Notes: a model not told the origin generated them from the sequence alone. Positions 1-64,000 are shown, numbered from the stretch's first letter. The stretch: DNA of 64,000 nt from Candidatus Omnitrophota bacterium (GCA_041649175.1 JBAZNR010000002.1:47149-111148); one strand, 5' to 3'. Numbers and translations: made by a program.

Positions 1-46
1 CGATGATAAATAAAACGGAAGCGATGATGTAAGCGCTATTGATCAA
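1..46 (-). CDS. pntB: NAD(P) transhydrogenase beta subunit PntB, N-terminal fragment running off the window edge (putative TTG start at 46)
   Basis: Reverse-strand translation from a TTG at 46-44 gives L-I-N-S-A-Y-I-I-A-S-V-L-F-I-I, which resembles a PntB N-terminal TM helix. It lies immediately downstream of pntAB in the same orientation. Confidence 0.4.
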   Translation of the reverse strand, partial: MINSAYIIASVLFII

Positions 47-57
47 GATTTCCCGGC

Positions 58-375
58 TCACGGCTTGCCTCCGGGAGATTTAGTTTTAAACATTTTGAGC
101 ATGCGATCTGTAACCGTGTATCCTCCGACAACGTTGATCATAGCAAAGGCAACAGCTAAAGTTCCGATGACCGTACAAAAAGTGCTTCCAGGCGTTAAAC
201 CGACAGCCAGAAGGGCACCCACAATGGTAATTCCGGAAATAGCATTAGACCCCGACATAAGCGGTGTGTGCAAAGTAGACGGAACTTTCGCAATAAGTTC
301 AACGCCTAAGAAAATAGCAATGACGAAAATAAAAATAAGGTCGATCAACATTGCCGCACTGAGATTGGTTTCCAT
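58..375 (-). CDS. pntA: NAD(P) transhydrogenase alpha subunit part 2 (PntAB, membrane domain)
   Basis: 105 aa, all TM helices. Glycine-rich PntA-II-like sequence (GSNAISGITIVGALLAVG). Directly follows pntAA. Confidence 0.85.
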   Translation of the reverse strand: METNLSAAMLIDLIFIFVIAIFLGVELIAKVPSTLHTPLMSGSNAISGITIVGALLAVGLTPGSTFCTVIGTLAVAFAMINVVGGYTVTDRMLKMFKTKSPGGKP

Positions 376-387
376 TTAAGCCTCGCT

Positions 388-1542
388 TTAGTTCTTCAAT
401 AAAGCCGCATTAACAACTTTACCTTGATGAGTAATAAGACAGCCCGTGATGATATCGTCATCAAGTTTCAGATCAAATTTTTTTGTATCCGCATTCCAAT
501 ATTCTTCAACAAGGCTGCAAATATTGCTTGAGTACATTTGACTGGCATGGATGCTGACGCGGCCGGGCAGATTTCCTAAGCCTAAGATCAAAACACCGTT
601 AACCGTGACTTCTTCGTTAAGTTTTGAACCTTCCACGTTGCCGCCGCTTTCAACAGCCATATCGACAATGATGCTTCCCGGTTTCATTTGCGCGGCCGTC
701 TCTTTCGTGATCACGATCGGAGCACGGCGTCCGAAGAGTTGCGCGGTGGTAATGACAACATCGGATTGCGCGCAAACTTTTGCCATGCCTTGTCTTTGTT
801 TTTCTAATTGTTCGGTCGTGAGCGCCTTGGCGTAACCATCTTTGGTTTGACCGGTTTCGCCTAAATCAATTTCGACGAATTTCGCGCCCAACGACTGAAC
901 CTGCTCTTTAACAACGGGGCGGGTGTCAAAGGCTTCAACGCGCGCGCCAAGCCTCTTGGCGGTCGCGATAGCTTGTAATCCGGCAACACCGGCGCCGATC
1001 ACAAAAACGCGAGCCGGCGTAATTGTCCCGGCGGGTGTCATTAACATCGGGAAAATTTTAGCCGATCGCTCAGCCGCTAAGATAACAGCGACGTAGCCGG
1101 CTAAATTAGCTTGAGAGCTAAGGGCGTCCATTTTTTGCGCGCGGGTAGTGCGTGGGATCATTTCCATACTGATGGCGCTAATTTGATTTCTGGAAAATTC
1201 ATCAACTAAAACTTTTTCGTTAAAGGGATCGAGGAAGCTTATATGAATAGACCCTTTTTTGAGAAGGCCGATCTCTTCAAGAGGCGGTTTGCGTAGGCGT
1301 AAAATGAGATCAGATGAAGACAAGAGGCGTTTGCGGTCAGTTTCGACGGATGCGCCGGATTTCTTATATTCGTCATCGCGAATTCCGATGCTAACGCCTA
1401 AGCCTGTTTCAATGATGACTTGCGCGCCTTTTTTTGTTAGGCGTTCGACACTAGAGGGGATCACGCAAACACGTTTTTCTTCGGGATAAACTTCCTTTGG
1501 AATGCCGATGATCATGAAATACTTTTCCTCAAATTTGGTCAA
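388..1542 (-). CDS. pntA: NAD(P) transhydrogenase alpha subunit part 1 (PntAA, alanine dehydrogenase-like NAD-binding)
   Basis: 384 aa. Rossmann motif VFVIGAGVAGLQA. AlaDH/PNT family architecture. Operon with pntAB. Confidence 0.9.
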   Translation of the reverse strand: MTKFEEKYFMIIGIPKEVYPEEKRVCVIPSSVERLTKKGAQVIIETGLGVSIGIRDDEYKKSGASVETDRKRLLSSSDLILRLRKPPLEEIGLLKKGSIHISFLDPFNEKVLVDEFSRNQISAISMEMIPRTTRAQKMDALSSQANLAGYVAVILAAERSAKIFPMLMTPAGTITPARVFVIGAGVAGLQAIATAKRLGARVEAFDTRPVVKEQVQSLGAKFVEIDLGETGQTKDGYAKALTTEQLEKQRQGMAKVCAQSDVVITTAQLFGRRAPIVITKETAAQMKPGSIIVDMAVESGGNVEGSKLNEEVTVNGVLILGLGNLPGRVSIHASQMYSSNICSLVEEYWNADTKKFDLKLDDDIITGCLITHQGKVVNAALLKN

Positions 1543-1690
1543 AAATATTTATTGTAAATGAATAACCTTAAGATATCAAAACACCCTGCAAAGTCAAGAG
1601 AAATGACAAAGCTTTTTCTTGTTTTTGACTCTTGGCTCAAGTAAAATGGACATAACATTTTCTAGTTAACGTTTACCTAAGGAGGATGCA

Positions 1691-1846
1691 ATGGATTGGA
1701 AAGCGATTTTAGGAGCAGTTCTGATTTTAGGGGCCGTTATGTATCTTTTGTCGAAAAAGGGCGGATCTTGCTGCGGGACAAAATCCGAAAAAGACGAGAG
1801 CGGTAAAAAAGACGATTCCAAAGGCTGCTGCGGGCATAATCATTAA
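1691..1846 (+). CDS. small membrane peptide (51 aa) with one TM helix and two CCG motifs (SCCG...GCCGHNH)
   Basis: Not in the ORF track (<60 aa). Strong RBS AAGGAGGA 6 nt upstream of ATG 1691. Its stop codon lies 3 nt before the DUF2062 gene start. Hydrophobic N-terminus, Lys/Asp/Cys-rich tail. Confidence 0.45.
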   Translation: MDWKAILGAVLILGAVMYLLSKKGGSCCGTKSEKDESGKKDDSKGCCGHNH

Positions 1847-2341
1847 TTGATGGCGTTTGCCGAAAGAATAAAAAGATGGCTGCGCATCATTTGCCATAAA
1901 TTATTTGAGATCAATGATACGCCGCATCGTAAAGCGCTGGGTTTAGGACTGGGAGTTTTTTTGGGGATTTTTCCGGGAGCCGGTCCTATCGCTGCTTTAA
2001 CGGCGGCTTTTGTTTTTCGCGCGAATCGTGCCGCCGCGCTTTTAGGCAGTATTCTGACTAATACTTGGCTTAGCGTCGCTGTCTTTGCGTCGGCGGTTAA
2101 AATGGGTTCATTTTTGAATAAGCAAGACGCCCAATTTATTACTTCTGAGTGGAATAAATTGTTAGGTGATTTTTCTTGGGATAAATTAACACAAAAACCT
2201 TTTCTGGATGCGGCATTCGCTGTTTTCTTAGGGTTTTTTCTGATCAGTTTTACGCTTGGGCTCATCGTTTACGGATGTTCACTTTTCTTTTTTATCAAGC
2301 ATCAAAAATTTCAACAGAAAGATAAGTTATGCAAGGGTTAG
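1847..2341 (+). CDS. DUF2062-family membrane protein
   Basis: 164 aa. Motif LGLGLGVFLGIFPGAGPIAAL is typical of DUF2062. The likely ATG start is at 1850. Confidence 0.6.
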   Translation: MMAFAERIKRWLRIICHKLFEINDTPHRKALGLGLGVFLGIFPGAGPIAALTAAFVFRANRAAALLGSILTNTWLSVAVFASAVKMGSFLNKQDAQFITSEWNKLLGDFSWDKLTQKPFLDAAFAVFLGFFLISFTLGLIVYGCSLFFFIKHQKFQQKDKLCKG

Positions 2342-3657
2342 AGAAAATTCTTAATGAGCTAAGCAATATTGCTTGGGGCCCGGTGATGTTGTGTTTGCTT
2401 TTCGGGACGCATCTTTTTTTAACCGTTCGCACGGGATTTATTCAGCGCCATATTTTTAAAGCGATAAAACTTTCTTTGGAGCGAAAAAAAGAAGGCGATG
2501 GCGACATTAGCCACTTTGGCGCGCTGACGACAGCCTTGGCGGCAACGATCGGCACCGGAAATATTGTTGGGGTTGCGACCGCCATCGCCGCCGGAGGCCC
2601 GGGCGCGGTTTTATGGATGTGGTTGACGGGCGTTTTTGGGATCGCGACCAAATATTCTGAAGCGCTATTATCGGTCAAATACAGAACAAAAAATGCGCAA
2701 GGTTTTATGGCCGGCGGGCCGATGTATGTTTTAGAACGCGCGATGAATAATAAGCCCCTGGCTGTTCTATTCGCTTTTTTTACCGTTGTTGCGTCGTTTG
2801 GGATAGGGAATATGGTTCAAGCCAATTCGATCTCATCTCTAGCCAAAGAAACGTTTCATATTGCGCCATGGATCACCGGTATTATTATCACCAGTTTTAC
2901 CGCTTTCGTCATTATCGGCGGAATTAGATCCATCGCAAAATGCTGCGAGAAATTAATTCCGTTCATGGCCGTATTTTATGTTTTAGGCTGTCTTATCTTG
3001 CTAGCGATGAAATGGCAGACAATTCCGCAAACAATTTCTTTGATTTTTTCTAGCGCCTTTACGGGGCAAGCGGCTGTCGGAGGTTTCTTAGGCGCCGGGA
3101 TGAAAGAGGCTATGCGTTTTGGTATTGCGCGCGGACTTTTTTCAAATGAATCAGGATTAGGGAGCGCGCCCATTGTTGCGGCGGCGGCGCAGACGAAAAA
3201 CGCAGTTCGCCAAGCTCTTGTTTCATCTACCGGAACATTCTGGGATACGGTTGTGGTGTGCGCGATGACTGGATTGGTTTTAGTTAATTCCGGCGAATGG
3301 ATGCAAGGCTTAGGCGGCGCGGCTTTGACAAAAAAAGCATTTGAAGATTTTCCTGTTATTGGCCCGGCTCTTCTAACGGTCGGGCTTTTAACATTTGTTT
3401 TCTCGACGATATTAGGCTGGTCTTATTACGGCGAAAAAGCCGCTGAGTATTTATGGGGTACGGGCTCCATAAAAATATACCGCTGGATATGGGTTGCGGC
3501 GGTGATGGTCGGTTCTGTTGCAACGCTTCCGATCGTCTGGTCATTTGCCGATATTGCCAATGCCTGTATGGCTATTCCCAATTTGATCTCTCTAATCGTA
3601 TTAAACGGTATTATCGCGCAAGAGACAAGGCAGTTTGCGTTTTTAGAAACCCGGTGA
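2329..3657 (+). CDS. alanine/glycine:cation symporter (AGCS family)
   Basis: 442 aa polytopic protein. Signature GTGNIVGVATAIAAGGPGAVLWMW. Confidence 0.9.
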   Translation: MQGLEKILNELSNIAWGPVMLCLLFGTHLFLTVRTGFIQRHIFKAIKLSLERKKEGDGDISHFGALTTALAATIGTGNIVGVATAIAAGGPGAVLWMWLTGVFGIATKYSEALLSVKYRTKNAQGFMAGGPMYVLERAMNNKPLAVLFAFFTVVASFGIGNMVQANSISSLAKETFHIAPWITGIIITSFTAFVIIGGIRSIAKCCEKLIPFMAVFYVLGCLILLAMKWQTIPQTISLIFSSAFTGQAAVGGFLGAGMKEAMRFGIARGLFSNESGLGSAPIVAAAAQTKNAVRQALVSSTGTFWDTVVVCAMTGLVLVNSGEWMQGLGGAALTKKAFEDFPVIGPALLTVGLLTFVFSTILGWSYYGEKAAEYLWGTGSIKIYRWIWVAAVMVGSVATLPIVWSFADIANACMAIPNLISLIVLNGIIAQETRQFAFLETR

Positions 3658-3701
3658 TCCGCAAGAGAACTATTTCTTTCGGATACAATGAGGAAATCTT
3701 G

Positions 3702-4970
3702 ATGAGAGCAGGACTAAAAATCTTTATTTTATTCGCTGTTCCATTTTTAGCTTTTGCGCGACCGGCATCAGCGGCAACCATTATTTTTAAGTCCGGAGAA
3801 AAAGTAGTCGGGACAATTATGGAGCGCTCCGATCAGTATGTAGAATTTGAAACAAGCGGAACAACGAAGTTGTATTTCTTAGAAGATATTGCGACTATCG
3901 AAGAGGACGCGGCGCTTGTCGTTGAAAAGAAAAAAGAAGAACCTGCTATGCTCAAAGGTCCAAATCCTGCCGGTGCTTTGGCTGTAAATGAAAAAAAGGC
4001 TCCGGAGAAACAAAACAGCTTTTCGGATCAGGCTTTGATGCTTTATGGTAATCGGCGCGGAGACATCAACATTCGGCATCCGCAAGGGTGGCATATTATG
4101 GAGAAAAAATATGCTTATCCGTATCAGATCTATATTTCCCGCGAAAGAATTAAATCCCCCAATGATGTTTTTGAAGCCGGGATCACGATCTTCAAATATT
4201 ATCATCAGTCATGGTATTTGAATCTTAATAAAGACAACGTTGAGCAATCTTTGCTGACGATGGCGCAGGCTTCTGAACAAGCGCCGCCGGGGGTTACCAA
4301 GACTCTGGTCAAAAGAAAATCTATTTTGCTGGACGGTGCGTCCGGAATTATGGATGAGGCCATTCTTAAAGCGGATTCCGGACGAGAGGCCAGAGTTTAT
4401 CATGTGTTCGCGATGAAGGATGATGTTTTCGTTCAGTTCATTTTGGAAGCAAAGCCGGCGGAATTTGAAAACTATCGCGGCCGCTTTGAAGAAATACTTA
4501 AAACTGCGCGGATCTTTAATTTAGCCGGACGCGAACCCGACAATAAAACACTTGATAAAGAAATTGAACAATATGTTCTTAATGATGCGGTGAAATCGGG
4601 CAGTTCAGATTTTCGTCAGGTTGCCGAAGTTTTTGAAAAAGCGGTGGCAATGAATCCCTCTAACGCTAAAACCAGATTTTTACGCGCCGGATTTCTAATG
4701 GACGTAGCGAAGGGCGCGGACCAGAAAAATCAAGGCCTTTTCTTAAAGGAAGCAGAGGCAGATTTTATGATGGCGGCTGAGCTGTATATGAAATTCCCGC
4801 AAGATTATGATCAAAGAGACCGCCATGTGAATTTAGGGCAAATATATTTTCTTCTGGGAGATATGTATTATTTTCCGTATGGACAAAAAGATAACGCGAA
4901 AGAATTTTATAAAAAATCGGTCGAATTTGGAGACCCGAGAGCTTCGGAAGCCCTCAAGAAACAATTTTAA
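3702..4970 (+). CDS. secreted hypothetical protein (signal peptide; helical/TPR-like C-terminus)
   Basis: Internal ATG at 3702 gives MRAGLKIFILFAVPFLAFARPASA, a signal peptide. The longer track ORF from 3453 overlaps the upstream symporter. No catalytic motif recognised. Confidence 0.55.
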   Translation: MRAGLKIFILFAVPFLAFARPASAATIIFKSGEKVVGTIMERSDQYVEFETSGTTKLYFLEDIATIEEDAALVVEKKKEEPAMLKGPNPAGALAVNEKKAPEKQNSFSDQALMLYGNRRGDINIRHPQGWHIMEKKYAYPYQIYISRERIKSPNDVFEAGITIFKYYHQSWYLNLNKDNVEQSLLTMAQASEQAPPGVTKTLVKRKSILLDGASGIMDEAILKADSGREARVYHVFAMKDDVFVQFILEAKPAEFENYRGRFEEILKTARIFNLAGREPDNKTLDKEIEQYVLNDAVKSGSSDFRQVAEVFEKAVAMNPSNAKTRFLRAGFLMDVAKGADQKNQGLFLKEAEADFMMAAELYMKFPQDYDQRDRHVNLGQIYFLLGDMYYFPYGQKDNAKEFYKKSVEFGDPRASEALKKQF

Positions 4971-4975
4971 TTCTT

Positions 4976-5977
4976 ATGGATAAAAATTCATTTAATGCTT
5001 TGGTGGTACGCGAAGTTTCCGAAGGAAAATTTATTCGAGAAATTGCGCAACGGCAGATCAGCGATCTGCCTGTGGGAGAAGTTTTGATCCGCGTAAAATA
5101 TTCATCGCTAAATTATAAGGATGCGCTTTCGGCGAGCGGGCATAAGGGTGTTACAAAAAAATATCCGCATACGCCGGGTGTCGACGCGGCAGGGATTGTT
5201 GAAGAAAGCCGATCATCCGAATTCAAGCTAGGCGAAGAAGTCATTGTGACCGGATTTGATCTGGGAATGAATACATCCGGCGGGTTTGGGCAGTATATTC
5301 GCGTGCCGGCAGGGTGGGTTATAAAGCGTCCGGAAAAACTTTCTCTTAAAGAATGTATGATCTATGGGACGGCGGGTTTCACGGCGGCGCTTTCTTTGTG
5401 GAAATTGGAGAAAAATGATCTAAATTCATCAAAGGGTGATGTTTTGGTGACCGGAGCGACGGGTGGCGTGGGCAGTATGGCGGTGGCGATTTTATCAAAA
5501 GCCGGATACAGCGTTTCGGCGGTAACGGGAAAAGCTCACGAACGAGATTATTTATTAAGACTTGGCGCAAAAGAAGTTATTTCTCGCGAGGAGATGGATG
5601 ACAAAAGCGGAAAAGTTTTCTTAAAAGAACGCTGGGCGGCGGTTATTGATACGGTGGGTGGTAATATTCTGACAACGGCGCTTAAGTCGACAAAATTCGG
5701 CGGCAGCGTTACCTGTTGCGGAATGATCACTTCTAATGAATTAAAGACGGCGATCTTTCCCTTTATTTTAAAAGGCATCAATCTTTTAGGCATTGCCTCG
5801 GCAGAAACGCCTTTGGAAATAAAAAAGGAAATATGGGAAAGATTATCACGACAGTGGAAGATCGATTCTTTTCAAGAGAGCGCGCAAGAATGTTCTTTGG
5901 GCGAATTGAACCCAAAGATAGACATGATTTTAAAGGGCCAGATCAGAGGAAGAGTTTTTGTTGATTTAGAAAACTAA
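4976..5977 (+). CDS. MDR-superfamily quinone oxidoreductase, YhdH/AcuI-like
   Basis: 333 aa. GroES-like N-terminus followed by the Rossmann motif VTGATGGVGSMAV. Confidence 0.75.
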   Translation: MDKNSFNALVVREVSEGKFIREIAQRQISDLPVGEVLIRVKYSSLNYKDALSASGHKGVTKKYPHTPGVDAAGIVEESRSSEFKLGEEVIVTGFDLGMNTSGGFGQYIRVPAGWVIKRPEKLSLKECMIYGTAGFTAALSLWKLEKNDLNSSKGDVLVTGATGGVGSMAVAILSKAGYSVSAVTGKAHERDYLLRLGAKEVISREEMDDKSGKVFLKERWAAVIDTVGGNILTTALKSTKFGGSVTCCGMITSNELKTAIFPFILKGINLLGIASAETPLEIKKEIWERLSRQWKIDSFQESAQECSLGELNPKIDMILKGQIRGRVFVDLEN

Positions 5978-5992
5978 GGAAAGGAAAAGCAA

Positions 5993-6583
5993 TTGCTTAA
6001 CGAGCATGAATTAGCGAATAAAATTATTGATATGATGCGTAATCTAGGAGACATGGGTGTTTTTATCGGGATGTTTCTTGAATCCAGCATTGTTCCTATT
6101 CCATCGGAAGTTGTAGTGGTGGGTGCAGGAGCCATTGGGATTTCAATTTCATCCATTGTTATTTTTGGAGCTTTGGGTTCGACACTGGGTGCTATGGTTG
6201 GTTACGCCCTGGGCCGGTATGCGGCGATGCCGATCATATTAAAATTTGGAAAATATATTCTGATCAAACCGCATCACATTGAAAAAGCGGAAGCCTTTGT
6301 CAAAAAATATGGAATTTATAGTGTTTTGATAGGAAGAGTTTTGCCGGTTGTTCCGTTCAAGGTTTTTTCTATTGCGGCGGGGATAACGAAATTACCGTGG
6401 GTTCCGTTCGTTATTTGCACATTGATTGGTGTTGTTCCGCGGCTGTTTCTTTTGTCGATTTTTGGGATGAGTTTGGTGAAATATACTAGACCATCTTTAC
6501 TTGCCTTAGGCGGAGTGATCTTGATCTTTGTGGCGTATAAATTATCGAGAAGGTTTTACGCTAATCCATCACGCAATCGGTAG
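5993..6583 (+). CDS. DedA/SNARE-associated family membrane protein
   Basis: 196 aa. DedA-type glycine-rich motifs. 4-5 TM helices. Confidence 0.8.
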   Translation: MLNEHELANKIIDMMRNLGDMGVFIGMFLESSIVPIPSEVVVVGAGAIGISISSIVIFGALGSTLGAMVGYALGRYAAMPIILKFGKYILIKPHHIEKAEAFVKKYGIYSVLIGRVLPVVPFKVFSIAAGITKLPWVPFVICTLIGVVPRLFLLSIFGMSLVKYTRPSLLALGGVILIFVAYKLSRRFYANPSRNR

Positions 6584-8378
6584 GGGAAGTTTGCTTCATC
6601 AGATCTGCCGTTGCCGCATTTTCTTTTAAATGGGCGATGAGCGCATCAGCGCCGATGCGTCGATGGAAGGCGCCGAGTGTTTCACCGGGCTTAGCAGTTG
6701 TCTTGTAGAATTTAAAGAGCGTATTTAAAAGGGCCGCAACTTTTTCCCTCGAAATAGAACGCAGATACATTGTTGTTCCATCACCTGACATAAGCGGTGT
6801 TCCTTGAAAACGTCCGTCTTCGCTGGCAAAAAGTTTTAATTGATAGCGGTCCACGCCGGAACCGATCAAACCGATCGTTTTTGTGGCGGGACGAAAACAT
6901 TGCCGCTCGCATCCGGTGATCCCGATCGATTCTGCCAGATCACCCCAGCCCAAAGTTTCTAATTCATCAATAAGAAATGGTTCGAATTTTTCCGAGTCGG
7001 TATAAGTCAATCGGCACGTATCGCGTCCGACGCAAGCGCCGGAATGCAATCGAAGCGCGGAATAGGCTTTCCCATTTCTTTTTCCAAAACCATAGCTTGC
7101 TAGATCATTTTCAAAATCCGCTTTAGACTTTTCGGGAATATTGACAAACAGCACATCTTGATTGGGCGTGATCATGAGTTCTATTGGATATTTGTTCATC
7201 ACGCTTCGGATCATGGTTTTTAGTTTTCCGTTGGGGCTATGATCGGTTACGCGTCCGTTTTCAATAAACGCACCAAAAGCCCATAATCCGTTTGAGGGTT
7301 GTTTGGTCCATCCAAAATGTAAATGTCTTGCGCCGTAATCCAAGGAAAGGTCTGGCTTTTCAAGCGGAAAACCGACTTTCATGGAAACCTGTTCGCGATA
7401 CCAATCGGTTCCCATTTTTTTGATCACATATTTCAGGCGCGCCCAAAAACGGTTTTGCCGGTCACCAAATTCTGCGTGAACTTTGACAATGGCGTCTAAA
7501 ACGGGCATTAATTGCTCTTCGCTGACCTGGCACAGCGGTCGCCCTAGGGAGGCCATGCTGGGTTTTCCGTTGCGTTCACCTTGGCCGCCGCCGGCATAAA
7601 TTTGGAATTTTGCAACTTTACCATTTTCAATGATGGGCGCGACTCCGACGTCATTGGTCAAGAATTCGGTGCAATTATCGGGAATTAATTTCTTCGTTTT
7701 TTCATCGCGGTGAACGGCGGAAAACGCGATCTTAAATTTTCTATTTAGCAAATTGGGCCCATAAGAAAATGATTCATCCGGCTGGCGAACATATTTGGGG
7801 TCGATCGCGAATATTTCAATGAACGGTGCTAGGGGAAGTTGAAAATAAAGCGCGACTTTTTTGGCCCAGGCATTGGCGTTAAAAATATCCGAGTAGCACG
7901 ATAAAGGGCAGGCCATAACATTGCGCGTATTATCGCCACAGCCGTTTAGCGTATTGAATCCTGATTCGGCAATGCGTTTTACGATCTCAAGGATGGCCGG
8001 TTTTTTGACCCAATGGAATTGGATATTCTGACGATTGGTGAATCGCAGGGATGTATGGCCGTCGCTATCGGCGGTGAACTTTTCTGAAAGTTCATCTAAG
8101 ATCTGCCATTGCTTTCGATTGATCGGCCCGCCGCCGGGAATGCTGACACGAATAAGGTACATCCAGTCTTTTTCATTTCCCGTTTTGGCGCGGTTGAATT
8201 CCAGGTAAAATCCGTAGGATTTGGCGAGTTGCTCAGATTCCCAAATAATGTCGGGCTTATCGTCGCGCAGATCTTGGTAGAGAGTGCCGCGCAATCCCTT
8301 CGAATTGAGTTTATTAAGCTCTTCTTTGGAGAATTGTTCTTGCGGAGTTTTAAAATTAGGATTGAATTCTTTTTTCAT
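6561..8378 (-). CDS. ferredoxin-type nitrite/sulfite reductase hemoprotein (siroheme-[4Fe-4S])
   Basis: 605 aa. Siroheme-cluster cysteine motifs C-x5-C (CVGRDTC) and C-x3-C (CERQC). Duplicated NIR_SIR ferredoxin-like fold. Confidence 0.85.
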   Translation of the reverse strand: MKKEFNPNFKTPQEQFSKEELNKLNSKGLRGTLYQDLRDDKPDIIWESEQLAKSYGFYLEFNRAKTGNEKDWMYLIRVSIPGGGPINRKQWQILDELSEKFTADSDGHTSLRFTNRQNIQFHWVKKPAILEIVKRIAESGFNTLNGCGDNTRNVMACPLSCYSDIFNANAWAKKVALYFQLPLAPFIEIFAIDPKYVRQPDESFSYGPNLLNRKFKIAFSAVHRDEKTKKLIPDNCTEFLTNDVGVAPIIENGKVAKFQIYAGGGQGERNGKPSMASLGRPLCQVSEEQLMPVLDAIVKVHAEFGDRQNRFWARLKYVIKKMGTDWYREQVSMKVGFPLEKPDLSLDYGARHLHFGWTKQPSNGLWAFGAFIENGRVTDHSPNGKLKTMIRSVMNKYPIELMITPNQDVLFVNIPEKSKADFENDLASYGFGKRNGKAYSALRLHSGACVGRDTCRLTYTDSEKFEPFLIDELETLGWGDLAESIGITGCERQCFRPATKTIGLIGSGVDRYQLKLFASEDGRFQGTPLMSGDGTTMYLRSISREKVAALLNTLFKFYKTTAKPGETLGAFHRRIGADALIAHLKENAATADLMKQTSPTDCVMD

Positions 8379-8488
8379 CTGCGTTAATATGTTTTTGAGT
8401 TAATTCCGTCTGGAAAAGACGTATATCATAATATCCTATGGTCTTTGAAAGTCAATAATTTTTCTCCTGTTTCTTAAGAAAAAATATC

Positions 8489-9565
8489 GTGTCTGCTACC
8501 CAAAATAATTATGTTGGACGATTTTATAAAGAAGTTGAAAACGGACGGATCCTCTGTGATCTGTGTCCAAGGAATTGTGTCTTGTCCGACGGTCAACGTG
8601 GGTTTTGCTTTGTTCGTCAGAACATAAACGGGCAAATGATCCTGACGACATACGGGCGCAGCAGCGGTTTTTGCATTGACCCCATTGAAAAGAAACCGCT
8701 GAATCACTTCTTTCCGGGGACAAGTATCTTTTCTTTTGGGACGGCCGGATGCAATTTGGGATGTAAATTCTGCCAAAATTGGGATATTAGCAAATCGAAG
8801 GAATTTGAACGATTATCTGAAGAAGCAACGCCGGAAAGAATTGCTCAAACAGCAAAAAAGTTAGATTGCCGTAGCGTTGCGTTCACCTACAATGATCCGG
8901 TCATTTTTGCCGAATACGCGATGGATACGGCGGATGCCTGTCGGGCTTTAGGGATCTATGCGGTTGCTAAAACTGCAGGGTACATTACCGATGAAGCTCG
9001 TCCGGAATTCTTTAAGCATATGGATGCGGCCAATGTTGACCTAAAAGCTTTTACTGAAAAATTCTATCGGAATTTAACTCTTTCCGGGCTAAGGCCCGTT
9101 CTCGACACGCTCACTTTTCTAAAAGAAAAAACAAAAGTTTGGCTGGAGATCACGAATTTGATCATTCCCGGTGAAAATGATTCGCCGGAAGAATTTCTTG
9201 AAATGTGCAAGTGGATCGTTAAAAATCTTGGGGCGGATGTTCCTGTGCATTTTACGGCGTTCCATCCTGATTTTAAGATGAACGATCATCCGGCGACGTC
9301 GGCGAGTACATTGCGTAAAGCGCGCGAGATCGCTTTGGCGCAGGGAATACATTTTGTTTACACCGGGAATGTCAGTGATGTTAAAACACAAAGCACGTAT
9401 TGCCACGGATGCGGAAAACTCCTCATTGAACGTAATTGGTACGAATTAGGCGCGTATCATATTAAAGGCGGAAAATGCCGGTATTGTCAAACAGTTTGCC
9501 CCGGATATTTTGAAGATAGCGCCGGCCGTTGGGGTTCAAAACGTGTGCCGGTAAGTATGAACTAA
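8489..9565 (+). CDS. AmmeMemoRadiSam-system radical SAM enzyme (PflA-like activase family)
   Basis: 358 aa, GTG start. N-terminal CDLCPRNCVLSDGQRGFCFVRQ plus CNLGCKFCQN (Cx3Cx2C) and C-terminal CHGCG/CRYCQTVC. Confidence 0.8.
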   Translation: MSATQNNYVGRFYKEVENGRILCDLCPRNCVLSDGQRGFCFVRQNINGQMILTTYGRSSGFCIDPIEKKPLNHFFPGTSIFSFGTAGCNLGCKFCQNWDISKSKEFERLSEEATPERIAQTAKKLDCRSVAFTYNDPVIFAEYAMDTADACRALGIYAVAKTAGYITDEARPEFFKHMDAANVDLKAFTEKFYRNLTLSGLRPVLDTLTFLKEKTKVWLEITNLIIPGENDSPEEFLEMCKWIVKNLGADVPVHFTAFHPDFKMNDHPATSASTLRKAREIALAQGIHFVYTGNVSDVKTQSTYCHGCGKLLIERNWYELGAYHIKGGKCRYCQTVCPGYFEDSAGRWGSKRVPVSMN

Positions 9566-9589
9566 TATCAATGATCAAAAGGAGATCTT

Positions 9590-10348
9590 ATGAAGCTGTT
9601 GTGTTGGAATGTGAACGGGATCCGCGCGGTTGAAAAAAAAGGATTTGTGGAGTGGTTAAGAAAAGAATCGCCGGATATTTTATGTATCCAGGAAACGAAA
9701 GCCCATCCCAGCCAGTTGACAGAAGGCCTTTTGCGTCCGGGCCCGTATAAAACATATTGGTCGTCCGCCGAAAAGAAAGGTTATAGCGGCGTTGGGATCT
9801 TTTCTAAAAAAGACGCGGATGTTCAAGAGGGCCTGGGGATAAAGAAGTTTGATTGCGAAGGGCGCGTGCTTGAGGCGGACTATGGAGACTTTGTTCTGTT
9901 CAATATCTATTTTCCTAACGGCGGTGCCGGCAATAAACGTGTTCCATTTAAGATGGAATTCTATGACGCCTTCCTAAAAACAGCTTTAAATTTGCAAAAA
10001 AAGGGAAAAGGGATCATTGTCTGCGGCGATGTTAACACGGCGCATGAAGAAATTGATCTGGCGCGCCCCAAAGAAAATCAAAAGAATACCGGTTTTCTCC
10101 CTGAGGAGCGGGCCTGGGTCACCAAATTTATTTCGCACGGGTTTATCGACACATTCCGTCATTTTGAAAAAGGCGCGCAGCATTATACCTGGTGGGATTA
10201 TAAAACGGGAGCGCGCGCCAGGAATATCGGCTGGAGAATAGATTATTTTTTTATTTCAGAAAATCTATTGCCAAAACTCAAAAACGCGTTTATTTTAAAA
10301 GATGTGATGGGGTCCGATCATTGCCCCATTGGAATTGAAATTAAATAA
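9590..10348 (+). CDS. xth: exodeoxyribonuclease III
   Basis: 252 aa. MKLLCWNVNGIRA N-terminus and C-terminal SDHCPI are typical of the ExoIII/APE1 family. Confidence 0.9.
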   Translation: MKLLCWNVNGIRAVEKKGFVEWLRKESPDILCIQETKAHPSQLTEGLLRPGPYKTYWSSAEKKGYSGVGIFSKKDADVQEGLGIKKFDCEGRVLEADYGDFVLFNIYFPNGGAGNKRVPFKMEFYDAFLKTALNLQKKGKGIIVCGDVNTAHEEIDLARPKENQKNTGFLPEERAWVTKFISHGFIDTFRHFEKGAQHYTWWDYKTGARARNIGWRIDYFFISENLLPKLKNAFILKDVMGSDHCPIGIEIK

Positions 10349-10372
10349 GTTCCTGAAAACTGAGAGGGTGCG

Positions 10373-10732
10373 ATGTCAAAAAAGGTTCTAGTCGTTGATG
10401 ACGATCCGGTCGTTCTAAAGTTAGTAAAATCCCGCCTGGAAGCTAACCAATATGAAGTTACGACGGCTAGCGATGGCGATGAGGGTTTGCAAAAGCTTAA
10501 AACCCAAAAACCGGATCTGATCATTTTAGATGTCGAGATGCCTCGGATGGATGGCTATACGTTTGTTGTCGAATTAAAAAAGCACGATGATCTTAAAAAT
10601 ATTCCTATCATTATTTTGACGGCGAAGGAGCATCTGAAAGACCTCTTTAAGTTGGAAGGTATTCGGGACTATATCGTCAAGCCGTTCAAGGCCGAAAAAT
10701 TCCTCGAAACTGTAAAAAAATATCTCGCCTAG
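10373..10732 (+). CDS. single-domain response regulator (CheY-like receiver)
   Basis: 119 aa. DD...D(54-like)...T...K receiver signature (VLVVDDDP, LIILDVEMP, LTAKE, VKPF). Confidence 0.85.
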   Translation: MSKKVLVVDDDPVVLKLVKSRLEANQYEVTTASDGDEGLQKLKTQKPDLIILDVEMPRMDGYTFVVELKKHDDLKNIPIIILTAKEHLKDLFKLEGIRDYIVKPFKAEKFLETVKKYLA

Positions 10733-10763
10733 AATTACGACTTATCAAACAAAGGAGGATCGC

Positions 10764-11327
10764 GTGAATATCTTTTGTTCACTTTTCATTGTTTTTTCAT
10801 TGGGATTTTTATGCGCGGCTCCTATTAATGCCGCAGAGGCTGTCGCGGAAATTAAACCGACATTGGCAGGCTCTCCTATAGCCGGAGAGGCGGTCTTCGA
10901 GGAAAAAAACGGCGGATTAGATGTTGCGGTTACGCTTGTTAATGTGACGCCGGGCAAGCACGGATTTCATATTCACGAAAATGGAAGCTGTGATGACGAA
11001 GGGAAAGCCGCCGGAAGCCATTTTAATCCTGACGCGGTGGCGCATGGCATGGCCTCAAAGGATGGTTTTGAACATGCGCATGCCGGTGATTTCGGAAATA
11101 TTGAAATAGACGCGGATGGTTTCGGGACGCTTGATTTTTTTATGCCCGGACTAACTTTGACCGATATGAATTCGAAATATAATGTGGTAGGCCGAGCGGT
11201 TATCGTGCACGAAAAAGAAGATGATTTTGGCCAGCCTCTAGGAAACGCCGGCGGAAGAATTGCCTGCGGGATCATTGGGCTGGTGGATATGAGCGCGCAA
11301 ACAACCATCGGAGAACCTGCGCAGTAA
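10764..11327 (+). CDS. sodC: Cu/Zn superoxide dismutase, periplasmic
   Basis: 187 aa. Signal peptide. HGFHIHENGSC and GDFGNIEID metal-ligand motifs. Confidence 0.9.
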   Translation: MNIFCSLFIVFSLGFLCAAPINAAEAVAEIKPTLAGSPIAGEAVFEEKNGGLDVAVTLVNVTPGKHGFHIHENGSCDDEGKAAGSHFNPDAVAHGMASKDGFEHAHAGDFGNIEIDADGFGTLDFFMPGLTLTDMNSKYNVVGRAVIVHEKEDDFGQPLGNAGGRIACGIIGLVDMSAQTTIGEPAQ

Positions 11328-11396
11328 AATTTACCAATGCGGCAAGCAATGGGTGTAAGGGGTTTTTAAAATATTCCCGACGAGATTTTTGCCGAT

Positions 11397-11936
11397 ATGC
11401 TGACAACTCAAAATACGTTCGTTCTTCTCATTGATGTACAAGAGCGCCTGATGGCCCACATCCATAGGGTTGAGGAGTTTAATAAAAATCTCGTTAACTT
11501 CCTTAAAGGTGTCCGCATCTTAGAAGTTCCTTTCATTTTGACCGAGCATGTTCCCGAAAAACTCGGGAAAACCACTTCTCCTATTCTTGAAATCATGCCC
11601 GAAACAATTCCCATTGTTAAAAATACTTTTAGCTGCTGGGGGAACCGGGATTTTAAAAAGTCCGTTAAGAAACTTGGCCGCAAGAAGATCTTGGTTGCCG
11701 GTGTTGAAACCCATGTCTGCGTTTATCAAACCGTTGCCGATCTTGTGCAGGCCGGCTTTGAAGTTCAAGTGGTCAGCGATTGCGTTTCTTCCCGCACCCT
11801 TGACAATAAAAACATCGGCCTTGAGCGCATCAAACATGTCGGCGCGAGCGTTACCAGCGTTGAAACAGCTCTTTGCGAATTACTTAAGATCGCTCAAGGA
11901 GAAAAATTTAAGAAAATCATCCAGCTTATCAAGTAG
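11397..11936 (+). CDS. isochorismatase-family cysteine hydrolase
   Basis: 179 aa. ILVAGVETHVCVYQT catalytic-Cys motif. Confidence 0.8.
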   Translation: MLTTQNTFVLLIDVQERLMAHIHRVEEFNKNLVNFLKGVRILEVPFILTEHVPEKLGKTTSPILEIMPETIPIVKNTFSCWGNRDFKKSVKKLGRKKILVAGVETHVCVYQTVADLVQAGFEVQVVSDCVSSRTLDNKNIGLERIKHVGASVTSVETALCELLKIAQGEKFKKIIQLIK

Positions 11937-11942
11937 GCGAAT

Positions 11943-12452
11943 ATGGGGAAAATCATCATCAAGCAAAACGATATTACCAAAGAAGACGTTGATGTGATTG
12001 TGAACGCGGCGAATACAACACTTCGTGGCGGCGGGGGTGTTGACGGCGCTATTCACCGCGCGGCCGGAAGAAGCGTTTTAGAAGAATGCATTAAGATCGG
12101 CGGCTGTAAAACCGGTGATTGTGCCATGACCAATGCCGGAAAACTAAAAGCCAAACGTATTATTCACACCGTTGGACCGGTTTATTACAACGGAAAAAGA
12201 AATGAGGCGAGTTTTCTTAGGCGTTGTTATCATAACTCTTTTGCGTTGGCCAAAGAACAGCAGCTTAAAACAATAGCTTTTCCGGCGATCAGTACCGGAG
12301 CGTATGGATATCCTATTGAGGAAGCAACACGCATTGCTTTGCAAGAAGGCTTAAAAGCGCAAAATGATTTTGATGAAATTCGTTACGTGTGCTTTTCCGT
12401 GGAAGACTTAGAAATTTATGAGCGGATTTACGGTGAAATGACGCAAGTTTGA
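11943..12452 (+). CDS. macro-domain protein (O-acetyl-ADP-ribose deacetylase, YmdB-like)
   Basis: 169 aa. IVNAANTTLRGGGGVDGAIHRAAG macro-domain signature. Confidence 0.85.
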   Translation: MGKIIIKQNDITKEDVDVIVNAANTTLRGGGGVDGAIHRAAGRSVLEECIKIGGCKTGDCAMTNAGKLKAKRIIHTVGPVYYNGKRNEASFLRRCYHNSFALAKEQQLKTIAFPAISTGAYGYPIEEATRIALQEGLKAQNDFDEIRYVCFSVEDLEIYERIYGEMTQV

Positions 12453-12467
12453 GATCGGAGGAGTTCA

Positions 12468-12908
12468 ATGAAACTAACGAGTCCGGCATTTAGCCACAAT
12501 CAATCTATTCCAAAGAAATATACCTGCCAAGGCGAGAATATCAGTCCGCCGCTAAAAGTAGAGGGCATTCCTCCGGAAACAAAAAGCTTAAGTTTGATCA
12601 TTGACGATCCCGACGCGCCCGGAGGAAATTTTGACCATTGGATCGTTTTTAATATTCCGGTAGTAAGCGAGATCAAAGAAGACGCGATTCCCGGCTTACA
12701 GGGAAGTAATGATTTTGGAAAGTTGGATTACGGCGGCCCGTGTCCGCCTAGTGGTACGCATCGTTATTTTCATAAGGTTTATGCGCTGGATACCATGTTG
12801 AAACTCAACGAAGGTGTTTCCAAGAAACAAGTTGAAAAAGCGATGGAAGGGCATATTCTGGAAATGGCTGAATTGATCGGCTTGTACAAAAAGGAAAGAA
12901 GCTTCTAA
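12468..12908 (+). CDS. YbhB/YbcL-family PEBP (Raf-kinase-inhibitor-like) protein
   Basis: 146 aa. DDPDAPGGNFDHWIVFNIP and GYGGPCPPSGTHRYFHKVYAL motifs. Confidence 0.85.
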   Translation: MKLTSPAFSHNQSIPKKYTCQGENISPPLKVEGIPPETKSLSLIIDDPDAPGGNFDHWIVFNIPVVSEIKEDAIPGLQGSNDFGKLDYGGPCPPSGTHRYFHKVYALDTMLKLNEGVSKKQVEKAMEGHILEMAELIGLYKKERSF

Positions 12909-13051
12909 TGGTGAAAGCACAATTTACTAATCGGCAAAAGAATATTTCCCGCGTGATCAAGGAAAAGCGAAGCTTGCAAAATGATAAAAATAAAACTCGC
13001 GGCGGATTTCGCCTGAATCGCGAAAAGTAGTAAATTTAGATACTTTATAGT

Positions 13052-13078
13052 TTGTAAGATATTCGATTGTGATATAAT
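13052..13078 (+). promoter_or_regulatory. putative sigma70 promoter with extended -10 (TTGTAA-15bp-TGaTATAAT) for sdhCAB
   Basis: -35 TTGTAA at 13052-13057. TGn at 13070-13072. -10 TATAAT at 13073-13078. The sdhC ATG is at 13087, so the leader would be very short, and the 15-bp spacer is suboptimal. Confidence 0.35.
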
Positions 13079-13086
13079 CAAAACCA

Positions 13087-13773
13087 ATGTGTATCGCTAA
13101 ATATATTCAATCTTCCATCGGCAGAAAGCAAATTGTCGCCGTCACGGGCCTTTGCCTTGTTTTATTTATTATCGGGCATTTGGTGGGGAATTTGTTCATT
13201 TACGGCGGCCCCGATGCCTATAATTGGTACGCCGCAAAATTGATGCATTTAAGGCCAGGCCTTTATATTGTTGAATTCGGCCTGGCCCTTATCTTTTTTA
13301 TCCATATTTATTTTACCAGTGTTTTGGTGGCCGAAAATGTCCGCGCTCGAAAAGTGCGTTATGCCGTTAATCAACCCGTCGGAAAACGTTCTTTGGCAAC
13401 AAAGCTTATGCCGTATACGGCGACGTATTTACTGATCTTTCTTATTTGGCATCTTCTTGACTTTACGTTCACCGACCATAGCGCCCAGAAGTATTTTCTT
13501 AACGGCGTTGATCTGGGGCTTTACGGCGTTGTTTATCATGCTTTTGTCGATCCTTGGCATAGTTTTGGTTATATTGTCGCTATGTTTTGCTTAGGATTTC
13601 ATTTAGCGCACGGCATCCAAAGCACGGTTCAAACATTTGGCTATAATCACCCAACGTTTACGCCGCTTATTCAAAATGTCAGCAATGCTTTCGGTATTTT
13701 GATCGCTTTCGGCTATAGCACGATCCCGATCCTTATCATGGCGCATAACGGACGCTATCATCTTTTAGGATAA
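13087..13773 (+). CDS. sdhC: succinate dehydrogenase/fumarate reductase cytochrome b membrane subunit (single-subunit anchor type)
   Basis: 228 aa, 5 TM helices with conserved His. Immediately upstream of sdhA and sdhB. Confidence 0.75.
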
Positions 13774-13775
13774 TA

Positions 13776-15692
13776 ATGACGACACTGAATTCTAAAATTC
13801 CACCGGGGCCTTTAAAAGATAAATGGACGAAATTTCGTACCAATGTCAAGCTCATTAATCCTGCCAATAAACGTAAATATTCTATTATTGTCGTCGGAAC
13901 CGGTTTAGCCGGCGCTTCGGCGGCGGCATCTTTGGCTGAGCTTGGATACAAGGTCAAAGTTTTTTGTTTGAATGATAGTCCGCGCCGCGCCCATAGCATT
14001 GCCGCGCAAGGCGGAATCAATGCCGCCAAAAATTATCCCAATGACGGCGATAGTGTTGAGCGTTTGTTTTACGATACCATTAAAGGCGGAGATTTTCGCG
14101 CCCGTGAAGCCAATGTGTATCGTTTAGCGGAGATCAGCAATTCCATCATTGACCAATGTGTGGCGCAAGGAGTTCCTTTCGCGCGCGAATATAGCGGTTA
14201 TTTAGAGAATCGTTCTTTCGGCGGGGCACAAGTGTCGCGCACCTTTTACGCGCGCGGACAAACCGGACAACAGCTTTTACTCGGCGCTTACAGCGCTTTG
14301 ATGAAAGAGATCGGCAAAAAAACCATTGAGTTTTATTCGCGCCGGGAAATGCTGGATCTAGTCGTAGTGAACGGCAAGGCGCGCGGCATTGTGGCGCGCG
14401 ATCTTGTATCGGGAAAAATCGAATCTCATAGTGCCGATGCGGTTATTTTAGCCACCGGTGGTTACAGCAATGTGTATTATCTTTCTACAAACGCTAAATC
14501 GCCCAATGTCACTGCCGCTTGGCGCGCGCATAAAAAAGGTGCGTTTTTTGCCAATCCTTGCTATACGCAAATTCATCCCACCTGTATCCCGACGCACGGC
14601 GATTATCAATCCAAATTGACTTTAATGAGCGAAAGCCTTCGTAATGACGGACGCGTCTGGGTTCCTAAGAAAAAAGGTGATGCTCGAAAACCTTCCGACA
14701 TTCCTGAAAATGAACGCGACTATTATTTGGAACGAAAATATCCCAGTTTCGGAAATCTTGTTCCGCGCGACATCGCTTCGCGCGCCGCCAAAGAGCAATG
14801 CGACAAAGGTTTTGGCGTCGGATCGACGGGGCTGGCGGTTTATTTGGATTTCGCCGATTCTATTAAACGGCTGGGAAAAAATGTCATTAAAGAACGCTAC
14901 GGAAATTTGTTCGATATGTATGAAAAGATTATGGGCACCAGCGGCTATGATCAGCCGATGATGATCTATCCGGCTATTCATTACGCCATGGGCGGGCTGT
15001 GGGTGGATTATCATTTGATGAGCAATTTGCCCGGACTTTTTGTTTTAGGCGAGGCGAATTTTTCCGATCATGGCGCCAATCGATTAGGCGCCAGCGCCTT
15101 GATGCAAGGTTTGGCTGATGGATATTTCGTTATTCCCAATACCATTTGCGAATATTTTGCTACCAATTCATTTGAAAAAATAAGTCCCGACGCGCCGGAA
15201 TTTAAGATCTCGGAAAGGGAAGTTTCCGACAAAATTTCTAAACTGCTTTCCATCAAAGGCAAAAAAACCGTCGATGAATTTCATAAAGAATTAGGGCTTT
15301 TGCTTTGGGAAAAATGCGGTATGGCGCGCACGGAACAAGGATTAAAAGATGCGCTTAAAGAAATTGCGCGCATTCGCGATGAATTTTGGAGCAATGTTAA
15401 TGTCTTAGGTTCGGCACAAGATCTTAATCAGGCGCTTGAGCGCGCGGGACGTGTCGCCGACTTTTTAGAATTCGCCGAAACCTTGGTGCGCGATGCGCTT
15501 CATCGAAAGGAATCTTGCGGCGGGCATTTTAGAGAAGAATTTCAAACTCCTGAGGGCGAAGCTAAGCGCGACGATGAGAATTTTTCCTACGTTGCGGCTT
15601 GGGAATTTAAAGGCGTTGGCGCTGAACCTGTTTTGCACAAAGAAATACTGAATTTTGAAGAAGTTCATTTGGCTCAAAGGAACTATAAGTAA
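13776..15692 (+). CDS. sdhA: succinate dehydrogenase/fumarate reductase flavoprotein subunit
   Basis: 638 aa. FAD motif [16 protein letters not shown] active-site region. C-terminal helical domain. Confidence 0.92.
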
Positions 15693-16435
15693 TGAGCAAA
15701 AAATTAAATATTACTCTAAAGATTTGGCGACAGAAAAACGCTGATGCGCCCGGTAAGCTGGAAACGATCAAAGCCGATGCCATTGATTCGGATATGTCGT
15801 TTTTGGAAATGTTAGATGTCGTCAATGAACGCCTCACAAAATCCGGCTTAGAACCGATCGCCTTCGACCATGATTGCCGTGAAGGCATTTGTGGCGCATG
15901 CGGTGCGGTCGTTAACGGCCAAGCACATGGGCCTTTAAGAGGAACAACGCTTTGCCAGCTTCATATGAGACATTTTAAAGACGGTGACACCATTGTCGTT
16001 GAGCCGTGGCGTTCTCGCGCGTTTAAAGTGATCAAAGATTTAGTTGTTGATCGCGGCGCTTTTGATCGCATTATTTCCGCCGGAGGATTCGTTTCTGTGC
16101 GCACGGGAAGCGCGCCTGAAGCTAACACAATTCCTGTCGCGAAAAAGACATCCGACCTTGCCATGGATGCGGCCGCTTGCATTGGCTGTGGCGCTTGTGT
16201 GGCGGCGTGTCCTAACGCTTCGGCGATGCTTTTTGTGGCGGCCAAGGTTTCGCACTTAGCGCTTTTACCGCAAGGGCAAATAGAAAAGAAAGAGCGCGTT
16301 TTGAACATGGTCAAACAAATGGATAAAGAGGGTTTTGGAAATTGCTCCAACGAATACGAATGCGAAGCCGCTTGCCCTAAAGAAATTAGCGTTGCCAATA
16401 TCGCTCGGATGAATAAGGAATTCTTATCCGCGTAG
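15692..16435 (+). CDS. sdhB: succinate dehydrogenase/fumarate reductase iron-sulfur subunit
   Basis: 247 aa. 2Fe-2[10 protein letters not shown]. 4Fe-4S/3Fe-4[13 protein letters not shown] and CEAACP. Confidence 0.9.
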
Positions 16436-16463
16436 CTCCATAGAAGTTGTTTAAGCCATCCTC

Positions 16464-17840
16464 ATGAGCCTATCAATCGAAAAATCCACCATTCAAAAGT
16501 TCGACACTCCGGGTCCGCGTTACACCAGCTATCCGACGGCGCCCGAATGGGATAAAACCTTTGATCCACAAGTTTATATTCAAAAATTAAAAGAGTTCGG
16601 CCGTAGTCAAAAAAGCCTATCGATCTATGTTCACATCCCGTTTTGCCAATCGCTTTGTTATTTTTGCGCTTGCACAGTGGCTATTCGTAAGCAAGAAGAT
16701 AAATTCGGCGATGAATATCTAGATTATTTATGTAAGGAAGTGGATTTGGTGCGTGCCGCGATTGGACGGCGCGCAGCTGTTAAACAGTTCCATTTAGGCG
16801 GTGGAACGCCGACTTTTTTAACTGAAAAACAACTGGAGCGGCTCTATCATAAGATCGCCGAAAATTTTCTCATTGAAAAAGATGCCGAGATCTCCATCGA
16901 AGTTGATCCGCGCACCATTGATGAATCGAAGGTCAAAAAACTTCGCCAACTTGGATTTAACCGCATGTCGATGGGTGTACAGGATTTTAATGAAGAAGTG
17001 CAAAGGCAAGTCAATCGCATTCAACCCTTTGAAATGGTGAAGGAATTTTCCCGTTGGTGTAGGGAATTAAAGTTTGCTTCTATGAATTATGATCTCATTT
17101 ATGGTTTGCCGGGCCAGACAAGAGCAAGTTTTTTTGACACGGTTGAAAAAGTGATCAAGCTTAAACCCGACCGCATCGCGCTTTATAGTTTCGCGCACGT
17201 GCCGTGGCTTAAGAAACATCAGGGAAAATTAGACGAAAAAGCTCTTCCCATAGCGGATGAAAAGTTGGATATTTTTCTGGAGGCCCGTCGGCAATTTCTG
17301 GAAAACGGCTATCAGGCGATCGCTATGGACCATTTTGCGCTTTCAACCGATGAAATGAGTAAGGCCTTTAACAAGGGAACGCTTTACCGTAATTTTATGG
17401 GCTACACCTTAAAGCCTTCCGATGATTTTTTAGGATTTGGCATGTCGGCCATTGGGTTTATCGAAAATACCTTTATTCATAATTTTAAAACCATTCCGGA
17501 TTATTATGCGCCGCTTCAAAAGAATATTCTTCCTGTGGAGGCCGGCAAAGTTTTAAGCGAAGATGATTCAATGCGTCAATGGGCCATTAATTCGCTGATG
17601 TGCCGGTTTAAGTTGGATAAAAATGAGTTTAAAAATGTTTTCGCGCGTGATTTCAATGAATATTTTTCTTTTGAAGCGGCGCACATCTCCCAGTGTATTT
17701 CCGACGGGATTTTAACCGCGCAAGCGGATACGCTTATCGTGACCGATCTAGGAAAAATATTTATCCGTAATGTCTGTATGGGGTTTGACTGGTATTTGCG
17801 TCAAGAAAAAGGGCATAAAAAGTTTTCACGAACAGTTTAA
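16464..17840 (+). CDS. hemN: oxygen-independent coproporphyrinogen III oxidase (radical SAM)
   Basis: 458 aa. HIPFCQSLCYFCAC radical SAM motif plus C-terminal HemN domain. Confidence 0.88.
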   Translation: MSLSIEKSTIQKFDTPGPRYTSYPTAPEWDKTFDPQVYIQKLKEFGRSQKSLSIYVHIPFCQSLCYFCACTVAIRKQEDKFGDEYLDYLCKEVDLVRAAIGRRAAVKQFHLGGGTPTFLTEKQLERLYHKIAENFLIEKDAEISIEVDPRTIDESKVKKLRQLGFNRMSMGVQDFNEEVQRQVNRIQPFEMVKEFSRWCRELKFASMNYDLIYGLPGQTRASFFDTVEKVIKLKPDRIALYSFAHVPWLKKHQGKLDEKALPIADEKLDIFLEARRQFLENGYQAIAMDHFALSTDEMSKAFNKGTLYRNFMGYTLKPSDDFLGFGMSAIGFIENTFIHNFKTIPDYYAPLQKNILPVEAGKVLSEDDSMRQWAINSLMCRFKLDKNEFKNVFARDFNEYFSFEAAHISQCISDGILTAQADTLIVTDLGKIFIRNVCMGFDWYLRQEKGHKKFSRTV

Positions 17841-17852
17841 AAGGAGGATGTT

Positions 17853-18395
17853 ATGAAGAAAATATTTCTCGCATTATTTTTGACCTTGATCGCCACACCT
17901 TGCTTCGCCGAAGATTTTGCGGTCACCAGCGCGTCGTGGCAAGATGGCGCTATGATGGAGCGCCAATATGTTTTTAACAGCTTTGGCTGTACCGGAGAGA
18001 ATACTTCGCCTCAGGTTTCCTGGCGCAATGCGCCTGAGGGAACAAAAAGCTTTGCCGTAACGGTTTACGATCCCGATGCGCCCACAGGCTCGGGCTGGTG
18101 GCACTGGACGATTTTTAATATTCCGACCGATGTCAGCGATCTTAATGAAGGGGCAAGCGCGAGCGGCGCTTTGCCGGCTTCGGCTGTTCAAGGAAAAACA
18201 GATTTTGGAACCGCGCAATATGGCGGCGCTTGTCCGCCATCGGGTGATAAACCGCATCGTTATATCTTGACCGTTTATGCGCTTGGCATTGATAAGCTTG
18301 ACCTTACAAGCGATGCGTCGGGCGCGATGGTGGGGTATTATTTGAATGCCAATGCTTTAGGAAAAGCTTCGTTAATCGTAAATTATGGAAGATAA
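17853..18395 (+). CDS. secreted YbhB/YbcL-family PEBP protein (second paralog)
   Basis: 180 aa. Signal peptide. YDPDAPTGSGWWHWTIFNIP and GGACPPSGDKPHRY motifs. Confidence 0.85.
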   Translation: MKKIFLALFLTLIATPCFAEDFAVTSASWQDGAMMERQYVFNSFGCTGENTSPQVSWRNAPEGTKSFAVTVYDPDAPTGSGWWHWTIFNIPTDVSDLNEGASASGALPASAVQGKTDFGTAQYGGACPPSGDKPHRYILTVYALGIDKLDLTSDASGAMVGYYLNANALGKASLIVNYGR

Positions 18396-18501
18396 TGAGA
18401 CCCTGCTACATTTTTTCAAAATGTGACAGCGGGGTAAATTCGGTCAAACACTTTACGTTGCTGTCGCTACCGTAAAGCGTGACCTCACTTAGGAGGATCG
18501 T

Positions 18502-19077
18502 ATGAAAAATATTTTTTTAAGAACAACTGGGTTGCTTTTGACGATCATTTTTATGTTTTCATTAATTATCATTTCAAGTGCCTTGGCGGAACCTTTAGGG
18601 TATGTTGCCTATTGGTATGGGAAAGTCAATCAGCATAAGATGATTAATGGAGCCTGGGAAACGGATCCCGATGGTGTCTCTGGAGCGGATATTTATCCCG
18701 ACCTGTATTGTCAAAAGTGGTTCCCGGATTCCCTTGGTGTAAGAGATTTAGGGCCGCAGCTCATTGAAGGATGGAAAAACCAAGGCAATTCCGGAAATTA
18801 TGCGGGTCAAGGCGTTGTTTATGAATGCACCACGCAAGCCGAAGCTAAAATTACAACGCCGGTTGTTGCCTGGGGAACTGGTTTTCCGACCTGGAAACGT
18901 CCCGGAGAACCGACAAATCCCTGCGACCTTGAACAACAAATGTTAGTTCAGGAAAAGCCTTGGAATGGGCCGCATTGCGAGAATGGCGTCATTGTGTCGC
19001 AGCCTAAGAATTCTGACGAGCCTGTGTTTATACCGCGCGCGTTAGATGGCTCTTATAAAGGCTCTTACGATCAATGA
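18502..19077 (+). CDS. hypothetical secreted Cys-containing protein
   Basis: 191 aa with an N-terminal signal/TM segment. No recognisable catalytic motif. Good RBS GGAGGA upstream. Confidence 0.45.
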   Translation: MKNIFLRTTGLLLTIIFMFSLIIISSALAEPLGYVAYWYGKVNQHKMINGAWETDPDGVSGADIYPDLYCQKWFPDSLGVRDLGPQLIEGWKNQGNSGNYAGQGVVYECTTQAEAKITTPVVAWGTGFPTWKRPGEPTNPCDLEQQMLVQEKPWNGPHCENGVIVSQPKNSDEPVFIPRALDGSYKGSYDQ

Positions 19078-19580
19078 TCTTAAAGAAGCACAGTAAGCGC
19101 ATTGTCGGATTTGCGCCCATTGCGGATAAAAATTCCAAAGTGCTTATTTTAGGCTCCATGCCGGGCGTTAAAGCACTTCAAGTGCGAGAGTATTACGGAA
19201 ATCCGCAAAATCATTTTTGGAAAGTAATGACAGCGCTTTTAGGCGCCAAAGCAAATTTAAGTTACGCGGATAAAAAGAAGTTGCTTGTTAAAAACAAAAT
19301 AGCGCTTTGGGATGTCGTTTTTTCTTGTCAAAGGGCAGGTTCTGCCGATTCTGCGATGCGAAATATCCGCCCCAACAATTTTAGAAATTTTTTCAAGAAA
19401 TACGCTAATATAAAGATGATCTGTTTTAACGGCCAAACGGCCGCCAAGATTTTTCAGCGGTTTAATTCGGATATTGATTTACCCAGCATTATTTTGCCGT
19501 CCACCAGCCCGGCGCATACGATCGGATTTAAAAGAAAGTTAAAAGGGTGGGGGAAAATATTGAACGGGCGCAGTTTTTAG
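19074..19580 (+). CDS. DNA-deoxyinosine (hypoxanthine) glycosylase, UDG-superfamily
   Basis: 168 aa. LILGSMPG and YYGNPQNHFW motifs are characteristic of the mismatch-specific and hypoxanthine glycosylase branch of UDGs. Confidence 0.65.
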   Translation: MILKKHSKRIVGFAPIADKNSKVLILGSMPGVKALQVREYYGNPQNHFWKVMTALLGAKANLSYADKKKLLVKNKIALWDVVFSCQRAGSADSAMRNIRPNNFRNFFKKYANIKMICFNGQTAAKIFQRFNSDIDLPSIILPSTSPAHTIGFKRKLKGWGKILNGRSF

Positions 19581-19584
19581 TAAC

Positions 19585-19617
19585 CCTATACAATTTCCTA
19601 TACAATACCTATACGAT
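19585..19617. repeat. three direct repeats CCTATACAAT / CCTATACAAT / CCTATACGAT at roughly 11-12 bp spacing, immediately upstream of fic
   Basis: Exact 10-mers at 19585-19594 and 19597-19606, plus a one-mismatch copy at 19608-19617. One helical turn apart, which is iteron/operator-like. Confidence 0.6.
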
Positions 19618-19633
19618 ATGCTATTCTTAGCTC

Positions 19634-20644
19634 ATGTTTAAACCACATTATCGCACCACATCTTTTTTGATCAGTATTCTTGAGAATATGGCCGCGCAAA
19701 CGGCACTTATTAAGAATTCCGGCATTAAGTTTCCGGCGCGTGTTTCTCTTGAAAAAGATGCGGTCAATCGCAGTGTTCATTCCTCAACGTCGATCGAAGG
19801 TAACAACTTATCTCTTAAGCAAGTAGCCGCTTTAAGCGACAGAAAAGACATCGATGCTGATCAAAAACAAAAACAGGAAGTTCAAAATTGTTTAGCGGCC
19901 TTGCGCTGGGTTTTAGCGCACAAGCACAGTGCTTTTACGGAAAGTCAGCTTTTGACACTTCATAAGATGATGACCAAGGGACTTTTGCCTGCTGCTGCGA
20001 TCGGGCGATTTAGAAAAACTCAAAATTATGTGGTGAACGCTAAAAGAATCGTTATTTTTACTCCTCCGCCCCCCCAACAGGTAGCTCGTAAAGTAAAAGA
20101 ACTTTTTCTATGGCTTAAAAATACTCCCCTGGAGCATAGCGTTATTCATAGCGCTATTTTTCATCATGAATTTGTTACCATTCATCCCTTTACTGATGGC
20201 AATGGCCGGGTTGCGCGAGCAGCCAGCCAGTGGATTCTGCTCAAAAAGAAATTTGATCCCGTCTATACCTTAGGACTGGATGACTATTTTGCGCATGACC
20301 GAAACAAATATTATGCGATGATCCAACAGGCGCGCGATTTGGATAATGACTATACACATTGGATCGAGTATGTTGCTCAAGGCCTTTTAGTGTCGATTGA
20401 AAATATTGCCGGACGTATAAAGGAAATGAAGCGCGTCTTAAAAGGAAAAAGGATCGAATTAACGCCCAAGCAGGAAGAGATCTTAAATCTCTTAAATGAG
20501 CATGGCGCGATCGGTTCAGCGCAAATTTCCAAGGCAATGGATATCAATCGTGCGCGGGTTAATCAGCTGGTGGCGCCGCTTGTTAAAGCGGGAATTGTAA
20601 CCCAAGAAGGTAAAGCACGCGGCGTTAAATATGCTTTGAAGTAA
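19634..20644 (+). CDS. fic: Fic-family protein (class II, N-terminal inhibitory helix) with C-terminal winged-helix domain
   Basis: 336 aa. Canonical Fic motif HPFTDGNGRVARA. Inhibitory motif STSIEGN ([ST]xxxE[GN]) near the N-terminus. C-terminal wHTH-like region. Confidence 0.85.
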   Translation: MFKPHYRTTSFLISILENMAAQTALIKNSGIKFPARVSLEKDAVNRSVHSSTSIEGNNLSLKQVAALSDRKDIDADQKQKQEVQNCLAALRWVLAHKHSAFTESQLLTLHKMMTKGLLPAAAIGRFRKTQNYVVNAKRIVIFTPPPPQQVARKVKELFLWLKNTPLEHSVIHSAIFHHEFVTIHPFTDGNGRVARAASQWILLKKKFDPVYTLGLDDYFAHDRNKYYAMIQQARDLDNDYTHWIEYVAQGLLVSIENIAGRIKEMKRVLKGKRIELTPKQEEILNLLNEHGAIGSAQISKAMDINRARVNQLVAPLVKAGIVTQEGKARGVKYALK

Positions 20645-20647
20645 TTT

Positions 20648-20695
20648 GTGCAAAAATTGTCAGGAGCGGTAGAATAGAAGAAACAATTTTTGCAC
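20648..20695 (+). terminator. 13-bp stem / 22-nt loop hairpin directly after the fic stop (possible terminator or RNA structure)
   Basis: GTGCAAAAATTGT at 20648-20660 pairs with ACAATTTTTGCAC at 20683-20695. There is no clear U-tract. Confidence 0.3.
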
Positions 20696-20725
20696 CAGGC
20701 CCAGCAGTTCAATGAATTTAAAATG

Positions 20726-20856
20726 AAAATCCTAAATCCTAATGTCGAAATACTAAACAAATTCCAAATTCGAATTTTAAAATACAAAACTGTTTTGATA
20801 TTTGGATTTAGAAATTAGGGTTTGTTTAGGGTTTAGGATTTAGTGTTTAGGGTTTA
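20726..20856. repeat. about 130-bp AT-rich imperfect palindrome built of degenerate TTTAGGG/TTTAGGA heptamers (left arm CCTAAAT-type, right arm TTTAGGG-type), centred near 20791
   Basis: Left arm AAATCCTAAATCCTAA.... Right arm ...TTAGGGTTTGTTTAGGGTTTAGGATTTAGTGTTTAGGGTTT. Centre CAAAAC-T-GTTTTG. Sits at the left boundary of the low-GC R-M island and contains a perfect TATAAT at 20855-20860. Confidence 0.6.
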
Positions 20857-20934
20857 TAATAAATTTAACAGTTTGCGTCTTTGGTCTTGAATTGCGAAAG
20901 AGGGAGTGGGGAAGGTTTTGAAAGTGATCAGCAT

Positions 20935-21414
20935 ATGAAGAAAATAAATTCTATTCAAGCTGTCGCAATCCTGGCCACGCTTATAAGCGCAGCGACACTT
21001 TTTCGCCGGCAATTTGCGATCATGTTTGTACTTATTAATTTTGATACTTTCGTGAAAGAAAGCGGAAAACTCATTACAATAACAGGCTTGATCATTGATT
21101 TTCTACCTGTTTTGATTATTGTCGGAAGTTTGGGAGTTTTTCTGAGAAGACCGGGAAGTCTGCTCATCCTCAAATGGTGCTTTATTATCTCTTTAATCCT
21201 CAATTTATGGATTGGAATTATTCAATGCATCAATTTCTTTATTTTGCCTTCTATGGAAAATTATATTCCACCCGAAGGTTCCGTGGTTAGAAAAGCTAAC
21301 TTCGTCGCTCCGTTTATCTGGAGCGTTGTTTATGGATCGTTTCTTTATGTTGTCACTCGCCCCAAAGCCAAATTCTTTGGCATCCGAGCTCCAGAAAAAG
21401 ATGCGAGGGATTGA
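20935..21414 (+). CDS. hypothetical integral membrane protein (about 4 TM), first gene of the low-GC island operon
   Basis: ATG at 20935 (MKKINSIQAVAIL...). The track ORF extends to a TTG at 20881. No known motif. Confidence 0.5.
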   Translation: MKKINSIQAVAILATLISAATLFRRQFAIMFVLINFDTFVKESGKLITITGLIIDFLPVLIIVGSLGVFLRRPGSLLILKWCFIISLILNLWIGIIQCINFFILPSMENYIPPEGSVVRKANFVAPFIWSVVYGSFLYVVTRPKAKFFGIRAPEKDARD

Positions 21415-21428
21415 AGGAGCATTAAATA

Positions 21429-22067
21429 ATGCGTATAATTTTTGCTATACATGGAATTCAAAGCGTCCAAAAGGATAATTGGGTTAATAAATTTGTTAAC
21501 TATATTAACGAAGATGAACGATTTGATGGTGATATTAAAATACCGCATACTTATGGATATCTCCGGGCGCTTAATTCAGTAAACATGAAAACTAAATTTG
21601 ATCATGTTAAAAGTGTCATGCGAGAGTTGAGATCTCTTACGACTCAATATCCCGATGCTGAATTAAACATTGTTGGACACAGTTATGGGACAGAATTGAG
21701 TTATCAGGCGATCAAAAGAAGCGAAGAAGATGGCAAGTCGCCAATCAAAGTTAATAAGTTGATTTTAGTAGCCAGTATCGTTTCTGCTCATAGAGAAATT
21801 CCGTATGATGATACTCTGCGTGCTGGAAAGTTGAATGAGCTACATTGTTATTGCAGCTATAATGATGAAGTTTGTAGATATAATCCTTTTGGTCATTCTG
21901 GCTGCTTTGGTTTTTTGCGGAGCGCCTATGACATGAAATGTTATCAAAAACCTTTTAAAGATCTAGAAATTTATAATCATCAACAAAAAACTTTAGAACA
22001 TGGAGATTATTTTGAAGGAACTAAATTTTACAAAGAATGGCTTGATGTTATCGATCTAAGAAAGTAA
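21429..22067 (+). CDS. minimal alpha/beta-hydrolase, lipase/esterase-like (GHSxG serine hydrolase)
   Basis: 212 aa. N-terminal IIFAIHGIQS (oxyanion region) and nucleophile elbow IVGHSYGT. Candidate Asp at YNDEV and His at FGHSG. Size and layout resemble minimal lipases. Confidence 0.55.
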   Translation: MRIIFAIHGIQSVQKDNWVNKFVNYINEDERFDGDIKIPHTYGYLRALNSVNMKTKFDHVKSVMRELRSLTTQYPDAELNIVGHSYGTELSYQAIKRSEEDGKSPIKVNKLILVASIVSAHREIPYDDTLRAGKLNELHCYCSYNDEVCRYNPFGHSGCFGFLRSAYDMKCYQKPFKDLEIYNHQQKTLEHGDYFEGTKFYKEWLDVIDLRK

Positions 22068-22076
22068 CTTAATGTT

Positions 22077-23804
22077 ATGGTAAGAAAAATAAGCGGAAAA
22101 GAATATGAAGCTTGGTCAAAGGAGGATTTGATCAAGGAAATCGTGAAGATAAAAAGCACGACGTATGGGCTTGTTTGGCATCGCGATTTGCCAGAAGAAA
22201 AAATTGATATTTTAGTCAATCCGGATGCACGTACGCCAAGCGAGATGTTTCCCAACGAAATGGCGGGTAAGCCATTTCCTGTCTTGAAAGAAGTTAAGAA
22301 TAAAGCAATTGAATCTGATAAATCAAAACTCGTAAATCTTTTGATTGAGGGGGATAACTACCATTCTCTAGCTGTCCTTAATTTCACGCACCGCGAAGCG
22401 GTCGATTTGATCTACATTGATCCGCCTTACAATACCGGCAATAATGATTTCATTTACAATGACAAACTTGTTGATAAAGAGGATAGTTTTCGACATAGCA
22501 AATGGCTTTCGTTTATGGAGAAGCGTCTCAAGCTGGCAAAAAATCTTTTGAAACAAAGCGGGGTCATTTTTTTAAGTATTGACGATAATGAGCTGGCGCC
22601 ATTACGAATGCTTTGTGATGAAATATTCTCTTCAGAGAATTTCTTGGCAACGATAGTTTTGAAGAACAAAGCGGGTGCTGGAGCAAAACCAAAAGCATTA
22701 ATCGAGGTGCACGAATATATTTTGATGTACGCAAAAAGTTCCAGTTTCATTAAATCAATAAGCGTTCCTTATATTGAATCAAACAACAAGTTATTTACAA
22801 AAAAAGATAAGCATTTTTCGATCAGGGGACCTTACGGGACTTGGGCATTGGGGACAACTAGCATGGCTGATAGGCCAAATCTACGATACCCGATTAACTA
22901 TAATGGAGAAGAAATTTGGCCCGAAAAGCAATGGCTTTGGTCCAAAGAACGCGTAGAACAAGCAATGAAGAACGATGAACTTGTGTTCAATAAAATGAAA
23001 AACGGAAAATGGTCGGTTAGATTTAAACAATATTTAAAGGATAAAGATGGAATCTTGAGGAATTCAACCCCAACAACTCTTTTTGAGGGACCATATACAC
23101 ATGAAGGAACAAAAGAATTAGACGACATTCTAGGGAACCGTTTATTTATGTTTCCTAAGCCTGTTAACTTAATTAAGAAAATTCTAAAATTTAATTATAA
23201 TGGGGAGAAAAACAAAAATCACGTCATTCTTGACTTTTTTGCTGGTTCAGGGACAACAGGTCATGCAGTTTTAGAGCTAAACAAAGAAGACGGCGGTTGC
23301 AGATCCTTTATTTTATGTACGAATAACGGGGATCAAAAATCAGAGCATAAAATCGCTTCAGATATTTGTTATCCTCGGGTTAAAAAAGTAATAAGTGGAT
23401 ACAAAAATCAGAAAGAAGAGAAAGTCGATGGACTTGGCGGAAATCTCAAATATTACGCAACCGATTTCGTAGAAGCTGAGCCAACAGATAAAAATAAGCG
23501 AAAGCTAGTAAAAGAATCAGCGGATATGCTGTGCATCTTAGAAAATGCTTTTGAGTTTGTCCAAGGAACGGACGAATTCAAGATTTTTAAGAATACGGAT
23601 AAGTACATTGGGATTATTTTCTATGAGGAGGCAATAGAGGATTATAAAAAGATAATCAAAAAGATTGATGGGCGTTTTAACACTTACGTTTTCTCGATGG
23701 GTGATGATCCGCATGTGAGGAAATTTGCTGATGTTAAGAGTAAGGTGTCGCTTTGTGCAATTCCCGAAGTGATCCTAAAGGTATATCGGGAGATTTTTAA
23801 ATAA
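22077..23804 (+). CDS. mod: Type III restriction-modification methyltransferase (Mod), beta-class N6A/N4C MTase
   Basis: 575 aa. Motif IV IYIDPPYNTG precedes motif I LDFFAGSGTTGHA. Adjacent to the res gene. Confidence 0.85.
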   Translation: MVRKISGKEYEAWSKEDLIKEIVKIKSTTYGLVWHRDLPEEKIDILVNPDARTPSEMFPNEMAGKPFPVLKEVKNKAIESDKSKLVNLLIEGDNYHSLAVLNFTHREAVDLIYIDPPYNTGNNDFIYNDKLVDKEDSFRHSKWLSFMEKRLKLAKNLLKQSGVIFLSIDDNELAPLRMLCDEIFSSENFLATIVLKNKAGAGAKPKALIEVHEYILMYAKSSSFIKSISVPYIESNNKLFTKKDKHFSIRGPYGTWALGTTSMADRPNLRYPINYNGEEIWPEKQWLWSKERVEQAMKNDELVFNKMKNGKWSVRFKQYLKDKDGILRNSTPTTLFEGPYTHEGTKELDDILGNRLFMFPKPVNLIKKILKFNYNGEKNKNHVILDFFAGSGTTGHAVLELNKEDGGCRSFILCTNNGDQKSEHKIASDICYPRVKKVISGYKNQKEEKVDGLGGNLKYYATDFVEAEPTDKNKRKLVKESADMLCILENAFEFVQGTDEFKIFKNTDKYIGIIFYEEAIEDYKKIIKKIDGRFNTYVFSMGDDPHVRKFADVKSKVSLCAIPEVILKVYREIFK

Positions 23805-23805
23805 T

Positions 23806-26043
23806 ATGATATTCGAATTTAAAGATTACCAAGAAAATGCTGTTGTAAAGTTGAAGCGAGAAATCAATGAGCTTTTGGACTCGGATGAGAGCAAAATTTG
23901 TATTTTTAAAGCGCCTACAGGATCTGGTAAAACGCTGATGATGGCAGAATTCTTAAAGCGCTTAGTCGACTCTCGCGCAGATGGTAAGAAATTCTCGTTT
24001 GCATGGATTGCTGTAAATAAATTGCATGACCAGAGCCGAAATAATCTTCGGAAATATTACGATGAAAACGGTGTAGGTATAAAATGCTCGTATTTTGAAG
24101 ATTTGGATGATCGTAAAATTGGCGAAAACGAGATTTTATTTCTGAACTGGGCAAGTATCAATAAAAAAGACAATTTGTATGTTCGCGCAAATGAACGAGA
24201 TAACAATTTGACAAGTATTGTCGCTCGAACGAAAGATGAGGGCAGAATAATTTTTCTCATCATTGATGAAAGCCATCACACAGCGAATAGTGAAAAATCA
24301 AAGGAACTGATACAAGATATTGGACCCAAAATTACGATTGAAGTTTCAGCTACTCCACAACTAAATAACGCAAGCAGAATTGTTGAAGTGGAACTTAAAG
24401 ACGTAAAAGATGAAGAGATGATCAAGAAAGAAATTGTCATTAACCCTGGTTTTGAACATTACATCATTGATAAGAAGAAAAGTGACAAAACTGCAGATGA
24501 GCTTGTGCTAGAGACTGCGTTAAAAAAGCAGATTGAATTACAGAAGAAGCTTGAGATTGAAGGATCGGGTATTAATCCACTTTTGCTCATTCAATTACCG
24601 GATGCAGTGCAGGGTGTATCGGATAAAAAAGACGAGATTGTTACTTTACTCAAGAAATTTGGCTATACAACAGAAAACGGTCGACTCGCGATTTATCTTT
24701 CTGATAAAGACAACAAGGTAAACCTTACGAATATAGAGAAGAATGAGAACGAGGTTGAGGTGATGATATTCAAGCAAGCGATTGCGCTTGGCTGGGATTG
24801 TCCGCGCGCTTCAATTTTGGTTTTGTTTAGACAATGGCGCGAGGAAAACATTACTTTCTCTATCCAAACGCTTGGACGCATTATGCGTATGCCAGAGCAG
24901 AAACATTACGCCGATCAAGATTTGAACGTTGGCTATGTGTTCACGAGTTTACAGGACATCAATGTCGCCAAAGATTTATCGCGCGATTACATTACAACCT
25001 TTACTGGGTTTAGAATTAAGAATTACAAAAATCTTGATTTACTGGCCTATCACTCAAAGCGTTTCCGTGAGGAAACTCGCCTTTCCTCTGATTTTACGCC
25101 TCTTTTCGTCGAGGCAGGAAAGAAGCTGAAACTCAAAGAAAAGTTTTCATTCAAACATAGTATTTTAAAAACAAGTTTAATCGCGAGTGGTCGTGTTGTT
25201 GACAGTGATAAGGAAACAAAGGGCATAGATAGAAAAGGAACGCTTGATATTCCCAAGAATGAAGTTGAGTTGCAAAATGCGTTTGATATGTTTGCGCGAA
25301 ACAATCTCGCACCATTCGCGCCAGAGCAACGATCAATTGGTCGTATAAAAAGTTCAATCTATTCACTTTTTGAAGCGTCGCGAAACGAAGACGAATGGCC
25401 AAAGATTCAAGCCGCTGTTCTTGCGGAGGAAAACCGCCAAATTATGATTGATACCATCAATTTTGCAAAAGAAATGTATCAAGAAGAAGTTGGAAAAGGT
25501 AAAAATGAGCTAGTGAAGAATGAGGAGCCCTGGAATGTTCCGAAAGTAATAAACTACACTCTTTCTTTTGCAAAGAAAGATTATAAAAAGTCGGTGATGC
25601 TTCCATATTACACAAGGAAGTCCGGTGGAGGCACAGCGAATATGTTTGAAGAAGATAGTAACCTTGAAGTTGATTTCATAGAATATTTGGAAAAATCAAA
25701 AGAAGTGGAGTGGTGGTTTAAAAATGGGAAAAGTGATGCGACGTATTTCGCCGTACCGCATATGGAGCATGGGGCTGAAAAGCCATTTTATGTTGATTTT
25801 ATTGTAATGCAAAAAGATGGTCGCATTGGTTTATTTGATACAAAAGGCGGGCTGACTGCAGAAACGGCAAAATCACGCGCCGAGGGATTGGCAAAATATA
25901 TCACTGAACAAAATAAAAACGGTAAAAAATTATATGGCGGAATTGTGCTGAAAGAAAGGAATAGCTGGCGCTATCGTGATGGTTTGAAATACGAATACAA
26001 TCCAAGCAATCTCAAAGATTGGAAATTTTTGGATTTGAATTGA
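23806..26043 (+). CDS. res: Type III restriction enzyme Res subunit (SF2 helicase + endonuclease)
   Basis: 745 aa. Walker A APTGSGKT near the N-terminus. DEAH-like IIDESHHT. SF2 motif VI region. C-terminal PD-(D/E)xK-like YVDFIVMQK. Starts 2 nt after mod. Confidence 0.8.
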   Translation: MIFEFKDYQENAVVKLKREINELLDSDESKICIFKAPTGSGKTLMMAEFLKRLVDSRADGKKFSFAWIAVNKLHDQSRNNLRKYYDENGVGIKCSYFEDLDDRKIGENEILFLNWASINKKDNLYVRANERDNNLTSIVARTKDEGRIIFLIIDESHHTANSEKSKELIQDIGPKITIEVSATPQLNNASRIVEVELKDVKDEEMIKKEIVINPGFEHYIIDKKKSDKTADELVLETALKKQIELQKKLEIEGSGINPLLLIQLPDAVQGVSDKKDEIVTLLKKFGYTTENGRLAIYLSDKDNKVNLTNIEKNENEVEVMIFKQAIALGWDCPRASILVLFRQWREENITFSIQTLGRIMRMPEQKHYADQDLNVGYVFTSLQDINVAKDLSRDYITTFTGFRIKNYKNLDLLAYHSKRFREETRLSSDFTPLFVEAGKKLKLKEKFSFKHSILKTSLIASGRVVDSDKETKGIDRKGTLDIPKNEVELQNAFDMFARNNLAPFAPEQRSIGRIKSSIYSLFEASRNEDEWPKIQAAVLAEENRQIMIDTINFAKEMYQEEVGKGKNELVKNEEPWNVPKVINYTLSFAKKDYKKSVMLPYYTRKSGGGTANMFEEDSNLEVDFIEYLEKSKEVEWWFKNGKSDATYFAVPHMEHGAEKPFYVDFIVMQKDGRIGLFDTKGGLTAETAKSRAEGLAKYITEQNKNGKKLYGGIVLKERNSWRYRDGLKYEYNPSNLKDWKFLDLN

Positions 26044-26047
26044 AAAT

Positions 26048-27022
26048 ATGACAACGATTAGAAAAACTGAAGGTGGGATAGAATACTTATTTGGATTGCT
26101 AAAAGAAAAAGCAAAAACTGTTACTCGTGCTGCTTTTTGGAAAATCCCACATAAAAACTCACAACAAGAGGATATTTGCCTAAAAATTGGCAGATATAAC
26201 AAGAATGGCTTCGCGCCTGAAACACTTGAAAATACAAATCCAAAAAGTGAACTTACTTTGGATAATGAGGAATTTCAGAAATTACTTGAGTTTTTATCGG
26301 ATAACTACGAACCCTTTAAAAAGGGAGTAAAAGAGTATATCCCAATTGATGAGAAATTTGACCATCAAAAGGTTAAACATTTAAGGGCAATTTTTGCGGA
26401 TCCAGACAAACAGAAAGTTTTGGATTTTATTGCAAAGAACAATATCTTGCCAGAAGACATGATTGCGGGATTGCAACATCAGGCAAGAATGGGGGCGGTT
26501 AGAGAATTTGAAAATATGCTTGACCAAAATTTGCTTGAGCAGAAATGGCAGGAATGGCTAAAGCGAAATGACTGGGTTCTTGGAAGTGAATTTGTGAAGA
26601 TTTTAGAAGAACGAGAAATAGATACCGCAAATATCGCAGATTATTTAATGCAAGCGTATGATGGTTTTCTTGATATTGTTGAAATTAAGCGGCCCGAAGG
26701 GAACTTGCAATTTTGGGCCAATGGGCAGGATCATGGGAACTATGTGCCATCAGCCGACTTAACAAAAGCTGTTACACAAGCGACGAAATATATTTATGAA
26801 GTGGAACGTGAAGCAAACAGTGTGAAATTCTTAGAACGAGTCGCTAATGTAAAAACAATAAAACCGCGTTGTATATTGATTTTCGGTAGATCAAGCGACT
26901 GGAACAATGAGCAAAGAGAAGCATTTCGAATTTTAAATTCTAGCTATCATAATTTAACGATAATGACCTATGACCATGTTTTAAGTCGAGCCAAGCGGAT
27001 TTTAGAAATTGATGAAAAATAA
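26048..27022 (+). CDS. candidate Shedu-like (DUF4263) PD-(D/E)xK nuclease, last gene of the R-M operon
   Basis: 324 aa. Putative nuclease motif D..DIVEIK followed by a conserved C-terminal ILIFGRS....TYD region. Starts 5 nt after res. The assignment to DUF4263 is from memory of the family, not from a search. Confidence 0.4.
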   Translation: MTTIRKTEGGIEYLFGLLKEKAKTVTRAAFWKIPHKNSQQEDICLKIGRYNKNGFAPETLENTNPKSELTLDNEEFQKLLEFLSDNYEPFKKGVKEYIPIDEKFDHQKVKHLRAIFADPDKQKVLDFIAKNNILPEDMIAGLQHQARMGAVREFENMLDQNLLEQKWQEWLKRNDWVLGSEFVKILEEREIDTANIADYLMQAYDGFLDIVEIKRPEGNLQFWANGQDHGNYVPSADLTKAVTQATKYIYEVEREANSVKFLERVANVKTIKPRCILIFGRSSDWNNEQREAFRILNSSYHNLTIMTYDHVLSRAKRILEIDEK

Positions 27023-27134
27023 TTTAAACCGTTTCTAAATAATTATTGTTGTTAAAAAAATAGCGTGCCAGGCACAAAGCGGGGACAGGGTTGCCCCTAC
27101 TGATTTGAGAATAATCAACGAGGAAGGATATCCA

Positions 27135-27944
27135 ATGAAAAGCGGCAAAGATAAAGACAAGCAGGAAAAGAAACTTGGCAAAAAACTTTACGAACGCGAA
27201 CTTAAAAAACTACAAATAGAGCTGGTAAAACTCCAAGAGTGGATCAAGCGCAAAAACTTAAGAGCGATCGTTCTCTTTGAGGGCCGCGATGCCGCCGGCA
27301 AGGGCGGGGTTATCAAGCGTATTACTCAGCGTACCAGCCCGCGCATTTGCCGGGTGGTGGCTTTGAGCGTTCCGACAGAAAAAGAAAAAACCCAGTGGTA
27401 TTTTCAGCGTTATATCGCCCATCTTCCGTCGGCCGGAGAAGTGGTTTTATTCGACCGCACCTGGTATAATCGCGCCGGGGTAGAACGGGTGATGGGGTTT
27501 TGTACCGATGAGGAATATAAGGAATTTTTACGCTCGGTTCCGGAATTTGAACGGATGCTCATCCGCTCCGGCATTATCCTCATCAAATATTGGTTTTCGG
27601 TAAGCGACGAGGTTCAGGAAAAACGGTTTCAAAAGAGGCTGCAAGATCCCCGACGGCGCTGGAAGCTAAGCCCCATGGATTTGGACGCCCGCACCAGATG
27701 GGTGGAATATTCCAAAGCCAAGGATACCATGTTTGAGTGCGCCGACACAAAAGAGTCGCCCTGGTATGTGGTCAATGCCGACAATAAACGCCGCGCACGG
27801 CGTAAGTGGATTCATCATCTTTTAAGCAAGATGTCCTACAAAGACCTAACACCTAAACCCATCAAGCTGCCGCCGCGCCAAAAAGATAAGGGCTATGTGC
27901 GCCCACCGCTTACGAAACAACATTTTGTGCCGGAAGTGTATTGA
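27135..27944 (+). CDS. polyphosphate kinase 2 (PPK2, polyphosphate:nucleotide phosphotransferase)
   Basis: PPK2 P-loop VLFEGRDAAGKGG and lid/Walker B region. RBS GAGGAAGGA before ATG 27135. The track ORF starts at a TTG at 27105. Higher GC than the preceding operon. Confidence 0.88.
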   Translation: MKSGKDKDKQEKKLGKKLYERELKKLQIELVKLQEWIKRKNLRAIVLFEGRDAAGKGGVIKRITQRTSPRICRVVALSVPTEKEKTQWYFQRYIAHLPSAGEVVLFDRTWYNRAGVERVMGFCTDEEYKEFLRSVPEFERMLIRSGIILIKYWFSVSDEVQEKRFQKRLQDPRRRWKLSPMDLDARTRWVEYSKAKDTMFECADTKESPWYVVNADNKRRARRKWIHHLLSKMSYKDLTPKPIKLPPRQKDKGYVRPPLTKQHFVPEVY

Positions 27945-27954
27945 AATAGCGCTT

Positions 27955-28032
27955 ACCCCTGCTGATTTGTTTTCAAAAGCAAAACAAATCAAAACGTAGG
28001 GGCTGCTTATTTCCTGCGGAAATAAGCAGGGG
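27955..28032. terminator. compound stem-loop region between convergent genes (PPK2 on +, secreted protein on -), probably a bidirectional terminator
   Basis: GATTTGTTTT/AAAACAAATC hairpin at 27964-27990. CTGCTTATTTCC-TGC-GGAAATAAGCAG hairpin at 28003-28029. Outer CCCCTGCT/AGCAGGGG pairing. Confidence 0.55.
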
Positions 28033-28036
28033 TTGA

Positions 28037-28609
28037 TTATTTTCCGCGGGAATTTGTATCGAAAGAGTTTTGAATGTCGTTTCCGACATCATCGATTGTA
28101 TCATCTTCGTCTTGGGGCGCAATGACCCGAATAACCGTTCTTGCCCTGACTTCGGCCTCTGTGCCGGCAATATTCAAGGGAAGTGTTGCTTTGACAAAAT
28201 ACGGACCCGGATCGACCGGAGATAAAGGCCCTGCGGGATTTCCATACGGAGGAACAGATAAGACCATGCTTCCATAGGCTACAGAAGCGCGACTTTTGGA
28301 ATAGGCGCCGTCATTGGAGGGGTGATTGGTCCCGTTGACTTCGCTGTGATGGTTACGCGTGCGGCCGTACACGTCGGTTGCCAGATCAAACCTTACAGTG
28401 ATAACATTGTTGTCTGCGCCGCCAACAGCCACGTATCCGTCCGATTCATTATTGATCTCAATTTGATAGTAGATCGTCTCACCCGGCGCGTAAACGGCTT
28501 TGTCTGTTTTGATCTCAACGCTGACCGGTTCTTCGATGGCATAGCTCAAAGCGCTTAACCCGACCACAAACGATAATGCTGTTAACATGACCAATGATCT
28601 TTTTTTCAT
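28037..28609 (-). CDS. hypothetical secreted protein
   Basis: 190 aa. Signal peptide MKKRSLVMLTALSFVVGLSALSYA. No recognisable motif. Confidence 0.5.
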   Translation of the reverse strand: MKKRSLVMLTALSFVVGLSALSYAIEEPVSVEIKTDKAVYAPGETIYYQIEINNESDGYVAVGGADNNVITVRFDLATDVYGRTRNHHSEVNGTNHPSNDGAYSKSRASVAYGSMVLSVPPYGNPAGPLSPVDPGPYFVKATLPLNIAGTEAEVRARTVIRVIAPQDEDDTIDDVGNDIQNSFDTNSRGK

Positions 28610-28788
28610 GCAAGGATCTCCTTTTGGGATTAAATTTTAGTATCCACAATATAGCATACCGAACGGCCATTAGCAAACTTGGGGGATTTTTAATGTTCTT
28701 CTGATAACTAATCTGGTTTTTTCTCCTCGATTGTGGTACACTCCTTTTTCGCTATAAGACGCTAAAAATTAAATAAGGTGGATTTAAT

Positions 28789-30405
28789 ATGATCTCAGTC
28801 AGTAATGTTTCTTTGCAATATGGCCAGCGCAAGCTTTTCTCCGGCGCGAATATTTTGTTCACAGCGGGGAATTGTTATGGGCTTATTGGCGCCAACGGTT
28901 CCGGAAAATCCACCTTCCTTAAGATCCTTTCCGGCGAAGTGGACACAACCTCCGGAGAAGTTTCCGTGACGCCGGGCAAGCGTATTTCGGTTTTAAAACA
29001 AGACCAATTTGCTTTTGATGAATTTTCGGTCCTCACCACCGTTATTATGGGCCACAAAAAGCTTTACGATATTATCGCTGAAAAAGACGCGCTTTACGCC
29101 AAGCCGGATTTTTCCGATGCTGATGGGATGCGCATGGCGGACTTAGACCACGAATTTTCCGCGCTGGACGGCTGGAACGCCGAATCGGAAGCCGCTAAAC
29201 TCTTAAATAGTCTCGGCATCGGCGAAGAGCTTTGCCAGCTTTCCATGAAACAGCTAAAGGCCGGACAAAAAGTGCGTGTTCTTTTAGCGCAAGCCTTATT
29301 CGGCAATCCGGATATTTTACTGTTAGACGAACCCACCAATCACTTAGACATCAATACCTGTATGTGGCTGGAAGAATTTTTGTGTGATTTTGAAAATGTG
29401 GCCATCGTCGTTTCTCACGACCGCCATTTTTTAGATAAGGTTTGCACGCATATTGCCGATATTGATTTTGGAAAGATACAACTTTATCCGGGTAATTATA
29501 CATTTTGGCAGGAATCAAGCCAATTGGCGCTTCGTCAGCGCAGTGAGGACAATCGAAAAACAGAAGAAAAGCGCAAAGAATTGCAAGATTTTATCGCGCG
29601 TTTTAGCGCCAATGCTTCAAAATCCAGGCAAGCCACCAGCCGAAAAAAGATCTTAGAAAAACTCACCATTGAAGAAATTCGCCCCTCCTCACGCAAATAT
29701 CCGTATTTAGGTTTTGAGCCCGAGCGCGAAGCCGGCAATGATCTTTTAACCATCAAAGATCTTTCTAAGTCTTTAGACGGACAAGTGATGTTTGAGAAGC
29801 TCAATATCACCATTGAAAAAGGCGATAAAGTGGCTTTTGTGGGGCCAAACGATCTGGCGCGCACCATGCTTTTTCAAATCTTAACCGATGAATTAAAGCC
29901 GGACGAGGGAAGTTTTAAATGGGGATTTTCTACGCGGCGTGCGTATTTTCCCAAAGATAATGTTAAATATTTTCAAAGTGAGCTGAATATCATTGATTGG
30001 CTTCGTCAATTTTCGGATAATAAGGATGAAAATTTCGTGCGCGGATTTTTAGGGCGCATGTTGTTTTCGGGCGAAGAAACATTTAAACCCGTGAACGTTC
30101 TCTCCGGAGGGGAAAAGGTGCGCTGTATGTTGGCGCGCGCCATGCTTATAAAACCCAATGTTCTTATTTTAGACGAACCCACCAATCATTTGGATCTGGA
30201 ATCTTTAACCGCGCTAAACCGGGGATTACAAAAATTCAACGGAACCATTCTTTTTTCTTCGCATGACCATCAACTGGTGCAAACCGTCGCCAATCGCATT
30301 ATCGAAATTACGCCCAAAGGTTACGTGGATATGATCGCCACTACCTTTGATGAATATTTGGCGGACGAACGCACCAAAGAACGTTTGAAGGAATTTTATT
30401 TATAA
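28789..30405 (+). CDS. ABC-F family ATPase (tandem ABC domains, no TMD), YbiT-like
   Basis: 538 aa. Two Walker A motifs (GANGSGKST and GPNDLARTM) and two signature/Walker B motifs (LLLDEPTNHLD twice). Confidence 0.85.
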   Translation: MISVSNVSLQYGQRKLFSGANILFTAGNCYGLIGANGSGKSTFLKILSGEVDTTSGEVSVTPGKRISVLKQDQFAFDEFSVLTTVIMGHKKLYDIIAEKDALYAKPDFSDADGMRMADLDHEFSALDGWNAESEAAKLLNSLGIGEELCQLSMKQLKAGQKVRVLLAQALFGNPDILLLDEPTNHLDINTCMWLEEFLCDFENVAIVVSHDRHFLDKVCTHIADIDFGKIQLYPGNYTFWQESSQLALRQRSEDNRKTEEKRKELQDFIARFSANASKSRQATSRKKILEKLTIEEIRPSSRKYPYLGFEPEREAGNDLLTIKDLSKSLDGQVMFEKLNITIEKGDKVAFVGPNDLARTMLFQILTDELKPDEGSFKWGFSTRRAYFPKDNVKYFQSELNIIDWLRQFSDNKDENFVRGFLGRMLFSGEETFKPVNVLSGGEKVRCMLARAMLIKPNVLILDEPTNHLDLESLTALNRGLQKFNGTILFSSHDHQLVQTVANRIIEITPKGYVDMIATTFDEYLADERTKERLKEFYL

Positions 30406-30638
30406 TGGAAGACGAGCTTAAACCCCAGCCGTTAGACGCCTTGATGATCCGTTTAAAATTATCCAATCACGATCTGGTGGCGGCATCCACCGAACAGCTG
30501 ACGCATAAAATGGTGGCGAAGGGAAGAAAAGGAAAAAAACTTACCCCCAATGTTCAGCGCAAGATCCTTTTAAGCCTGCAAACACTTTTCCCGGAAGAAA
30601 AGCTTAATCTAAAAAAAGTTTTTGAATTTTCAGAATAA
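30405..30638 (+). CDS. small hypothetical protein (77 aa) between the two ABC-F genes
   Basis: Start overlaps the upstream stop (ATAATGG). Lys-rich. No motif. Confidence 0.3.
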   Translation: MEDELKPQPLDALMIRLKLSNHDLVAASTEQLTHKMVAKGRKGKKLTPNVQRKILLSLQTLFPEEKLNLKKVFEFSE

Positions 30639-30684
30639 ACTCTTTTCCTTTGAGATTTTTTCATAAGGATACGATCGTTCACTT

Positions 30685-32604
30685 ATGGCACTTATTAGCT
30701 TACAGGAAATATCGCTCGCTTTCGGCGGGCCAAAGATCTTCGAGAATTTAAGCTTTCAGCTTGAAGTGGGCGAACGCGTCGCTTTGCTGGGCCGTAATGG
30801 GACAGGCAAAACCACTTTAATGAAGGTGATCGCCGGCCAAGTGAGCATTGATATCGGCCAAGTTGTTCGGCAACAAGGAATTGAAATAACGCATTTACCG
30901 CAAGAGATCCCATCGGATATTAAGGGAACCGTTTTTGATATTGTCGCCTCCGGCTTAGGCAAGCGCGGCGAACTGCTTAAAGATTATTATCACGTCAGCC
31001 ATCGCTTGCACGCCGAACACACTCCCGAACTGATGAAACAGCTCGACCGTTTGCAAGGCGAGCTTGACCGCACCCAAAGCTGGGACACCAACAACAAGGT
31101 TGATGAAGTCATTTCGCATATGAAGCTTGATCCGGAAAGTGATTTTTCCGAGCTTTCCGGCGGACAGAAGCGCCGAACGCTTTTGGCGCGCGCGCTGGTT
31201 ATTGAGCCCGATATTTTACTTTTAGACGAACCGACCAATCATTTAGACATTGATTCCATTGATTGGTTGGAAGAATTCTTAAAAAAGTTCAAAGGGACAT
31301 TGTTATTTGTGACGCACGACCGGATGTTCATGCGCCATTTGGCGACGCGTATCGTTGAGCTTGACCGGGGAAGTATTTTTAGCTGGGAATGTGATTATGA
31401 AACATTTTTAACCAGAAAACAGCTGGCTTTAGAAAATGAAGCGGCGCAGCGTTTTGAATTTGATAAAAGATTAGCGGAAGAAGAAGTGTGGATCCGTCAG
31501 GGCGTTAAAGCCCGTCGGGTGCGCAATGAAGGCCGGGTGAAAGCTCTGGAGCGTATGCGCGAAGAGAAAAAAGCTCAGCGCCAGCAAATAGGCTTAGTGA
31601 AGATGAAGGCGCAAGAGGCCGAACGCTCGGGGCATTTGGTCGCCAAAATTTCTAATTTAGGTTTTAGTTATCCCGGAAAATGTCTCATCAAAGATTTTTC
31701 CACGCAAATCATGCGCGGGGATAAAATTGGAGTGATCGGCGCCAATGGTTCCGGCAAAACAACATTACTGCGTTTGCTTTTAGGAAAAATGACGCCGGAA
31801 AAAGGCAAAGTACGCCTGGGAACAAATTTAGAAGTTGCTTATTATGATCAGTTGCGCGAACAATTAGACGAAGAAAAAACCGTTTGCGAAAATGTGACCG
31901 GCGGCGGAGATATGATCGAGATCAACGGCAAGCCTCGGCATATCATGGGATATTTGGCGGATTTTCTTTTTTCTCCTGAACGGGCGCGAACACCTGTTAA
32001 GGTGCTTTCGGGCGGGGAACGCAATCGGCTTTTTCTGGCAAGACTTTTTACCAAGCCGTCGAATGTTCTGGTGATGGATGAGCCTACCAATGATCTGGAT
32101 ATGGAAACGCTGGAGCTTTTAGAAGAACTTCTTTCGGAATATTCCGGCACGCTTCTTTTGGTGAGCCATGACCGGGCTTTTTTAAATAATGTGGTGACAG
32201 GTACATTCGTTTTGGAAGGCGACGGCGCGGTGAATGAATACGTCGGCGGATATGATGATTGGCTCGCGCAGAGAAAGCCCGTTGCTGATACAGAAAAGAA
32301 AGATGTGGGCGCCCCTGAAGAAAAAATCGTTAGGGCGCCCCAACCCTCCCAAGCCTATAACGGCCCCAGAAAACTTTCTTATAAGGAAGAGCGTGAGCTT
32401 GCCGCACTTCCGGTAAAAATTGAGAAATTGGAAGCCGAGCAAGATAAACTTTATACGCTTTTATCGGATCCCAATTTTTTTCAAAAAGATCCCGCGCAAT
32501 TTGCCAAAACGAAATCCAGATTAGAAGAAGTAGAAGACGAGCTTTTAGCCGCTTTTGAACGTTGGGAAGTCTTAGAAGGCTCTTCAGACGAGCAAACGGC
32601 GTAG
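30685..32604 (+). CDS. uup: ABC-F family ATPase with C-terminal coiled-coil/DNA-binding-like domain, Uup-like
   Basis: 639 aa. Two ABC cassettes (GRNGTGKTT and GANGSGKTT; LLLDEPTNHLD and LVMDEPTNDLD) plus a roughly 90-aa C-terminal helical tail, as in Uup. Confidence 0.8.
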   Translation: MALISLQEISLAFGGPKIFENLSFQLEVGERVALLGRNGTGKTTLMKVIAGQVSIDIGQVVRQQGIEITHLPQEIPSDIKGTVFDIVASGLGKRGELLKDYYHVSHRLHAEHTPELMKQLDRLQGELDRTQSWDTNNKVDEVISHMKLDPESDFSELSGGQKRRTLLARALVIEPDILLLDEPTNHLDIDSIDWLEEFLKKFKGTLLFVTHDRMFMRHLATRIVELDRGSIFSWECDYETFLTRKQLALENEAAQRFEFDKRLAEEEVWIRQGVKARRVRNEGRVKALERMREEKKAQRQQIGLVKMKAQEAERSGHLVAKISNLGFSYPGKCLIKDFSTQIMRGDKIGVIGANGSGKTTLLRLLLGKMTPEKGKVRLGTNLEVAYYDQLREQLDEEKTVCENVTGGGDMIEINGKPRHIMGYLADFLFSPERARTPVKVLSGGERNRLFLARLFTKPSNVLVMDEPTNDLDMETLELLEELLSEYSGTLLLVSHDRAFLNNVVTGTFVLEGDGAVNEYVGGYDDWLAQRKPVADTEKKDVGAPEEKIVRAPQPSQAYNGPRKLSYKEERELAALPVKIEKLEAEQDKLYTLLSDPNFFQKDPAQFAKTKSRLEEVEDELLAAFERWEVLEGSSDEQTA

Positions 32605-32667
32605 CATTTTTTGTTTTGCGCTGGACAAAACGGAGTTCAGGGGTGATAATCTGTTGGGTAAAATCTT

Positions 32668-33186
32668 ATGAAAAATAATCAGAAAAAATCTTTGCAGGAG
32701 ATGTTTCCTCGGCGATTCGATATCCCGGTCCTGATCATTTTTTGCGCCGGGCTATTTTGCGCCGGGCTTTCTTTGCCGCTTTTAGAGGTTAAGAATTTTA
32801 TTTTCTGGAAAGACGAATATTCGGTCATGTCGGGCGTGGTCGGGTTGTTCCATGACAGAGAATATTTCCTATCTTTTGTTATTTTTGCATTTTCGATCAT
32901 ATTTCCGGTCATAAAATTATCTACTCTTTGGATCCTTTGGAAAGTGCGTTTTAGCGCGGAAAAGCGCCAAAAAGTATTATTTTGGTTGGAACAATTAGGC
33001 AAATGGTCCATGCTGGACGTATTTGTGGTGGCGATCATGATCGTGGCGGTCAAGTTGGGGCCGCTGACAAATATTCGCCCGCGACTAGGTGTTTACGTAT
33101 TTGCCGCCGCTATTTTAGCGGCGATGCTAACGACGAAGTGGATCGAGAAATTTGCCGCGCGCGTGGCGAACAAAAATGATCAATAA
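32668..33186 (+). CDS. PqiA/YebS-family (paraquat-inducible protein A-like) membrane protein, single copy of the domain
   Basis: 172 aa, 4 TM helices. [12 protein letters not shown] motif is typical of PqiA. Confidence 0.65.
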
Positions 33187-34735
33187 ACCCGCAAAAACCT
33201 TAGAACCGAAATTCTCTGAACAAGAGATGGACGATTGCATCGCGCTTTTGAATGCCTTCATTGAAGACAGCGAGCAATTATTCTTGATCAGCAAAGAACA
33301 GCGCATTGCCCTTGTTACCGCCGCCGGAAAACTTTCCCGCCCGGATAAGCTTGAGATCATTAAACGTCAGCGCGACCGCAAAAGAATTCAAAAACAAAAG
33401 ATCATCAATTATGAAAAGAAAGTGCGCGCCGCAACCGGTATTCGCAGCGCCCGAGAGGCGGCTGTTTTTAGCGCTCCGGCGCTGATCGCGCATGAGGATT
33501 CTTTAAAGCAGGAAAGGCCTGAGCTTTTAACGCCGCGCGATTGTTATATTTGCAAGGCTCCTTTTACCCGCGTTCATTTCTTTTATGATTCTATGTGTCC
33601 GAAATGTGCCGAATTCAATTATCAAAAACGTTTCCAAATGGCGTCATTGGAAGGGCAAACTGCGCTTATTACCGGATCGCGGTTAAAGATAGGTTATCAG
33701 GCGACTTTAATGATGCTTCGCGCCGGAGCCAGGGTTATTGCCACCACGCGTTTTCCGGTTGATTCAGCGCTGCGATTTTCTCGTGAAGAAGATTTTAAAA
33801 AATGGGGCGGGCGGCTTCATATTTATGGATTAGATCTACGGCATACGCCTAGTGTTGAGATCTTCTGTAATTTTATCGAACAGCAATATGACCGCTTGGA
33901 TATTTTGATCAATAATGCGGCGCAAACCGTGCGTCGTCCACCGGGTTTTTACGCGCATTTATTAGAGAATGAAGCTAAAAGCTTTGAAACGTTGCCGCCT
34001 GAGGTTCAGGCGCTTTTGCGTCCCTTTGAACAGTGCAAGCAAAAGCTTTCGGATGCGACGGGTCAAAATCAATTAGCGGCGAGCGCGAACTTGCCGGTCG
34101 CCTGGAACGCAAAAGCGCCGGGCTTAGGGCTTTTTGCGTCGGCTAAGTTATCTCAAGTTCCGTATTCGCACGATCATAGCTTATCGGCCGAAAAAGTTTT
34201 TCCGAAGGGCAAACTGGATGCCGATCTTCAACAAGTGGATTTGCGCGAAGTCAATAGCTGGCGGCTTCGTTTGGGCGATATTCCTACCGCCGAGATGATC
34301 GAAATCCAATTGGTCAATGCGATCGCGCCTTTTGTGTTATGCAATCGTCTTTCTAAAATGATGAAGCGGGACAATACGGGTAAAAAACATATTGTGAATG
34401 TTTCGGCGATGGAAGGGAAGTTTTTGCGTTTTGTAAAGACCGATCGCCATCCGCATACCAATATGGCCAAGGCGGCGCTCAATATGCTAACGCATACATC
34501 CGCTAGCGACTTGGCTAAAAGCGGGATTTTTATGAATTCGGTTGATACCGGATGGGTCACCGATGAAGATCCCATCGCGCTTTCTTTGCGCAAACAAGAT
34601 GTGCATGATTTTCAACCCCCCTTGGATATTGTCGACGGTGCCGCGCGGGTTTGCGATCCGTTCTTTGACGGGATCATCACCGGCAAACATTGGAACGGGC
34701 AATTCCTCAAAGATTATTTCCCCATTGATTGGTAA
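33176..34735 (+). CDS. short-chain dehydrogenase/reductase (SDR) with N-terminal basic region and CxxC...CxxC zinc-ribbon extension
   Basis: SDR motif [25 protein letters not shown]. Upstream CYICKAPF...CPKC zinc ribbon and a [13 protein letters not shown] basic stretch. Start taken at MINKP (33176); the track ORF runs from 33152. Confidence 0.7.
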
Positions 34736-34777
34736 AAAGCGGCTGCCTTGCGGAACAATAATAAATAATTATTTACA

Positions 34778-34806
34778 TTGACAAAGTTATATTCGTCGTC
34801 TATAGT
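34778..34806 (+). promoter_or_regulatory. sigma70 promoter TTGACA-17bp-TATAGT driving cspA
   Basis: -35 at 34778-34783, a 17-bp spacer, -10 at 34801-34806. About 190 nt upstream of the cspA ATG (cold-shock genes typically have long 5' UTRs). Confidence 0.65.
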
Positions 34807-34840
34807 TACGTTGCAGTAAATAGTGGAAAAGATTCTGAAG

Positions 34841-34880
34841 ACCGTAAGGAACAGGATTAACTGCCTTACGGTTTTTGTTT
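34841..34880 (+). promoter_or_regulatory. terminator-like hairpin plus U-tract inside the cspA 5' UTR (candidate attenuator)
   Basis: ACCGTAAGG at 34841-34849 pairs with CCTTACGGT at 34864-34872, followed by TTTTGTTT. Lies between the promoter and the cspA start codon. Confidence 0.5.
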
Positions 34881-34998
34881 CTGCAGTATGTTGTCTTCGA
34901 AGTTTAAGAGAACCAGTGCTTTGTAAACCTTGATAAGGTCACAGAAGTTAGCATTGCCAATATTTACTCAATTCTAGTGAAAGGAGGACAGTAAATAC

Positions 34999-35199
34999 AT
35001 GGCACAAGGTAAAGTAAAATGGTTCAATGACCAAAAAGGTTTTGGATTTATTACTCCCGAAAACGGCAACGATGTATTTGTTCACCACAGCGCTATTCAA
35101 GGCGATGGTTACAAATCATTAGCCGAAGGTCAGGCGGTTTCTTTTGATATCACCACCGGCCCTAAAGGAGAACAAGCTCAAAACGTTGTTAAATTGTAA
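34999..35199 (+). CDS. cspA: cold-shock protein (CspA family, S1-like OB fold)
   Basis: 66 aa. [17 protein letters not shown] (RNP1) and VFVHHSAI (RNP2). RBS AAGGAGGA. Confidence 0.95.
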
Positions 35200-35217
35200 T
35201 TGAACAACAAGTAAAAA

Positions 35218-35256
35218 GGCCCGATGACCGCTAAGGTCATCGGGCCTTTTTATTTT
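35218..35256 (+). terminator. rho-independent terminator of cspA
   Basis: GGCCCGATGACC-GCTAA-GGTCATCGGGCC followed by TTTTTATTTT. Confidence 0.85.
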
Positions 35257-35432
35257 CCAGCCGTTTTAAATATTAATCTAAATTATCAAAATTCATCTTG
35301 ATTTTAAAATGGGTGGGGAGTAAAGTAAGACAAGTGATTTGGTTAAGTCCCGAGTTGAAGGGGGAACCCGGACTCTAAAAAAGTAAAACCTTCGTTCAAT
35401 AAAATTTATTCGAACGGAGGATTTTTTATTTT

Positions 35433-36695
35433 ATGAATATGACCCAACTCTTAGCCCTTAGTCTTAGCATTTTCCTCGCTTCAGCTTCTTTCTCTTTCGC
35501 TCTCCAGGCAGCACCGGATCAGGAAAAATATCAAAAAGACATGGTCAATGTGTTCGATGGTAATTTTTCTGCCGCACAAGAAGTGCGCGATGACATTCGG
35601 GCTATTGAAGAAGCCATTGACGAAAGCCCGGGAGACCCGTCTCTTTATTATGAGCTTGCACTCATTTATGGCAGTGTAAAGAACTATTCCAAGACCATAG
35701 AATTTCTTAAAAAGACTATTGCCTATTCGTCGGACGATCAAAAGCTGCTTATTGCTCTTCACTGCATTTTGGCCAAGCAGTATATGTGGATAAAGGATTT
35801 TAATAAAGCCAGAGAAGCGATCGATAAGATCCGAGGGCATGACCCTGAGAATTTATTTGTTTACACAGTGGATACGGAATATTTTATTCTTAAGAAAGAC
35901 TGGGTTAAAGCAGCCAAGAAGCTAAAAGAAGCAGAAGGGGCCTGTGCGGCCGAAAATATCGATTGCTATTGGGATGCCTGGAACTTTTGCTTGAAGAAAG
36001 TAAAGAGCAAAAAAGATATTATCGAACTTTTTCGGCTCGGGGTTGAAGAAAATCCAAACTCTGCCAAGGCGCATAGGGCGTATGCGGCGGCTTTAAGGGG
36101 GAGCTTTGAGACGATCCAGGAGGATTTCCCGATCGTTATGCAGGAACTTCAAAAAGCGTACGAACTCGATCCCAAATATGTTCCGACGATGTTAATGATC
36201 GCCAATACGCATATGTTCCTGGGGATCTCTTCAAAAGATAAAAGCCATTTTAAGGATGCTCTTTCATGGTTCAGTAAAGCGCGAAGCGCGGATCCTAAAA
36301 ATTTGCGTTCACTTTATGCCTTAGGCTATTTTTATTATTTGACGGGCGATAATCTAAAAGCGATCAAAAAACTGGAATATTTGCTCAAGAAAAATCCCGA
36401 CGATGAAGACGTGACAGAGATCTTGGCGTACTCTTATAATAACCAAGCATTTCACGCACATTATGAAACTGGAAAAAACTTATCCCGGGGCCTTAGGCTT
36501 ATTGAGAAGGCGATCAAGTTGCTTCCTTATAGCGCGGTGATCCTCAGCACGAAAGCCGAGCTTCTCTATAAAATGGGAAAGCTTTCGGAAGCTAAGAAGG
36601 TGATCAATCAAGCTGCGGTTTTTGCGCCGAGCCATCCCTCTGTCAAAAAGGACATTTTTGTGATTGAAGAAGCGCTTAAAAGTCGCGGACAATAA
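35433..36695 (+). CDS. secreted tetratricopeptide (TPR) repeat protein
   Basis: 420 aa. Signal peptide. Multiple TPR-like 34-aa helical repeats with A/Y/L positions. Confidence 0.7.
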   Translation: MNMTQLLALSLSIFLASASFSFALQAAPDQEKYQKDMVNVFDGNFSAAQEVRDDIRAIEEAIDESPGDPSLYYELALIYGSVKNYSKTIEFLKKTIAYSSDDQKLLIALHCILAKQYMWIKDFNKAREAIDKIRGHDPENLFVYTVDTEYFILKKDWVKAAKKLKEAEGACAAENIDCYWDAWNFCLKKVKSKKDIIELFRLGVEENPNSAKAHRAYAAALRGSFETIQEDFPIVMQELQKAYELDPKYVPTMLMIANTHMFLGISSKDKSHFKDALSWFSKARSADPKNLRSLYALGYFYYLTGDNLKAIKKLEYLLKKNPDDEDVTEILAYSYNNQAFHAHYETGKNLSRGLRLIEKAIKLLPYSAVILSTKAELLYKMGKLSEAKKVINQAAVFAPSHPSVKKDIFVIEEALKSRGQ

Positions 36696-36738
36696 CGCTG
36701 GGAAAATTTATTTTGACTGCTATAATAGGCGCAAGTCT

Positions 36739-37080
36739 ATGACGAAACGATCGATTCCTTTTATCTTTGTTGTCGCTTTACTTTTTACCGGTGCAATTTC
36801 TTTTGCGCAGCAAGAGGTGACATTGCCGCCGGCCAGTAGCGTCAATCAGCCGGTTCCCGAAGGGATGGAAGCGGTGCAGATCGGCGCCAGCGCGGTGTTG
36901 ATCATCCCCAAAGGAGCTAAAACACGTAAAGTCGGCGCGCAAATCATCGTGGAAGGCACGAAAGAATACATGGCGCGCAAAACTTTCGAGATCGAAGAGC
37001 GCCTTTTAGAGATCGAAAAACGTCAATCAGATATGGCCAAAGATATCGAATCTCTTAAAAACGCCAGAGAAATCAAATGA
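36739..37080 (+). CDS. small secreted hypothetical protein with C-terminal coiled coil
   Basis: Internal ATG 36739 gives MTKRSIPFIFVVALLFTGAISFA, a signal peptide. The 3' end overlaps the hemE start (ATGA). Confidence 0.4.
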   Translation: MTKRSIPFIFVVALLFTGAISFAQQEVTLPPASSVNQPVPEGMEAVQIGASAVLIIPKGAKTRKVGAQIIVEGTKEYMARKTFEIEERLLEIEKRQSDMAKDIESLKNAREIK

Positions 37081-38087
37081 AACCCTTATTTCTTCAAGCT
37101 TTTGAAGGGACGAATAAAACTGTCCCTGTTTGGTTTATGCGCCAGGCCGGGCGCTTCCTGCCGCAATATCGTGCTTTAAAGGAAAAATATTCTTTAAACG
37201 AGATGTTCCAAACGCCTGAATTGGCATCGGAGATCACGGTTCAACCTATTGATGCCTTGGGCGTGGATGCGGCTATTTTATTCGCGGATATCTTAACGCT
37301 TCCTTCGGCAATGGGTTTTAACATCAAATTTTCTAATACTGATGGGCCGGTCATCGATAATTCCTTAGGAAATGCTGCCAATTTCAAAAATATTCACGAT
37401 CTTGACGATCTGTCTTTCGTTGAAAAGACGATCAAACTTGTTAACGCGCGTTTGCCGGACAATATCCCGCTTATTGGTTTTGCGGGCAGTCCTTTTACGG
37501 TTTTAAGCTATTTGGTCGAAGGCGGCTCCTCGCTTAGCTTCGCCAAGCTTTTTAAGTTCTTGGCCGAAGAACCGCAGCAATTCCATCGTCTTATGGAAAT
37601 CTTGACGAAAAATACGATCGATTATCTTAATTTGCAGAAGAAAGCTGGTATTAAAGCATTTCAGATCTTTGATACCTGGGGCGGTATTTTGCGGCCTAGC
37701 GACTACGCCCATTTTGTTTTGCCTTACGTAAAAGAGATCTTTGAAAAAGTTGATTTGCCGTCGATCTATTACGTGAAAAATTGCAGCCATTTGCTGGCGC
37801 TGATGGAGCAAACGGACGCAGATTTCCTATCGGTCTGCCATACGGTGGTTTTAGGGCATAATTCTATTTTGGAGAAAACCCAAAAAGGCGTTCAGGGAAA
37901 TTTGTTTAACGGGATTTTTTATGCGCCGAGCAAAAATCTGGAAAAAGAAGTCCGGGATGTTTTGCTCGGCGCACAACATTATAAAAAATATATTTTTAAT
38001 TTAAGTCACGGCATTTTACCTGACACGGATGTTTCAAAAGTAAAGTCAGTGGTGGAGCTGGTACACAAGTTCAAATGGCAACCGTAA
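37077..38087 (+). CDS. hemE: uroporphyrinogen decarboxylase
   Basis: 336 aa. N-terminal PVWFMRQAGR signature. Confidence 0.92.
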   Translation: MKPLFLQAFEGTNKTVPVWFMRQAGRFLPQYRALKEKYSLNEMFQTPELASEITVQPIDALGVDAAILFADILTLPSAMGFNIKFSNTDGPVIDNSLGNAANFKNIHDLDDLSFVEKTIKLVNARLPDNIPLIGFAGSPFTVLSYLVEGGSSLSFAKLFKFLAEEPQQFHRLMEILTKNTIDYLNLQKKAGIKAFQIFDTWGGILRPSDYAHFVLPYVKEIFEKVDLPSIYYVKNCSHLLALMEQTDADFLSVCHTVVLGHNSILEKTQKGVQGNLFNGIFYAPSKNLEKEVRDVLLGAQHYKKYIFNLSHGILPDTDVSKVKSVVELVHKFKWQP

Positions 38088-38113
38088 AGATCTTCCGGTC
38101 ATAATTTTATCTC

Positions 38114-39475
38114 ATGGCAAAAATCTGTATCATTGGCGGCGGAATAAGCGGTTTGGCAGTTTTGCATTATTTAAAACAGAAATATGCCTCGCGCGCTGAT
38201 ATTGATATTCAATTGTTGGAAAAGAATGATACGCTTGGCGGAACCATTAAAAGCATTCGCCACGATGACGTTTTATTCGAGACCGGCCCCAACGGTTTTC
38301 TTTCCTCGAAGCCCCGCACCTTAGAATTTATCAAAGAATTAGGATTATCGGACGAACTCGTCAGCGCGGATAAACAATCCGAAGAGCGCTTTTTGCTTTC
38401 CAAAGGAAAACTCCACGCGCTTCCTAAAAATCCGGCCACTTTTTTGAAATTCAAACTTCTATCTTCGTTAGAAAAACTTCGTATTCCCTTGGAATATTTT
38501 ATCGCCAAAGGAGCTGATCCGGTTGAAAGCGTTTATGATTTCGGAAAAAGGCGTTTGGGAAAACGTTTTGCGCAAGTTTTTCTGGACCCGATGTGCGCCG
38601 GGATCTTCGGCGGGGAAGCGCAAAATCTAAATTTGAAACTCGCCTTTCCGCGTATTTATGAGATCGAACAAACCTACGGTTCTTTGATCAAGGGGATGAT
38701 CGCTTTAAAAAAGAAAAAAAGCGAAAAGCATTACAATGTTGAGCCCAAAGGAACCTTAACTTCCTTTCGCCGCGGAATGTCGCAGCTCATTGAGGTTTTG
38801 AGCGCGCGCTATCAAAATTCCATTGTGACGGGTTGCGAAATCGATTTTATTAATAAGGTTGGCGGCAGTTTTGTTATTCGCGCAAAAAACCAGAATCTTT
38901 TAGCTGACGAAGTTTATATGTCCGTACCCGCCGCGGCCGCGGCGAAGATGGCCAATTCTTTAAGCCCGTCTTTGGCGGGCAGTTTGCGTTGTGTTTTTTA
39001 CGCGCCGATGACGGTTGCGGGGTTGGTGTACAGGCGTTCGGATTTTGAAATCCTGCCATTTGGTTTTGGTTATTTAACTTCTTCTTTGGAACGTCGCGAT
39101 ATTTTGGGGGTTTTATTCGATAGCAATATTTTCCCCAATCGCGCCGGAAGTGAATATTTTTCCTGCCGGGTGATGATGGGCGGAGCGAGAAATCCGTCGA
39201 TGATCAGTGAGTCAAAAGAAAAGTTGCTCAACCTGGCCAAAGAGGAAATAAAGAATATTCTTAAAGTCCGCCAAGAACCGGTCAAAGAATTTTTTGCAAG
39301 TTTTCCCAGCGCCATTCCTCAATACGATAAAGCGTATGTTCAGGTCAGGGAAAACATCATCAATGAATCGTTAAAAATAAGCCGCTTACATCTTGCCGCT
39401 AATTATTTGGGCGGGATTTCTCTTAATGACTGCGTTGAAAATGCGTATCAAACGGTTCAACAAAGTAAGTTTTAA
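38114..39475 (+). CDS. hemY: protoporphyrinogen/coproporphyrinogen oxidase (HemY-type FAD amine-oxidase fold)
   Basis: 453 aa. FAD dinucleotide motif ICIIGGGISGLAV plus C-terminal HemY-type motifs. Confidence 0.82.
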   Translation: MAKICIIGGGISGLAVLHYLKQKYASRADIDIQLLEKNDTLGGTIKSIRHDDVLFETGPNGFLSSKPRTLEFIKELGLSDELVSADKQSEERFLLSKGKLHALPKNPATFLKFKLLSSLEKLRIPLEYFIAKGADPVESVYDFGKRRLGKRFAQVFLDPMCAGIFGGEAQNLNLKLAFPRIYEIEQTYGSLIKGMIALKKKKSEKHYNVEPKGTLTSFRRGMSQLIEVLSARYQNSIVTGCEIDFINKVGGSFVIRAKNQNLLADEVYMSVPAAAAAKMANSLSPSLAGSLRCVFYAPMTVAGLVYRRSDFEILPFGFGYLTSSLERRDILGVLFDSNIFPNRAGSEYFSCRVMMGGARNPSMISESKEKLLNLAKEEIKNILKVRQEPVKEFFASFPSAIPQYDKAYVQVRENIINESLKISRLHLAANYLGGISLNDCVENAYQTVQQSKF

Positions 39476-39538
39476 ATAATAAATTAATCTTTGTTTCTTT
39501 TTAAGTTTTTGCTATGATGGCTCGAATTTAAAAACACC

Positions 39539-40234
39539 ATGAAACCACATTTCCTTATTATTCTATTCTTTGTCTTGATCGCAGCCTGTGAACCGGCCGC
39601 GCCTAAAGAACGCCGCTATACGGAAATAACTGTTTCTCCGGAAATTTCCATGGCGCAGGATCCGCACGCGTTTTTAAACGAAATGCCTGAAGATCCGCAC
39701 GCGTTTCTCAAAAACATGCCGCAGGATCAAGATCCGCACGCTTTTTTAAATCAAATGCCGATGGGCGATCTGCCGGTAGCTGATCCTAAGCAAGATGATC
39801 TAAGCTGGGATGTTCCCGACGGCTGGAGTGAAAAACCGGCCAGCGGTATGCGGCTTGCGACATTGGTTGATGCGGATACAAAAGATCCTATTGATTGCAG
39901 CATTGTTTCCTTAGGCGGACAGGCCGGCGGCCTTCAGGCTAATGTCCAGCGTTGGATGAAACAGATCAATGTCTCGGTGTCTTCACCGGAAGAATTAGAT
40001 AAATTTTTAGCGAAAAGTGAAACGGTAAAAGGCGCAGAATTATCCGCGAGCGTCATTGACCTTACTTTATTGCAATCCTCGGGTGATGCGGCTTTACCCT
40101 CAATGATCGCCGCGATCGTTACCACAAACGAAAAAACTTATTTTGTCAAAATGGCCGGATCAAAATCGGCTGTCGAAAAAAACAAAAGCGCATTTACAGC
40201 GCTTCTTAAATCCCTCAAGCTCAAAGCAAAGTAG
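39539..40234 (+). CDS. lipoprotein with three tandem DPHAFL(N/K)xMP repeats
   Basis: 231 aa. Lipobox LIAAC. Repeats DPHAFLNEMPE / DPHAFLKNMPQDQ / DPHAFLNQMPM are encoded by 33-39 nt tandem DNA repeats at 39659-39763. Confidence 0.55.
   Translation: MKPHFLIILFFVLIAACEPAAPKERRYTEITVSPEISMAQDPHAFLNEMPEDPHAFLKNMPQDQDPHAFLNQMPMGDLPVADPKQDDLSWDVPDGWSEKPASGMRLATLVDADTKDPIDCSIVSLGGQAGGLQANVQRWMKQINVSVSSPEELDKFLAKSETVKGAELSASVIDLTLLQSSGDAALPSMIAAIVTTNEKTYFVKMAGSKSAVEKNKSAFTALLKSLKLKAK
39659..39763 (+). repeat. intragenic tandem DNA repeat (3 units, period 33-39 nt, GATCCGCACGC(G/T)TTT...ATGCC)
   Basis: Units start at 39659, 39692 and 39731. They encode the DPHAFL peptide repeats. Confidence 0.7.
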
Positions 40235-40239
40235 TTTCT

Positions 40240-41364
40240 ATGTTGGACAAAATTAAATCACTGCGCATCATGCGAACATTAAGTTCTGTTAAGTGGGCGG
40301 TTTTCTGCCTGCTGGCGCTTTTTATTTTAGTTTTTGCCGGGACAGTTTATCAGGCCGAATACGGGCTTTACTTAGCCCAAGAACGGTTTTTTAATTCCTT
40401 TGTGTTTTTGTTGTTCGGATTTTTGCCGTTTCCGGGCGCTCAGTTGGTTTTATGGATCTTGTTCGTTAACCTAACCGCCGCGGCCATTACGCGTTTTCAA
40501 TACAAATGGTCCAAAATCGGATTAACGGTCATTCATGGCGGTATATTATTGTTTTTTATTTCGGCGTTCGTCACATTTTATTATTCTTTTGAATCAAATC
40601 TGACTTTAAATGAAGGTGAGTCGTCCAACGTTTCGGCGGCCTATCACAATTGGGAAATATCGGCCTGGGAAAAAGCCACAGGAAAGAAAAGCGTTATCGC
40701 TTATGATGCCGATCATTTAAATTCAAACGCGGTTTTGCGCTTTGATGATCTTGGTTTTTCGCTGACGGTAAAAAATTATTATCCGAATAGCGCCGCTTTT
40801 AGCGAATCGGATAAAAAAGATGCTGTGCGAAATAGTTCGGGGATCAGTATTTTAGAAGAGCGTCCCGTTGATCATGATCCGGTAAAAAATATTCCAAGCG
40901 GCAAGTTTGTTTTAACACAGGCGAATTCGCCAAGCCAAGATATTATTTTGTTTGGCGGCGACATGTTACCGACGCAGATCACCGCTGGCGCAAAGCACTA
41001 TGAACTTGTGCTTCGCCGGAAGCGATTTGAATTGCCGTTCGCTGTCAAGTTAGTCGACTTTCGCATGACCAAACATCCCAATACCGAAATGGCAAAAAGC
41101 TTTGAAAGCACGGTTGAGGTTCAAACGCCTTTAGCGTCGCGGGAGGTCATAATTTCTATGAATAATCCTTTGAGGCATAATGATTTTACTTTTTATCAGG
41201 CGTCGTATTCTATCGGGCGTAACGGCGAAGAAACATCAACCTTAGCCGTTGTCAAAAATAAAGGGCGTGTTTTGCCGTATATCGCAACGATCGTTACATT
41301 TTTAGGATTAGTTTTTCATTTTTCTGTTTCTTTGTATCGCATGCGCGCAAAGGATCCGGCATGA
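40240..41364 (+). CDS. ccsB: cytochrome c biogenesis protein CcsB/ResB (system II), short form
   Basis: 374 aa. N-terminal TM helices, periplasmic domain, C-terminal TM and FYQASYS-like ResB motif. Translationally coupled to ccsA (ATGA overlap). Confidence 0.78.
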   Translation: MLDKIKSLRIMRTLSSVKWAVFCLLALFILVFAGTVYQAEYGLYLAQERFFNSFVFLLFGFLPFPGAQLVLWILFVNLTAAAITRFQYKWSKIGLTVIHGGILLFFISAFVTFYYSFESNLTLNEGESSNVSAAYHNWEISAWEKATGKKSVIAYDADHLNSNAVLRFDDLGFSLTVKNYYPNSAAFSESDKKDAVRNSSGISILEERPVDHDPVKNIPSGKFVLTQANSPSQDIILFGGDMLPTQITAGAKHYELVLRRKRFELPFAVKLVDFRMTKHPNTEMAKSFESTVEVQTPLASREVIISMNNPLRHNDFTFYQASYSIGRNGEETSTLAVVKNKGRVLPYIATIVTFLGLVFHFSVSLYRMRAKDPA

Positions 41365-43238
41365 AAAAAAATATTATCGCGTGTGTTTTGACCGTGGTGG
41401 CTGTTCTTAGCTTCTCTGTGTTTGCCAGCGCCGAAGAAGGGAAATTTCCGCTTCAGCAGTTCGGACGCATGGCAATTTTAGAAAGCGGACGGATCAAGCC
41501 GATCGACACATACGCGCGCCATGTTTTATTGCAATTCTCCGGAAAGACAACCTACGAGCGAAAACCTGCCTTAGCTTGGTTGGCGCGGGTTATCTTTACG
41601 CCGACACAAACGCGTGATGACAAAGTCTTCCTTATTAATAATGCCGAGATCGCACATGCTTTGGGTGTTACGGCGGAATCAAAACGCCGGTATAGTTTTG
41701 CGCAGTTGGAAAAAGGGTTTCATCAGCTTGAAATGTTGGCGGCTTCCGCTAACCAGATTGAACCAAAATCACGCAGTGTTGTTGAAAACGAGATCCTTCG
41801 CACTTTTGAAAATCTGGTGCTTTACTTAGGCCTGACGGACAGTTTCAGTTTTGCCGTACCTCACGTTGATTTTTCCATTTCCTCTGGTAATGTTGTGCGG
41901 ATGCTGCAACTTCCGGAAACACAAAAAGAATTTACTTTTCTTGAGATCGCGCTTCATTCGGATTTGATCCGTCCGGTGGCAGATAGTTTAACCGCAAAGA
42001 ATTCTTCTGATTGGACCGAGGATGAGCGGGAGATCTTCCGGATTTTGTCGAATATGTATCAATGGTCGCAGTATTTTCGTCATCTTCCGCTGATGGTTAT
42101 TCCGTCGGAAGGAAACCACGAACAAAATTGGCTAAGCCCCTGGGATGCGATGGCCCAAGAATTTCACAGCGAAAAAATCAAAAAAGAGATCATATTTTTA
42201 GCCGAGTTGACGCGTGGCTATCAGGACAAACAGCCGATCGTCTTTGATCTGGCGGCGAAGAAATTTTCTGACTCGGTGCGGCAGCGCACCAGTGATGTGC
42301 GTAGCATGCGTTATATTGACTTGGAATTATCATATAATCGCGCCGGATATTTTGTTTTTTCTCATATCTTTTATTGGTTATCGTTTTTGGCGTTTATTGC
42401 TTTTGCGGTTAATGGAAAGCTGAATTTACGCTTCGCGAGTTTCATGTTTTTGATCCTAGGATTTATTCCGCATACAGCGGGTTTGATTTTCCGTATCATT
42501 ATTCTGGGGCGTCCGCCGGTCACCAGCCTCTATGAAACCTTTGTTTTTGTTGCCTGGATGAGCGTTTTGCTCGGCATCATTATCGAGAAAGTGAATCGCA
42601 AGTGGCTCGGGAACATTGTCGGCAGTATTGCCGGTGTTTTGCTTTTGATCATTGCCGGAAAATTCAGCAGTGACGGGGACACCATGAAAATGTTAGTCGC
42701 TGTTTTAAATTCTAATTTTTGGTTAGGCATTCATGTTCCTACCATTACCATGGGCTATGCGGCGTGTTGTGTCGCCGGGATCATTGGGCACGCCTACATT
42801 ATTCAAGCGATCGCGCATCCGCAAGATACCGCACAGCTGCGTGCGACCTACAAAACACTTCTCATGTCTTTAGGGCTTGGTTTGACATTGTCTTTTTTTG
42901 GAACGATGTTAGGCGGCATTTGGGCGGATCAATCCTGGGGAAGGTTTTGGGGCTGGGACCCCAAAGAGAATGGCGCGCTTTTGATCGTTATCTGGTGCAT
43001 TATTATCTTTCACGCGCGGATTGCGAATATGTTAGACGAGTTAGGCGTGGCGGCGGCCAGCATTTTTGGCATTGTTATTGTGGCGTGGGCCTGGTTTGGC
43101 GTCAATTTATTAAGCGTTGGCCTTCATTCTTATGGGTTTACATCCGGTGTTGCGGCAGGGCTTATTGGCTATGTGGCGGCACAAGTCGTATTTTTGATCG
43201 CAGGTGTTTTCTGGGCAAGAAAAAGGTTAAAAATTTAG
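41361..43238 (+). CDS. ccsA: cytochrome c biogenesis protein CcsA/ResC (system II heme exporter/lyase) with a roughly 330-aa N-terminal periplasmic extension
   Basis: 625 aa. WWD domain WGRFWGWDPKENGALL. Conserved His residues in TM helices. Signal peptide plus a large soluble N-domain. Confidence 0.85.
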   Translation: MKKNIIACVLTVVAVLSFSVFASAEEGKFPLQQFGRMAILESGRIKPIDTYARHVLLQFSGKTTYERKPALAWLARVIFTPTQTRDDKVFLINNAEIAHALGVTAESKRRYSFAQLEKGFHQLEMLAASANQIEPKSRSVVENEILRTFENLVLYLGLTDSFSFAVPHVDFSISSGNVVRMLQLPETQKEFTFLEIALHSDLIRPVADSLTAKNSSDWTEDEREIFRILSNMYQWSQYFRHLPLMVIPSEGNHEQNWLSPWDAMAQEFHSEKIKKEIIFLAELTRGYQDKQPIVFDLAAKKFSDSVRQRTSDVRSMRYIDLELSYNRAGYFVFSHIFYWLSFLAFIAFAVNGKLNLRFASFMFLILGFIPHTAGLIFRIIILGRPPVTSLYETFVFVAWMSVLLGIIIEKVNRKWLGNIVGSIAGVLLLIIAGKFSSDGDTMKMLVAVLNSNFWLGIHVPTITMGYAACCVAGIIGHAYIIQAIAHPQDTAQLRATYKTLLMSLGLGLTLSFFGTMLGGIWADQSWGRFWGWDPKENGALLIVIWCIIIFHARIANMLDELGVAAASIFGIVIVAWAWFGVNLLSVGLHSYGFTSGVAAGLIGYVAAQVVFLIAGVFWARKRLKI

Positions 43239-43291
43239 GAATAAGTGATATAATTGGGACATTTATTAGCACTTTTTAAGTCAATTCGACT

Positions 43292-44356
43292 ATGCAGATC
43301 GTTACACTCGGAATTAACCACAAAACAGCCCCTATTGAAGTCCGCGAGAAATTTTGCTGCTCACCACAACAGCAAGAATTGCTTTTAAGCGAACTGCGCA
43401 ATAATCCTTCTGTCGCCGAAGCCTTCATCCTATCCACTTGTAATCGTCTCGAAATTTACGCGTACACCGTTAGCGCCCAGGATGCTCAGACGATCCTTAA
43501 AACGCTTTTCTCGGTCAAAAAGATCAAGTTTTCAGATATTTTGCAAAAACACTTTTACATTTATGCGGATGAAGTGGCGGTGGATCATTTCTTGCGTGTC
43601 GCGGCAGGCTTGGATTCTTTAGTGTTGGGTGAAAAGCAGATCTTAGGCCAGGTTAAGGAAGGTGTTAAGCTTGCGGCATCAAAAGGGATGCTGGGAAAAT
43701 ATTTTAACATTTTAACCAATATTGCCGTGCGCACCGGGAAAAAAGCCCAAAGTGAAACGCAGATAAGCTATGGCGGCTCGTCCATTAGTTGGGCGGCGGT
43801 TGCTTTAGGTGAAAAGATCTTAGGAAGTTTTTCCGAAAAGTCTGTCCTGATGATCGGCGCTGGAAAAATGGGCGAATTGACTGCGCAGCAAATTAAAAAT
43901 AAAGGCGCTAAAAATTTGTTTTTTATGAACCGTACGCAATCTTGTGCTAGCGCCTTGGCATCTCAGTGTCGCGGGCAAGAGGCGGCATTTTGCGATATGG
44001 AAAGAATTCTTTCAGAAATAGACATTTGTTTTTGTTCGGTGGGCGCGCCGCATTTTATTTTGGAAAAAAGCACGGTTTTTAAAGCGATGCAAAAACGAGA
44101 GAGTCGTCCGCTTGTTTTTATCGATATTTCCGTTCCGCGCAACATCGACCCGGCTTGCGGCGAGGTGAGCGGTGTTGATCTTTATCATGTGGACGACCTT
44201 GAACGCGTCGTGGATGAAAATATTCAACGTCGGACAGCGGCCGTTGATTTGGTTGAGAAAATTATCCGGCAAAAACATGCCGAGTTTTACCGCAAGATCG
44301 AGAAAATAACATCGCGGCAGTACAGCGATTATTACGAGCCCGCACGTGTTAAGTAA
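43292..44356 (+). CDS. hemA: glutamyl-tRNA reductase
   Basis: 354 aa. MQIVTLGINHKTAPIEVREKF N-terminus, catalytic Cys in LSTCNRLE, NADPH-binding GAGKMG. Confidence 0.9.
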   Translation: MQIVTLGINHKTAPIEVREKFCCSPQQQELLLSELRNNPSVAEAFILSTCNRLEIYAYTVSAQDAQTILKTLFSVKKIKFSDILQKHFYIYADEVAVDHFLRVAAGLDSLVLGEKQILGQVKEGVKLAASKGMLGKYFNILTNIAVRTGKKAQSETQISYGGSSISWAAVALGEKILGSFSEKSVLMIGAGKMGELTAQQIKNKGAKNLFFMNRTQSCASALASQCRGQEAAFCDMERILSEIDICFCSVGAPHFILEKSTVFKAMQKRESRPLVFIDISVPRNIDPACGEVSGVDLYHVDDLERVVDENIQRRTAAVDLVEKIIRQKHAEFYRKIEKITSRQYSDYYEPARVK

Positions 44357-44368
44357 AAAAGTTCTTAA

Positions 44369-45001
44369 TTGATGATGGATTTCTTTCGGCGGCTGATATC
44401 CGCAATAAGCGCGTTTGTGCATTTTGTTATTCCTCCGCGCGAGTGGCGATTTGTTGTTATCGTTCTTTTGGGAATTTTTGCTGGATTGGGTTTTTATACA
44501 CTGCGGATCTCGAATGCGGTTTCTTATCTTTCAGATCAGCCCGAAACGTGCATGAATTGCCACGTGATGTCACCGGAATATGCGACGTGGGCGCATGGCA
44601 GCCACCGCCAGCGGGCGGTTTGTACCGATTGCCATGTTCCGCATGATAACGTGATCCATAAATATTTTTTTAAAGCAAAAGACGGATTGCGGCACGCGAC
44701 GATCTTTACAATGCGTACTGAGCCGCAGGTGATCGTGATGAAGCCGGACGGAGTTACGGCGGTGCAGGAAAATTGCATTCGTTGCCACGCAAATTTACTT
44801 GATGGTGTTTCGGCTCGTGATGTGACCGGAAAGAATTATTTACACGGAGAGGGTAAGCTATGCTGGGATTGTCATCGGGAAACGCCTCATGGAACGGTTC
44901 GTAGCTTGTCATCTGTGCCGTATGCGCGTGTTCCTCAATTACCCAGCGTTATTCCGTCGTGGTTAGATGAATTCTTGCGAAAATCTCAAAATATAAAATA
45001 A
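44369..45001 (+). CDS. nrfH: cytochrome c nitrite reductase small subunit NrfH (NapC/NirT-family tetraheme quinol dehydrogenase)
   Basis: 210 aa. N-terminal TM anchor. Four CxxCH motifs: CMNCH, CTDCH, CIRCH, CWDCH. Confidence 0.9.
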   Translation: MMMDFFRRLISAISAFVHFVIPPREWRFVVIVLLGIFAGLGFYTLRISNAVSYLSDQPETCMNCHVMSPEYATWAHGSHRQRAVCTDCHVPHDNVIHKYFFKAKDGLRHATIFTMRTEPQVIVMKPDGVTAVQENCIRCHANLLDGVSARDVTGKNYLHGEGKLCWDCHRETPHGTVRSLSSVPYARVPQLPSVIPSWLDEFLRKSQNIK

Positions 45002-45010
45002 AGGGCGGCT

Positions 45011-46483
45011 ATGAAAAAAATCAATGATTTGATCAGCGAAAAACCTTGGATCGGATGGGTTATTTTCTTGGTGACGATTGCGGTTGTTTTCGCGCTCGGG
45101 CTTTTGGCATCCTCCATTATGGAGCGGCGCACCGAAGCTAAGCTCGCGTTTCAAGTTGCAAAGCCGATTCCCGAATGGGAACCGCGTAATGAAATTTGGG
45201 GTGAAAATTTTCCTCGTCAATTTGAGCGTTATCAAAGTACGAAGGAAAGCGATTTTGCCAGCCGTCACGGCGGAAGCGTTGAAATCGACAGTTTAGAACG
45301 CGATCCACGTATGATCGTTTTATGGGCGGGATATGCGTTCGCGCGCGACTATAATCAAGGCCGAGGACATTATAATGCCATTACAGATATTCGAAAAACT
45401 TTAAGAACCGGTGTCGCTCAGCCCGGAACATGCTGGACATGTAAAAGCACCGATGTTCCGCGCCTCATGAAAGATTTGGGTGTGGCACAATTTTACAAAA
45501 AGAAATGGTCGGATCTTGGCTCCGAAGTTGTGAATCCTATCGGCTGTCAGGATTGTCATGATCCCAAAACGATGAATTTGCGCATCACACGCCCGGCCTT
45601 GGCGGAAGCGCTTGAGCGGCAAGGAAAAGATGTAAAAAAAGCAACGCATCAAGAAATGCGTTCGCTTGTTTGCGCGCAGTGTCATGTGGAATATTATTTT
45701 AAAGGTGATGAAAAATATTTAACCTTTCCTTGGGATCAGGGACTGACCGCTGAAAATATTGAAAAATATTACGACCAGTACGATCATGTGGATTGGGTTC
45801 ATGCGCTTAGCAAAACGCCAATGCTAAAAGCTCAACATCCGGATTACGAATTATGGGCGTTAGGCGTGCATGCTCAGCGCGGTGTTGCGTGCGCCGATTG
45901 TCATATGCCGTATCGCAGTGAAGGCGGCGTGAAATTCACTGATCACAAAATTCAAAGCCCTCTTAATAATATCGCGAATTCTTGCCAAGTTTGTCATCGG
46001 GAAAGCGAAGAAACGCTTCGTCAGAATGTTTTTGAACGCCAGGATAAGGTTTTAGAATTGCGGCTCCAGGCGGAAGATGCGTTGGTGAACGCGCATATCG
46101 AGGCTAAAGCGGCTTGGGAAAGCGGCGCGACCGAAGAAGAGATGAAGCCGATCTTAAAGCTTATTCGCCAGGCGCAGTGGCGTTGGGATTATGCGACCGC
46201 AAGCCATGGCGCGAGTTTTCACGCGCCTTTGGAGGTTTCGCGGATCTTAGGCGGAGCGACGCAAAAAGCGGGTGAGGCGCGTGTCTTATTGGCGCGTGTC
46301 TTAGCGGCGCACGGAATTCAAACGCCGATTGCAATGCCGGATATTTCTACAAAAGAAAAGGCGCAATCGTTTATTGGCCTGGACATGAGTAAGCTTAAAG
46401 CTGAAAAAGAAGAATTTATGAAAAATGTTTTGCCCGAGTGGGACCAAAAAGCCAAAGAACGGCAAGAAAAGATGACGCCATAA
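45011..46483 (+). CDS. nrfA: ammonia-forming cytochrome c nitrite reductase, pentaheme catalytic subunit NrfA
   Basis: 490 aa. Active-site CxxCK (CWTCK) plus four CxxCH motifs (CQDCH, CAQCH, CADCH, CQVCH). Signal-anchor N-terminus. Confidence 0.92.
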   Translation: MKKINDLISEKPWIGWVIFLVTIAVVFALGLLASSIMERRTEAKLAFQVAKPIPEWEPRNEIWGENFPRQFERYQSTKESDFASRHGGSVEIDSLERDPRMIVLWAGYAFARDYNQGRGHYNAITDIRKTLRTGVAQPGTCWTCKSTDVPRLMKDLGVAQFYKKKWSDLGSEVVNPIGCQDCHDPKTMNLRITRPALAEALERQGKDVKKATHQEMRSLVCAQCHVEYYFKGDEKYLTFPWDQGLTAENIEKYYDQYDHVDWVHALSKTPMLKAQHPDYELWALGVHAQRGVACADCHMPYRSEGGVKFTDHKIQSPLNNIANSCQVCHRESEETLRQNVFERQDKVLELRLQAEDALVNAHIEAKAAWESGATEEEMKPILKLIRQAQWRWDYATASHGASFHAPLEVSRILGGATQKAGEARVLLARVLAAHGIQTPIAMPDISTKEKAQSFIGLDMSKLKAEKEEFMKNVLPEWDQKAKERQEKMTP

Positions 46484-47814
46484 TGTTGCCAGAAATTATT
46501 TACCAATATCCGTATTTTTTTATTGGCGTAATTGCTATTTTAGTCAATATTCCGATGGGTTATCTTCGGGAAGGCTGCGCAAAATTCTCGCTGGCGTGGT
46601 TTTTCTGGATCCATGCCTCTATTCCGATCCTTATCTATTTGCGTTGGACGCTTCACACGTCAAAGCTTTTTATCCCTGTTGCCATTATGTTTGCCATCGT
46701 CGGGCAGATCGTCGGTAGCCGTTATCGGCGCAAAAAAATGCCGCAGGCCGAGCATGACGCTCTCGAGCAAATCTCTGATCTGCGTCTTATGAAAAATGCC
46801 GGTTGTTCGGCGGGGGATGCGGATATTCAAGTTGTCTTGCTTAACATGGGCGGGCCGCAGGAAAATAAAGATGTTCCGGATTTCTTAAAAAGGCTTTTTT
46901 TGGATGTGCGGCTTATCCGATTTCCGCTGGCGTTTTTATTACAGCCTTTGTTCGCAAATTTACTTGTATTCTTTAGAGCCAAAGCCGCGCAACATCGTTA
47001 TCAGTTGATCGGCGGCGGAAGCCCGATTCTAAGATCAACCATGCAGCAGGCGGCGGCGCTGCAGGCTGAATTGAAGAAACGCGGGCGAAATTTGAATGTC
47101 ACGATCTGTTTTAACTATAGCTATCCGCTTCCATCCGATACAGTGGAAGAAATAAAGCTTTCAAATAAGAAATTTGTTTTACCGGTGAGTTTGTATCCGC
47201 ATTATTCCGAGGCAACGACCGGTTCCAGCGTTTATTTCCTACAAAAGGAAGCGGCACAGAAAATTCCGGATGTTCGGTTTTTAGATGCGGATTCTTATTA
47301 TTTAAACGATTCCTACATTCAGGCATTTGCCGATCGTATCCGTCAGCAAATAAAGCCGAATGAATCTTTAAGTGATTTTTATCTTTTGTTTTCGGCGCAC
47401 GGGTTACCGCTTTATTTTCTAAAGGAAGGCGATGTTTATCCTTTTCAAATCGCTCAAACGGTCGCTAAAGTTATAAATTCTTTAGGCCGGCAAGACGCGT
47501 GGAGCATTTCCTATCAAAGCGCGGTTGGGCCGCTTGTTTGGTTAAAGCCATCGACGGAAAGCATGATTTCCGCTTTGGCTAAGCGCGGTGTGAAGAAGCT
47601 TCTGGTTGTTCCTATTTCTTTTGTGACGGATCATATCGAAACTCTTTGCGAGATCGATATAGAATATCGAACAATGGCTAAAGAATTAGGGATCAAAGAT
47701 TTCCGGATGAGCAAGGCTTTAGAGTCGCATCCGGGATTTATATCCGCTTTAGCGGATAGTGCGGAATCGGCGTTACGTTATCAACAAAAACAACGCGAGT
47801 GTTCTCGCGTTTGA
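46483..47814 (+). CDS. hemH: ferrochelatase with a roughly 100-aa N-terminal polytopic membrane extension
   Basis: ATG at 46483 overlaps the nrfA stop (TAATG). N-terminus has 3 predicted TM helices, followed by the ferrochelatase signature VVLLNMGGPQ and a C-terminal HIETL region. Confidence 0.85.
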   Translation: MLPEIIYQYPYFFIGVIAILVNIPMGYLREGCAKFSLAWFFWIHASIPILIYLRWTLHTSKLFIPVAIMFAIVGQIVGSRYRRKKMPQAEHDALEQISDLRLMKNAGCSAGDADIQVVLLNMGGPQENKDVPDFLKRLFLDVRLIRFPLAFLLQPLFANLLVFFRAKAAQHRYQLIGGGSPILRSTMQQAAALQAELKKRGRNLNVTICFNYSYPLPSDTVEEIKLSNKKFVLPVSLYPHYSEATTGSSVYFLQKEAAQKIPDVRFLDADSYYLNDSYIQAFADRIRQQIKPNESLSDFYLLFSAHGLPLYFLKEGDVYPFQIAQTVAKVINSLGRQDAWSISYQSAVGPLVWLKPSTESMISALAKRGVKKLLVVPISFVTDHIETLCEIDIEYRTMAKELGIKDFRMSKALESHPGFISALADSAESALRYQQKQRECSRV

Positions 47815-47826
47815 AATAAAGGAGCT

Positions 47827-48147
47827 GTGATGAAGCCAATCAATGTCGCGTTTTTAATTTACGGGATCCTCATGTTTGTGGGCGGATTTATCGGTTTCGC
47901 CAAAGCCGGAAGCAAAATGTCTTTGATCATGGGCATTGTTTCCGGGCTTATTATTATTCTCGGCGTTTTAATTTCCTTGAACAATCCGCAAACCGGATAC
48001 CTTGTTTTAACAGTGACAACAACGTTGTTGTCGGCTGTTTTTATAAGCCGTTTGATCAAAACACAAAGTTTTATGCCGTCGGGAATGCTCTTGATCTTTA
48101 GCCTCGCGGCCTTAGCAGTTTGCGTTGTTCAATTAATAAAAAAATAG
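47827..48147 (+). CDS. TMEM14-family small membrane protein (4 TM)
   Basis: 106 aa. VGGFIGFAKAGSKMSLIMG matches the TMEM14 signature GGxxGYxKxGSxxSLxxG. RBS AAGGAG. Directly after hemH. Confidence 0.5.
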   Translation: MMKPINVAFLIYGILMFVGGFIGFAKAGSKMSLIMGIVSGLIIILGVLISLNNPQTGYLVLTVTTTLLSAVFISRLIKTQSFMPSGMLLIFSLAALAVCVVQLIKK

Positions 48148-48365
48148 TGACTCCTAAGATTGATAAAAGTAATTTTCAGCATGTTTCCATCGGCCTTAAT
48201 GTCGCCACCGGAATGTTCGTTTTTTCCTATTTGGGATTTTTAGCCGATAAAAAATGGGGCGGGCAAGCCTGGACATTGGTAGGGATTCTCTTAGGATTGG
48301 TGTATAGCGCTTATGAGATCTGGAAACTTATTCGTCAGCTGAACGATCAGGATAAAAAAACGTAA
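48120..48365 (+). CDS. atpI: AtpI/AtpZ-like small membrane protein preceding the F-ATPase genes (PF09527-like)
   Basis: 81 aa (or from GTG 48147). Two TM helices. ...GLNVATGMFVFSYLGFLADKKWG... resembles the ATPase_gene1 family. Immediately upstream of atpB. Confidence 0.45.
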   Translation: MRCSINKKIVTPKIDKSNFQHVSIGLNVATGMFVFSYLGFLADKKWGGQAWTLVGILLGLVYSAYEIWKLIRQLNDQDKKT

Positions 48366-49132
48366 TGGCAAATCCCGGATTTAATTTAGAACAGTACATT
48401 ATGCATCATGTGACGAATGCGCACCAGTGGCGTTTGCCGTTTTTACCGCCTTTGGAATTGCCATCGTTTTTAAGCCTCCATGCCTTAATGCTGTTTTTTT
48501 GCGCGGCATTTTTGATCGTTCTTTTTGTGTTTTGTTTTAACAAAAAAGACCGTGTTCCTCACGGTATGACAAACCTTTTGGAAGCGTTCGTTGTTTTTAT
48601 CCGTGATGATATTGCCGTTAACTGCTTAGGTGAAAAAGACGGACGGAAAATGACACCGCTTTTTTGCACGTTTTTCTTCTTTATCTTGGGTTTGAATTTG
48701 ATGGGGCTTATTCCGCTGTTTTCTACTGCAACCGCGAATGTTAATGTAACGGCCGCGCTGGCGCTTGTTACCCTAAGCTTTATGATATTTGGCGCTATCT
48801 ACAAAAATGGATTCATGGGGTTTGTTAAGGCGCTTGTTCCATCAGGAGTTCCTGCTCCCATTTTGATCATTTTGGTTCCCATTGAGGTTTTAGGGCTTTT
48901 TATTAAAACGTTCGCCTTAACGATCCGTTTATTCGCCAATATGCTAGCAGGGCATATTGTGATTTTTGCGCTTTTAGGTTTGGTTGTTCTGTTGGGCTTT
49001 GCGGCGCTTCCGGCAGTTGTTCTGGCCCTTTTTATTTATGTTGTTGAGATATTAGTTTGCTTTTTGCAGGCGTACATTTTTACGCTTTTATCGGCGATGT
49101 TCATCGGTCAAATGTATCATCCGGCGCATTAA
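48365..49132 (+). CDS. atpB: F0F1 ATP synthase subunit a
   Basis: 255 aa. Conserved LFANMLAGH arginine-helix region. Confidence 0.92.
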   Translation: MANPGFNLEQYIMHHVTNAHQWRLPFLPPLELPSFLSLHALMLFFCAAFLIVLFVFCFNKKDRVPHGMTNLLEAFVVFIRDDIAVNCLGEKDGRKMTPLFCTFFFFILGLNLMGLIPLFSTATANVNVTAALALVTLSFMIFGAIYKNGFMGFVKALVPSGVPAPILIILVPIEVLGLFIKTFALTIRLFANMLAGHIVIFALLGLVVLLGFAALPAVVLALFIYVVEILVCFLQAYIFTLLSAMFIGQMYHPAH

Positions 49133-49144
49133 GATAAATTTAGA

Positions 49145-49172
49145 GAATTACTTTACTAATTTTCGAGGTTCA
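49145..49172 (+). promoter_or_regulatory. possible internal promoter (TTTACT-16bp-TATAAT) ahead of atpE
   Basis: -10 TATAAT at 49167-49172. Weak -35 TTTACT at 49145-49150. Located in the 105-nt atpB-atpE gap. Confidence 0.3.
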
Positions 49173-49237
49173 GTATAATACGGGTATTCAAAAAGACGAT
49201 TTTTAAGCAATATAACGATAAACGAAAGGACTTAAAT

Positions 49238-49453
49238 ATGACTCCAGCAGTATTTGCCGCCTTAGGCGCAGGTTTAGTGACCATTGGCGTTGGATTCGGG
49301 ATCGGAAAGCTCGCTGCCGCTGCCGTAGAGGGCATTGCCCGTCAACCGGAAGCGACCAATAAGATCCAAACAGCCATGTTGATCGCGGCTGCTTTGATCG
49401 AAGGGGTTGCTTTGTTTTGCGCGGTTATTTGCTTTTTAGCCCTTAACAAATAA
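49238..49453 (+). CDS. atpE: F0F1 ATP synthase subunit c
   Basis: 71 aa hairpin. GIARQPEA loop. Conserved carboxylate (E) in helix 2. Confidence 0.92.
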   Translation: MTPAVFAALGAGLVTIGVGFGIGKLAAAAVEGIARQPEATNKIQTAMLIAAALIEGVALFCAVICFLALNK

Positions 49454-49470
49454 TTAAACCAGGGAAAATC

Positions 49471-50004
49471 ATGACGCCTGATAGCGCATTAGAACATGTT
49501 TCTGGGGCCGCTGAGCACGCGCCGGGAGTTTTTACACCCGATGTGATGATGGCTGTTTTGACTTGGGTGACTTTCTTTGCGCTTTTGCTCGTCCTTTATA
49601 AGTTCGCCTGGAAACCTATTTTAAACGCTTTAGAATCGCGCGAAGAATTGATCCGCCGCTCAGTTGAAAACGCGGAAAAGGCGAACCGCCAACTGGCGGA
49701 TATCGAAAAATCACGCGATGAGATCATCGCGCAGGCGCACGAAAAAGCCAAAGATGTTGTGGATCAAGCACGTAAAGCGGCTATTGAAGCGGCTGGCGTG
49801 ATCCAGCAGAAAACCAGAGACGACGCGCATATCATTTTAGAAAATGCCCGTCGTGAGATCAACGCCGAAAAAGAAAAAGCACAAGCCGAGCTCAAAAGCA
49901 CCAGTGCGCATATTGCCGTTCAGCTGGCCGAAAAACTTATTAACGAAAATTTAGATTCAGAAAAGAATCAGAAAATCGTTCGAGATTTTATTAAGGATAT
50001 TTAG
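49471..50004 (+). CDS. atpF: F0F1 ATP synthase subunit b
   Basis: 177 aa. Single N-terminal TM helix plus a long charged helix. Confidence 0.85.
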   Translation: MTPDSALEHVSGAAEHAPGVFTPDVMMAVLTWVTFFALLLVLYKFAWKPILNALESREELIRRSVENAEKANRQLADIEKSRDEIIAQAHEKAKDVVDQARKAAIEAAGVIQQKTRDDAHIILENARREINAEKEKAQAELKSTSAHIAVQLAEKLINENLDSEKNQKIVRDFIKDI

Positions 50005-50007
50005 CCT

Positions 50008-50544
50008 GTGAAAAAGCTTCCCGTAAGATCTTACACTCAAATGCTTCTTGAGCTGTCCAAAGAGCAAAATAGTCTTGAGACAGTCGCTGGGGACATGGTT
50101 GCGCTAAAATCGCTTATTGGCGATTCAAAAGAGTTCGATGATTTTTTAAATAACCCTTCGATCTCGTCTTCGGTGCGTCAGGGGATGGTCGAGGAGCTGT
50201 TTAAGACTCGTGTTCATGCAACGACGTTTCAGTTCTTAAATTTTCTTTCTGAAAAAGGACGATTGCCCCTTCTTTTTGATATTTGCCTTTTATTTGAGGG
50301 AAAATATAAAGACATTAAAGGCATTGTCGACGTGACTATTTTCACCTCATTTGAGTCAAACACTGCGGAGATCAAAGACATTTGCCGTCAACTCAAAGAA
50401 AAACTGCATAAAGATATTGAGCCTAAAGTGGTGGTCGACCGTCACTTGTTAGGCGGGATCAAAATTAAGGTAAAAGATTTTGTTTACGATTTGAGCCTGC
50501 GCAACCAACTTGTTAAATTTCAAAAAGGAATTTTTACAGCCTAA
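50008..50544 (+). CDS. atpH: F0F1 ATP synthase subunit delta (OSCP)
   Basis: 178 aa. Position between b and alpha. OSCP-like helical N-domain. Confidence 0.82.
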
Positions 50545-50549
50545 AGCCT

Positions 50550-52063
50550 ATGTCTACAACGATCCGTCCGGATGAAATATCCGCCATCTTAAAAAAGCAA
50601 ATCGCCGGTTTTGAAAAGAAACTTGATTCCTATGAAATCGGGACCGTTTTAAATGTCGGTGACGGCATTGCCCGTGTTTATGGGCTAAGCAATGTTATGG
50701 CCGGGGAATTAGTGGAATTTTCTTGCGGGTTGCGAGGCATGGTTTTAAACCTGGAAGAAGATAATGTCGGCGTTGCGGTTTTCGGCGAAGATAAGCATAT
50801 CCGCGAAGGGGATGAAGTGAAGCGAACACAAAAAATCGCTTCTGTTCCCGTCGGTGAGAAACTCATTGGGCGCATTGTGGATGCCTTAGGCGTTGCCATT
50901 GACGGACAAGCGCCGATCGAGGCAAAGGAATTCCGCCAAATTGAAGTGAAAGCCCCCGGAATCATCCAGCGCCAAAATGTTCACGAGCCGCTTCAAACCG
51001 GAATAAAAGTTATCGATGCCTTAACGCCTATTGGCCGCGGTCAGCGCGAATTAATTATCGGCGATCGCAAAACCGGCAAGACAACCATTGCCATTGACAC
51101 CATCGTTAATCAGCGCGGCCAGGGAGTTTTTTGTTTTTATGTGGCGATCGGCCAAAAGCGTTCCACGGTTGCTCAAGTTTATGAAGTATTGAAAAAACAC
51201 GGTGCCATGGAATATACCACCATTGTTGCCGCGACCGCTTCTGATCCGGCGCCGATGCAATTTTTAGCGCCTTATTCGGGTTGCGCCATGGCGGAATATT
51301 ACCGTGATTCCGGCCGGCACGCCTTGATCATTTATGATGATTTAACCAAGCAAGCCCAGTCGTATCGCCAAATTTCACTTTTGCTTCGTCGTCCTCCGGG
51401 CCGAGAAGCGTATCCGGGAGATATTTTCTACTTGCATAGCCGTCTTTTGGAACGCGCCGCAAAAATGAGCAAGCAACAGGGAGCGGGAAGCTTAACGGCT
51501 CTTCCTATTATTGAAACACAAGCGGGCGATGTGTCGGCCTACATTCCCACCAACGTTATTTCTATTACCGATGGACAAATTTATTTAGATACCGATCTAT
51601 TTAATGCCGGGCAAAGACCGGCGGTCAATGCGGGGCTTTCGGTTTCCCGCGTCGGGGGCGATGCTCAAGTTAAAGCGATGAAGCAAACCGCTGGAACGCT
51701 TCGGCTTGACTTAGCACAATATCGCGAGCTCGAAGCTTTTTCTCAATTTGCATCTGACCTTGATCCGGCGACCCGCAAGCAACTTGAGCGCGGACATCGT
51801 TTGATGAATGTGATCAAACAGGGCATTCAACATCCTCTGCCAGTTGTTAAACAGGTTGCGATCATTTACGCAGGCGTAAACGGGTTTTTAGATGATATTC
51901 TACCCAAGGACATTGCGCGTTTTGAAGCTGAATTAAACAACGCTCTTGATTCGCATTATGCCGATTTTGTTAAGCTTTTTGATAGCGTGCGGCAATTAAC
52001 ACCCGAGATCAGGGCCGCCTTAGATGAACTTTTAACCGCAGTTAAAAAAGGTTTTAAACTGTA

Positions 52064-52064
<1 letters not shown>
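50550..52064 (+). CDS. atpA: F0F1 ATP synthase subunit alpha
   Basis: 504 aa. P-loop GDRKTGKT. Highly conserved alpha-subunit sequence. Confidence 0.97.
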
Positions 52065-54372
<2,308 letters not shown>

Positions 54373-54373
54373 T

Positions 54374-54673
54374 ATGAGCGCTTATCCATTCTCTTTTGTT
54401 ACGGTTCACGGAAAAATATTTGACGGAAAAGTAGATTCTGTTATCGCGCCCGGCGTTGAAGGCTATTTTGGTGTCTTAAGCCAGCACGCGCCGATGGTGG
54501 CGATGCTCACCAGGGGAGTCGTGTCTTTGCGTCAAGAAGGCGTAGAAAAGCATTTTGCTGTTAACCAGGGAATTTTAGAAGTTGACGGCAGCGGCCAAGT
54601 TGTTTTATTGGCGCAAGAAGGTGTTGCGGCGGATAGTATCAATCAGGCAAAAGAAAAAGCCGCCGCATTTTAA
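54374..54673 (+). CDS. atpC: F0F1 ATP synthase subunit epsilon (short form, beta-sandwich only)
   Basis: 99 aa. Position after beta. Epsilon-like N-terminal beta domain; the C-terminal helical hairpin is absent. Confidence 0.75.
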   Translation: MSAYPFSFVTVHGKIFDGKVDSVIAPGVEGYFGVLSQHAPMVAMLTRGVVSLRQEGVEKHFAVNQGILEVDGSGQVVLLAQEGVAADSINQAKEKAAAF

Positions 54674-54685
54674 TTAATATTAACA

Positions 54686-55591
54686 TTGTTTTTTAACCAT
54701 TGGCTTTTTTCAATGGAAAATTATATAAATAAAAACCAACCTGAAGCGAGTGCGCCTGAAGAGAAATCTTTTATCGGCGTCATTTTCCATTCTTTTTTTA
54801 TCATTCCGTTTATTATCGCTGTTTTTATGCTGCTTTTGTTCTGGGGCGTGCGCGCTTTGACGACAGAGCAGAAAACCGCTTTTGATTATCTGGAAGATGT
54901 CAAAACCGGCGGCTTAACCAAACGTTGGCAATCGGCGTTTGAGCTGTCAAAGTTGCTGGCGAGCCCTCAGTTAAAACCTTCAAGCGAGAAATTCTATTCC
55001 GAACTTAAAAAAACATTCCTAAATTCTTCCCATGATGACAGCCGCGTGCAGCAATATTTGGCTCTGGCGATGGGGAAGACCGAAAATGTGATTTTTGCCG
55101 AAACGCTTTTATCCGCCTTGAAAAGCGCCAATCCGGATGCGGCCGCGTCCATCATTTACGCGTTGGGGATGTTAAAGGAGACTAAAGATTCTCCGGTTGC
55201 TATTTATCCGTTCTTAGAGAATCCCGATCCTCAAATCCGGTTAGCGTCTGTTATCGCTTTAGGGAATATCGGCCAGTCTGAATCCGTACCGTATATAAGG
55301 AAAGCATTATTTGACGCGGAACCAAATATTAAATGGGATGCGGCCGTCGCTTTGGCCAAATTACAAGACGAGTCAGGGAAAGAAGTTTTGTTGAATTTGT
55401 TGGATCGTCAGTATCTTTCCGGTTTTCCACAGGTTGACGCGAATGAACAAATTCAAATTATGATCGTTGCCATGAGAGCGTCGGCACTCTTGAAAGACGC
55501 GCAATTGCAAAATGCGCTCGTTGATTTGGCTAAGAATGACCCCAATATTGATGTTCGAAAAACTGCTTTGGAACTAACAAGATCAGAATAG
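54686..55591 (+). CDS. HEAT/PBS-lyase-like repeat protein with N-terminal TM anchor
   Basis: 301 aa. Repeated DPxxRxxAxxALGxIG units. Sits between the ATP synthase and Rieske/cyt b genes. Confidence 0.65.
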   Translation: MFFNHWLFSMENYINKNQPEASAPEEKSFIGVIFHSFFIIPFIIAVFMLLLFWGVRALTTEQKTAFDYLEDVKTGGLTKRWQSAFELSKLLASPQLKPSSEKFYSELKKTFLNSSHDDSRVQQYLALAMGKTENVIFAETLLSALKSANPDAAASIIYALGMLKETKDSPVAIYPFLENPDPQIRLASVIALGNIGQSESVPYIRKALFDAEPNIKWDAAVALAKLQDESGKEVLLNLLDRQYLSGFPQVDANEQIQIMIVAMRASALLKDAQLQNALVDLAKNDPNIDVRKTALELTRSE

Positions 55592-56140
55592 GTGAGCACA
55601 ATGAGTGATAAAGATAAGTCTAATTCCACGCCTTTGAAATCCTTGACCGAAACGCCCATTGACCGTCGGACATTTATCAAGTGGTCGGCGGTCGGCTGGA
55701 TCGCTTTTGCCGGTGTGGTGGGCGGATACGCGTCCATGATCATGCGGTATTTATTTCCCAATGTTTTGTTTGAGCCGGTTCAGACGTTTAAGGCGGGTTT
55801 TCCGGATGAATATCAGATCAATGAGGTTTCCGAGCGCTGGAAAGATAAATTTGGCGTGTGGATCGTTCGTGATGATGAAAAAATTTACGCCCTATCGACC
55901 GTATGCACACATTTAGGTTGCACGCCAAATTGGTCGCCAAATGAAGGAAAATTCAAATGTCCATGTCACGGCAGCGGATTTTATAAAACCGGGATCAATT
56001 ATGAAGGCCCGGCGCCGCGTCCTTTAGAGCGGTTTAAGATCACTTTAGCCGATGACGGACAGATCTTGATCGACAAAACGAAGAAATTCCAGCAAGAAAA
56101 AGGCGAGTGGAAAGACTCTGAATCTTTTCTTGCTGTTTGA
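55592..56140 (+). CDS. Rieske [2Fe-2S] subunit of a cytochrome bc/b6f-type complex (Tat-targeted)
   Basis: 182 aa. Tat motif RRTFIKW. Rieske boxes CTHLGC and CPCHGS. Confidence 0.9.
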   Translation: MSTMSDKDKSNSTPLKSLTETPIDRRTFIKWSAVGWIAFAGVVGGYASMIMRYLFPNVLFEPVQTFKAGFPDEYQINEVSERWKDKFGVWIVRDDEKIYALSTVCTHLGCTPNWSPNEGKFKCPCHGSGFYKTGINYEGPAPRPLERFKITLADDGQILIDKTKKFQQEKGEWKDSESFLAV

Positions 56141-56163
56141 TATGAGATTTTAAGGAGGCTTAA

Positions 56164-56964
56164 ATGTCTGTACCGCAGCAAAAAAATAAAAAGAATCTGC
56201 TAGAACGATTTACAGAAACCCAGGTGTATCGTTCCATTTTTCGTACCGGCATTCCGGTAAATCGCCGTCAGCGAATGATGGTTGTTTTAAATAATGTCTT
56301 TCTTCATTTACATCCCGTGCGGCTTCCTAAGCATGCGGTGAAATTAACATATACCTGGTGCATGGGCGGGCTTTCATTCTTCATCTTTCTCGTTTTGACA
56401 GTGACGGGCATTTTGCTGATGTTTTATTATCGCCCAACGGTGGAATATGCTTACGGCGACGTGACGGATTTGGCCCAACAAGTACCGCTCGGTATTATGC
56501 GCGAAATTCACCGTTGGTCGGCGCATTTAATGGTCATCACGGTTTGGCTGCATATGTTTCGGGTTTTTATGACCGGGGCTTATAAACCGCCGCGCGAATT
56601 TAATTGGGTGGTTGGCGTTATTTTACTTGTCTTAACAATGCTCATGAGCTTTACCGGATATTTATTGCCGTGGGATCAGTTGGCGATTTGGGCCATTACC
56701 GTTGGTTCGAATATGGCCGGCGCGACACCTTTTGTCGGTTCTGCCGGGCCTGGCGCGTCGCTTTTGGCCATCGGCGATGTAAATTTTGTCCATGCGGGAA
56801 GTGACGCGCGTTTTGCCATGCTGGCGGGACGTTTTGTCGGCGAAGGGGCTTTACTTCGTTTTTATGTTTTACACTGTATCGGTTTGCCTTTTGTCATCAT
56901 GATTTTTATGATCATTCATTTTTGGAGAATTAGAAAAGACGGCGGTATTTCCGGCCCAACATAA
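56164..56964 (+). CDS. cytochrome b (b6-like, N-terminal four-helix heme-binding half, split form)
   Basis: 266 aa. Conserved heme-ligand His pairs in helices B and D. Confidence 0.88.
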
Positions 56965-56984
56965 TTCGCCAGGAGCAAATATTT

Positions 56985-58100
56985 ATGGAAACCATCAAAA
57001 ATATTATCAATTATATCGCCGCACCAAAGATCATGTTCACGGTGATCTTGCTGTGCTTTTTCTTTGTATTTCCTCCCACGAATTTCTTCGAAAGAATTAA
57101 CCGCCGGCTTAAGCTGTATTTGATCTGGACAAAAAAAGGCGGCATTATTTTATTCGCAACTTTATTCTCATTTTTTATTTTTGGGTTGATGGATGAAAAT
57201 TTTCGTTTGATCGTTTTAAAGCCCGATAATGTTCCCATCGTCGGATTGCTTTTCTTGGTCGTATTTTTCTTATGGCTCAGCATGTATCAGGCAACCATCA
57301 ATGATCAAAGATTGTCGGAAGGCAAGAAACCTACCGAATATCATGATCCCAATGATAAAGTTTTGGTTTGGCCCGACCTTGTTTACATTGAATTGATCGC
57401 GCTCATCGTTTGTTCCGCCTTGATCATTGCCTGGGCAATTCTTCTTCCTGCACCCTTAGAAGAACCGGCCAATCCGACGGTTTCGCCAAATCCTTCCAAA
57501 GCGCCGTGGTATTTCTTAGGCTTGCAGGAAATGTTGGTCTATTTTGACCCGTGGATCGCCGGTGTTTTGTTTCCGACGATCATTTTGCTGGGGCTGATGG
57601 CTATTCCGTATATTGATACCAATCGCGAGGGGGCGGGATATTATTCATTCTCTCGAAGAAAGATGGCGGTCTCTATCTTTTTGTTTTTCTGGTTAGCGCT
57701 GTGGATCTTTTTGATCTCTACGGGAACGTTTTTGCGCGGGCCGAATTGGAATTTCTTCGGGCCTTTTGAAAAATGGGATATCGCGAAATTAACACCGCTT
57801 AACAACATTAATCTCTCGGAATTTGTTTACATGATCGTTTTACAGCGGCGTTTACCGGAAAATATTTTGCTTCGCGAAGCGTGGGGATTTTTAGCGCTGG
57901 GTGGATATTTTCTGGTTTTGCCGATCCTTTTAGCGAAAACACTTTTAAAGGATGTTTACAAACGTTTGGGAAGTTTTCGTTATAGCATTTTTGTTATTTT
58001 TCTTCTGATCGCTTTATTATTGCCGCTTAAGATGTATTTACGGTGGATCTTCAACTTAAAATATATTATCGCCATCCCGGAATTCTTTTTTAATATCTAA
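56985..58100 (+). CDS. cytochrome b C-terminal half / subunit-IV-like protein (extended, 371 aa)
   Basis: APWYFLGLQE (a PEWY-motif variant) plus several TM helices. Follows the split cyt b. Confidence 0.7.
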   Translation: METIKNIINYIAAPKIMFTVILLCFFFVFPPTNFFERINRRLKLYLIWTKKGGIILFATLFSFFIFGLMDENFRLIVLKPDNVPIVGLLFLVVFFLWLSMYQATINDQRLSEGKKPTEYHDPNDKVLVWPDLVYIELIALIVCSALIIAWAILLPAPLEEPANPTVSPNPSKAPWYFLGLQEMLVYFDPWIAGVLFPTIILLGLMAIPYIDTNREGAGYYSFSRRKMAVSIFLFFWLALWIFLISTGTFLRGPNWNFFGPFEKWDIAKLTPLNNINLSEFVYMIVLQRRLPENILLREAWGFLALGGYFLVLPILLAKTLLKDVYKRLGSFRYSIFVIFLLIALLLPLKMYLRWIFNLKYIIAIPEFFFNI

Positions 58101-58102
58101 TT

Positions 58103-61042
58103 ATGGCTGACAATCAAGAACGTTATTACAACATCAACAAGCTCAACAAGATCTTCGCGTTTGTAAGTATTCTGCTTCTCGCGGCGCTTGTTTTTCTTTT
58201 TGTTGATGATTACAAGAGGGAATGGAAAGATCATCAAAAGAAGTTCCGCGAACTCGAAATTGAAAAAACCCGTCAGCGTTACGCGGATGAATCTGCGAAA
58301 TTAGGCGATAATGCGCAATATCAGTCGCTTCTTAAGGATCTTGACGCCGCGAAAACCCAGCACAAAGAAAAATCCGGCGAAATTGCATCAGAACAAAGCA
58401 AGTTTTCCCAGTTAACCACGAAATACGATATTGAGAAGCAAAAGTATCAATTCAAAAAAGCTGAGTTTGACGCGGCTAAATATGCTTTTGAAAATGCCAG
58501 TTCTCATAATTCATCGGACGTAACTCATCTTAAAACACAATTAGAAAAAGTTGAGCAGGAAACAAATGTTCTGTTTAAGCTAACGGAAGAGCTTAATGCG
58601 GGCGTTGTTGCTCAACAAGGCGTTATGGATCAGCAAACTCGTCAGCTGCGCGATATGGAAAAGAAAAGAGATTCTTTAGCGCGCCAAGCCAATATTTTAG
58701 CGAGAAAACTTAACCTCATTGATCCGCAAAAAATGTCTTTTGCGAATAAAATTGCTAATTTCATCCGCGATCTTCCGGTGCTTGATTTTATGAATCCGAA
58801 TTACCGAATTCAACAAGTTGTCTTAAAGGACATTACAGAGGATGTTAATTTCGCCCATATTCCTAAAGTCGATCGCTGCATGACATGTCATTTAGGCATT
58901 GCTAATCCTGATTTTAAAGATGCGCCGCAACCTTTCACAACACATCCTAATTTAGAGCTTTATTTAACCAGCAAATCTCCGCATCCGTTTGAGGAATTTG
59001 GTTGTACGGTTTGTCATCAGGGGCGCGGGCGGGGAACTGATTTTTATTCAGCTGTCCACACTCCTTCCTCTTTGGAGCAGCAAAAAGAATGGGAGCAAAA
59101 AAAAGGATGGAAAAAATATGAACTTTGGGAAGCGCCGATGTATTCCAAGGAGCATATTCAAGCCGGATGTTATAAATGTCATTCTGACCAAACGGTGATC
59201 AAAGGTGCCGAGCGGCTTAATATCGGGTTAAATCTGATCGAAAAATCCGGCTGTTACGGCTGTCATTATATCGAGCGCTACACAGATTGGGTTAAAGTTG
59301 GCCCGGATTTAACGTTTATCAGTTCCAAGTTAACGCCGCAATGGGCGTATCGCTGGATCGAAGACCCAAAATCATTCCGGCACAATACCTGGATGCCCGC
59401 ATTTTTTGATCAATCTAATACGAACGATCCCGAATCTAAAAAACGCGGACAGCAGGAAATTCATTCAATTGTTCACTATCTTTTCGCGAAAAGTTCTGAG
59501 TTCTCTCTGAGTGATGTTGCGGTGAGCGCGGACGCCAAAAAAGGAGAAGAGCTTGTTTCTTCTTTGGGCTGTTTCGGTTGTCATCAAATTGAGCCAAAAC
59601 CTGTTTCGAAAACAATGACATTGCAATCGTTGCGCCGTGAACACGGGCCAAACCTTATCGGCATGGGGTCGAAATCTTCAAAAAAATGGCTTTTCGATTG
59701 GCTCAAAAATCCCAAGCGCTATCATCCGCAGACCAGAATGCCCAATTTGCGGCTTTCGGATGAAGAGGCCGCGAATATCACGGAGTATCTTTCGGCAGAT
59801 AAAAATAATGACTTTATGAATGTCAAAGTGCCGGAAATTGATCCCGTTATTTTGAATGAAATTGTTAAAGACTTTTTAAAGAAAGAAAATACTTCTGCGC
59901 AGATGGAAGAAAAATTAACAAAGATGAACAGTGAAGAAAAGCTTCAATTCGCCGGAGAAAAACTTATCCGTCATTACGGGTGTTTTGGCTGTCACACAAT
60001 TCCTGGATTTGAAAATGAAAAACCTATCGGAACCGACTTAACAGAAGAAGGCAGTAAATCTGCGCATCGTTTGGATTTTGGTTTTGTCCATATGGAACAT
60101 TCGCCGCAAGCGTGGTTTGAGCAAAAATTAAAAGACCCGAGGATCTTTGATCAAAATCGCATTAAAACTCCTGATGAAAAATTAAAAATGCCGAATTTCT
60201 GTTTTACGGAAGATCAGGCTAAAGCGATCACGACAGCGCTTTTAGGTTTTGTCAAAGATAAGCCGGAAGAATCAAAATTGCCAAAGAAGACAATGCGTCG
60301 CCAAATGGTCAATAGCGGTCAAAGGCTTGTTCGTGAATTCAATTGTCAGGGTTGCCATGTGATCGAAGGCGACGGCAGCGCCATCGGACCAAGCATTCAT
60401 GATTGGCTGGTCAAATATCAGAATAAGTCTGACGCAGAAGCCGAGGCCTTGATCAAAAGTTTTGGCCCTCCGGATCTCATTGGGGAAGGTAAGAAAGTTC
60501 ATGCCGAGTGGCTTTTTAATTTTATCCATAGCCCTGAAGTTATTCGCCCTTGGCTTACCGTGAGAATGCCAAGCTTTGGTTTATCTGCAAAAGAAAATAA
60601 TGATTTTGTAAAATACTTTAATGCTTTGGATGATCAAGATTTTCCGTTTACCCAGCGATCGGTTGGCGAAATTACCGAAGACGAACGAAAAGCGGCGGAG
60701 ATACTTTTTTCAAAGAATTATTTTGACTGCACCAGCTGCCATATCGTCGGCGATAAAATGCCCAGCGGCACGCCGGATAAATGGGCGCCGGACTTTGCTT
60801 TAGCTAAAACCAGACTAAAGCCCGAATGGATCGCGCAATGGATCAAAGATCCGCAAAGCTTGCTTCCGGGGACAAAAATGCCGACATATTTTGATCCTAA
60901 ATATTTTGACCAAAGCGGGCCGGATGATGTTTTAGGCGGCGATGAAAACAAGCAAATTCATGTTTTGCGGGATTATATTTTGACTTTGACCGGGCAGCCG
61001 TCGAGTGAGAGCAAGGCTGATCAGCCTTCCGTTCAGCAATAG
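58103..61042 (+). CDS. octaheme c-type cytochrome (979 aa) with an N-terminal TM anchor and roughly 200-aa coiled-coil region
   Basis: Eight CxxCH motifs: CMTCH, CTVCH, CYKCH, CYGCH, CFGCH, CFGCH, CQGCH, CTSCH. The N-terminal charged helical segment (residues about 40-230) is heptad-like. Immediately downstream of the bc-complex genes. Confidence 0.85.
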   Translation: MADNQERYYNINKLNKIFAFVSILLLAALVFLFVDDYKREWKDHQKKFRELEIEKTRQRYADESAKLGDNAQYQSLLKDLDAAKTQHKEKSGEIASEQSKFSQLTTKYDIEKQKYQFKKAEFDAAKYAFENASSHNSSDVTHLKTQLEKVEQETNVLFKLTEELNAGVVAQQGVMDQQTRQLRDMEKKRDSLARQANILARKLNLIDPQKMSFANKIANFIRDLPVLDFMNPNYRIQQVVLKDITEDVNFAHIPKVDRCMTCHLGIANPDFKDAPQPFTTHPNLELYLTSKSPHPFEEFGCTVCHQGRGRGTDFYSAVHTPSSLEQQKEWEQKKGWKKYELWEAPMYSKEHIQAGCYKCHSDQTVIKGAERLNIGLNLIEKSGCYGCHYIERYTDWVKVGPDLTFISSKLTPQWAYRWIEDPKSFRHNTWMPAFFDQSNTNDPESKKRGQQEIHSIVHYLFAKSSEFSLSDVAVSADAKKGEELVSSLGCFGCHQIEPKPVSKTMTLQSLRREHGPNLIGMGSKSSKKWLFDWLKNPKRYHPQTRMPNLRLSDEEAANITEYLSADKNNDFMNVKVPEIDPVILNEIVKDFLKKENTSAQMEEKLTKMNSEEKLQFAGEKLIRHYGCFGCHTIPGFENEKPIGTDLTEEGSKSAHRLDFGFVHMEHSPQAWFEQKLKDPRIFDQNRIKTPDEKLKMPNFCFTEDQAKAITTALLGFVKDKPEESKLPKKTMRRQMVNSGQRLVREFNCQGCHVIEGDGSAIGPSIHDWLVKYQNKSDAEAEALIKSFGPPDLIGEGKKVHAEWLFNFIHSPEVIRPWLTVRMPSFGLSAKENNDFVKYFNALDDQDFPFTQRSVGEITEDERKAAEILFSKNYFDCTSCHIVGDKMPSGTPDKWAPDFALAKTRLKPEWIAQWIKDPQSLLPGTKMPTYFDPKYFDQSGPDDVLGGDENKQIHVLRDYILTLTGQPSSESKADQPSVQQ

Positions 61043-61191
61043 GTTCAGACGGATTTGCATAAAATCTTTTTGCAAAGCTTGACAAGGAAAAGTAGCTGTA
61101 GTAGTCTGACAGCAAATTAGCCAGGACTTTGCTTTTAAGTAGGCAAATTAAGTTAATCTAGTCGCTAGTTATTAAGGAAAGGTGGATATCA

Positions 61192-61902
61192 ATGAGAAGC
61201 AAATCACTTTTATGGTCTTTATGTTTTATGTTTGCTGCAAGCACTCTTCTTGTTGCGGCATCATGGGCAGGAACGGTTACCGGAACCGTAAAATATGAAG
61301 GGGAAGTTCCAAAATTTGCGGAACTAAAAATGGATGCCGATCCGATCTGTCTTGCGAAACATAGCGGTCCGGCGTATCCTGATACGCTTGTTTTAGGCGA
61401 TGGAAATACCATGGCTAATGTCTTCGTTTATGTAAAAAGCGGTTTAGCGAAGAAAGACTATCCGGTGCCGCAAGAACCGGTGGTTATTGATCAGCAAGGC
61501 TGCCAATATTCTCCTCATGTGTTTGGTGTTCGCGTTGGCCAGCCATTAAAGATCCTCAATCCCGACGGCACTTTGCACAATGTTCATGCTTTATCAAAAG
61601 TTAATCCCGAATTTAACATCGCAATGCCGCAATTCCGCAAAGAGATCATTCAGACATTCGACAAAGAAGAGTTCATGTTTCCTTTAAAATGCGATGTTCA
61701 CCCGTGGATGGCGGCTTGGGGCGCAGTTATGTCACATCCTTTCTTTACTGTAACAGGGAAAGACGGAAAATTTACCATTCCCGGGCTTGATGCCGGAACT
61801 TACGAAGTAGAAGCGTGGCATGAGAAATTAGGAACGCAAACGGCGACCTTGACTGTCACTGCCGACGCACAAACATTAACGGATTTTACCTTTAAAAGAT
61901 AA
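61192..61902 (+). CDS. secreted cupredoxin (type-1 blue copper, amicyanin/pseudoazurin-like)
   Basis: 236 aa. Signal peptide. Amicyanin-like LHNVHAL and ligand loop KCDVHPWM (C-x2-H-x2-M). It has a single Cys, so this is not a CuA site. Confidence 0.7.
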   Translation: MRSKSLLWSLCFMFAASTLLVAASWAGTVTGTVKYEGEVPKFAELKMDADPICLAKHSGPAYPDTLVLGDGNTMANVFVYVKSGLAKKDYPVPQEPVVIDQQGCQYSPHVFGVRVGQPLKILNPDGTLHNVHALSKVNPEFNIAMPQFRKEIIQTFDKEEFMFPLKCDVHPWMAAWGAVMSHPFFTVTGKDGKFTIPGLDAGTYEVEAWHEKLGTQTATLTVTADAQTLTDFTFKR

Positions 61903-61907
61903 TATTC

Positions 61908-63644
61908 ATGTCTGACACAAACCACAGTTCGCACAAACAAAGTTTTTGGCGAACCTATATTTTTTCAACTGATCACAAAATGATCGGCCTGCAATACGGC
62001 TTTACCAGCCTTATTTTTCTTTTCTTTGGGTTTTGTCTCGTCATGTTAATGCGTTGGCAACTGGCATTTCCAGGACAGCCGGTTCCTTTTATAGGGAAAT
62101 TTTTTGGAGAAGCCAATATGCCTGGTGGCGTTATGCTTCCGGAATTCTATAATCAGCTAGGTGCGATGCATGGAACTATTATGGTTTTCTTAGGAGTTGT
62201 CCCGCTGGCGGTGGGCGCTTTTGGAAATTATATTGTTCCTTTGCAGATCGGTGCCCCGGATATGGCATTTCCAAAGCTTAATATGGCTAGCTATTGGGCT
62301 TACTTTTTAGGCGGAGTGACAATGCTGGTCAGTTTTTTTGCTCCCGGTGGCGCGGCTAATTCGGGATGGACTTCTTATCCACCGCTTTCCAATATCGCAA
62401 CCATGGGCCAGACGATGTGGCTTTTCGGAATGGTTTTGCTGATCACTTCATCTCTTCTTGGCGCGGTTAATTTTATTGTGACGATCATTCAGTTGCGAAC
62501 CAAGGGAATGACGTTTATGCGTATGCCATTTTTTGTTTGGGCGCAGTTGGTTACGGCTTTTATTTTGCTTCTAGCATTTCCTCCTTTGGAAGCGGCAGGT
62601 GTTTTGCAGTTGATGGACAGACTTGCCGGAACGAGTTTTTTTATGCCGAGCGGACTTGTTATTAGCGGACAACCGCTCACAATCAGCGGAGGCGGAAGCC
62701 CGCTTCTTTGGCAGCATCTTTTCTGGTTTTTGGCACATCCGGAAGTTTATGTTTTGATCTTACCGGCGATGGGAATTGTTGCGGAAGTCATTGCCAATAA
62801 CACGCGTAAGCCTCTTTGGGGATTGCGCATGATGATCGCCTCTATTTTGATCTTGGGATTTTTATCCTTTATTGTTTGGGCGCATCATATGTATTTAACC
62901 GGAATGGGGACAGTGATCAGCGCGTTTTTCCAAACGACGACGATGATGATCTCTATCCCATCTGTTATTATCCTATCCTCGCTTTTTATAACGTTATGGG
63001 GAGGGTCCATACGCTTTAATGCACCGATGCTTTTCGCGCTCGCTTTTTTGCCGATGTTCGGTATTGGCGGACTAACTGGGCTTCCTTTGGGTTTGGCGAT
63101 TGCGGATATTCATCTTCATGATACCTATTATGTGATCGGGCATTTTCATTATGTGGTGGCGCCGGGGACGATCTTCGCGCTTTTTGCCGGAGTTTATTAT
63201 TGGTTTCCGAAAGTAACGGGACGAAAACTTAATGAAGCGCTGGGACGTTTGCATTTTTGGCCGTCTTTGATCGCGATGAATTTTATCTTTATGCCCATGA
63301 TGATCCAAGGCTTGGCAGGGGTTTCTCGCCGACTTTATGACGGAGGGGCATCGTATGCGCATGCGCAAGGTGTTTTGCATCTTAATGTTGTTATGTCGGT
63401 AGCGGCCTGGGCTTTGGCGATTGCCCAAATCCCATTTATTATTAATTTGTTTTGGAGTATTAAAAGCGGGGAAAGAGTAAAATCCGATAATCCATGGGAG
63501 GCGACAACTTTAGAATGGTCAACGCCGACACCGCCACCGCATGGAAATTTCTCGACTCCTGTGGAAGTTTACCGCGGGCCGTATGAATATAGCGTTCCAG
63601 GGGCACAAAAAGACTTTACGCCGCAAGATCAACCAAAGGTTTGA
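61908..63644 (+). CDS. ctaD: cytochrome c oxidase subunit I (heme-copper oxidase, A-type-like)
   Basis: 578 aa. Canonical HCO helices with His ligands (WAHHMY, HDTYYV..GHFHY). Confidence 0.95.
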   Translation: MSDTNHSSHKQSFWRTYIFSTDHKMIGLQYGFTSLIFLFFGFCLVMLMRWQLAFPGQPVPFIGKFFGEANMPGGVMLPEFYNQLGAMHGTIMVFLGVVPLAVGAFGNYIVPLQIGAPDMAFPKLNMASYWAYFLGGVTMLVSFFAPGGAANSGWTSYPPLSNIATMGQTMWLFGMVLLITSSLLGAVNFIVTIIQLRTKGMTFMRMPFFVWAQLVTAFILLLAFPPLEAAGVLQLMDRLAGTSFFMPSGLVISGQPLTISGGGSPLLWQHLFWFLAHPEVYVLILPAMGIVAEVIANNTRKPLWGLRMMIASILILGFLSFIVWAHHMYLTGMGTVISAFFQTTTMMISIPSVIILSSLFITLWGGSIRFNAPMLFALAFLPMFGIGGLTGLPLGLAIADIHLHDTYYVIGHFHYVVAPGTIFALFAGVYYWFPKVTGRKLNEALGRLHFWPSLIAMNFIFMPMMIQGLAGVSRRLYDGGASYAHAQGVLHLNVVMSVAAWALAIAQIPFIINLFWSIKSGERVKSDNPWEATTLEWSTPTPPPHGNFSTPVEVYRGPYEYSVPGAQKDFTPQDQPKV

Positions 63645-64000
63645 TGATGCCAGACACAATTCCATACACAACGCACGAACGGCCTGATACGGGACTTTAT
63701 AATGCCAAGATTGGTATTTGGCTTTTTTTAGCTTCGGAAGTGATGCTATTTGGTGCTTTGTTTTCGTCGTATGTTCTTTTGCGCGTCGGGTCGACCAACT
63801 GGCCGTTAGGGCATACGATTCTCAATGTTCCGATCGCCACTTTTAATACCATGGTTCTTATTTCCTCCAGCGTGACAATGGTGATGGCATGGGCATCATT
63901 AAAGCTGAATAATTTCAAAAAATATCGATTGTATTTAGGATTGACCGTCTTGTGCGGGCTTATTTTTCTCGTCGTCAAAGGCTTTGAATATAACGCCAAA
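63644..64000 (+). CDS. ctaE: cytochrome c oxidase subunit III, running off the right window edge
   Basis: ATG at 63644 overlaps the coxI stop (ATGA). MMPDTIPYTTHERPDTGLYNAKIGIWLFLASEVMLFGALF is typical of the CoxIII N-terminus. Not in the ORF track because it is unterminated. Confidence 0.75.
   Translation, partial: MMPDTIPYTTHERPDTGLYNAKIGIWLFLASEVMLFGALFSSYVLLRVGSTNWPLGHTILNVPIATFNTMVLISSSVTMVMAWASLKLNNFKKYRLYLGLTVLCGLIFLVVKGFEYNAK

Follow-up and report, generated by a model that had tools for sequence, protein, structure and literature searches.

The locus analysed here raises the question of whether genes for making haem, for attaching it to c-type cytochromes and for reducing nitrite to ammonium form a genuine array, or merely lie side by side. 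It was found in a 64,000-nt stretch of DNA (hereafter the window) from a Candidatus Omnitrophota bacterium MAG, in which an earlier note, made from the sequence, had described a supercluster of about 11 kb on a single strand. All ten of the genes named there are present between 37077 and 48147 on the + strand, as judged from open reading frames and from Pfam and NCBIfam matches, in the order hemE, hemY, a lipoprotein gene, ccsB, ccsA, hemA, nrfH, nrfA, hemH and a TMEM14 homologue. Adjacent genes either overlap by 1–4 nt, with junctions of the ATGA, TAATG and TAGTG types, or are separated by gaps of 5–63 nt, and a stop/start overlap occurs at four junctions in the run from the preceding gene, for a small secreted protein, to TMEM14. 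The common orientation of the genes is equally real but carries little weight: almost the whole window lies on the + strand (all but three of its assigned genes, with a positive GC skew along all 64 kb), and co-orientation is therefore uninformative. None of hemB, hemC, hemD or hemL was found within the window. From the evidence given below, we consider it probable that the region is a real and lineage-conserved gene array, in which the machinery that makes protohaem lies beside the machinery that uses it.

At its upstream end, the array is preceded by the gene for the small secreted protein (36739–37080, +; 113 aa), which was recognised by direct reading of the sequence, has no Pfam or NCBIfam match, and has a stop codon overlapping the hemE start (ATGA). 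Before it lies a gene for a TPR-repeat protein (35433–36695, +; Pfam TPR families) with an N-terminal hydrophobic helix and a weak, sub-threshold match to TPR_CcmH_CycH. No homologue of this protein was found near the array in relatives, and it neighbours the array only in the window. Further upstream still, a strong terminator hairpin 3' of cspA (35209–35255, +; fold energy -35.8 kcal/mol, z = -9.1 against shuffles) was the sole long-stem site in terminator scans, and the Rfam cspA thermoregulator matches at 34855–35250. This hairpin probably delimits, on the upstream side, whichever transcription unit or units carry the array. Within the array, no intergenic gap contains a convincing intrinsic terminator, but total counts of terminator-like sites were near the shuffled expectation (36 versus 23.8 ± 5.9, and 27 versus 23.0 ± 5.2). 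The array genes may be co-transcribed.

The haem-synthesis genes are readily assigned. The first two, hemE (37077–38087, +; uroporphyrinogen decarboxylase, TIGR01464, 348 bits, cut-off 303) and hemY (38114–39475, +; flavin-dependent protoporphyrinogen oxidase, TIGR00562, 275 bits, cut-off 98), head the array, and hemA (43292–44356, +; glutamyl-tRNA reductase, TIGR01035, 365.5 bits, cut-off 209.55) follows ccsA. The hemA product matches both GlutR_N and Shikimate_DH, corresponding to the catalytic and NADPH-binding domains. It is a short form that lacks the C-terminal dimerisation domain: no GlutR_dimer match was obtained, the TIGR01035 match covers positions 1–340 of 416, and the Omnitrophota homologues of hemA are all short (346–361 aa). 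The presence of hemN elsewhere in the window was confirmed (16464–17840, +; oxygen-independent coproporphyrinogen oxidase, TIGR00538, 551 bits, cut-off 325). Here it is detached from hemE, lying ~19 kb upstream; in the relatives L001, L003 and L096 it stands directly upstream, as hemN-hemE-hemY. Given this genuine hemN and a ferrochelatase of the PpfC type (see below), the hemY product is probably the PgoX of the protoporphyrin-dependent pathway.

The ferrochelatase gene, hemH (46483–47814, +; protoporphyrin type, TIGR00109, 278 bits, cut-off 124.6), has its likeliest start codon at 46483, an ATG that overlaps the stop of nrfA in the sequence TAATG. The catalytic motifs SAHGLP and DHIET are conserved, with H306, D383, H384 and E386 invariant, and the catalytic domain is closest to the human and yeast protoporphyrin ferrochelatases (37% identity, TM-score 0.82). 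It shares 36–38% identity with human FECH, compared with 23–24% for the CpfC proteins of Bacillus and Listeria, so that by sequence the enzyme is a PpfC and not a CpfC. In addition, it carries an N-terminal membrane extension of roughly 115 aa, with a conserved three-helix domain at residues 1–95. This extension is present in 119 of the 120 top homologues, its invariant residues include N22, G26, R29, W39, Q75 and G78, and the predicted structure of the protein has high model scores (AF2 pLDDT 90.3, pTM 0.84).

Next to hemH lies the gene for a TMEM14-family membrane protein (47830–48147, +; PF03647, 77.7 bits, cut-off 24.8) with four hydrophobic helices. Its closest solved relative is human TMEM14C (2LOS; E = 6.9e-7), a protein linked to haem metabolism, and in eukaryotes TMEM14C has been reported in complex with ferrochelatase (PMC7140478). 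The arrangement bears a likeness to the mitochondrial haem metabolon (FECH-PPOX-ALAS-TMEM14C): a FECH-like ferrochelatase adjoins a TMEM14C-like protein, with hemY (a PPOX homologue) and hemA nearby. However, the bacterial link is one of gene neighbourhood and fusion; the ferrochelatase has a membrane domain of its own; and a bacterium needs no porphyrinogen transport across a membrane.

On its other side TMEM14 overlaps atpZ by 1 nt. It is directly upstream of atpZ/atpB not only in the window but also in L001, L007, L082, L086/L087, L095, L096 and L097, and a TMEM14::AtpZ fusion is predicted in one protein (P0214). The protein might thus belong functionally to the ATP synthase operon, as do AtpI and AtpZ, its adjacency to hemH being incidental. 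The fusion, however, is probably an artefact, since it comes from a nanopore contig with frameshifts that break up the OSCP and gamma-subunit genes. In contrast, a fusion of hemH to TMEM14 (P0063), restricted to one lineage, is found in two non-identical assemblies, with 10 differences in 4,210 nt. Moreover, in loci from which the atp operon is missing or has been moved (L084, L085 and L099), TMEM14 remains with hemH or hemA; overall it lies beside one or other of these genes in 11 of 12 loci, a count inflated by shared ancestry within the single phylum sampled. Together with the kinship to TMEM14C, these observations make an ATP synthase role unlikely, and we favour TMEM14 as a companion of the haem genes.

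The overlap with atpZ also bears on the extent of the array. The idea of an 11 kb block as a unit in its own right did not hold, as the genes continue unbroken into an atpZ/atpI-like gene and, after it, atpB, E, F, H, A, G, D and C, encoding an F-type ATP synthase (48147–54673, +; assigned from Pfam, spacing and the atpC reading frame). Within 54686–63644 (+; Pfam, NCBIfam) there follow HEAT, Rieske, cytochrome b and cytochrome b C-terminal-like genes, then those for an eight-haem cytochrome c (979 aa, eight CXXCH motifs), a CarboxypepD_reg protein and subunit I (COX1) of an A-type haem-copper oxidase. The order of genes in this last interval is also found in L082, L084, L088, L094, L095 and L096. 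Since the array passes through ATP synthase, Rieske/cytochrome b, the eight-haem cytochrome and the A-type oxidase, it is a respiratory array rather than an 11 kb unit. The anaerobic lifestyle previously suggested is weakened by the same oxidase, by a Cu/Zn superoxide dismutase and by the HemY-type oxidase, a family that normally uses O2. The siroheme nitrite/sulfite reductase reported at 6561–8378 (- strand) was confirmed at the domain level, as NIR_SIR; the models that it fits best describe assimilatory sulfite reductases, and it scores below the cut-off of each.

Turning to haem attachment, ccsB (40240–41364, +) encodes a ResB-like subunit of a System II cytochrome c synthase (374 aa; Pfam ResB, PF05140, 62 bits, cut-off 24.6, with partial coverage) that has four hydrophobic segments, at residues 12–41, 53–84, 92–115 and 343–366. 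It overlaps ccsA by 4 nt, and the two genes adjoin in 76 loci. The product of ccsA (41361–43238, +; 625 aa) has an N-terminal periplasmic domain of ~310 aa and matches PF01578 Cytochrom_C_asm (85.4 bits, cut-off 29.9); against the NCBIfam equivalog TIGR03144 it falls below the cut-off (135.9 versus 187.6 bits). Its WWD motif, WGRFWGWDPKE, aligns to WGRYWGWDPKE of PDB 25vk, and the conserved histidine motifs GIHV, FHAR and GLHSYG are all present. Indeed, the WWD domain and transmembrane core align with those of Helicobacter hepaticus CcsBA (PDB 7S9Y, 7S9Z) and of 25vk at E = 1e-31 to 1e-33, and the fused CcsBA proteins (25vk, 7s9y) also align with the long CcsA over its periplasmic domain. Together, CcsB and CcsA are a split form of CcsBA. 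Compared with the H. hepaticus protein, the synthase in the window differs in being divided into a 374-aa CcsB and a 625-aa CcsA, and in having a conserved lipoprotein as its accompaniment. No thiol-reduction partner (CcdA/DsbD or ResA/CcsX) was found among the window ORFs scanned.

The juxtaposition of ccsA and hemA recalls a different arrangement. HemX is a membrane protein of the CcsA/Cytochrom_C_asm family. In the hemAXCDBL operon of Bacillus and Staphylococcus, its gene likewise adjoins hemA, and it is reported to control the abundance of HemA (PMC5801465). The window differs in that its order is ccsA then hemA, in that hemC, hemD, hemB and hemL lie outside the cluster, and in that its CcsA has a full WWD motif, the conserved histidines and a CcsB partner. 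These features mark the CcsA of the window as a real synthase and not a regulator.

The gene immediately upstream of ccsB (39539–40234, +) encodes a lipoprotein with the lipobox LIAAC and no Pfam or NCBIfam match. The three DPHAF repeats previously noticed in it are indeed visible in the DNA, at about 39657–39762, and lie in a flexible linker between the lipobox and a globular domain. An AF2 model (pLDDT 84.5 overall, 81–98 in ten-residue blocks of the domain) predicts that this domain adopts a PsbP-like alpha/beta sandwich fold, the best Foldseek matches being CyanoP/PsbP, Tsi3 and LpqN (E = 6e-5 to 1e-3; target-normalised TM-scores 0.43–0.63). The likeness to these proteins of the PsbP-Mog1-like fold is thus one of predicted domain structure. 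Membership of the Pfam PsbP family (PF01789) was considered and rejected: the window protein was unmatched, and among ten diverse members a single one gave a match, at no better than E = 0.17, which places the lipoprotein outside PsbP by sequence.

The lipoprotein belongs to a large family, of 8,160 representative clusters, for which there is no Pfam model. In 49 of 63 loci, drawn from many phyla, the gene just before ccsB encodes a homologue, and the protein is a conserved partner of ccsB-ccsA, although literature searches returned nothing linking it to System II. By analogy, it can be likened to CcmE and CcmI, which are chaperones of System I. As in CcmE, a membrane tether on the periplasmic side is combined with a flexible segment bearing a conserved histidine; unlike CcmE, the protein lacks an OB fold, and its linker histidine motif is confined to an Omnitrophota-like subfamily. 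The lipoprotein, the membrane domain of the ferrochelatase and TMEM14 are uncharacterised conserved parts of the array, and all three look like haem-handling helpers.

Between hemA and hemH lie the nitrite reductase genes. The first, nrfH (44372–45001, +; TIGR03153, 161.7 bits, cut-off 134.2), encodes a membrane-anchored tetrahaem quinol dehydrogenase with four CXXCH motifs and, near its N-terminus, a single transmembrane helix (residues 24–47). After a gap of 9 nt it is followed by nrfA (45011–46483, +), for a pentahaem, ammonia-forming cytochrome c nitrite reductase (NF008339, 665.6 bits, cut-off 595; PF02335, 607 bits). Its best solved relatives are the NrfA proteins of Shewanella (E = 1e-148) and E. 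coli (1e-137). The score, together with five haem c sites of which the first is CXXCK (CWTCK at residue 141; CXXCH at 179, 221, 294 and 325), places it in the NrfA family.

The CXXCK site has a precedent in the nrfHAIJ cluster of Wolinella succinogenes, where NrfH and an NrfA with a CXXCK active-site motif are clustered with a System II synthase, the CcsBA-type NrfI, which is the only CXXCK-specific System II lyase known (PMC12285233). The ccsB-ccsA pair might accordingly be a lyase of the NrfI type, dedicated to the CXXCK haem of NrfA, and the cluster an extended nrf operon; ccsBA is within 1.2 kb of nrfH, and in L053 and L078, both of them loci from Verrucomicrobiota, ccsA adjoins nrfA-nrfH. 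In the window, however, the synthase is split and lies upstream of nrfHA with hemA in between, and the haem-biosynthesis genes and the gene for the predicted PsbP-fold lipoprotein have no counterpart in the Wolinella cluster. Lipoprotein-ccsB-ccsA occupies the same position in the absence of nrfHA in L001, L003, L007, L082, L084 and L091, the module is widespread in this form across many phyla, and ccsBA has to supply the CXXCH cytochromes of the downstream genes as well. A dedicated NrfI-type lyase is consequently very improbable. Because it is conserved in relatives lacking nrfHA, the CcsB/CcsA of the window is probably a general synthase.

The comparison of gene order across the lineage, which the earlier note had called for, bore out a common backbone: hemE-hemY, lipoprotein-ccsB-ccsA, hemA, hemH-TMEM14 and the atp operon recur in this order in ~10 other Omnitrophota genomes (seen in L001, L003, L007, L082–L084, L091, L095 and L096). 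These relatives share only 45–65% protein identity and their genomes are otherwise rearranged. Since the adjacency recurs in other genomes, it is more than chance. The segment hemA-nrfH-nrfA-hemH-TMEM14-atp is itself reproduced in L095, with an NrfA 73% identical. In contrast to the backbone, nrfHA is found in just 2 of the ~9 genomes with a readable hemA–hemH interval, and is an accessory module in a variable slot; the conserved feature is the backbone, which consists of the haem and ccs genes, the atp operon and the Rieske/cytochrome b genes.

The proposed linkage of haem supply with cytochrome c maturation therefore stands as regards gene order, but the block itself is broken in relatives. 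Opposite-strand ABC-transporter genes lie between hemY and the lipoprotein gene, moeA-mobA-moaD splits the block, rtcB, ZIP and toxin-antitoxin pairs occur inside it, and L096 has haem and atp genes with no ccs at the locus. In these relatives at least, more than one transcript is required, and the interruptions by ABC-transporter genes and moeA-mobA-moaD imply that the ancestral state was several transcription units. They also lend some weight to the view that the genes owe their proximity to descent in a compact, strongly strand-biased genome, and form independent units with their own promoters and with no regulatory or physical coupling of haem synthesis, CcsBA and NrfHA. The strand bias and GC skew of the window would fit such a view, as would the scarcity of nrfHA among relatives and promoter-like sites within the block, for example TTAAAA-16-TGnTATAAT at 43227–43254, ahead of hemA. 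Against this, the linkage has survived protein divergence to 45–65% identity while the surrounding gene content changed, four junctions have stop/start overlaps, the lipoprotein-ccsB-ccsA trio is retained across many phyla, and TMEM14 stays linked to the haem genes and not to the atp operon, even to the point of fusion with hemH in one lineage. We therefore think it rather doubtful that compactness and strand bias account for the arrangement, and retain the interpretation of a lineage-conserved array.

These results suggest a model in which haem would be made by the products of hemA, hemE, hemY and hemH, with that of hemN, through the protoporphyrin-dependent route. The three-helix domain of the ferrochelatase, probably along with TMEM14, would hold the enzyme at the inner membrane, and its haem would then be handed, perhaps by physical channelling, to the split CcsB/CcsA synthase, which would export it and attach it to periplasmic apocytochromes. 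The lipid-anchored protein of predicted PsbP fold would probably aid CcsB/CcsA; it, the ferrochelatase membrane domain and TMEM14 may all have roles in haem handling. The products would be NrfH (four haems) and NrfA (five haems), together forming a quinol:nitrite oxidoreductase that makes ammonium, and also the downstream eight-haem cytochrome. [quoted passage not shown]

The ten genes named in the earlier note were found in the order it gave, all on the plus strand, by ORF mapping combined with Pfam and NCBIfam searches: hemE (37077–38087), hemY (38114–39475), a lipoprotein gene (39539–40234), ccsB (40240–41364), ccsA (41361–43238), hemA (43292–44356), nrfH (44372–45001), nrfA (45011–46483), hemH (46483–47814) and a TMEM14-family gene (47830–48147). 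The lipoprotein gene was recognised from its reading frame, its lipobox and a set of three DPHAF repeats; in the DNA these appear as a repeat at about 39657–39762. Pfam and NCBIfam, searched at E values up to 1, gave no match for the lipoprotein, the N-terminal domains of the hemH product and of CcsA, or a small secreted protein of 113 amino acids encoded at 36739–37080. The stop codon of this last gene overlaps the hemE start (ATGA), and no homologue was found near the array in relatives. Translation bore out a four-haem NrfH (four CXXCH motifs) and a five-haem NrfA (CWTCK plus four CXXCH), the latter combination being the signature of ammonia-forming nitrite reductase. From the array genes, then, comes the prediction that the lineage can respire nitrite to ammonium.

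The haem steps in the cluster are, as proposed, the first, the last and two in the middle, all from protoporphyrin-dependent pathway genes. Indeed, the catalytic domain of the ferrochelatase is 36–38% identical to human ferrochelatase (FECH) versus 23–24% to the coproporphyrin-type enzymes (CpfC) of Bacillus and Listeria, indicating that the haem pathway is protoporphyrin-dependent. The most plausible hemH start is the ATG at 46483, overlapping the nrfA stop codon (TAATG), which gives a protein of 443 amino acids whose first ~95 residues form hydrophobic helices. HemA is short: its match to TIGR01035 extends no further than position 340 of the 416-position profile, which means that the C-terminal dimerisation domain is absent, as it is from every Omnitrophota homologue seen (346–361 amino acids, including those of related loci L081–L086).

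The earlier note had asked for a comparison of synteny across the lineage. A scan with CcsA, taking one genome per species, returned 80 loci, the best being Omnitrophota metagenome-assembled genomes at 45–51% identity; gene orders were read by tblastn of window proteins, Pfam scans and twelve exact-protein look-ups. The Omnitrophota loci share one consistent backbone, with order kept across genera: [hemN]-hemE-hemY, lipoprotein-ccsB-ccsA, a variable slot, hemA, a second variable slot, hemH, TMEM14, the atp operon, and then HEAT-Rieske-cytochrome b onwards. Two opposite-strand ABC-transporter genes separate hemY from the lipoprotein gene in L001 and L096. The ccsA/hemA slot holds the molybdenum cofactor genes moeA-mobA-moaD in L001, L007, L082, L084 and L095 (accompanied in some by rtcB or a ZIP transporter gene) and also in L096 and L099; napAB lies just upstream of hemA in L081, and toxin-antitoxin pairs are also found among the variable genes. 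The moeA-mobA-moaD and napAB genes near hemA suggest that genes for respiratory enzymes and their cofactors are grouped on a broader scale. In the hemA/hemH slot, both the window and L095 have nrfHA (the two NrfA proteins are 73% identical); nrfHA is missing from this slot in L007, L082, L084, L086, L091 and L096. A metagenome scan with hemH gave five loci only, of which L091 was useful (ccsA-hemA-hemH). Outside the Omnitrophota, only two loci (L049 and L072) have haem genes near ccsA, and two (L053 and L078) have nrfAH adjoining it. Taken together, the gene orders of relatives identify the window as the most compact version of a lineage-conserved array; judged from them, haem–ccs linkage is an Omnitrophota trait and nrfHA an accessory insert. 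Precedents are known both for nrf genes beside a System II lyase and for hemA beside a CcsA-family gene, of which this cluster is a variant. Our literature searches found no previous description of Omnitrophota haem/cytochrome gene clusters.

The interpretation in the earlier note is partly supported. The idea of a coherent block survived in the form of an array conserved in the lineage; what did not survive were its boundary and the weight placed on its single strand. The array runs beyond 48147: the TMEM14 gene shares 1 nt with an atpZ/atpI-like gene, which in turn shares 1 nt with atpB, and the array continues through the F-type ATP synthase genes. These are succeeded by genes for HEAT and Rieske proteins, cytochrome b, a protein resembling the cytochrome b C-terminus, a 979-amino-acid cytochrome and subunit I of an A-type haem-copper oxidase (54686–63644), in an order identical in six relatives; they may encode an unusual bc-type supercomplex. 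The cytochrome b C-terminal protein is ExtQ-like, and the 979-amino-acid cytochrome carries eight CXXCH motifs with SoxX-like and FixO-like segments. Since nearly all genes of the window lie on the plus strand and GC skew is positive throughout, location on one strand is a property of the region rather than of the cluster. Counts from terminator and promoter scans were close to shuffled expectation, leaving as the sole informative site a very stable terminator hairpin (35209–35255; −35.8 kcal/mol, z = −9.1) 3′ of cspA; no comparable hairpin was found on the plus strand between 35.3 and 64 kb, nor did Rfam report a riboswitch or other RNA element inside the cluster. The cspA gene itself (34999–35199) has an Rfam cspA thermoregulator match of 70 bits, just below the gathering score of 78.

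The hemN gene reported elsewhere in the window is genuine (16464–17840; TIGR00538, 551 bits), and directly follows succinate dehydrogenase/fumarate reductase genes for cytochrome b, flavoprotein and Fe-S subunits (the whole at 13087–17840). Because hemN lies directly upstream of hemE in relatives, it has here been separated from the haem cluster, by ~19 kb that include an apparent defence island. This low-GC segment (20881–27022; 0.37–0.38 versus ~0.45 elsewhere) encodes a lipase-like protein, an N6/N4 DNA methylase, a ResIII helicase/nuclease and a protein with a Shedu SduA C-terminal domain, and looks like an insertion carrying restriction-modification and Shedu systems.

The suggestion of an anaerobic or microaerobic lifestyle held in part. 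An A-type oxidase fits a microaerobic or facultative organism; together with a periplasmic Cu/Zn superoxide dismutase gene (10764–11327) and the NIR_SIR protein, it argues against a strictly anaerobic one. That protein, described earlier as a siroheme nitrite/sulfite reductase (6561–8378, minus strand), does belong to NIR_SIR; the nearest models are of assimilatory sulfite reductases, with scores below their cut-offs.

Standard descriptions of System II list CcsA, CcsB and two proteins for thiol reduction. The CcsA of the window (625 amino acids, with an N-terminal periplasmic domain of ~310) aligns through both this domain and its membrane core, WWD motif included, to the solved fused CcsBA structures 25vk and 7s9y; CcsB and CcsA are thus a split CcsBA and nothing new, and from their sequences the pair looks competent. 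Since it is conserved where nrfHA is absent, it is probably a general synthase rather than a specialist like NrfI, the CcsBA-type lyase of the Wolinella succinogenes nrfHAIJ cluster. How CXXCK motifs are serviced in System II organisms outside Wolinella is an acknowledged gap (PMC12285233).

The lipoprotein encoded beside this synthase belongs to a large family: a profile search at E ≤ 1e-3 recovered 8,160 representative clusters (50% identity), and Pfam gave no match for any of nine further diverse members. The 35 close homologues align in three parts, namely the lipobox, a variable linker containing between one and four (E)DPHAF motifs (D52, H54, A55 and F56 at least 90% conserved) and a 140-amino-acid domain with invariant W90, P93, W96, R105, N135, R138, W139 and Q142. 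AlphaFold modelled the protein with a mean pLDDT of 84.5 (ten-residue block means of 81–98 in the domain), and the Foldseek hits were PsbP/CyanoP, Tsi3, LpqN and other proteins with the PsbP fold. Of the ccsA-centred loci, 63 offered enough sequence for comparison, and 49 of these carry a homologue no more than 700 bp upstream of ccsB and on its strand. This arrangement, directly upstream of ccsB, occurs in Omnitrophota, Verrucomicrobiota, Kiritimatiellae, Elusimicrobia, Acidobacteria, Spirochaetota, Marinimicrobia and Myxococcota; tandem duplicates and double fusions of the gene are common. The lipoprotein may be a third, widespread System II component, acting with split CcsB/CcsA as a periplasmic chaperone for haem or apocytochrome; literature searches found no publication describing a lipoprotein partner of CcsBA, nor any on the NVNRWR motif. 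We also considered the linker histidine as a family-wide haem ligand, and rejected it: only within the Omnitrophota-like subfamily does the DPHAF/PPGHP histidine come close to invariance, the linkers of about half of the diverse members contain no histidine, and histidine frequency in linkers is that of background (1.4–2.5%). Any haem-ligand role would thus be subfamily-specific.

An N-terminal extension of at least 87 amino acids is present in 119 of the 120 best ferrochelatase homologues. Its invariant residues (N22, G26, R29, F35, W39, I43, S46, G74, Q75 and G78, with H44 at least 90% conserved) represent, on the alignment, a degree of conservation beyond what a passive anchor in the membrane would require. 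The ferrochelatase model was of high quality (pLDDT 90.3, pTM 0.84; N-domain ten-residue block means of 83–98); among solved ferrochelatases none covers the membrane domain. The extension is not a diverged TMEM14, since hhalign of 119 N-domains against a TMEM14 alignment gave a probability of 0.2%.

The TMEM14 protein of the window is closest to human TMEM14C. Of 12 distinct loci, the gene lies directly after hemH in eight (one an in-frame fusion), after hemA in three and elsewhere in one (L098); as all 12 belong to a single phylum, these numbers carry limited weight. In L084, L085 and L099, where the atp operon is absent or has moved, TMEM14 remains with a haem gene. Family members are also reported from other groups, among them Chlamydiae and Nostocales (the FAX1 paper, PMC4344464). 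The hemH::TMEM14 fusion protein, P0063, is encoded on two contigs differing at 10 of 4,210 positions, and so is not a single-assembly artefact; fusion-model alignment A2 was discarded because MAFFT had placed TMEM14 rows on the N-terminal membrane domain. A TMEM14::AtpZ fusion (P0214), considered as a link to ATP synthase, is a probable artefact of the L097 nanopore contig, where OSCP and gamma-subunit genes are split by apparent frameshifts and called fusions or truncations are unreliable. In L098 (4615–5191), TMEM14 is not beside haem genes; the gene that follows it, for a small DUF2621 protein with a weak match to PCP_red (protochlorophyllide reductase), may be another tetrapyrrole link. 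Eukaryotic TMEM14C has been reported in a complex of ferrochelatase, PPOX and ALAS (PMC7140478). Our literature searches found no earlier account of a bacterial TMEM14–ferrochelatase link. An ancient partnership in the membrane between TMEM14 and protoporphyrin ferrochelatase is possible, and in Omnitrophota it may be reinforced by the conserved three-helix domain of the enzyme and, in one lineage, by fusion.

The array packs genes for the haem pathway, the split CcsBA, NrfHA and other multihaem cytochromes closely together, with overlapping codons. We know of no established route for haem from ferrochelatase to exporter. In the mechanism we propose, the ferrochelatase would be kept at the membrane by its N-terminal domain, probably in association with TMEM14, and would release haem near CcsBA, which would export and attach it with the aid of the tethered PsbP-fold protein. 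Co-expression would let haem supply keep pace with a high demand: each pair of NrfH and NrfA takes nine haems, and the downstream cytochrome eight. That the cluster holds two unrecognised haem-handling accessory factors, the lipoprotein for System II and TMEM14 for ferrochelatase, is a tentative proposal, which we hold with somewhat less belief than doubt.

The value of the cluster lies mainly in three conserved, uncharacterised parts: the lipoprotein, the ferrochelatase membrane domain and TMEM14. Reconstitution systems for CcsBA are already in use in E. coli, and a conserved lipoprotein partner, if real, would be a concrete candidate for inclusion in them. To our knowledge there is as yet no agreement on what TMEM14C does biochemically in vertebrate haem synthesis, and a bacterial TMEM14 beside, or sometimes fused to, ferrochelatase would make a simpler system for studying it. 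The importance of the cluster would clearly be greater if the role of either the lipoprotein or TMEM14 were confirmed; in the latter case, the eukaryotic FECH–TMEM14C association would have a bacterial counterpart.

Follow-up and report, generated by a model that had tools for sequence, protein, structure and literature searches.

A membrane-anchored ferrochelatase encoded beside a TMEM14 protein in Candidatus Omnitrophota: a possible terminal unit of haem synthesis

The role of TMEM14C in animal haem synthesis is debated, and the protein has been regarded as a transporter, a chaperone or a scaffold. To our knowledge, no simple prokaryotic system for this question has been available so far. 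Animal TMEM14C is implicated in the handling of protoporphyrinogen IX and is found in the FECH complex (PMC7140478). In Rhodobacter, PufQ is a small membrane protein that binds ferrochelatase and steers porphyrin flux (PMC5725709). The plastid and cyanobacterial ferrochelatase FC2 is joined via a linker to a C-terminal CAB module from small membrane proteins. The TMEM14 family also includes the plant proteins FAX1 to FAX7, of which FAX1 is a fatty-acid exporter of plastids (PMC4344464). In the literature on bacterial TMEM14 with ferrochelatase, on ferrochelatases with N-terminal transmembrane segments and on UPF0136, the arrangement reported here is not described. In this study, we analysed a 64,000-nucleotide stretch of a Candidatus Omnitrophota bacterium (GCA_041649175.1, JBAZNR010000002.1:47149-111148), hereafter the window, in which a gene for a membrane-anchored ferrochelatase precedes a TMEM14 gene.

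The hemH and TMEM14 genes are the last two of 11 genes in a cluster for haem and cytochrome c. The block at 37077..43238 (+ strand) contains hemE, a HemY-type oxidase gene, a gene for a 231-aa lipoprotein, resB and ccsB, as judged by Pfam matches to URO-D, Amino_oxidase, ResB and Cytochrom_C_asm; the match of ccsB to TIGR03144 scores 135.9 bits, under the cut-off of 187.6. The whole block is co-directional with hemA, nrfH, nrfA, hemH and TMEM14. hemA, encoding glutamyl-tRNA reductase (43292..44356, + strand; TIGR01035, 365 bits), is followed after a 12-nt gap by nrfH and nrfA (44369..46483, + strand; TIGR03153 and NF008339) for the tetrahaem and pentahaem proteins of cytochrome c nitrite reductase. 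The nrfH and nrfA products are haem consumers encoded just 5' of hemH. Relative to related genomes, in which the hemH-TMEM14 unit consistently has hemA upstream, the two nrf genes are an insertion between hemA and hemH. The window also holds hemN, and no ChdC family member was found among its called genes. From nrfH to atpB, all junctions are 1-nt overlaps or gaps of at most 15 nt. A scan of 43-50 kb found no intrinsic terminator with a U-tract at either TMEM14 junction, and the + strand terminator candidates lie within coding sequence. The best promoter-like sites in the same scan are at 43227, before hemA, and at 49152, before atpE. Given the tight packing and the lack of a U-tract terminator at the TMEM14 junctions, the genes from nrfH to atpB are likely co-transcribed.

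The hemH gene (46483..47814, + strand) encodes a 443-aa fusion of a three-helix membrane (3-TM) domain, a linker and a protoporphyrin-type ferrochelatase. Its start codon (ATG, 46483) and the nrfA stop codon overlap in TAATG, and the gene callers run on the source contig returned the identical 443-aa product. The catalytic domain (aa 117-443; 46831..47814, + strand) matched PF00762 (Ferrochelatase) at aa 117-429 (profile positions 4-315 of 317, E = 4.1e-94, 315.5 bits against a cut-off of 27) and, from aa 115, the NCBIfam model TIGR00109 (hemH, 278 bits against a cut-off of 124.6). The curated thresholds are exceeded across the whole catalytic domain, which places HemH among the ferrochelatases. 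The protein carries the SAHG.P histidine and the acidic DHIET (D-H-x-E-T) motif. H306, D383, H384 and E386, which we take to be catalytic from established knowledge of the ferrochelatase family, are invariant in an alignment of eight fusions. Judged by these motifs, HemH is catalytically intact. Its best PDB match is human FECH (204 bits), followed by the yeast enzyme (154 bits) and Bacillus subtilis CpfC (88 bits). Because HemH is closer to FECH and the yeast protein than to CpfC, and because the window has hemN, a HemY-type oxidase and hemE and no ChdC among its called genes, HemH is assigned to the protoporphyrin (mitochondrial-like) type, PpfC, rather than to CpfC. The C-terminus (YQQKQRECSRV) contains a single Cys, so the three Cys that, with one internal Cys, hold the [2Fe-2S] cluster of metazoan enzymes are absent from HemH. 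No C-terminal chlorophyll a/b-binding helix, the mark of CAB-ferrochelatases, was found in HemH with Pfam.

The original prediction had placed three transmembrane helices ahead of the ferrochelatase domain, and both hydropathy and structure modelling bear this out. The 3-TM domain (aa 1-85; 46483..46737, + strand), delimited by phmmer, alignment and AlphaFold2, is hydrophobic at about aa 10-27, 35-53 and 60-78, and a basic SRYRRKK stretch comes next. In the AlphaFold2 model of aa 1-96 (pLDDT 95.5), the first helix spans 10-30, the second 37-57 with a kink at 45, and the third 61-85. HemH aa 1-116 gave no Pfam match (E up to 1) and no NCBIfam match, and no relative of the domain was found among PDB sequences with either the 3-TM profile or a plant homologue. 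A diverged TMEM14 was considered for this domain and ruled out (hhalign probability 0.2%). The domain does have the three helices and the invariant N, G, R, W, H, P, R and GQ..G of the unnamed family described below; it retains 10/10 of the family-invariant residues defined from alignment A2 (N22, G26, R29, W39, H44, P48, R54, G74, Q75 and G78). The basic juxtamembrane stretch and flexible linker (aa 86-116; 46738..46830, + strand) were delimited by motif and pLDDT. Here the fused proteins share an E-x-I-x-D-L motif (EQIsDL, including I97), which is missing from standalone 3-TM proteins. About 25 residues of flexible linker separate the two domains: the full-length model has a pLDDT of 82.5 overall and of 61-65 at residues about 91-110, and, built on a shallow alignment, it gives no inter-domain information. 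As in FC2, a ferrochelatase is joined via a linker to a module from small membrane proteins. Unlike in FC2, the module is N-terminal, has three helices and, with no Pfam match, is unrelated to CAB/LHC proteins; nor does the non-phototrophic Omnitrophota bacterium offer a chlorophyll context.

The TMEM14 (UPF0136) gene (47830..48147, + strand) lies 15 nt downstream of hemH, and the spacer holds a Shine-Dalgarno AGGAG read from the sequence at 47820..47824 (+ strand). A TMEM14 homologue at this place had been predicted, and PF03647 (Tmemb_14) confirms it with a full-length match at 77.7 bits (cut-off 24.8; E = 1.1e-21), in which aa 10-98 align to profile positions 3-91 of 92. The 106 residues first given for it hold for a start at GTG 47827; the ATG at 47830, five bases 3' of AGGAG, is preferred and gives 105 aa, one residue fewer. 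The protein has four hydrophobic segments, the length of about 100 aa expected of the family, and the G-rich and FMP.G motifs. In alignment A1, G18, G22, K25, S28, R74, M82, P83 and G85 are family invariants. Human TMEM14C (2LOS) is the best PDB sequence match (E = 6.9e-7), with the common motifs GG.IG..KAGS..SL and FMP.G, and at NCBI the identical sequence bears the name 'TMEM14 family protein [Candidatus Omnitrophota bacterium]'. The plant FAX proteins have the same Pfam family and four-helix layout; unlike for FAX1, which is tied to plastid fatty-acid export, no lipid-metabolism genes flank TMEM14 here. Downstream, the TMEM14 stop codon is overlapped by one base by the GTG of a gene for an AtpZ-like small membrane protein (48147..48365, + strand; PF09527, E = 3.8e-10). 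The F-type ATP synthase operon recognisably begins with this gene, which is followed by atpB, E, F, H, A, G and D.

The pairing of hemH with TMEM14 recurs in related genomes. The 3-TM domain and hemH are fused in frame in 13 independent Omnitrophota-type loci, the window included. TMEM14 lies downstream of the fused gene in 13/13 of them and directly so in 12; the sole interruption, in L004, is a toxin-antitoxin pair. The proteins of the 13 loci are about 40-65% identical, and the unit hemA-(3TM::hemH)-TMEM14 is conserved across Omnitrophota. L006 is not counted as an operon pair, since an antisense response-regulator gene separates its HemH gene, which encodes an unfused, Cys-rich protein of a different type, from TMEM14. 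The coupling that had been proposed for the two genes is borne out in part: hemH is directly upstream of TMEM14 in 13/25 Omnitrophota-type loci and in 0/23 loci of other phyla. Eleven Omnitrophota-type loci keep TMEM14 without an adjacent hemH and have hemA or a standalone 3-TM gene there instead. Five loci without the catalytic domain (L014, L015, L019, L023 and L024) have a standalone 3-TM gene immediately 5' of TMEM14, and it overlaps TMEM14 in L014, L015 and L019. These ORFs of sister lineages encode 85-126 aa and occupy the position of the fusion domain. The fusion links the 3-TM family to ferrochelatase, and the pairing in these five loci links it to TMEM14 independently of HemH. The atp operon is directly downstream of TMEM14 in 19/24 loci, which makes its link to TMEM14 at least as constant as that of hemH. 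In L004, L010 and L016 the genes 3' of TMEM14 are not atp genes, and at least three unrelated genes separate TMEM14 from atp in L126 and L127; hemH-TMEM14 is kept in all five. In Obscuribacterales, Verrucomicrobiota, Chlamydiae and Acidobacteriota, hemH, hemA and atp genes were found within 10 kb of TMEM14 in 0/23 loci. There, TMEM14 adjoins an hrpB-like helicase gene in eight Verrucomicrobiota loci, and its conserved neighbour in Obscuribacterales is the sdh operon.

The N-terminal extension is, by homology, a member of a widespread unnamed family of membrane proteins of about 90 aa. An exhaustive phmmer search with the 3-TM domain gave 472 matches at E<=1e-3 among 1.84 billion representatives, with best E values reaching 7e-28, against three matches in a word-indexed homology search with aa 1-116. 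Standalone genes occur in Geomonas and other bacteria; the cultured genus Geomonas has, for example, WP_216512263.1. Plants and algae have the 3-TM domain at the C-terminus of a conserved, uncharacterised protein, and the family was found in every land-plant lineage sampled. The plant and algal homologues have invariant Cys-Pro motifs (median three per protein against 0.5 expected), and Cys-Pro is a classic motif of transient haem binding (PMC10377097). Near metagenome loci of a standalone 3-TM subclade, hemH, TMEM14 or atp genes were found in 0/80 cases, a sample that came from a narrower 3-TM alignment and covers one subclade. The recurring downstream neighbour in those 80 loci resembles the DciA gene of L002.

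We propose that the locus encodes a membrane-tethered terminal unit of protoporphyrin-dependent haem synthesis with TMEM14 as an accessory, a tentative reading to which we give slightly less than an even chance. HemH would have its N-terminus outside and its C-terminus inside, and with this topology the mouth of the active site would open at the cytoplasmic membrane face. At this face, protoporphyrinogen and the protoporphyrin IX from HemY would partition, and the haem exporter CcsBA would be located there. TMEM14 and the 3-TM domain, which is still intact in this protein, may assist as small proteins of the membrane by holding or passing on a hydrophobic tetrapyrrole, either substrate on its way in or haem on its way out towards cytochrome c maturation; a similar role has been suggested for animal TMEM14C in the haem metabolon that contains FECH. 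A porphyrin hand-off between TMEM14 and membrane-tethered HemH is something we infer by analogy with animals, and the gene pair hints at, short of proving, a haem link for TMEM14. The unit is supported by the domain identities, by the conserved fusion with its linker motif and the TMEM14 gene that follows it in every case, by the persistence of hemH-TMEM14 where atp synteny breaks, by the haem-pathway genes of the window, by the pairing of 3-TM genes with TMEM14, by the plant Cys-Pro motifs and by the animal precedent. The atp linkage, the 11 loci without hemH, the other-phyla loci without haem genes, the 80 standalone 3-TM loci without hemH or TMEM14, and the loss of His44 and Arg54 from four fusions count against it.

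The likeness to animals covers the PF03647 protein, with its four hydrophobic helices and GG.IG..KAGS and FMP.G motifs, and a membrane-facing protoporphyrin-type ferrochelatase with a small TMEM14 partner. Unlike in animals, the association is a genetic one, between operon neighbours; HemH lacks the [2Fe-2S] cluster and has its own 3-TM anchor, and TMEM14 is tied just as much to atp. We know of no bacterial haem enzyme that acts elsewhere than on the cytoplasmic side; hence the trans-membrane transport proposed for TMEM14C would not be needed in the bacterium. PufQ is likewise a small membrane protein genetically linked to tetrapyrrole genes, and it acts on ferrochelatase at the membrane; it has no sequence relation to the proteins described here, and it serves the branch point of haem and bacteriochlorophyll, which is absent here.

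A second reading, which we consider unlikely yet serious, is that the N-terminal domain is a plain membrane anchor, that TMEM14 is a general carrier of lipophilic molecules or fatty acids, and that the gene order is inherited phylum synteny. The fatty-acid export by FAX1 and the 80 standalone 3-TM loci without haem context agree with it. So do the neighbours outside Omnitrophota, which are unrelated to haem: the retention of TMEM14 beside the hrpB-like helicase gene or sdh implies that a conserved adjacency can be merely historical. In L004, L010, L017 and L127 (4/11 aligned fusions) the family-invariant His44 and Arg54 are gone, for which reason the 3-TM domain may be only an anchor in those lineages. 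However, an anchor would need none of the ten invariant residues, all of which are kept by the window protein and most fusions, and the conserved linker motif is specific to fusions. Moreover, 3-TM and TMEM14 genes adjoin without hemH, and overlap in 3/5 such loci. The order has also been kept although the proteins are only about 40-50% identical, with indels falling elsewhere than between hemH and TMEM14 (the toxin-antitoxin pair of L004 aside).

It is rather improbable that TMEM14, together with the standalone 3-TM gene in the loci that have one, serves the F-type ATP synthase operon as a leader in the manner of the small hydrophobic atpI and atpZ, and that the proximity of hemH is a by-product of abutting clusters. 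The frequent atp operon directly 3', the overlap of the TMEM14 stop codon with the atpZ start and the TMEM14-atpB distance of 4-60 nt in many loci speak for such a leader. TMEM14 also precedes atp in the 11 loci without adjacent hemH, two of which (L015 and L019) have no hemA within 10 kb upstream. Like the AtpI and AtpZ leaders, TMEM14 is a small hydrophobic protein whose gene lies directly 5' of atpB and probably shares its transcript. Unlike them, it has no similarity to an atp family: the 105-aa protein gave no match to AtpI or AtpZ (PF03899, PF09527), only Tmemb_14 being found in Pfam, and a genuine PF09527 gene is already present besides it. Five loci keep hemH-TMEM14 with atp absent or behind unrelated genes, and outside Omnitrophota no TMEM14 locus adjoins an atp operon.

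That the extension is an annotation artefact, namely a separate small ORF ahead of a hemH with its real start further downstream, is very improbable: such an ORF does exist at the same position in the five sister-lineage loci, but in the window and the 12 other loci the reading frame passes from one domain to the next without a stop codon, conservation of the linker follows the same frame, the internal Met86 and Met104 lack a preceding Shine-Dalgarno, and independent gene calls give products of 434-458 aa.

Beyond the membrane-tethered unit itself, the 3-TM domain might define a membrane family for haem or porphyrin handling that extends from bacteria to plants, with 3-TM, TMEM14 and ferrochelatase forming a bacterial membrane 'terminal haem metabolon' that feeds newly made haem to the CcsBA system of cytochrome c maturation. 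This wider proposal is speculative and in our estimate improbable; the invariant intramembrane His, Arg, Asn and Gln of the 3-TM domain are compatible with it, as are the ALAS-like Cys-Pro haem-regulatory motifs before the 3-TM domain in plant and algal members. If the link is mere inherited order before the atp operon, the finding comes down to a ferrochelatase that is anchored, which is unusual yet not remarkable. Otherwise, the hemH-TMEM14 pair would provide independent evidence from evolution that TMEM14 and ferrochelatase are functionally linked, and three small proteins or domains would make up a minimal set of parts for reconstitution in E. coli. The fusion, read as a Rosetta stone, would be a first clue to the role of the unnamed 3-TM family. 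If the haem-handling family is real, it would provide a first functional handle on the mechanism of TMEM14C and on an uncharacterised plant gene family.

The 443-aa HemH (46483-47814) matched the Pfam Ferrochelatase model at aa 117-429 (E 4e-94) and TIGR00109 with 278 bits. Its catalytic domain scored 204 bits against human ferrochelatase vs 88 bits against the coproporphyrin ferrochelatases of Firmicutes, and yeast ferrochelatase was likewise far nearer to it than the latter. The C-terminal iron-sulfur cysteines are absent from HemH. Residues 1-116 matched no Pfam or NCBIfam model. By hydropathy, this region contains three hydrophobic segments followed by a basic stretch, SRYRRKK, and aa 1-96 were modelled as three long helices by AlphaFold2 with a 28-sequence family alignment (pLDDT 95.5). 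The three-TM extension described in the original prediction is therefore real. Residues 91-110, approximately, were of low confidence in the full-length model, which fits a flexible tether. According to the positive-inside rule, the N-terminus would be outside and the catalytic domain cytoplasmic. The assignment of the next gene (47830-48147) to the TMEM14 family was also upheld, since its 105-aa product matches PF03647 over the full length (E 1e-21). Human TMEM14C was its best PDB sequence match, and the family motifs are common to both. Ferrochelatase and TMEM14 are known families, and the NCBI name of the small protein, 'TMEM14 family protein [Candidatus Omnitrophota bacterium]', is already correct.

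All genes around hemH-TMEM14 are on the + strand: hemE (37077-38087), a HemY-type amino oxidase gene (38114-39475), a 231-aa lipoprotein gene (39539-40234), resB (40240-41364), ccsB (41361-43238), hemA (43292-44356), nrfH (44369-45001), nrfA (45011-46483), hemH, TMEM14, an atpZ-like gene (48147-48365), and atpB, E, F, H, A, G, and D (from 48365). sdhCAB and hemN are located farther upstream (13087-17840). Because hemE, hemN, hemY, and hemH are all present, the protoporphyrin-dependent branch of haem synthesis is encoded in this genome. The exact window proteins were also found on the ENA contig k141_2245591 (659 kb). The nrfA stop and hemH start overlap (TAATG), and a 15-nt spacer separates hemH from TMEM14, with AGGAG five bases ahead of the TMEM14 ATG. 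In a promoter and terminator scan, no + strand terminator with a U-tract was detected at either TMEM14 junction, and the best promoter-like sites were 5' of hemA and 5' of atpE; hemH and TMEM14 are probably co-transcribed. A hairpin with a perfect 8-bp stem, AACGCGAG-TGTT-CTCGCGTT, occupies the final hemH codons (47792-47811) just 5' of the TMEM14 ribosome-binding site. As the + strand lacks a U-tract here, the hairpin does not qualify as a canonical terminator; it may serve in RNA stability or processing.

Three further features of the window were recorded. The predicted lipoprotein between hemY and resB, inside the haem/cytochrome c cluster, has a signal peptide ending in ...LIAAC, three tandem DPHAFL(N/K)xMP repeats, and no Pfam match. 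The sdhC-like, sdhA, and sdhB genes are immediately followed by hemN (oxygen-independent coproporphyrinogen oxidase), a second instance in which a gene for haem synthesis adjoins the operon of a respiratory complex. A low-GC region (20000-27500; GC 0.37-0.38 vs about 0.45 elsewhere), encoding an N6/N4 DNA methyltransferase, a DEAD/ResIII helicase, and an SduA_C (Shedu-type) protein, is probably an acquired defence island.

An exhaustive phmmer search with the N-terminal domain of HemH recovered 472 representatives at E<=1e-3. A handful of these are ferrochelatase fusions; a second, large group consists of standalone proteins 85-95 aa long, and a third of proteins of 200-620 aa carrying the 3-TM domain at the C-terminus. 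The standalone proteins, from cultured Geomonas species, Kiritimatiellaceae, and Deferrimicrobiota, are annotated as 'hypothetical' throughout. Ten residues are invariant in 28 diverse bacterial members (N22, G26, R29, W39, H44, P48, R54, G74, Q75, and G78), several of them polar and within membrane helices; the window protein keeps all ten. The N-domains of the fusions are about 20% to 67% identical to that of the window. No relatives of the family were found among solved structures by fold or sequence. Kinship with TMEM14 was rejected by profile comparison, in which the two families were unrelated.

The long group is a conserved 'uncharacterized protein' of approximately 350 aa (772 matches, without a Pfam domain), present in green algae and in each land-plant lineage represented among the matches. 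These eukaryotic homologues (P0088 and P0192-P0309 from land plants; P0075-P0186 from algae) match window positions 46483-46737; in them, Cys-Pro is invariant at three sites (RCPFLRNI, GNCPIAKSY, and RCPPAIVA). RCPFL is also a motif of the ALAS1 presequence. In 120 plant proteins, the median number of CP per protein was 3 vs 0.5 expected, and Pro follows 54% of all Cys. Transient haem binding, or regulation, is classically associated with CP motifs (PMC10377097). The pattern resembles haem-regulatory motifs and hints at a haem connection of the 3-TM domain.

Gene order was compared using a TMEM14-alignment scan with one genome per species, which gave 41 loci, 18 of Omnitrophota type (some labelled 'Planctomycetales' in the records). 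With the window and six further contigs, 25 loci were compared. The gene directly 5' of TMEM14 is a fused 3TM::hemH in 13, a standalone 3-TM gene in five, and hemA in six; in the remaining one (L006), a different, unfused hemH lies 5' with an antisense gene between. The five standalone genes (L014:7829-8086, L015:9619-9999, L019:9627-9989, L023:6-209, and L024:179-514) take the position of hemH ahead of atpB, overlap TMEM14 in the first three loci, and form a sister clade to the fused domains. The hemH-TMEM14 junction is broken in one fusion locus, L004, where the inserted pair (9344-9878) resembles, judged from the sequences, a nucleotidyltransferase/HepT-type toxin-antitoxin.

We tentatively favour a membrane-tethered terminal haem-synthesis unit with TMEM14 as a co-expressed accessory. 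The 3-TM family is tied to ferrochelatase because it is fused to it, and to TMEM14 because the adjacency persists without hemH; TMEM14C, in turn, is linked to protoporphyrinogen handling and the FECH complex by independent animal data (PMC7140478). The 3-TM module, its ancestral functional residues still present in this genome, would hold ferrochelatase at the cytoplasmic face of the membrane. TMEM14, a small membrane protein, may help to hold or pass the hydrophobic tetrapyrrole, a role in which the 3-TM domain could share, and the haem would go to the System II proteins for cytochrome c maturation, encoded nearby, and to NrfHA with its nine haems.

A plain anchor beside a generic FAX-like carrier, with the synteny simply inherited, is a rather unlikely explanation, although it agrees with haem context being missing outside Omnitrophota. 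Within 10 kb of TMEM14, the other 23 loci of the scan (Obscuribacterales/Melainabacteria, Verrucomicrobiota, Chlamydiae, and Acidobacteriota) contained neither hemH nor hemA nor atp genes; hemH-TMEM14 adjacency was seen in 13 of the 25 Omnitrophota-type loci and in none of these. In Obscuribacterales (L009, L011, L012, and L020), an sdhCAB-like operon lies 170-255 bp 3' of TMEM14, and in eight Verrucomicrobiota loci (L033-L035, L039-L041, L043, and L044) TMEM14 is directly 5' of an hrpB-like helicase gene; both adjacencies are conserved without an evident haem link. One standalone 3-TM subclade (80 metagenome loci, L046-L125; Deferrimicrobiota-like, high GC) is never near hemH or TMEM14, and no haem genes were found near 3-TM there or at L002. 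L002:1195-2072 has a DciA homologue downstream and a DUF3343/Se_S_carrier gene upstream on the opposite strand; the one gene recurring directly downstream in L046-L125 is likely a DciA homologue as well. Degenerate fusions also suit a plain anchor: invariant His44 and Arg54 are lost in 4 of 11 aligned fusions (L004:7879-9204, L010:8648-9970, L017:8683-9963, and L127:3686-5062), with Asn22 also missing in L017, possibly reflecting decay of the domain to an anchor in these lineages. This explanation is less consistent with the persistence of invariant polar residues, the conservation of the linker, and the pairing of 3TM with TMEM14.

It is improbable that TMEM14 is a leader gene of the atp operon. 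Among the 24 loci with sufficient sequence, 19 have the operon 3' of TMEM14, at most one gene away, and in the window the TMEM14 stop shares one base with the atpZ start. With the haem genes upstream, TMEM14 is therefore sandwiched between both throughout the phylum. However, the genes 3' of TMEM14 are non-atp in L004, L010, and L016, at least three unrelated genes separate it from atp in L126 and L127, and it stays with hemH in all five; a true AtpZ-family gene is, moreover, already there. Insertions interrupt the hemH side less often (1/13) than the atp side (6/24). That the N-terminal extension is an annotation artefact is scarcely credible, since the in-frame fusion and a fusion-specific E-x-I-x-D-L linker motif recur in 13 independent loci.

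Membrane-attached ferrochelatases are known: those of plastids and cyanobacteria carry a CAB helix at the C-terminus, and the mitochondrial enzyme binds peripherally. In the window HemH, the 3-TM module is N-terminal. Neither an N-terminal bacterial ferrochelatase fusion to this unnamed family, nor a conserved bacterial hemH-TMEM14 gene pair, nor a link of the family to the conserved plant CP-motif protein was found in the searchable literature. Only a single uncultured phylum shows the genomic hemH-TMEM14 signal, and the atp operon confounds it. The pair makes the TMEM14C question experimentally approachable.
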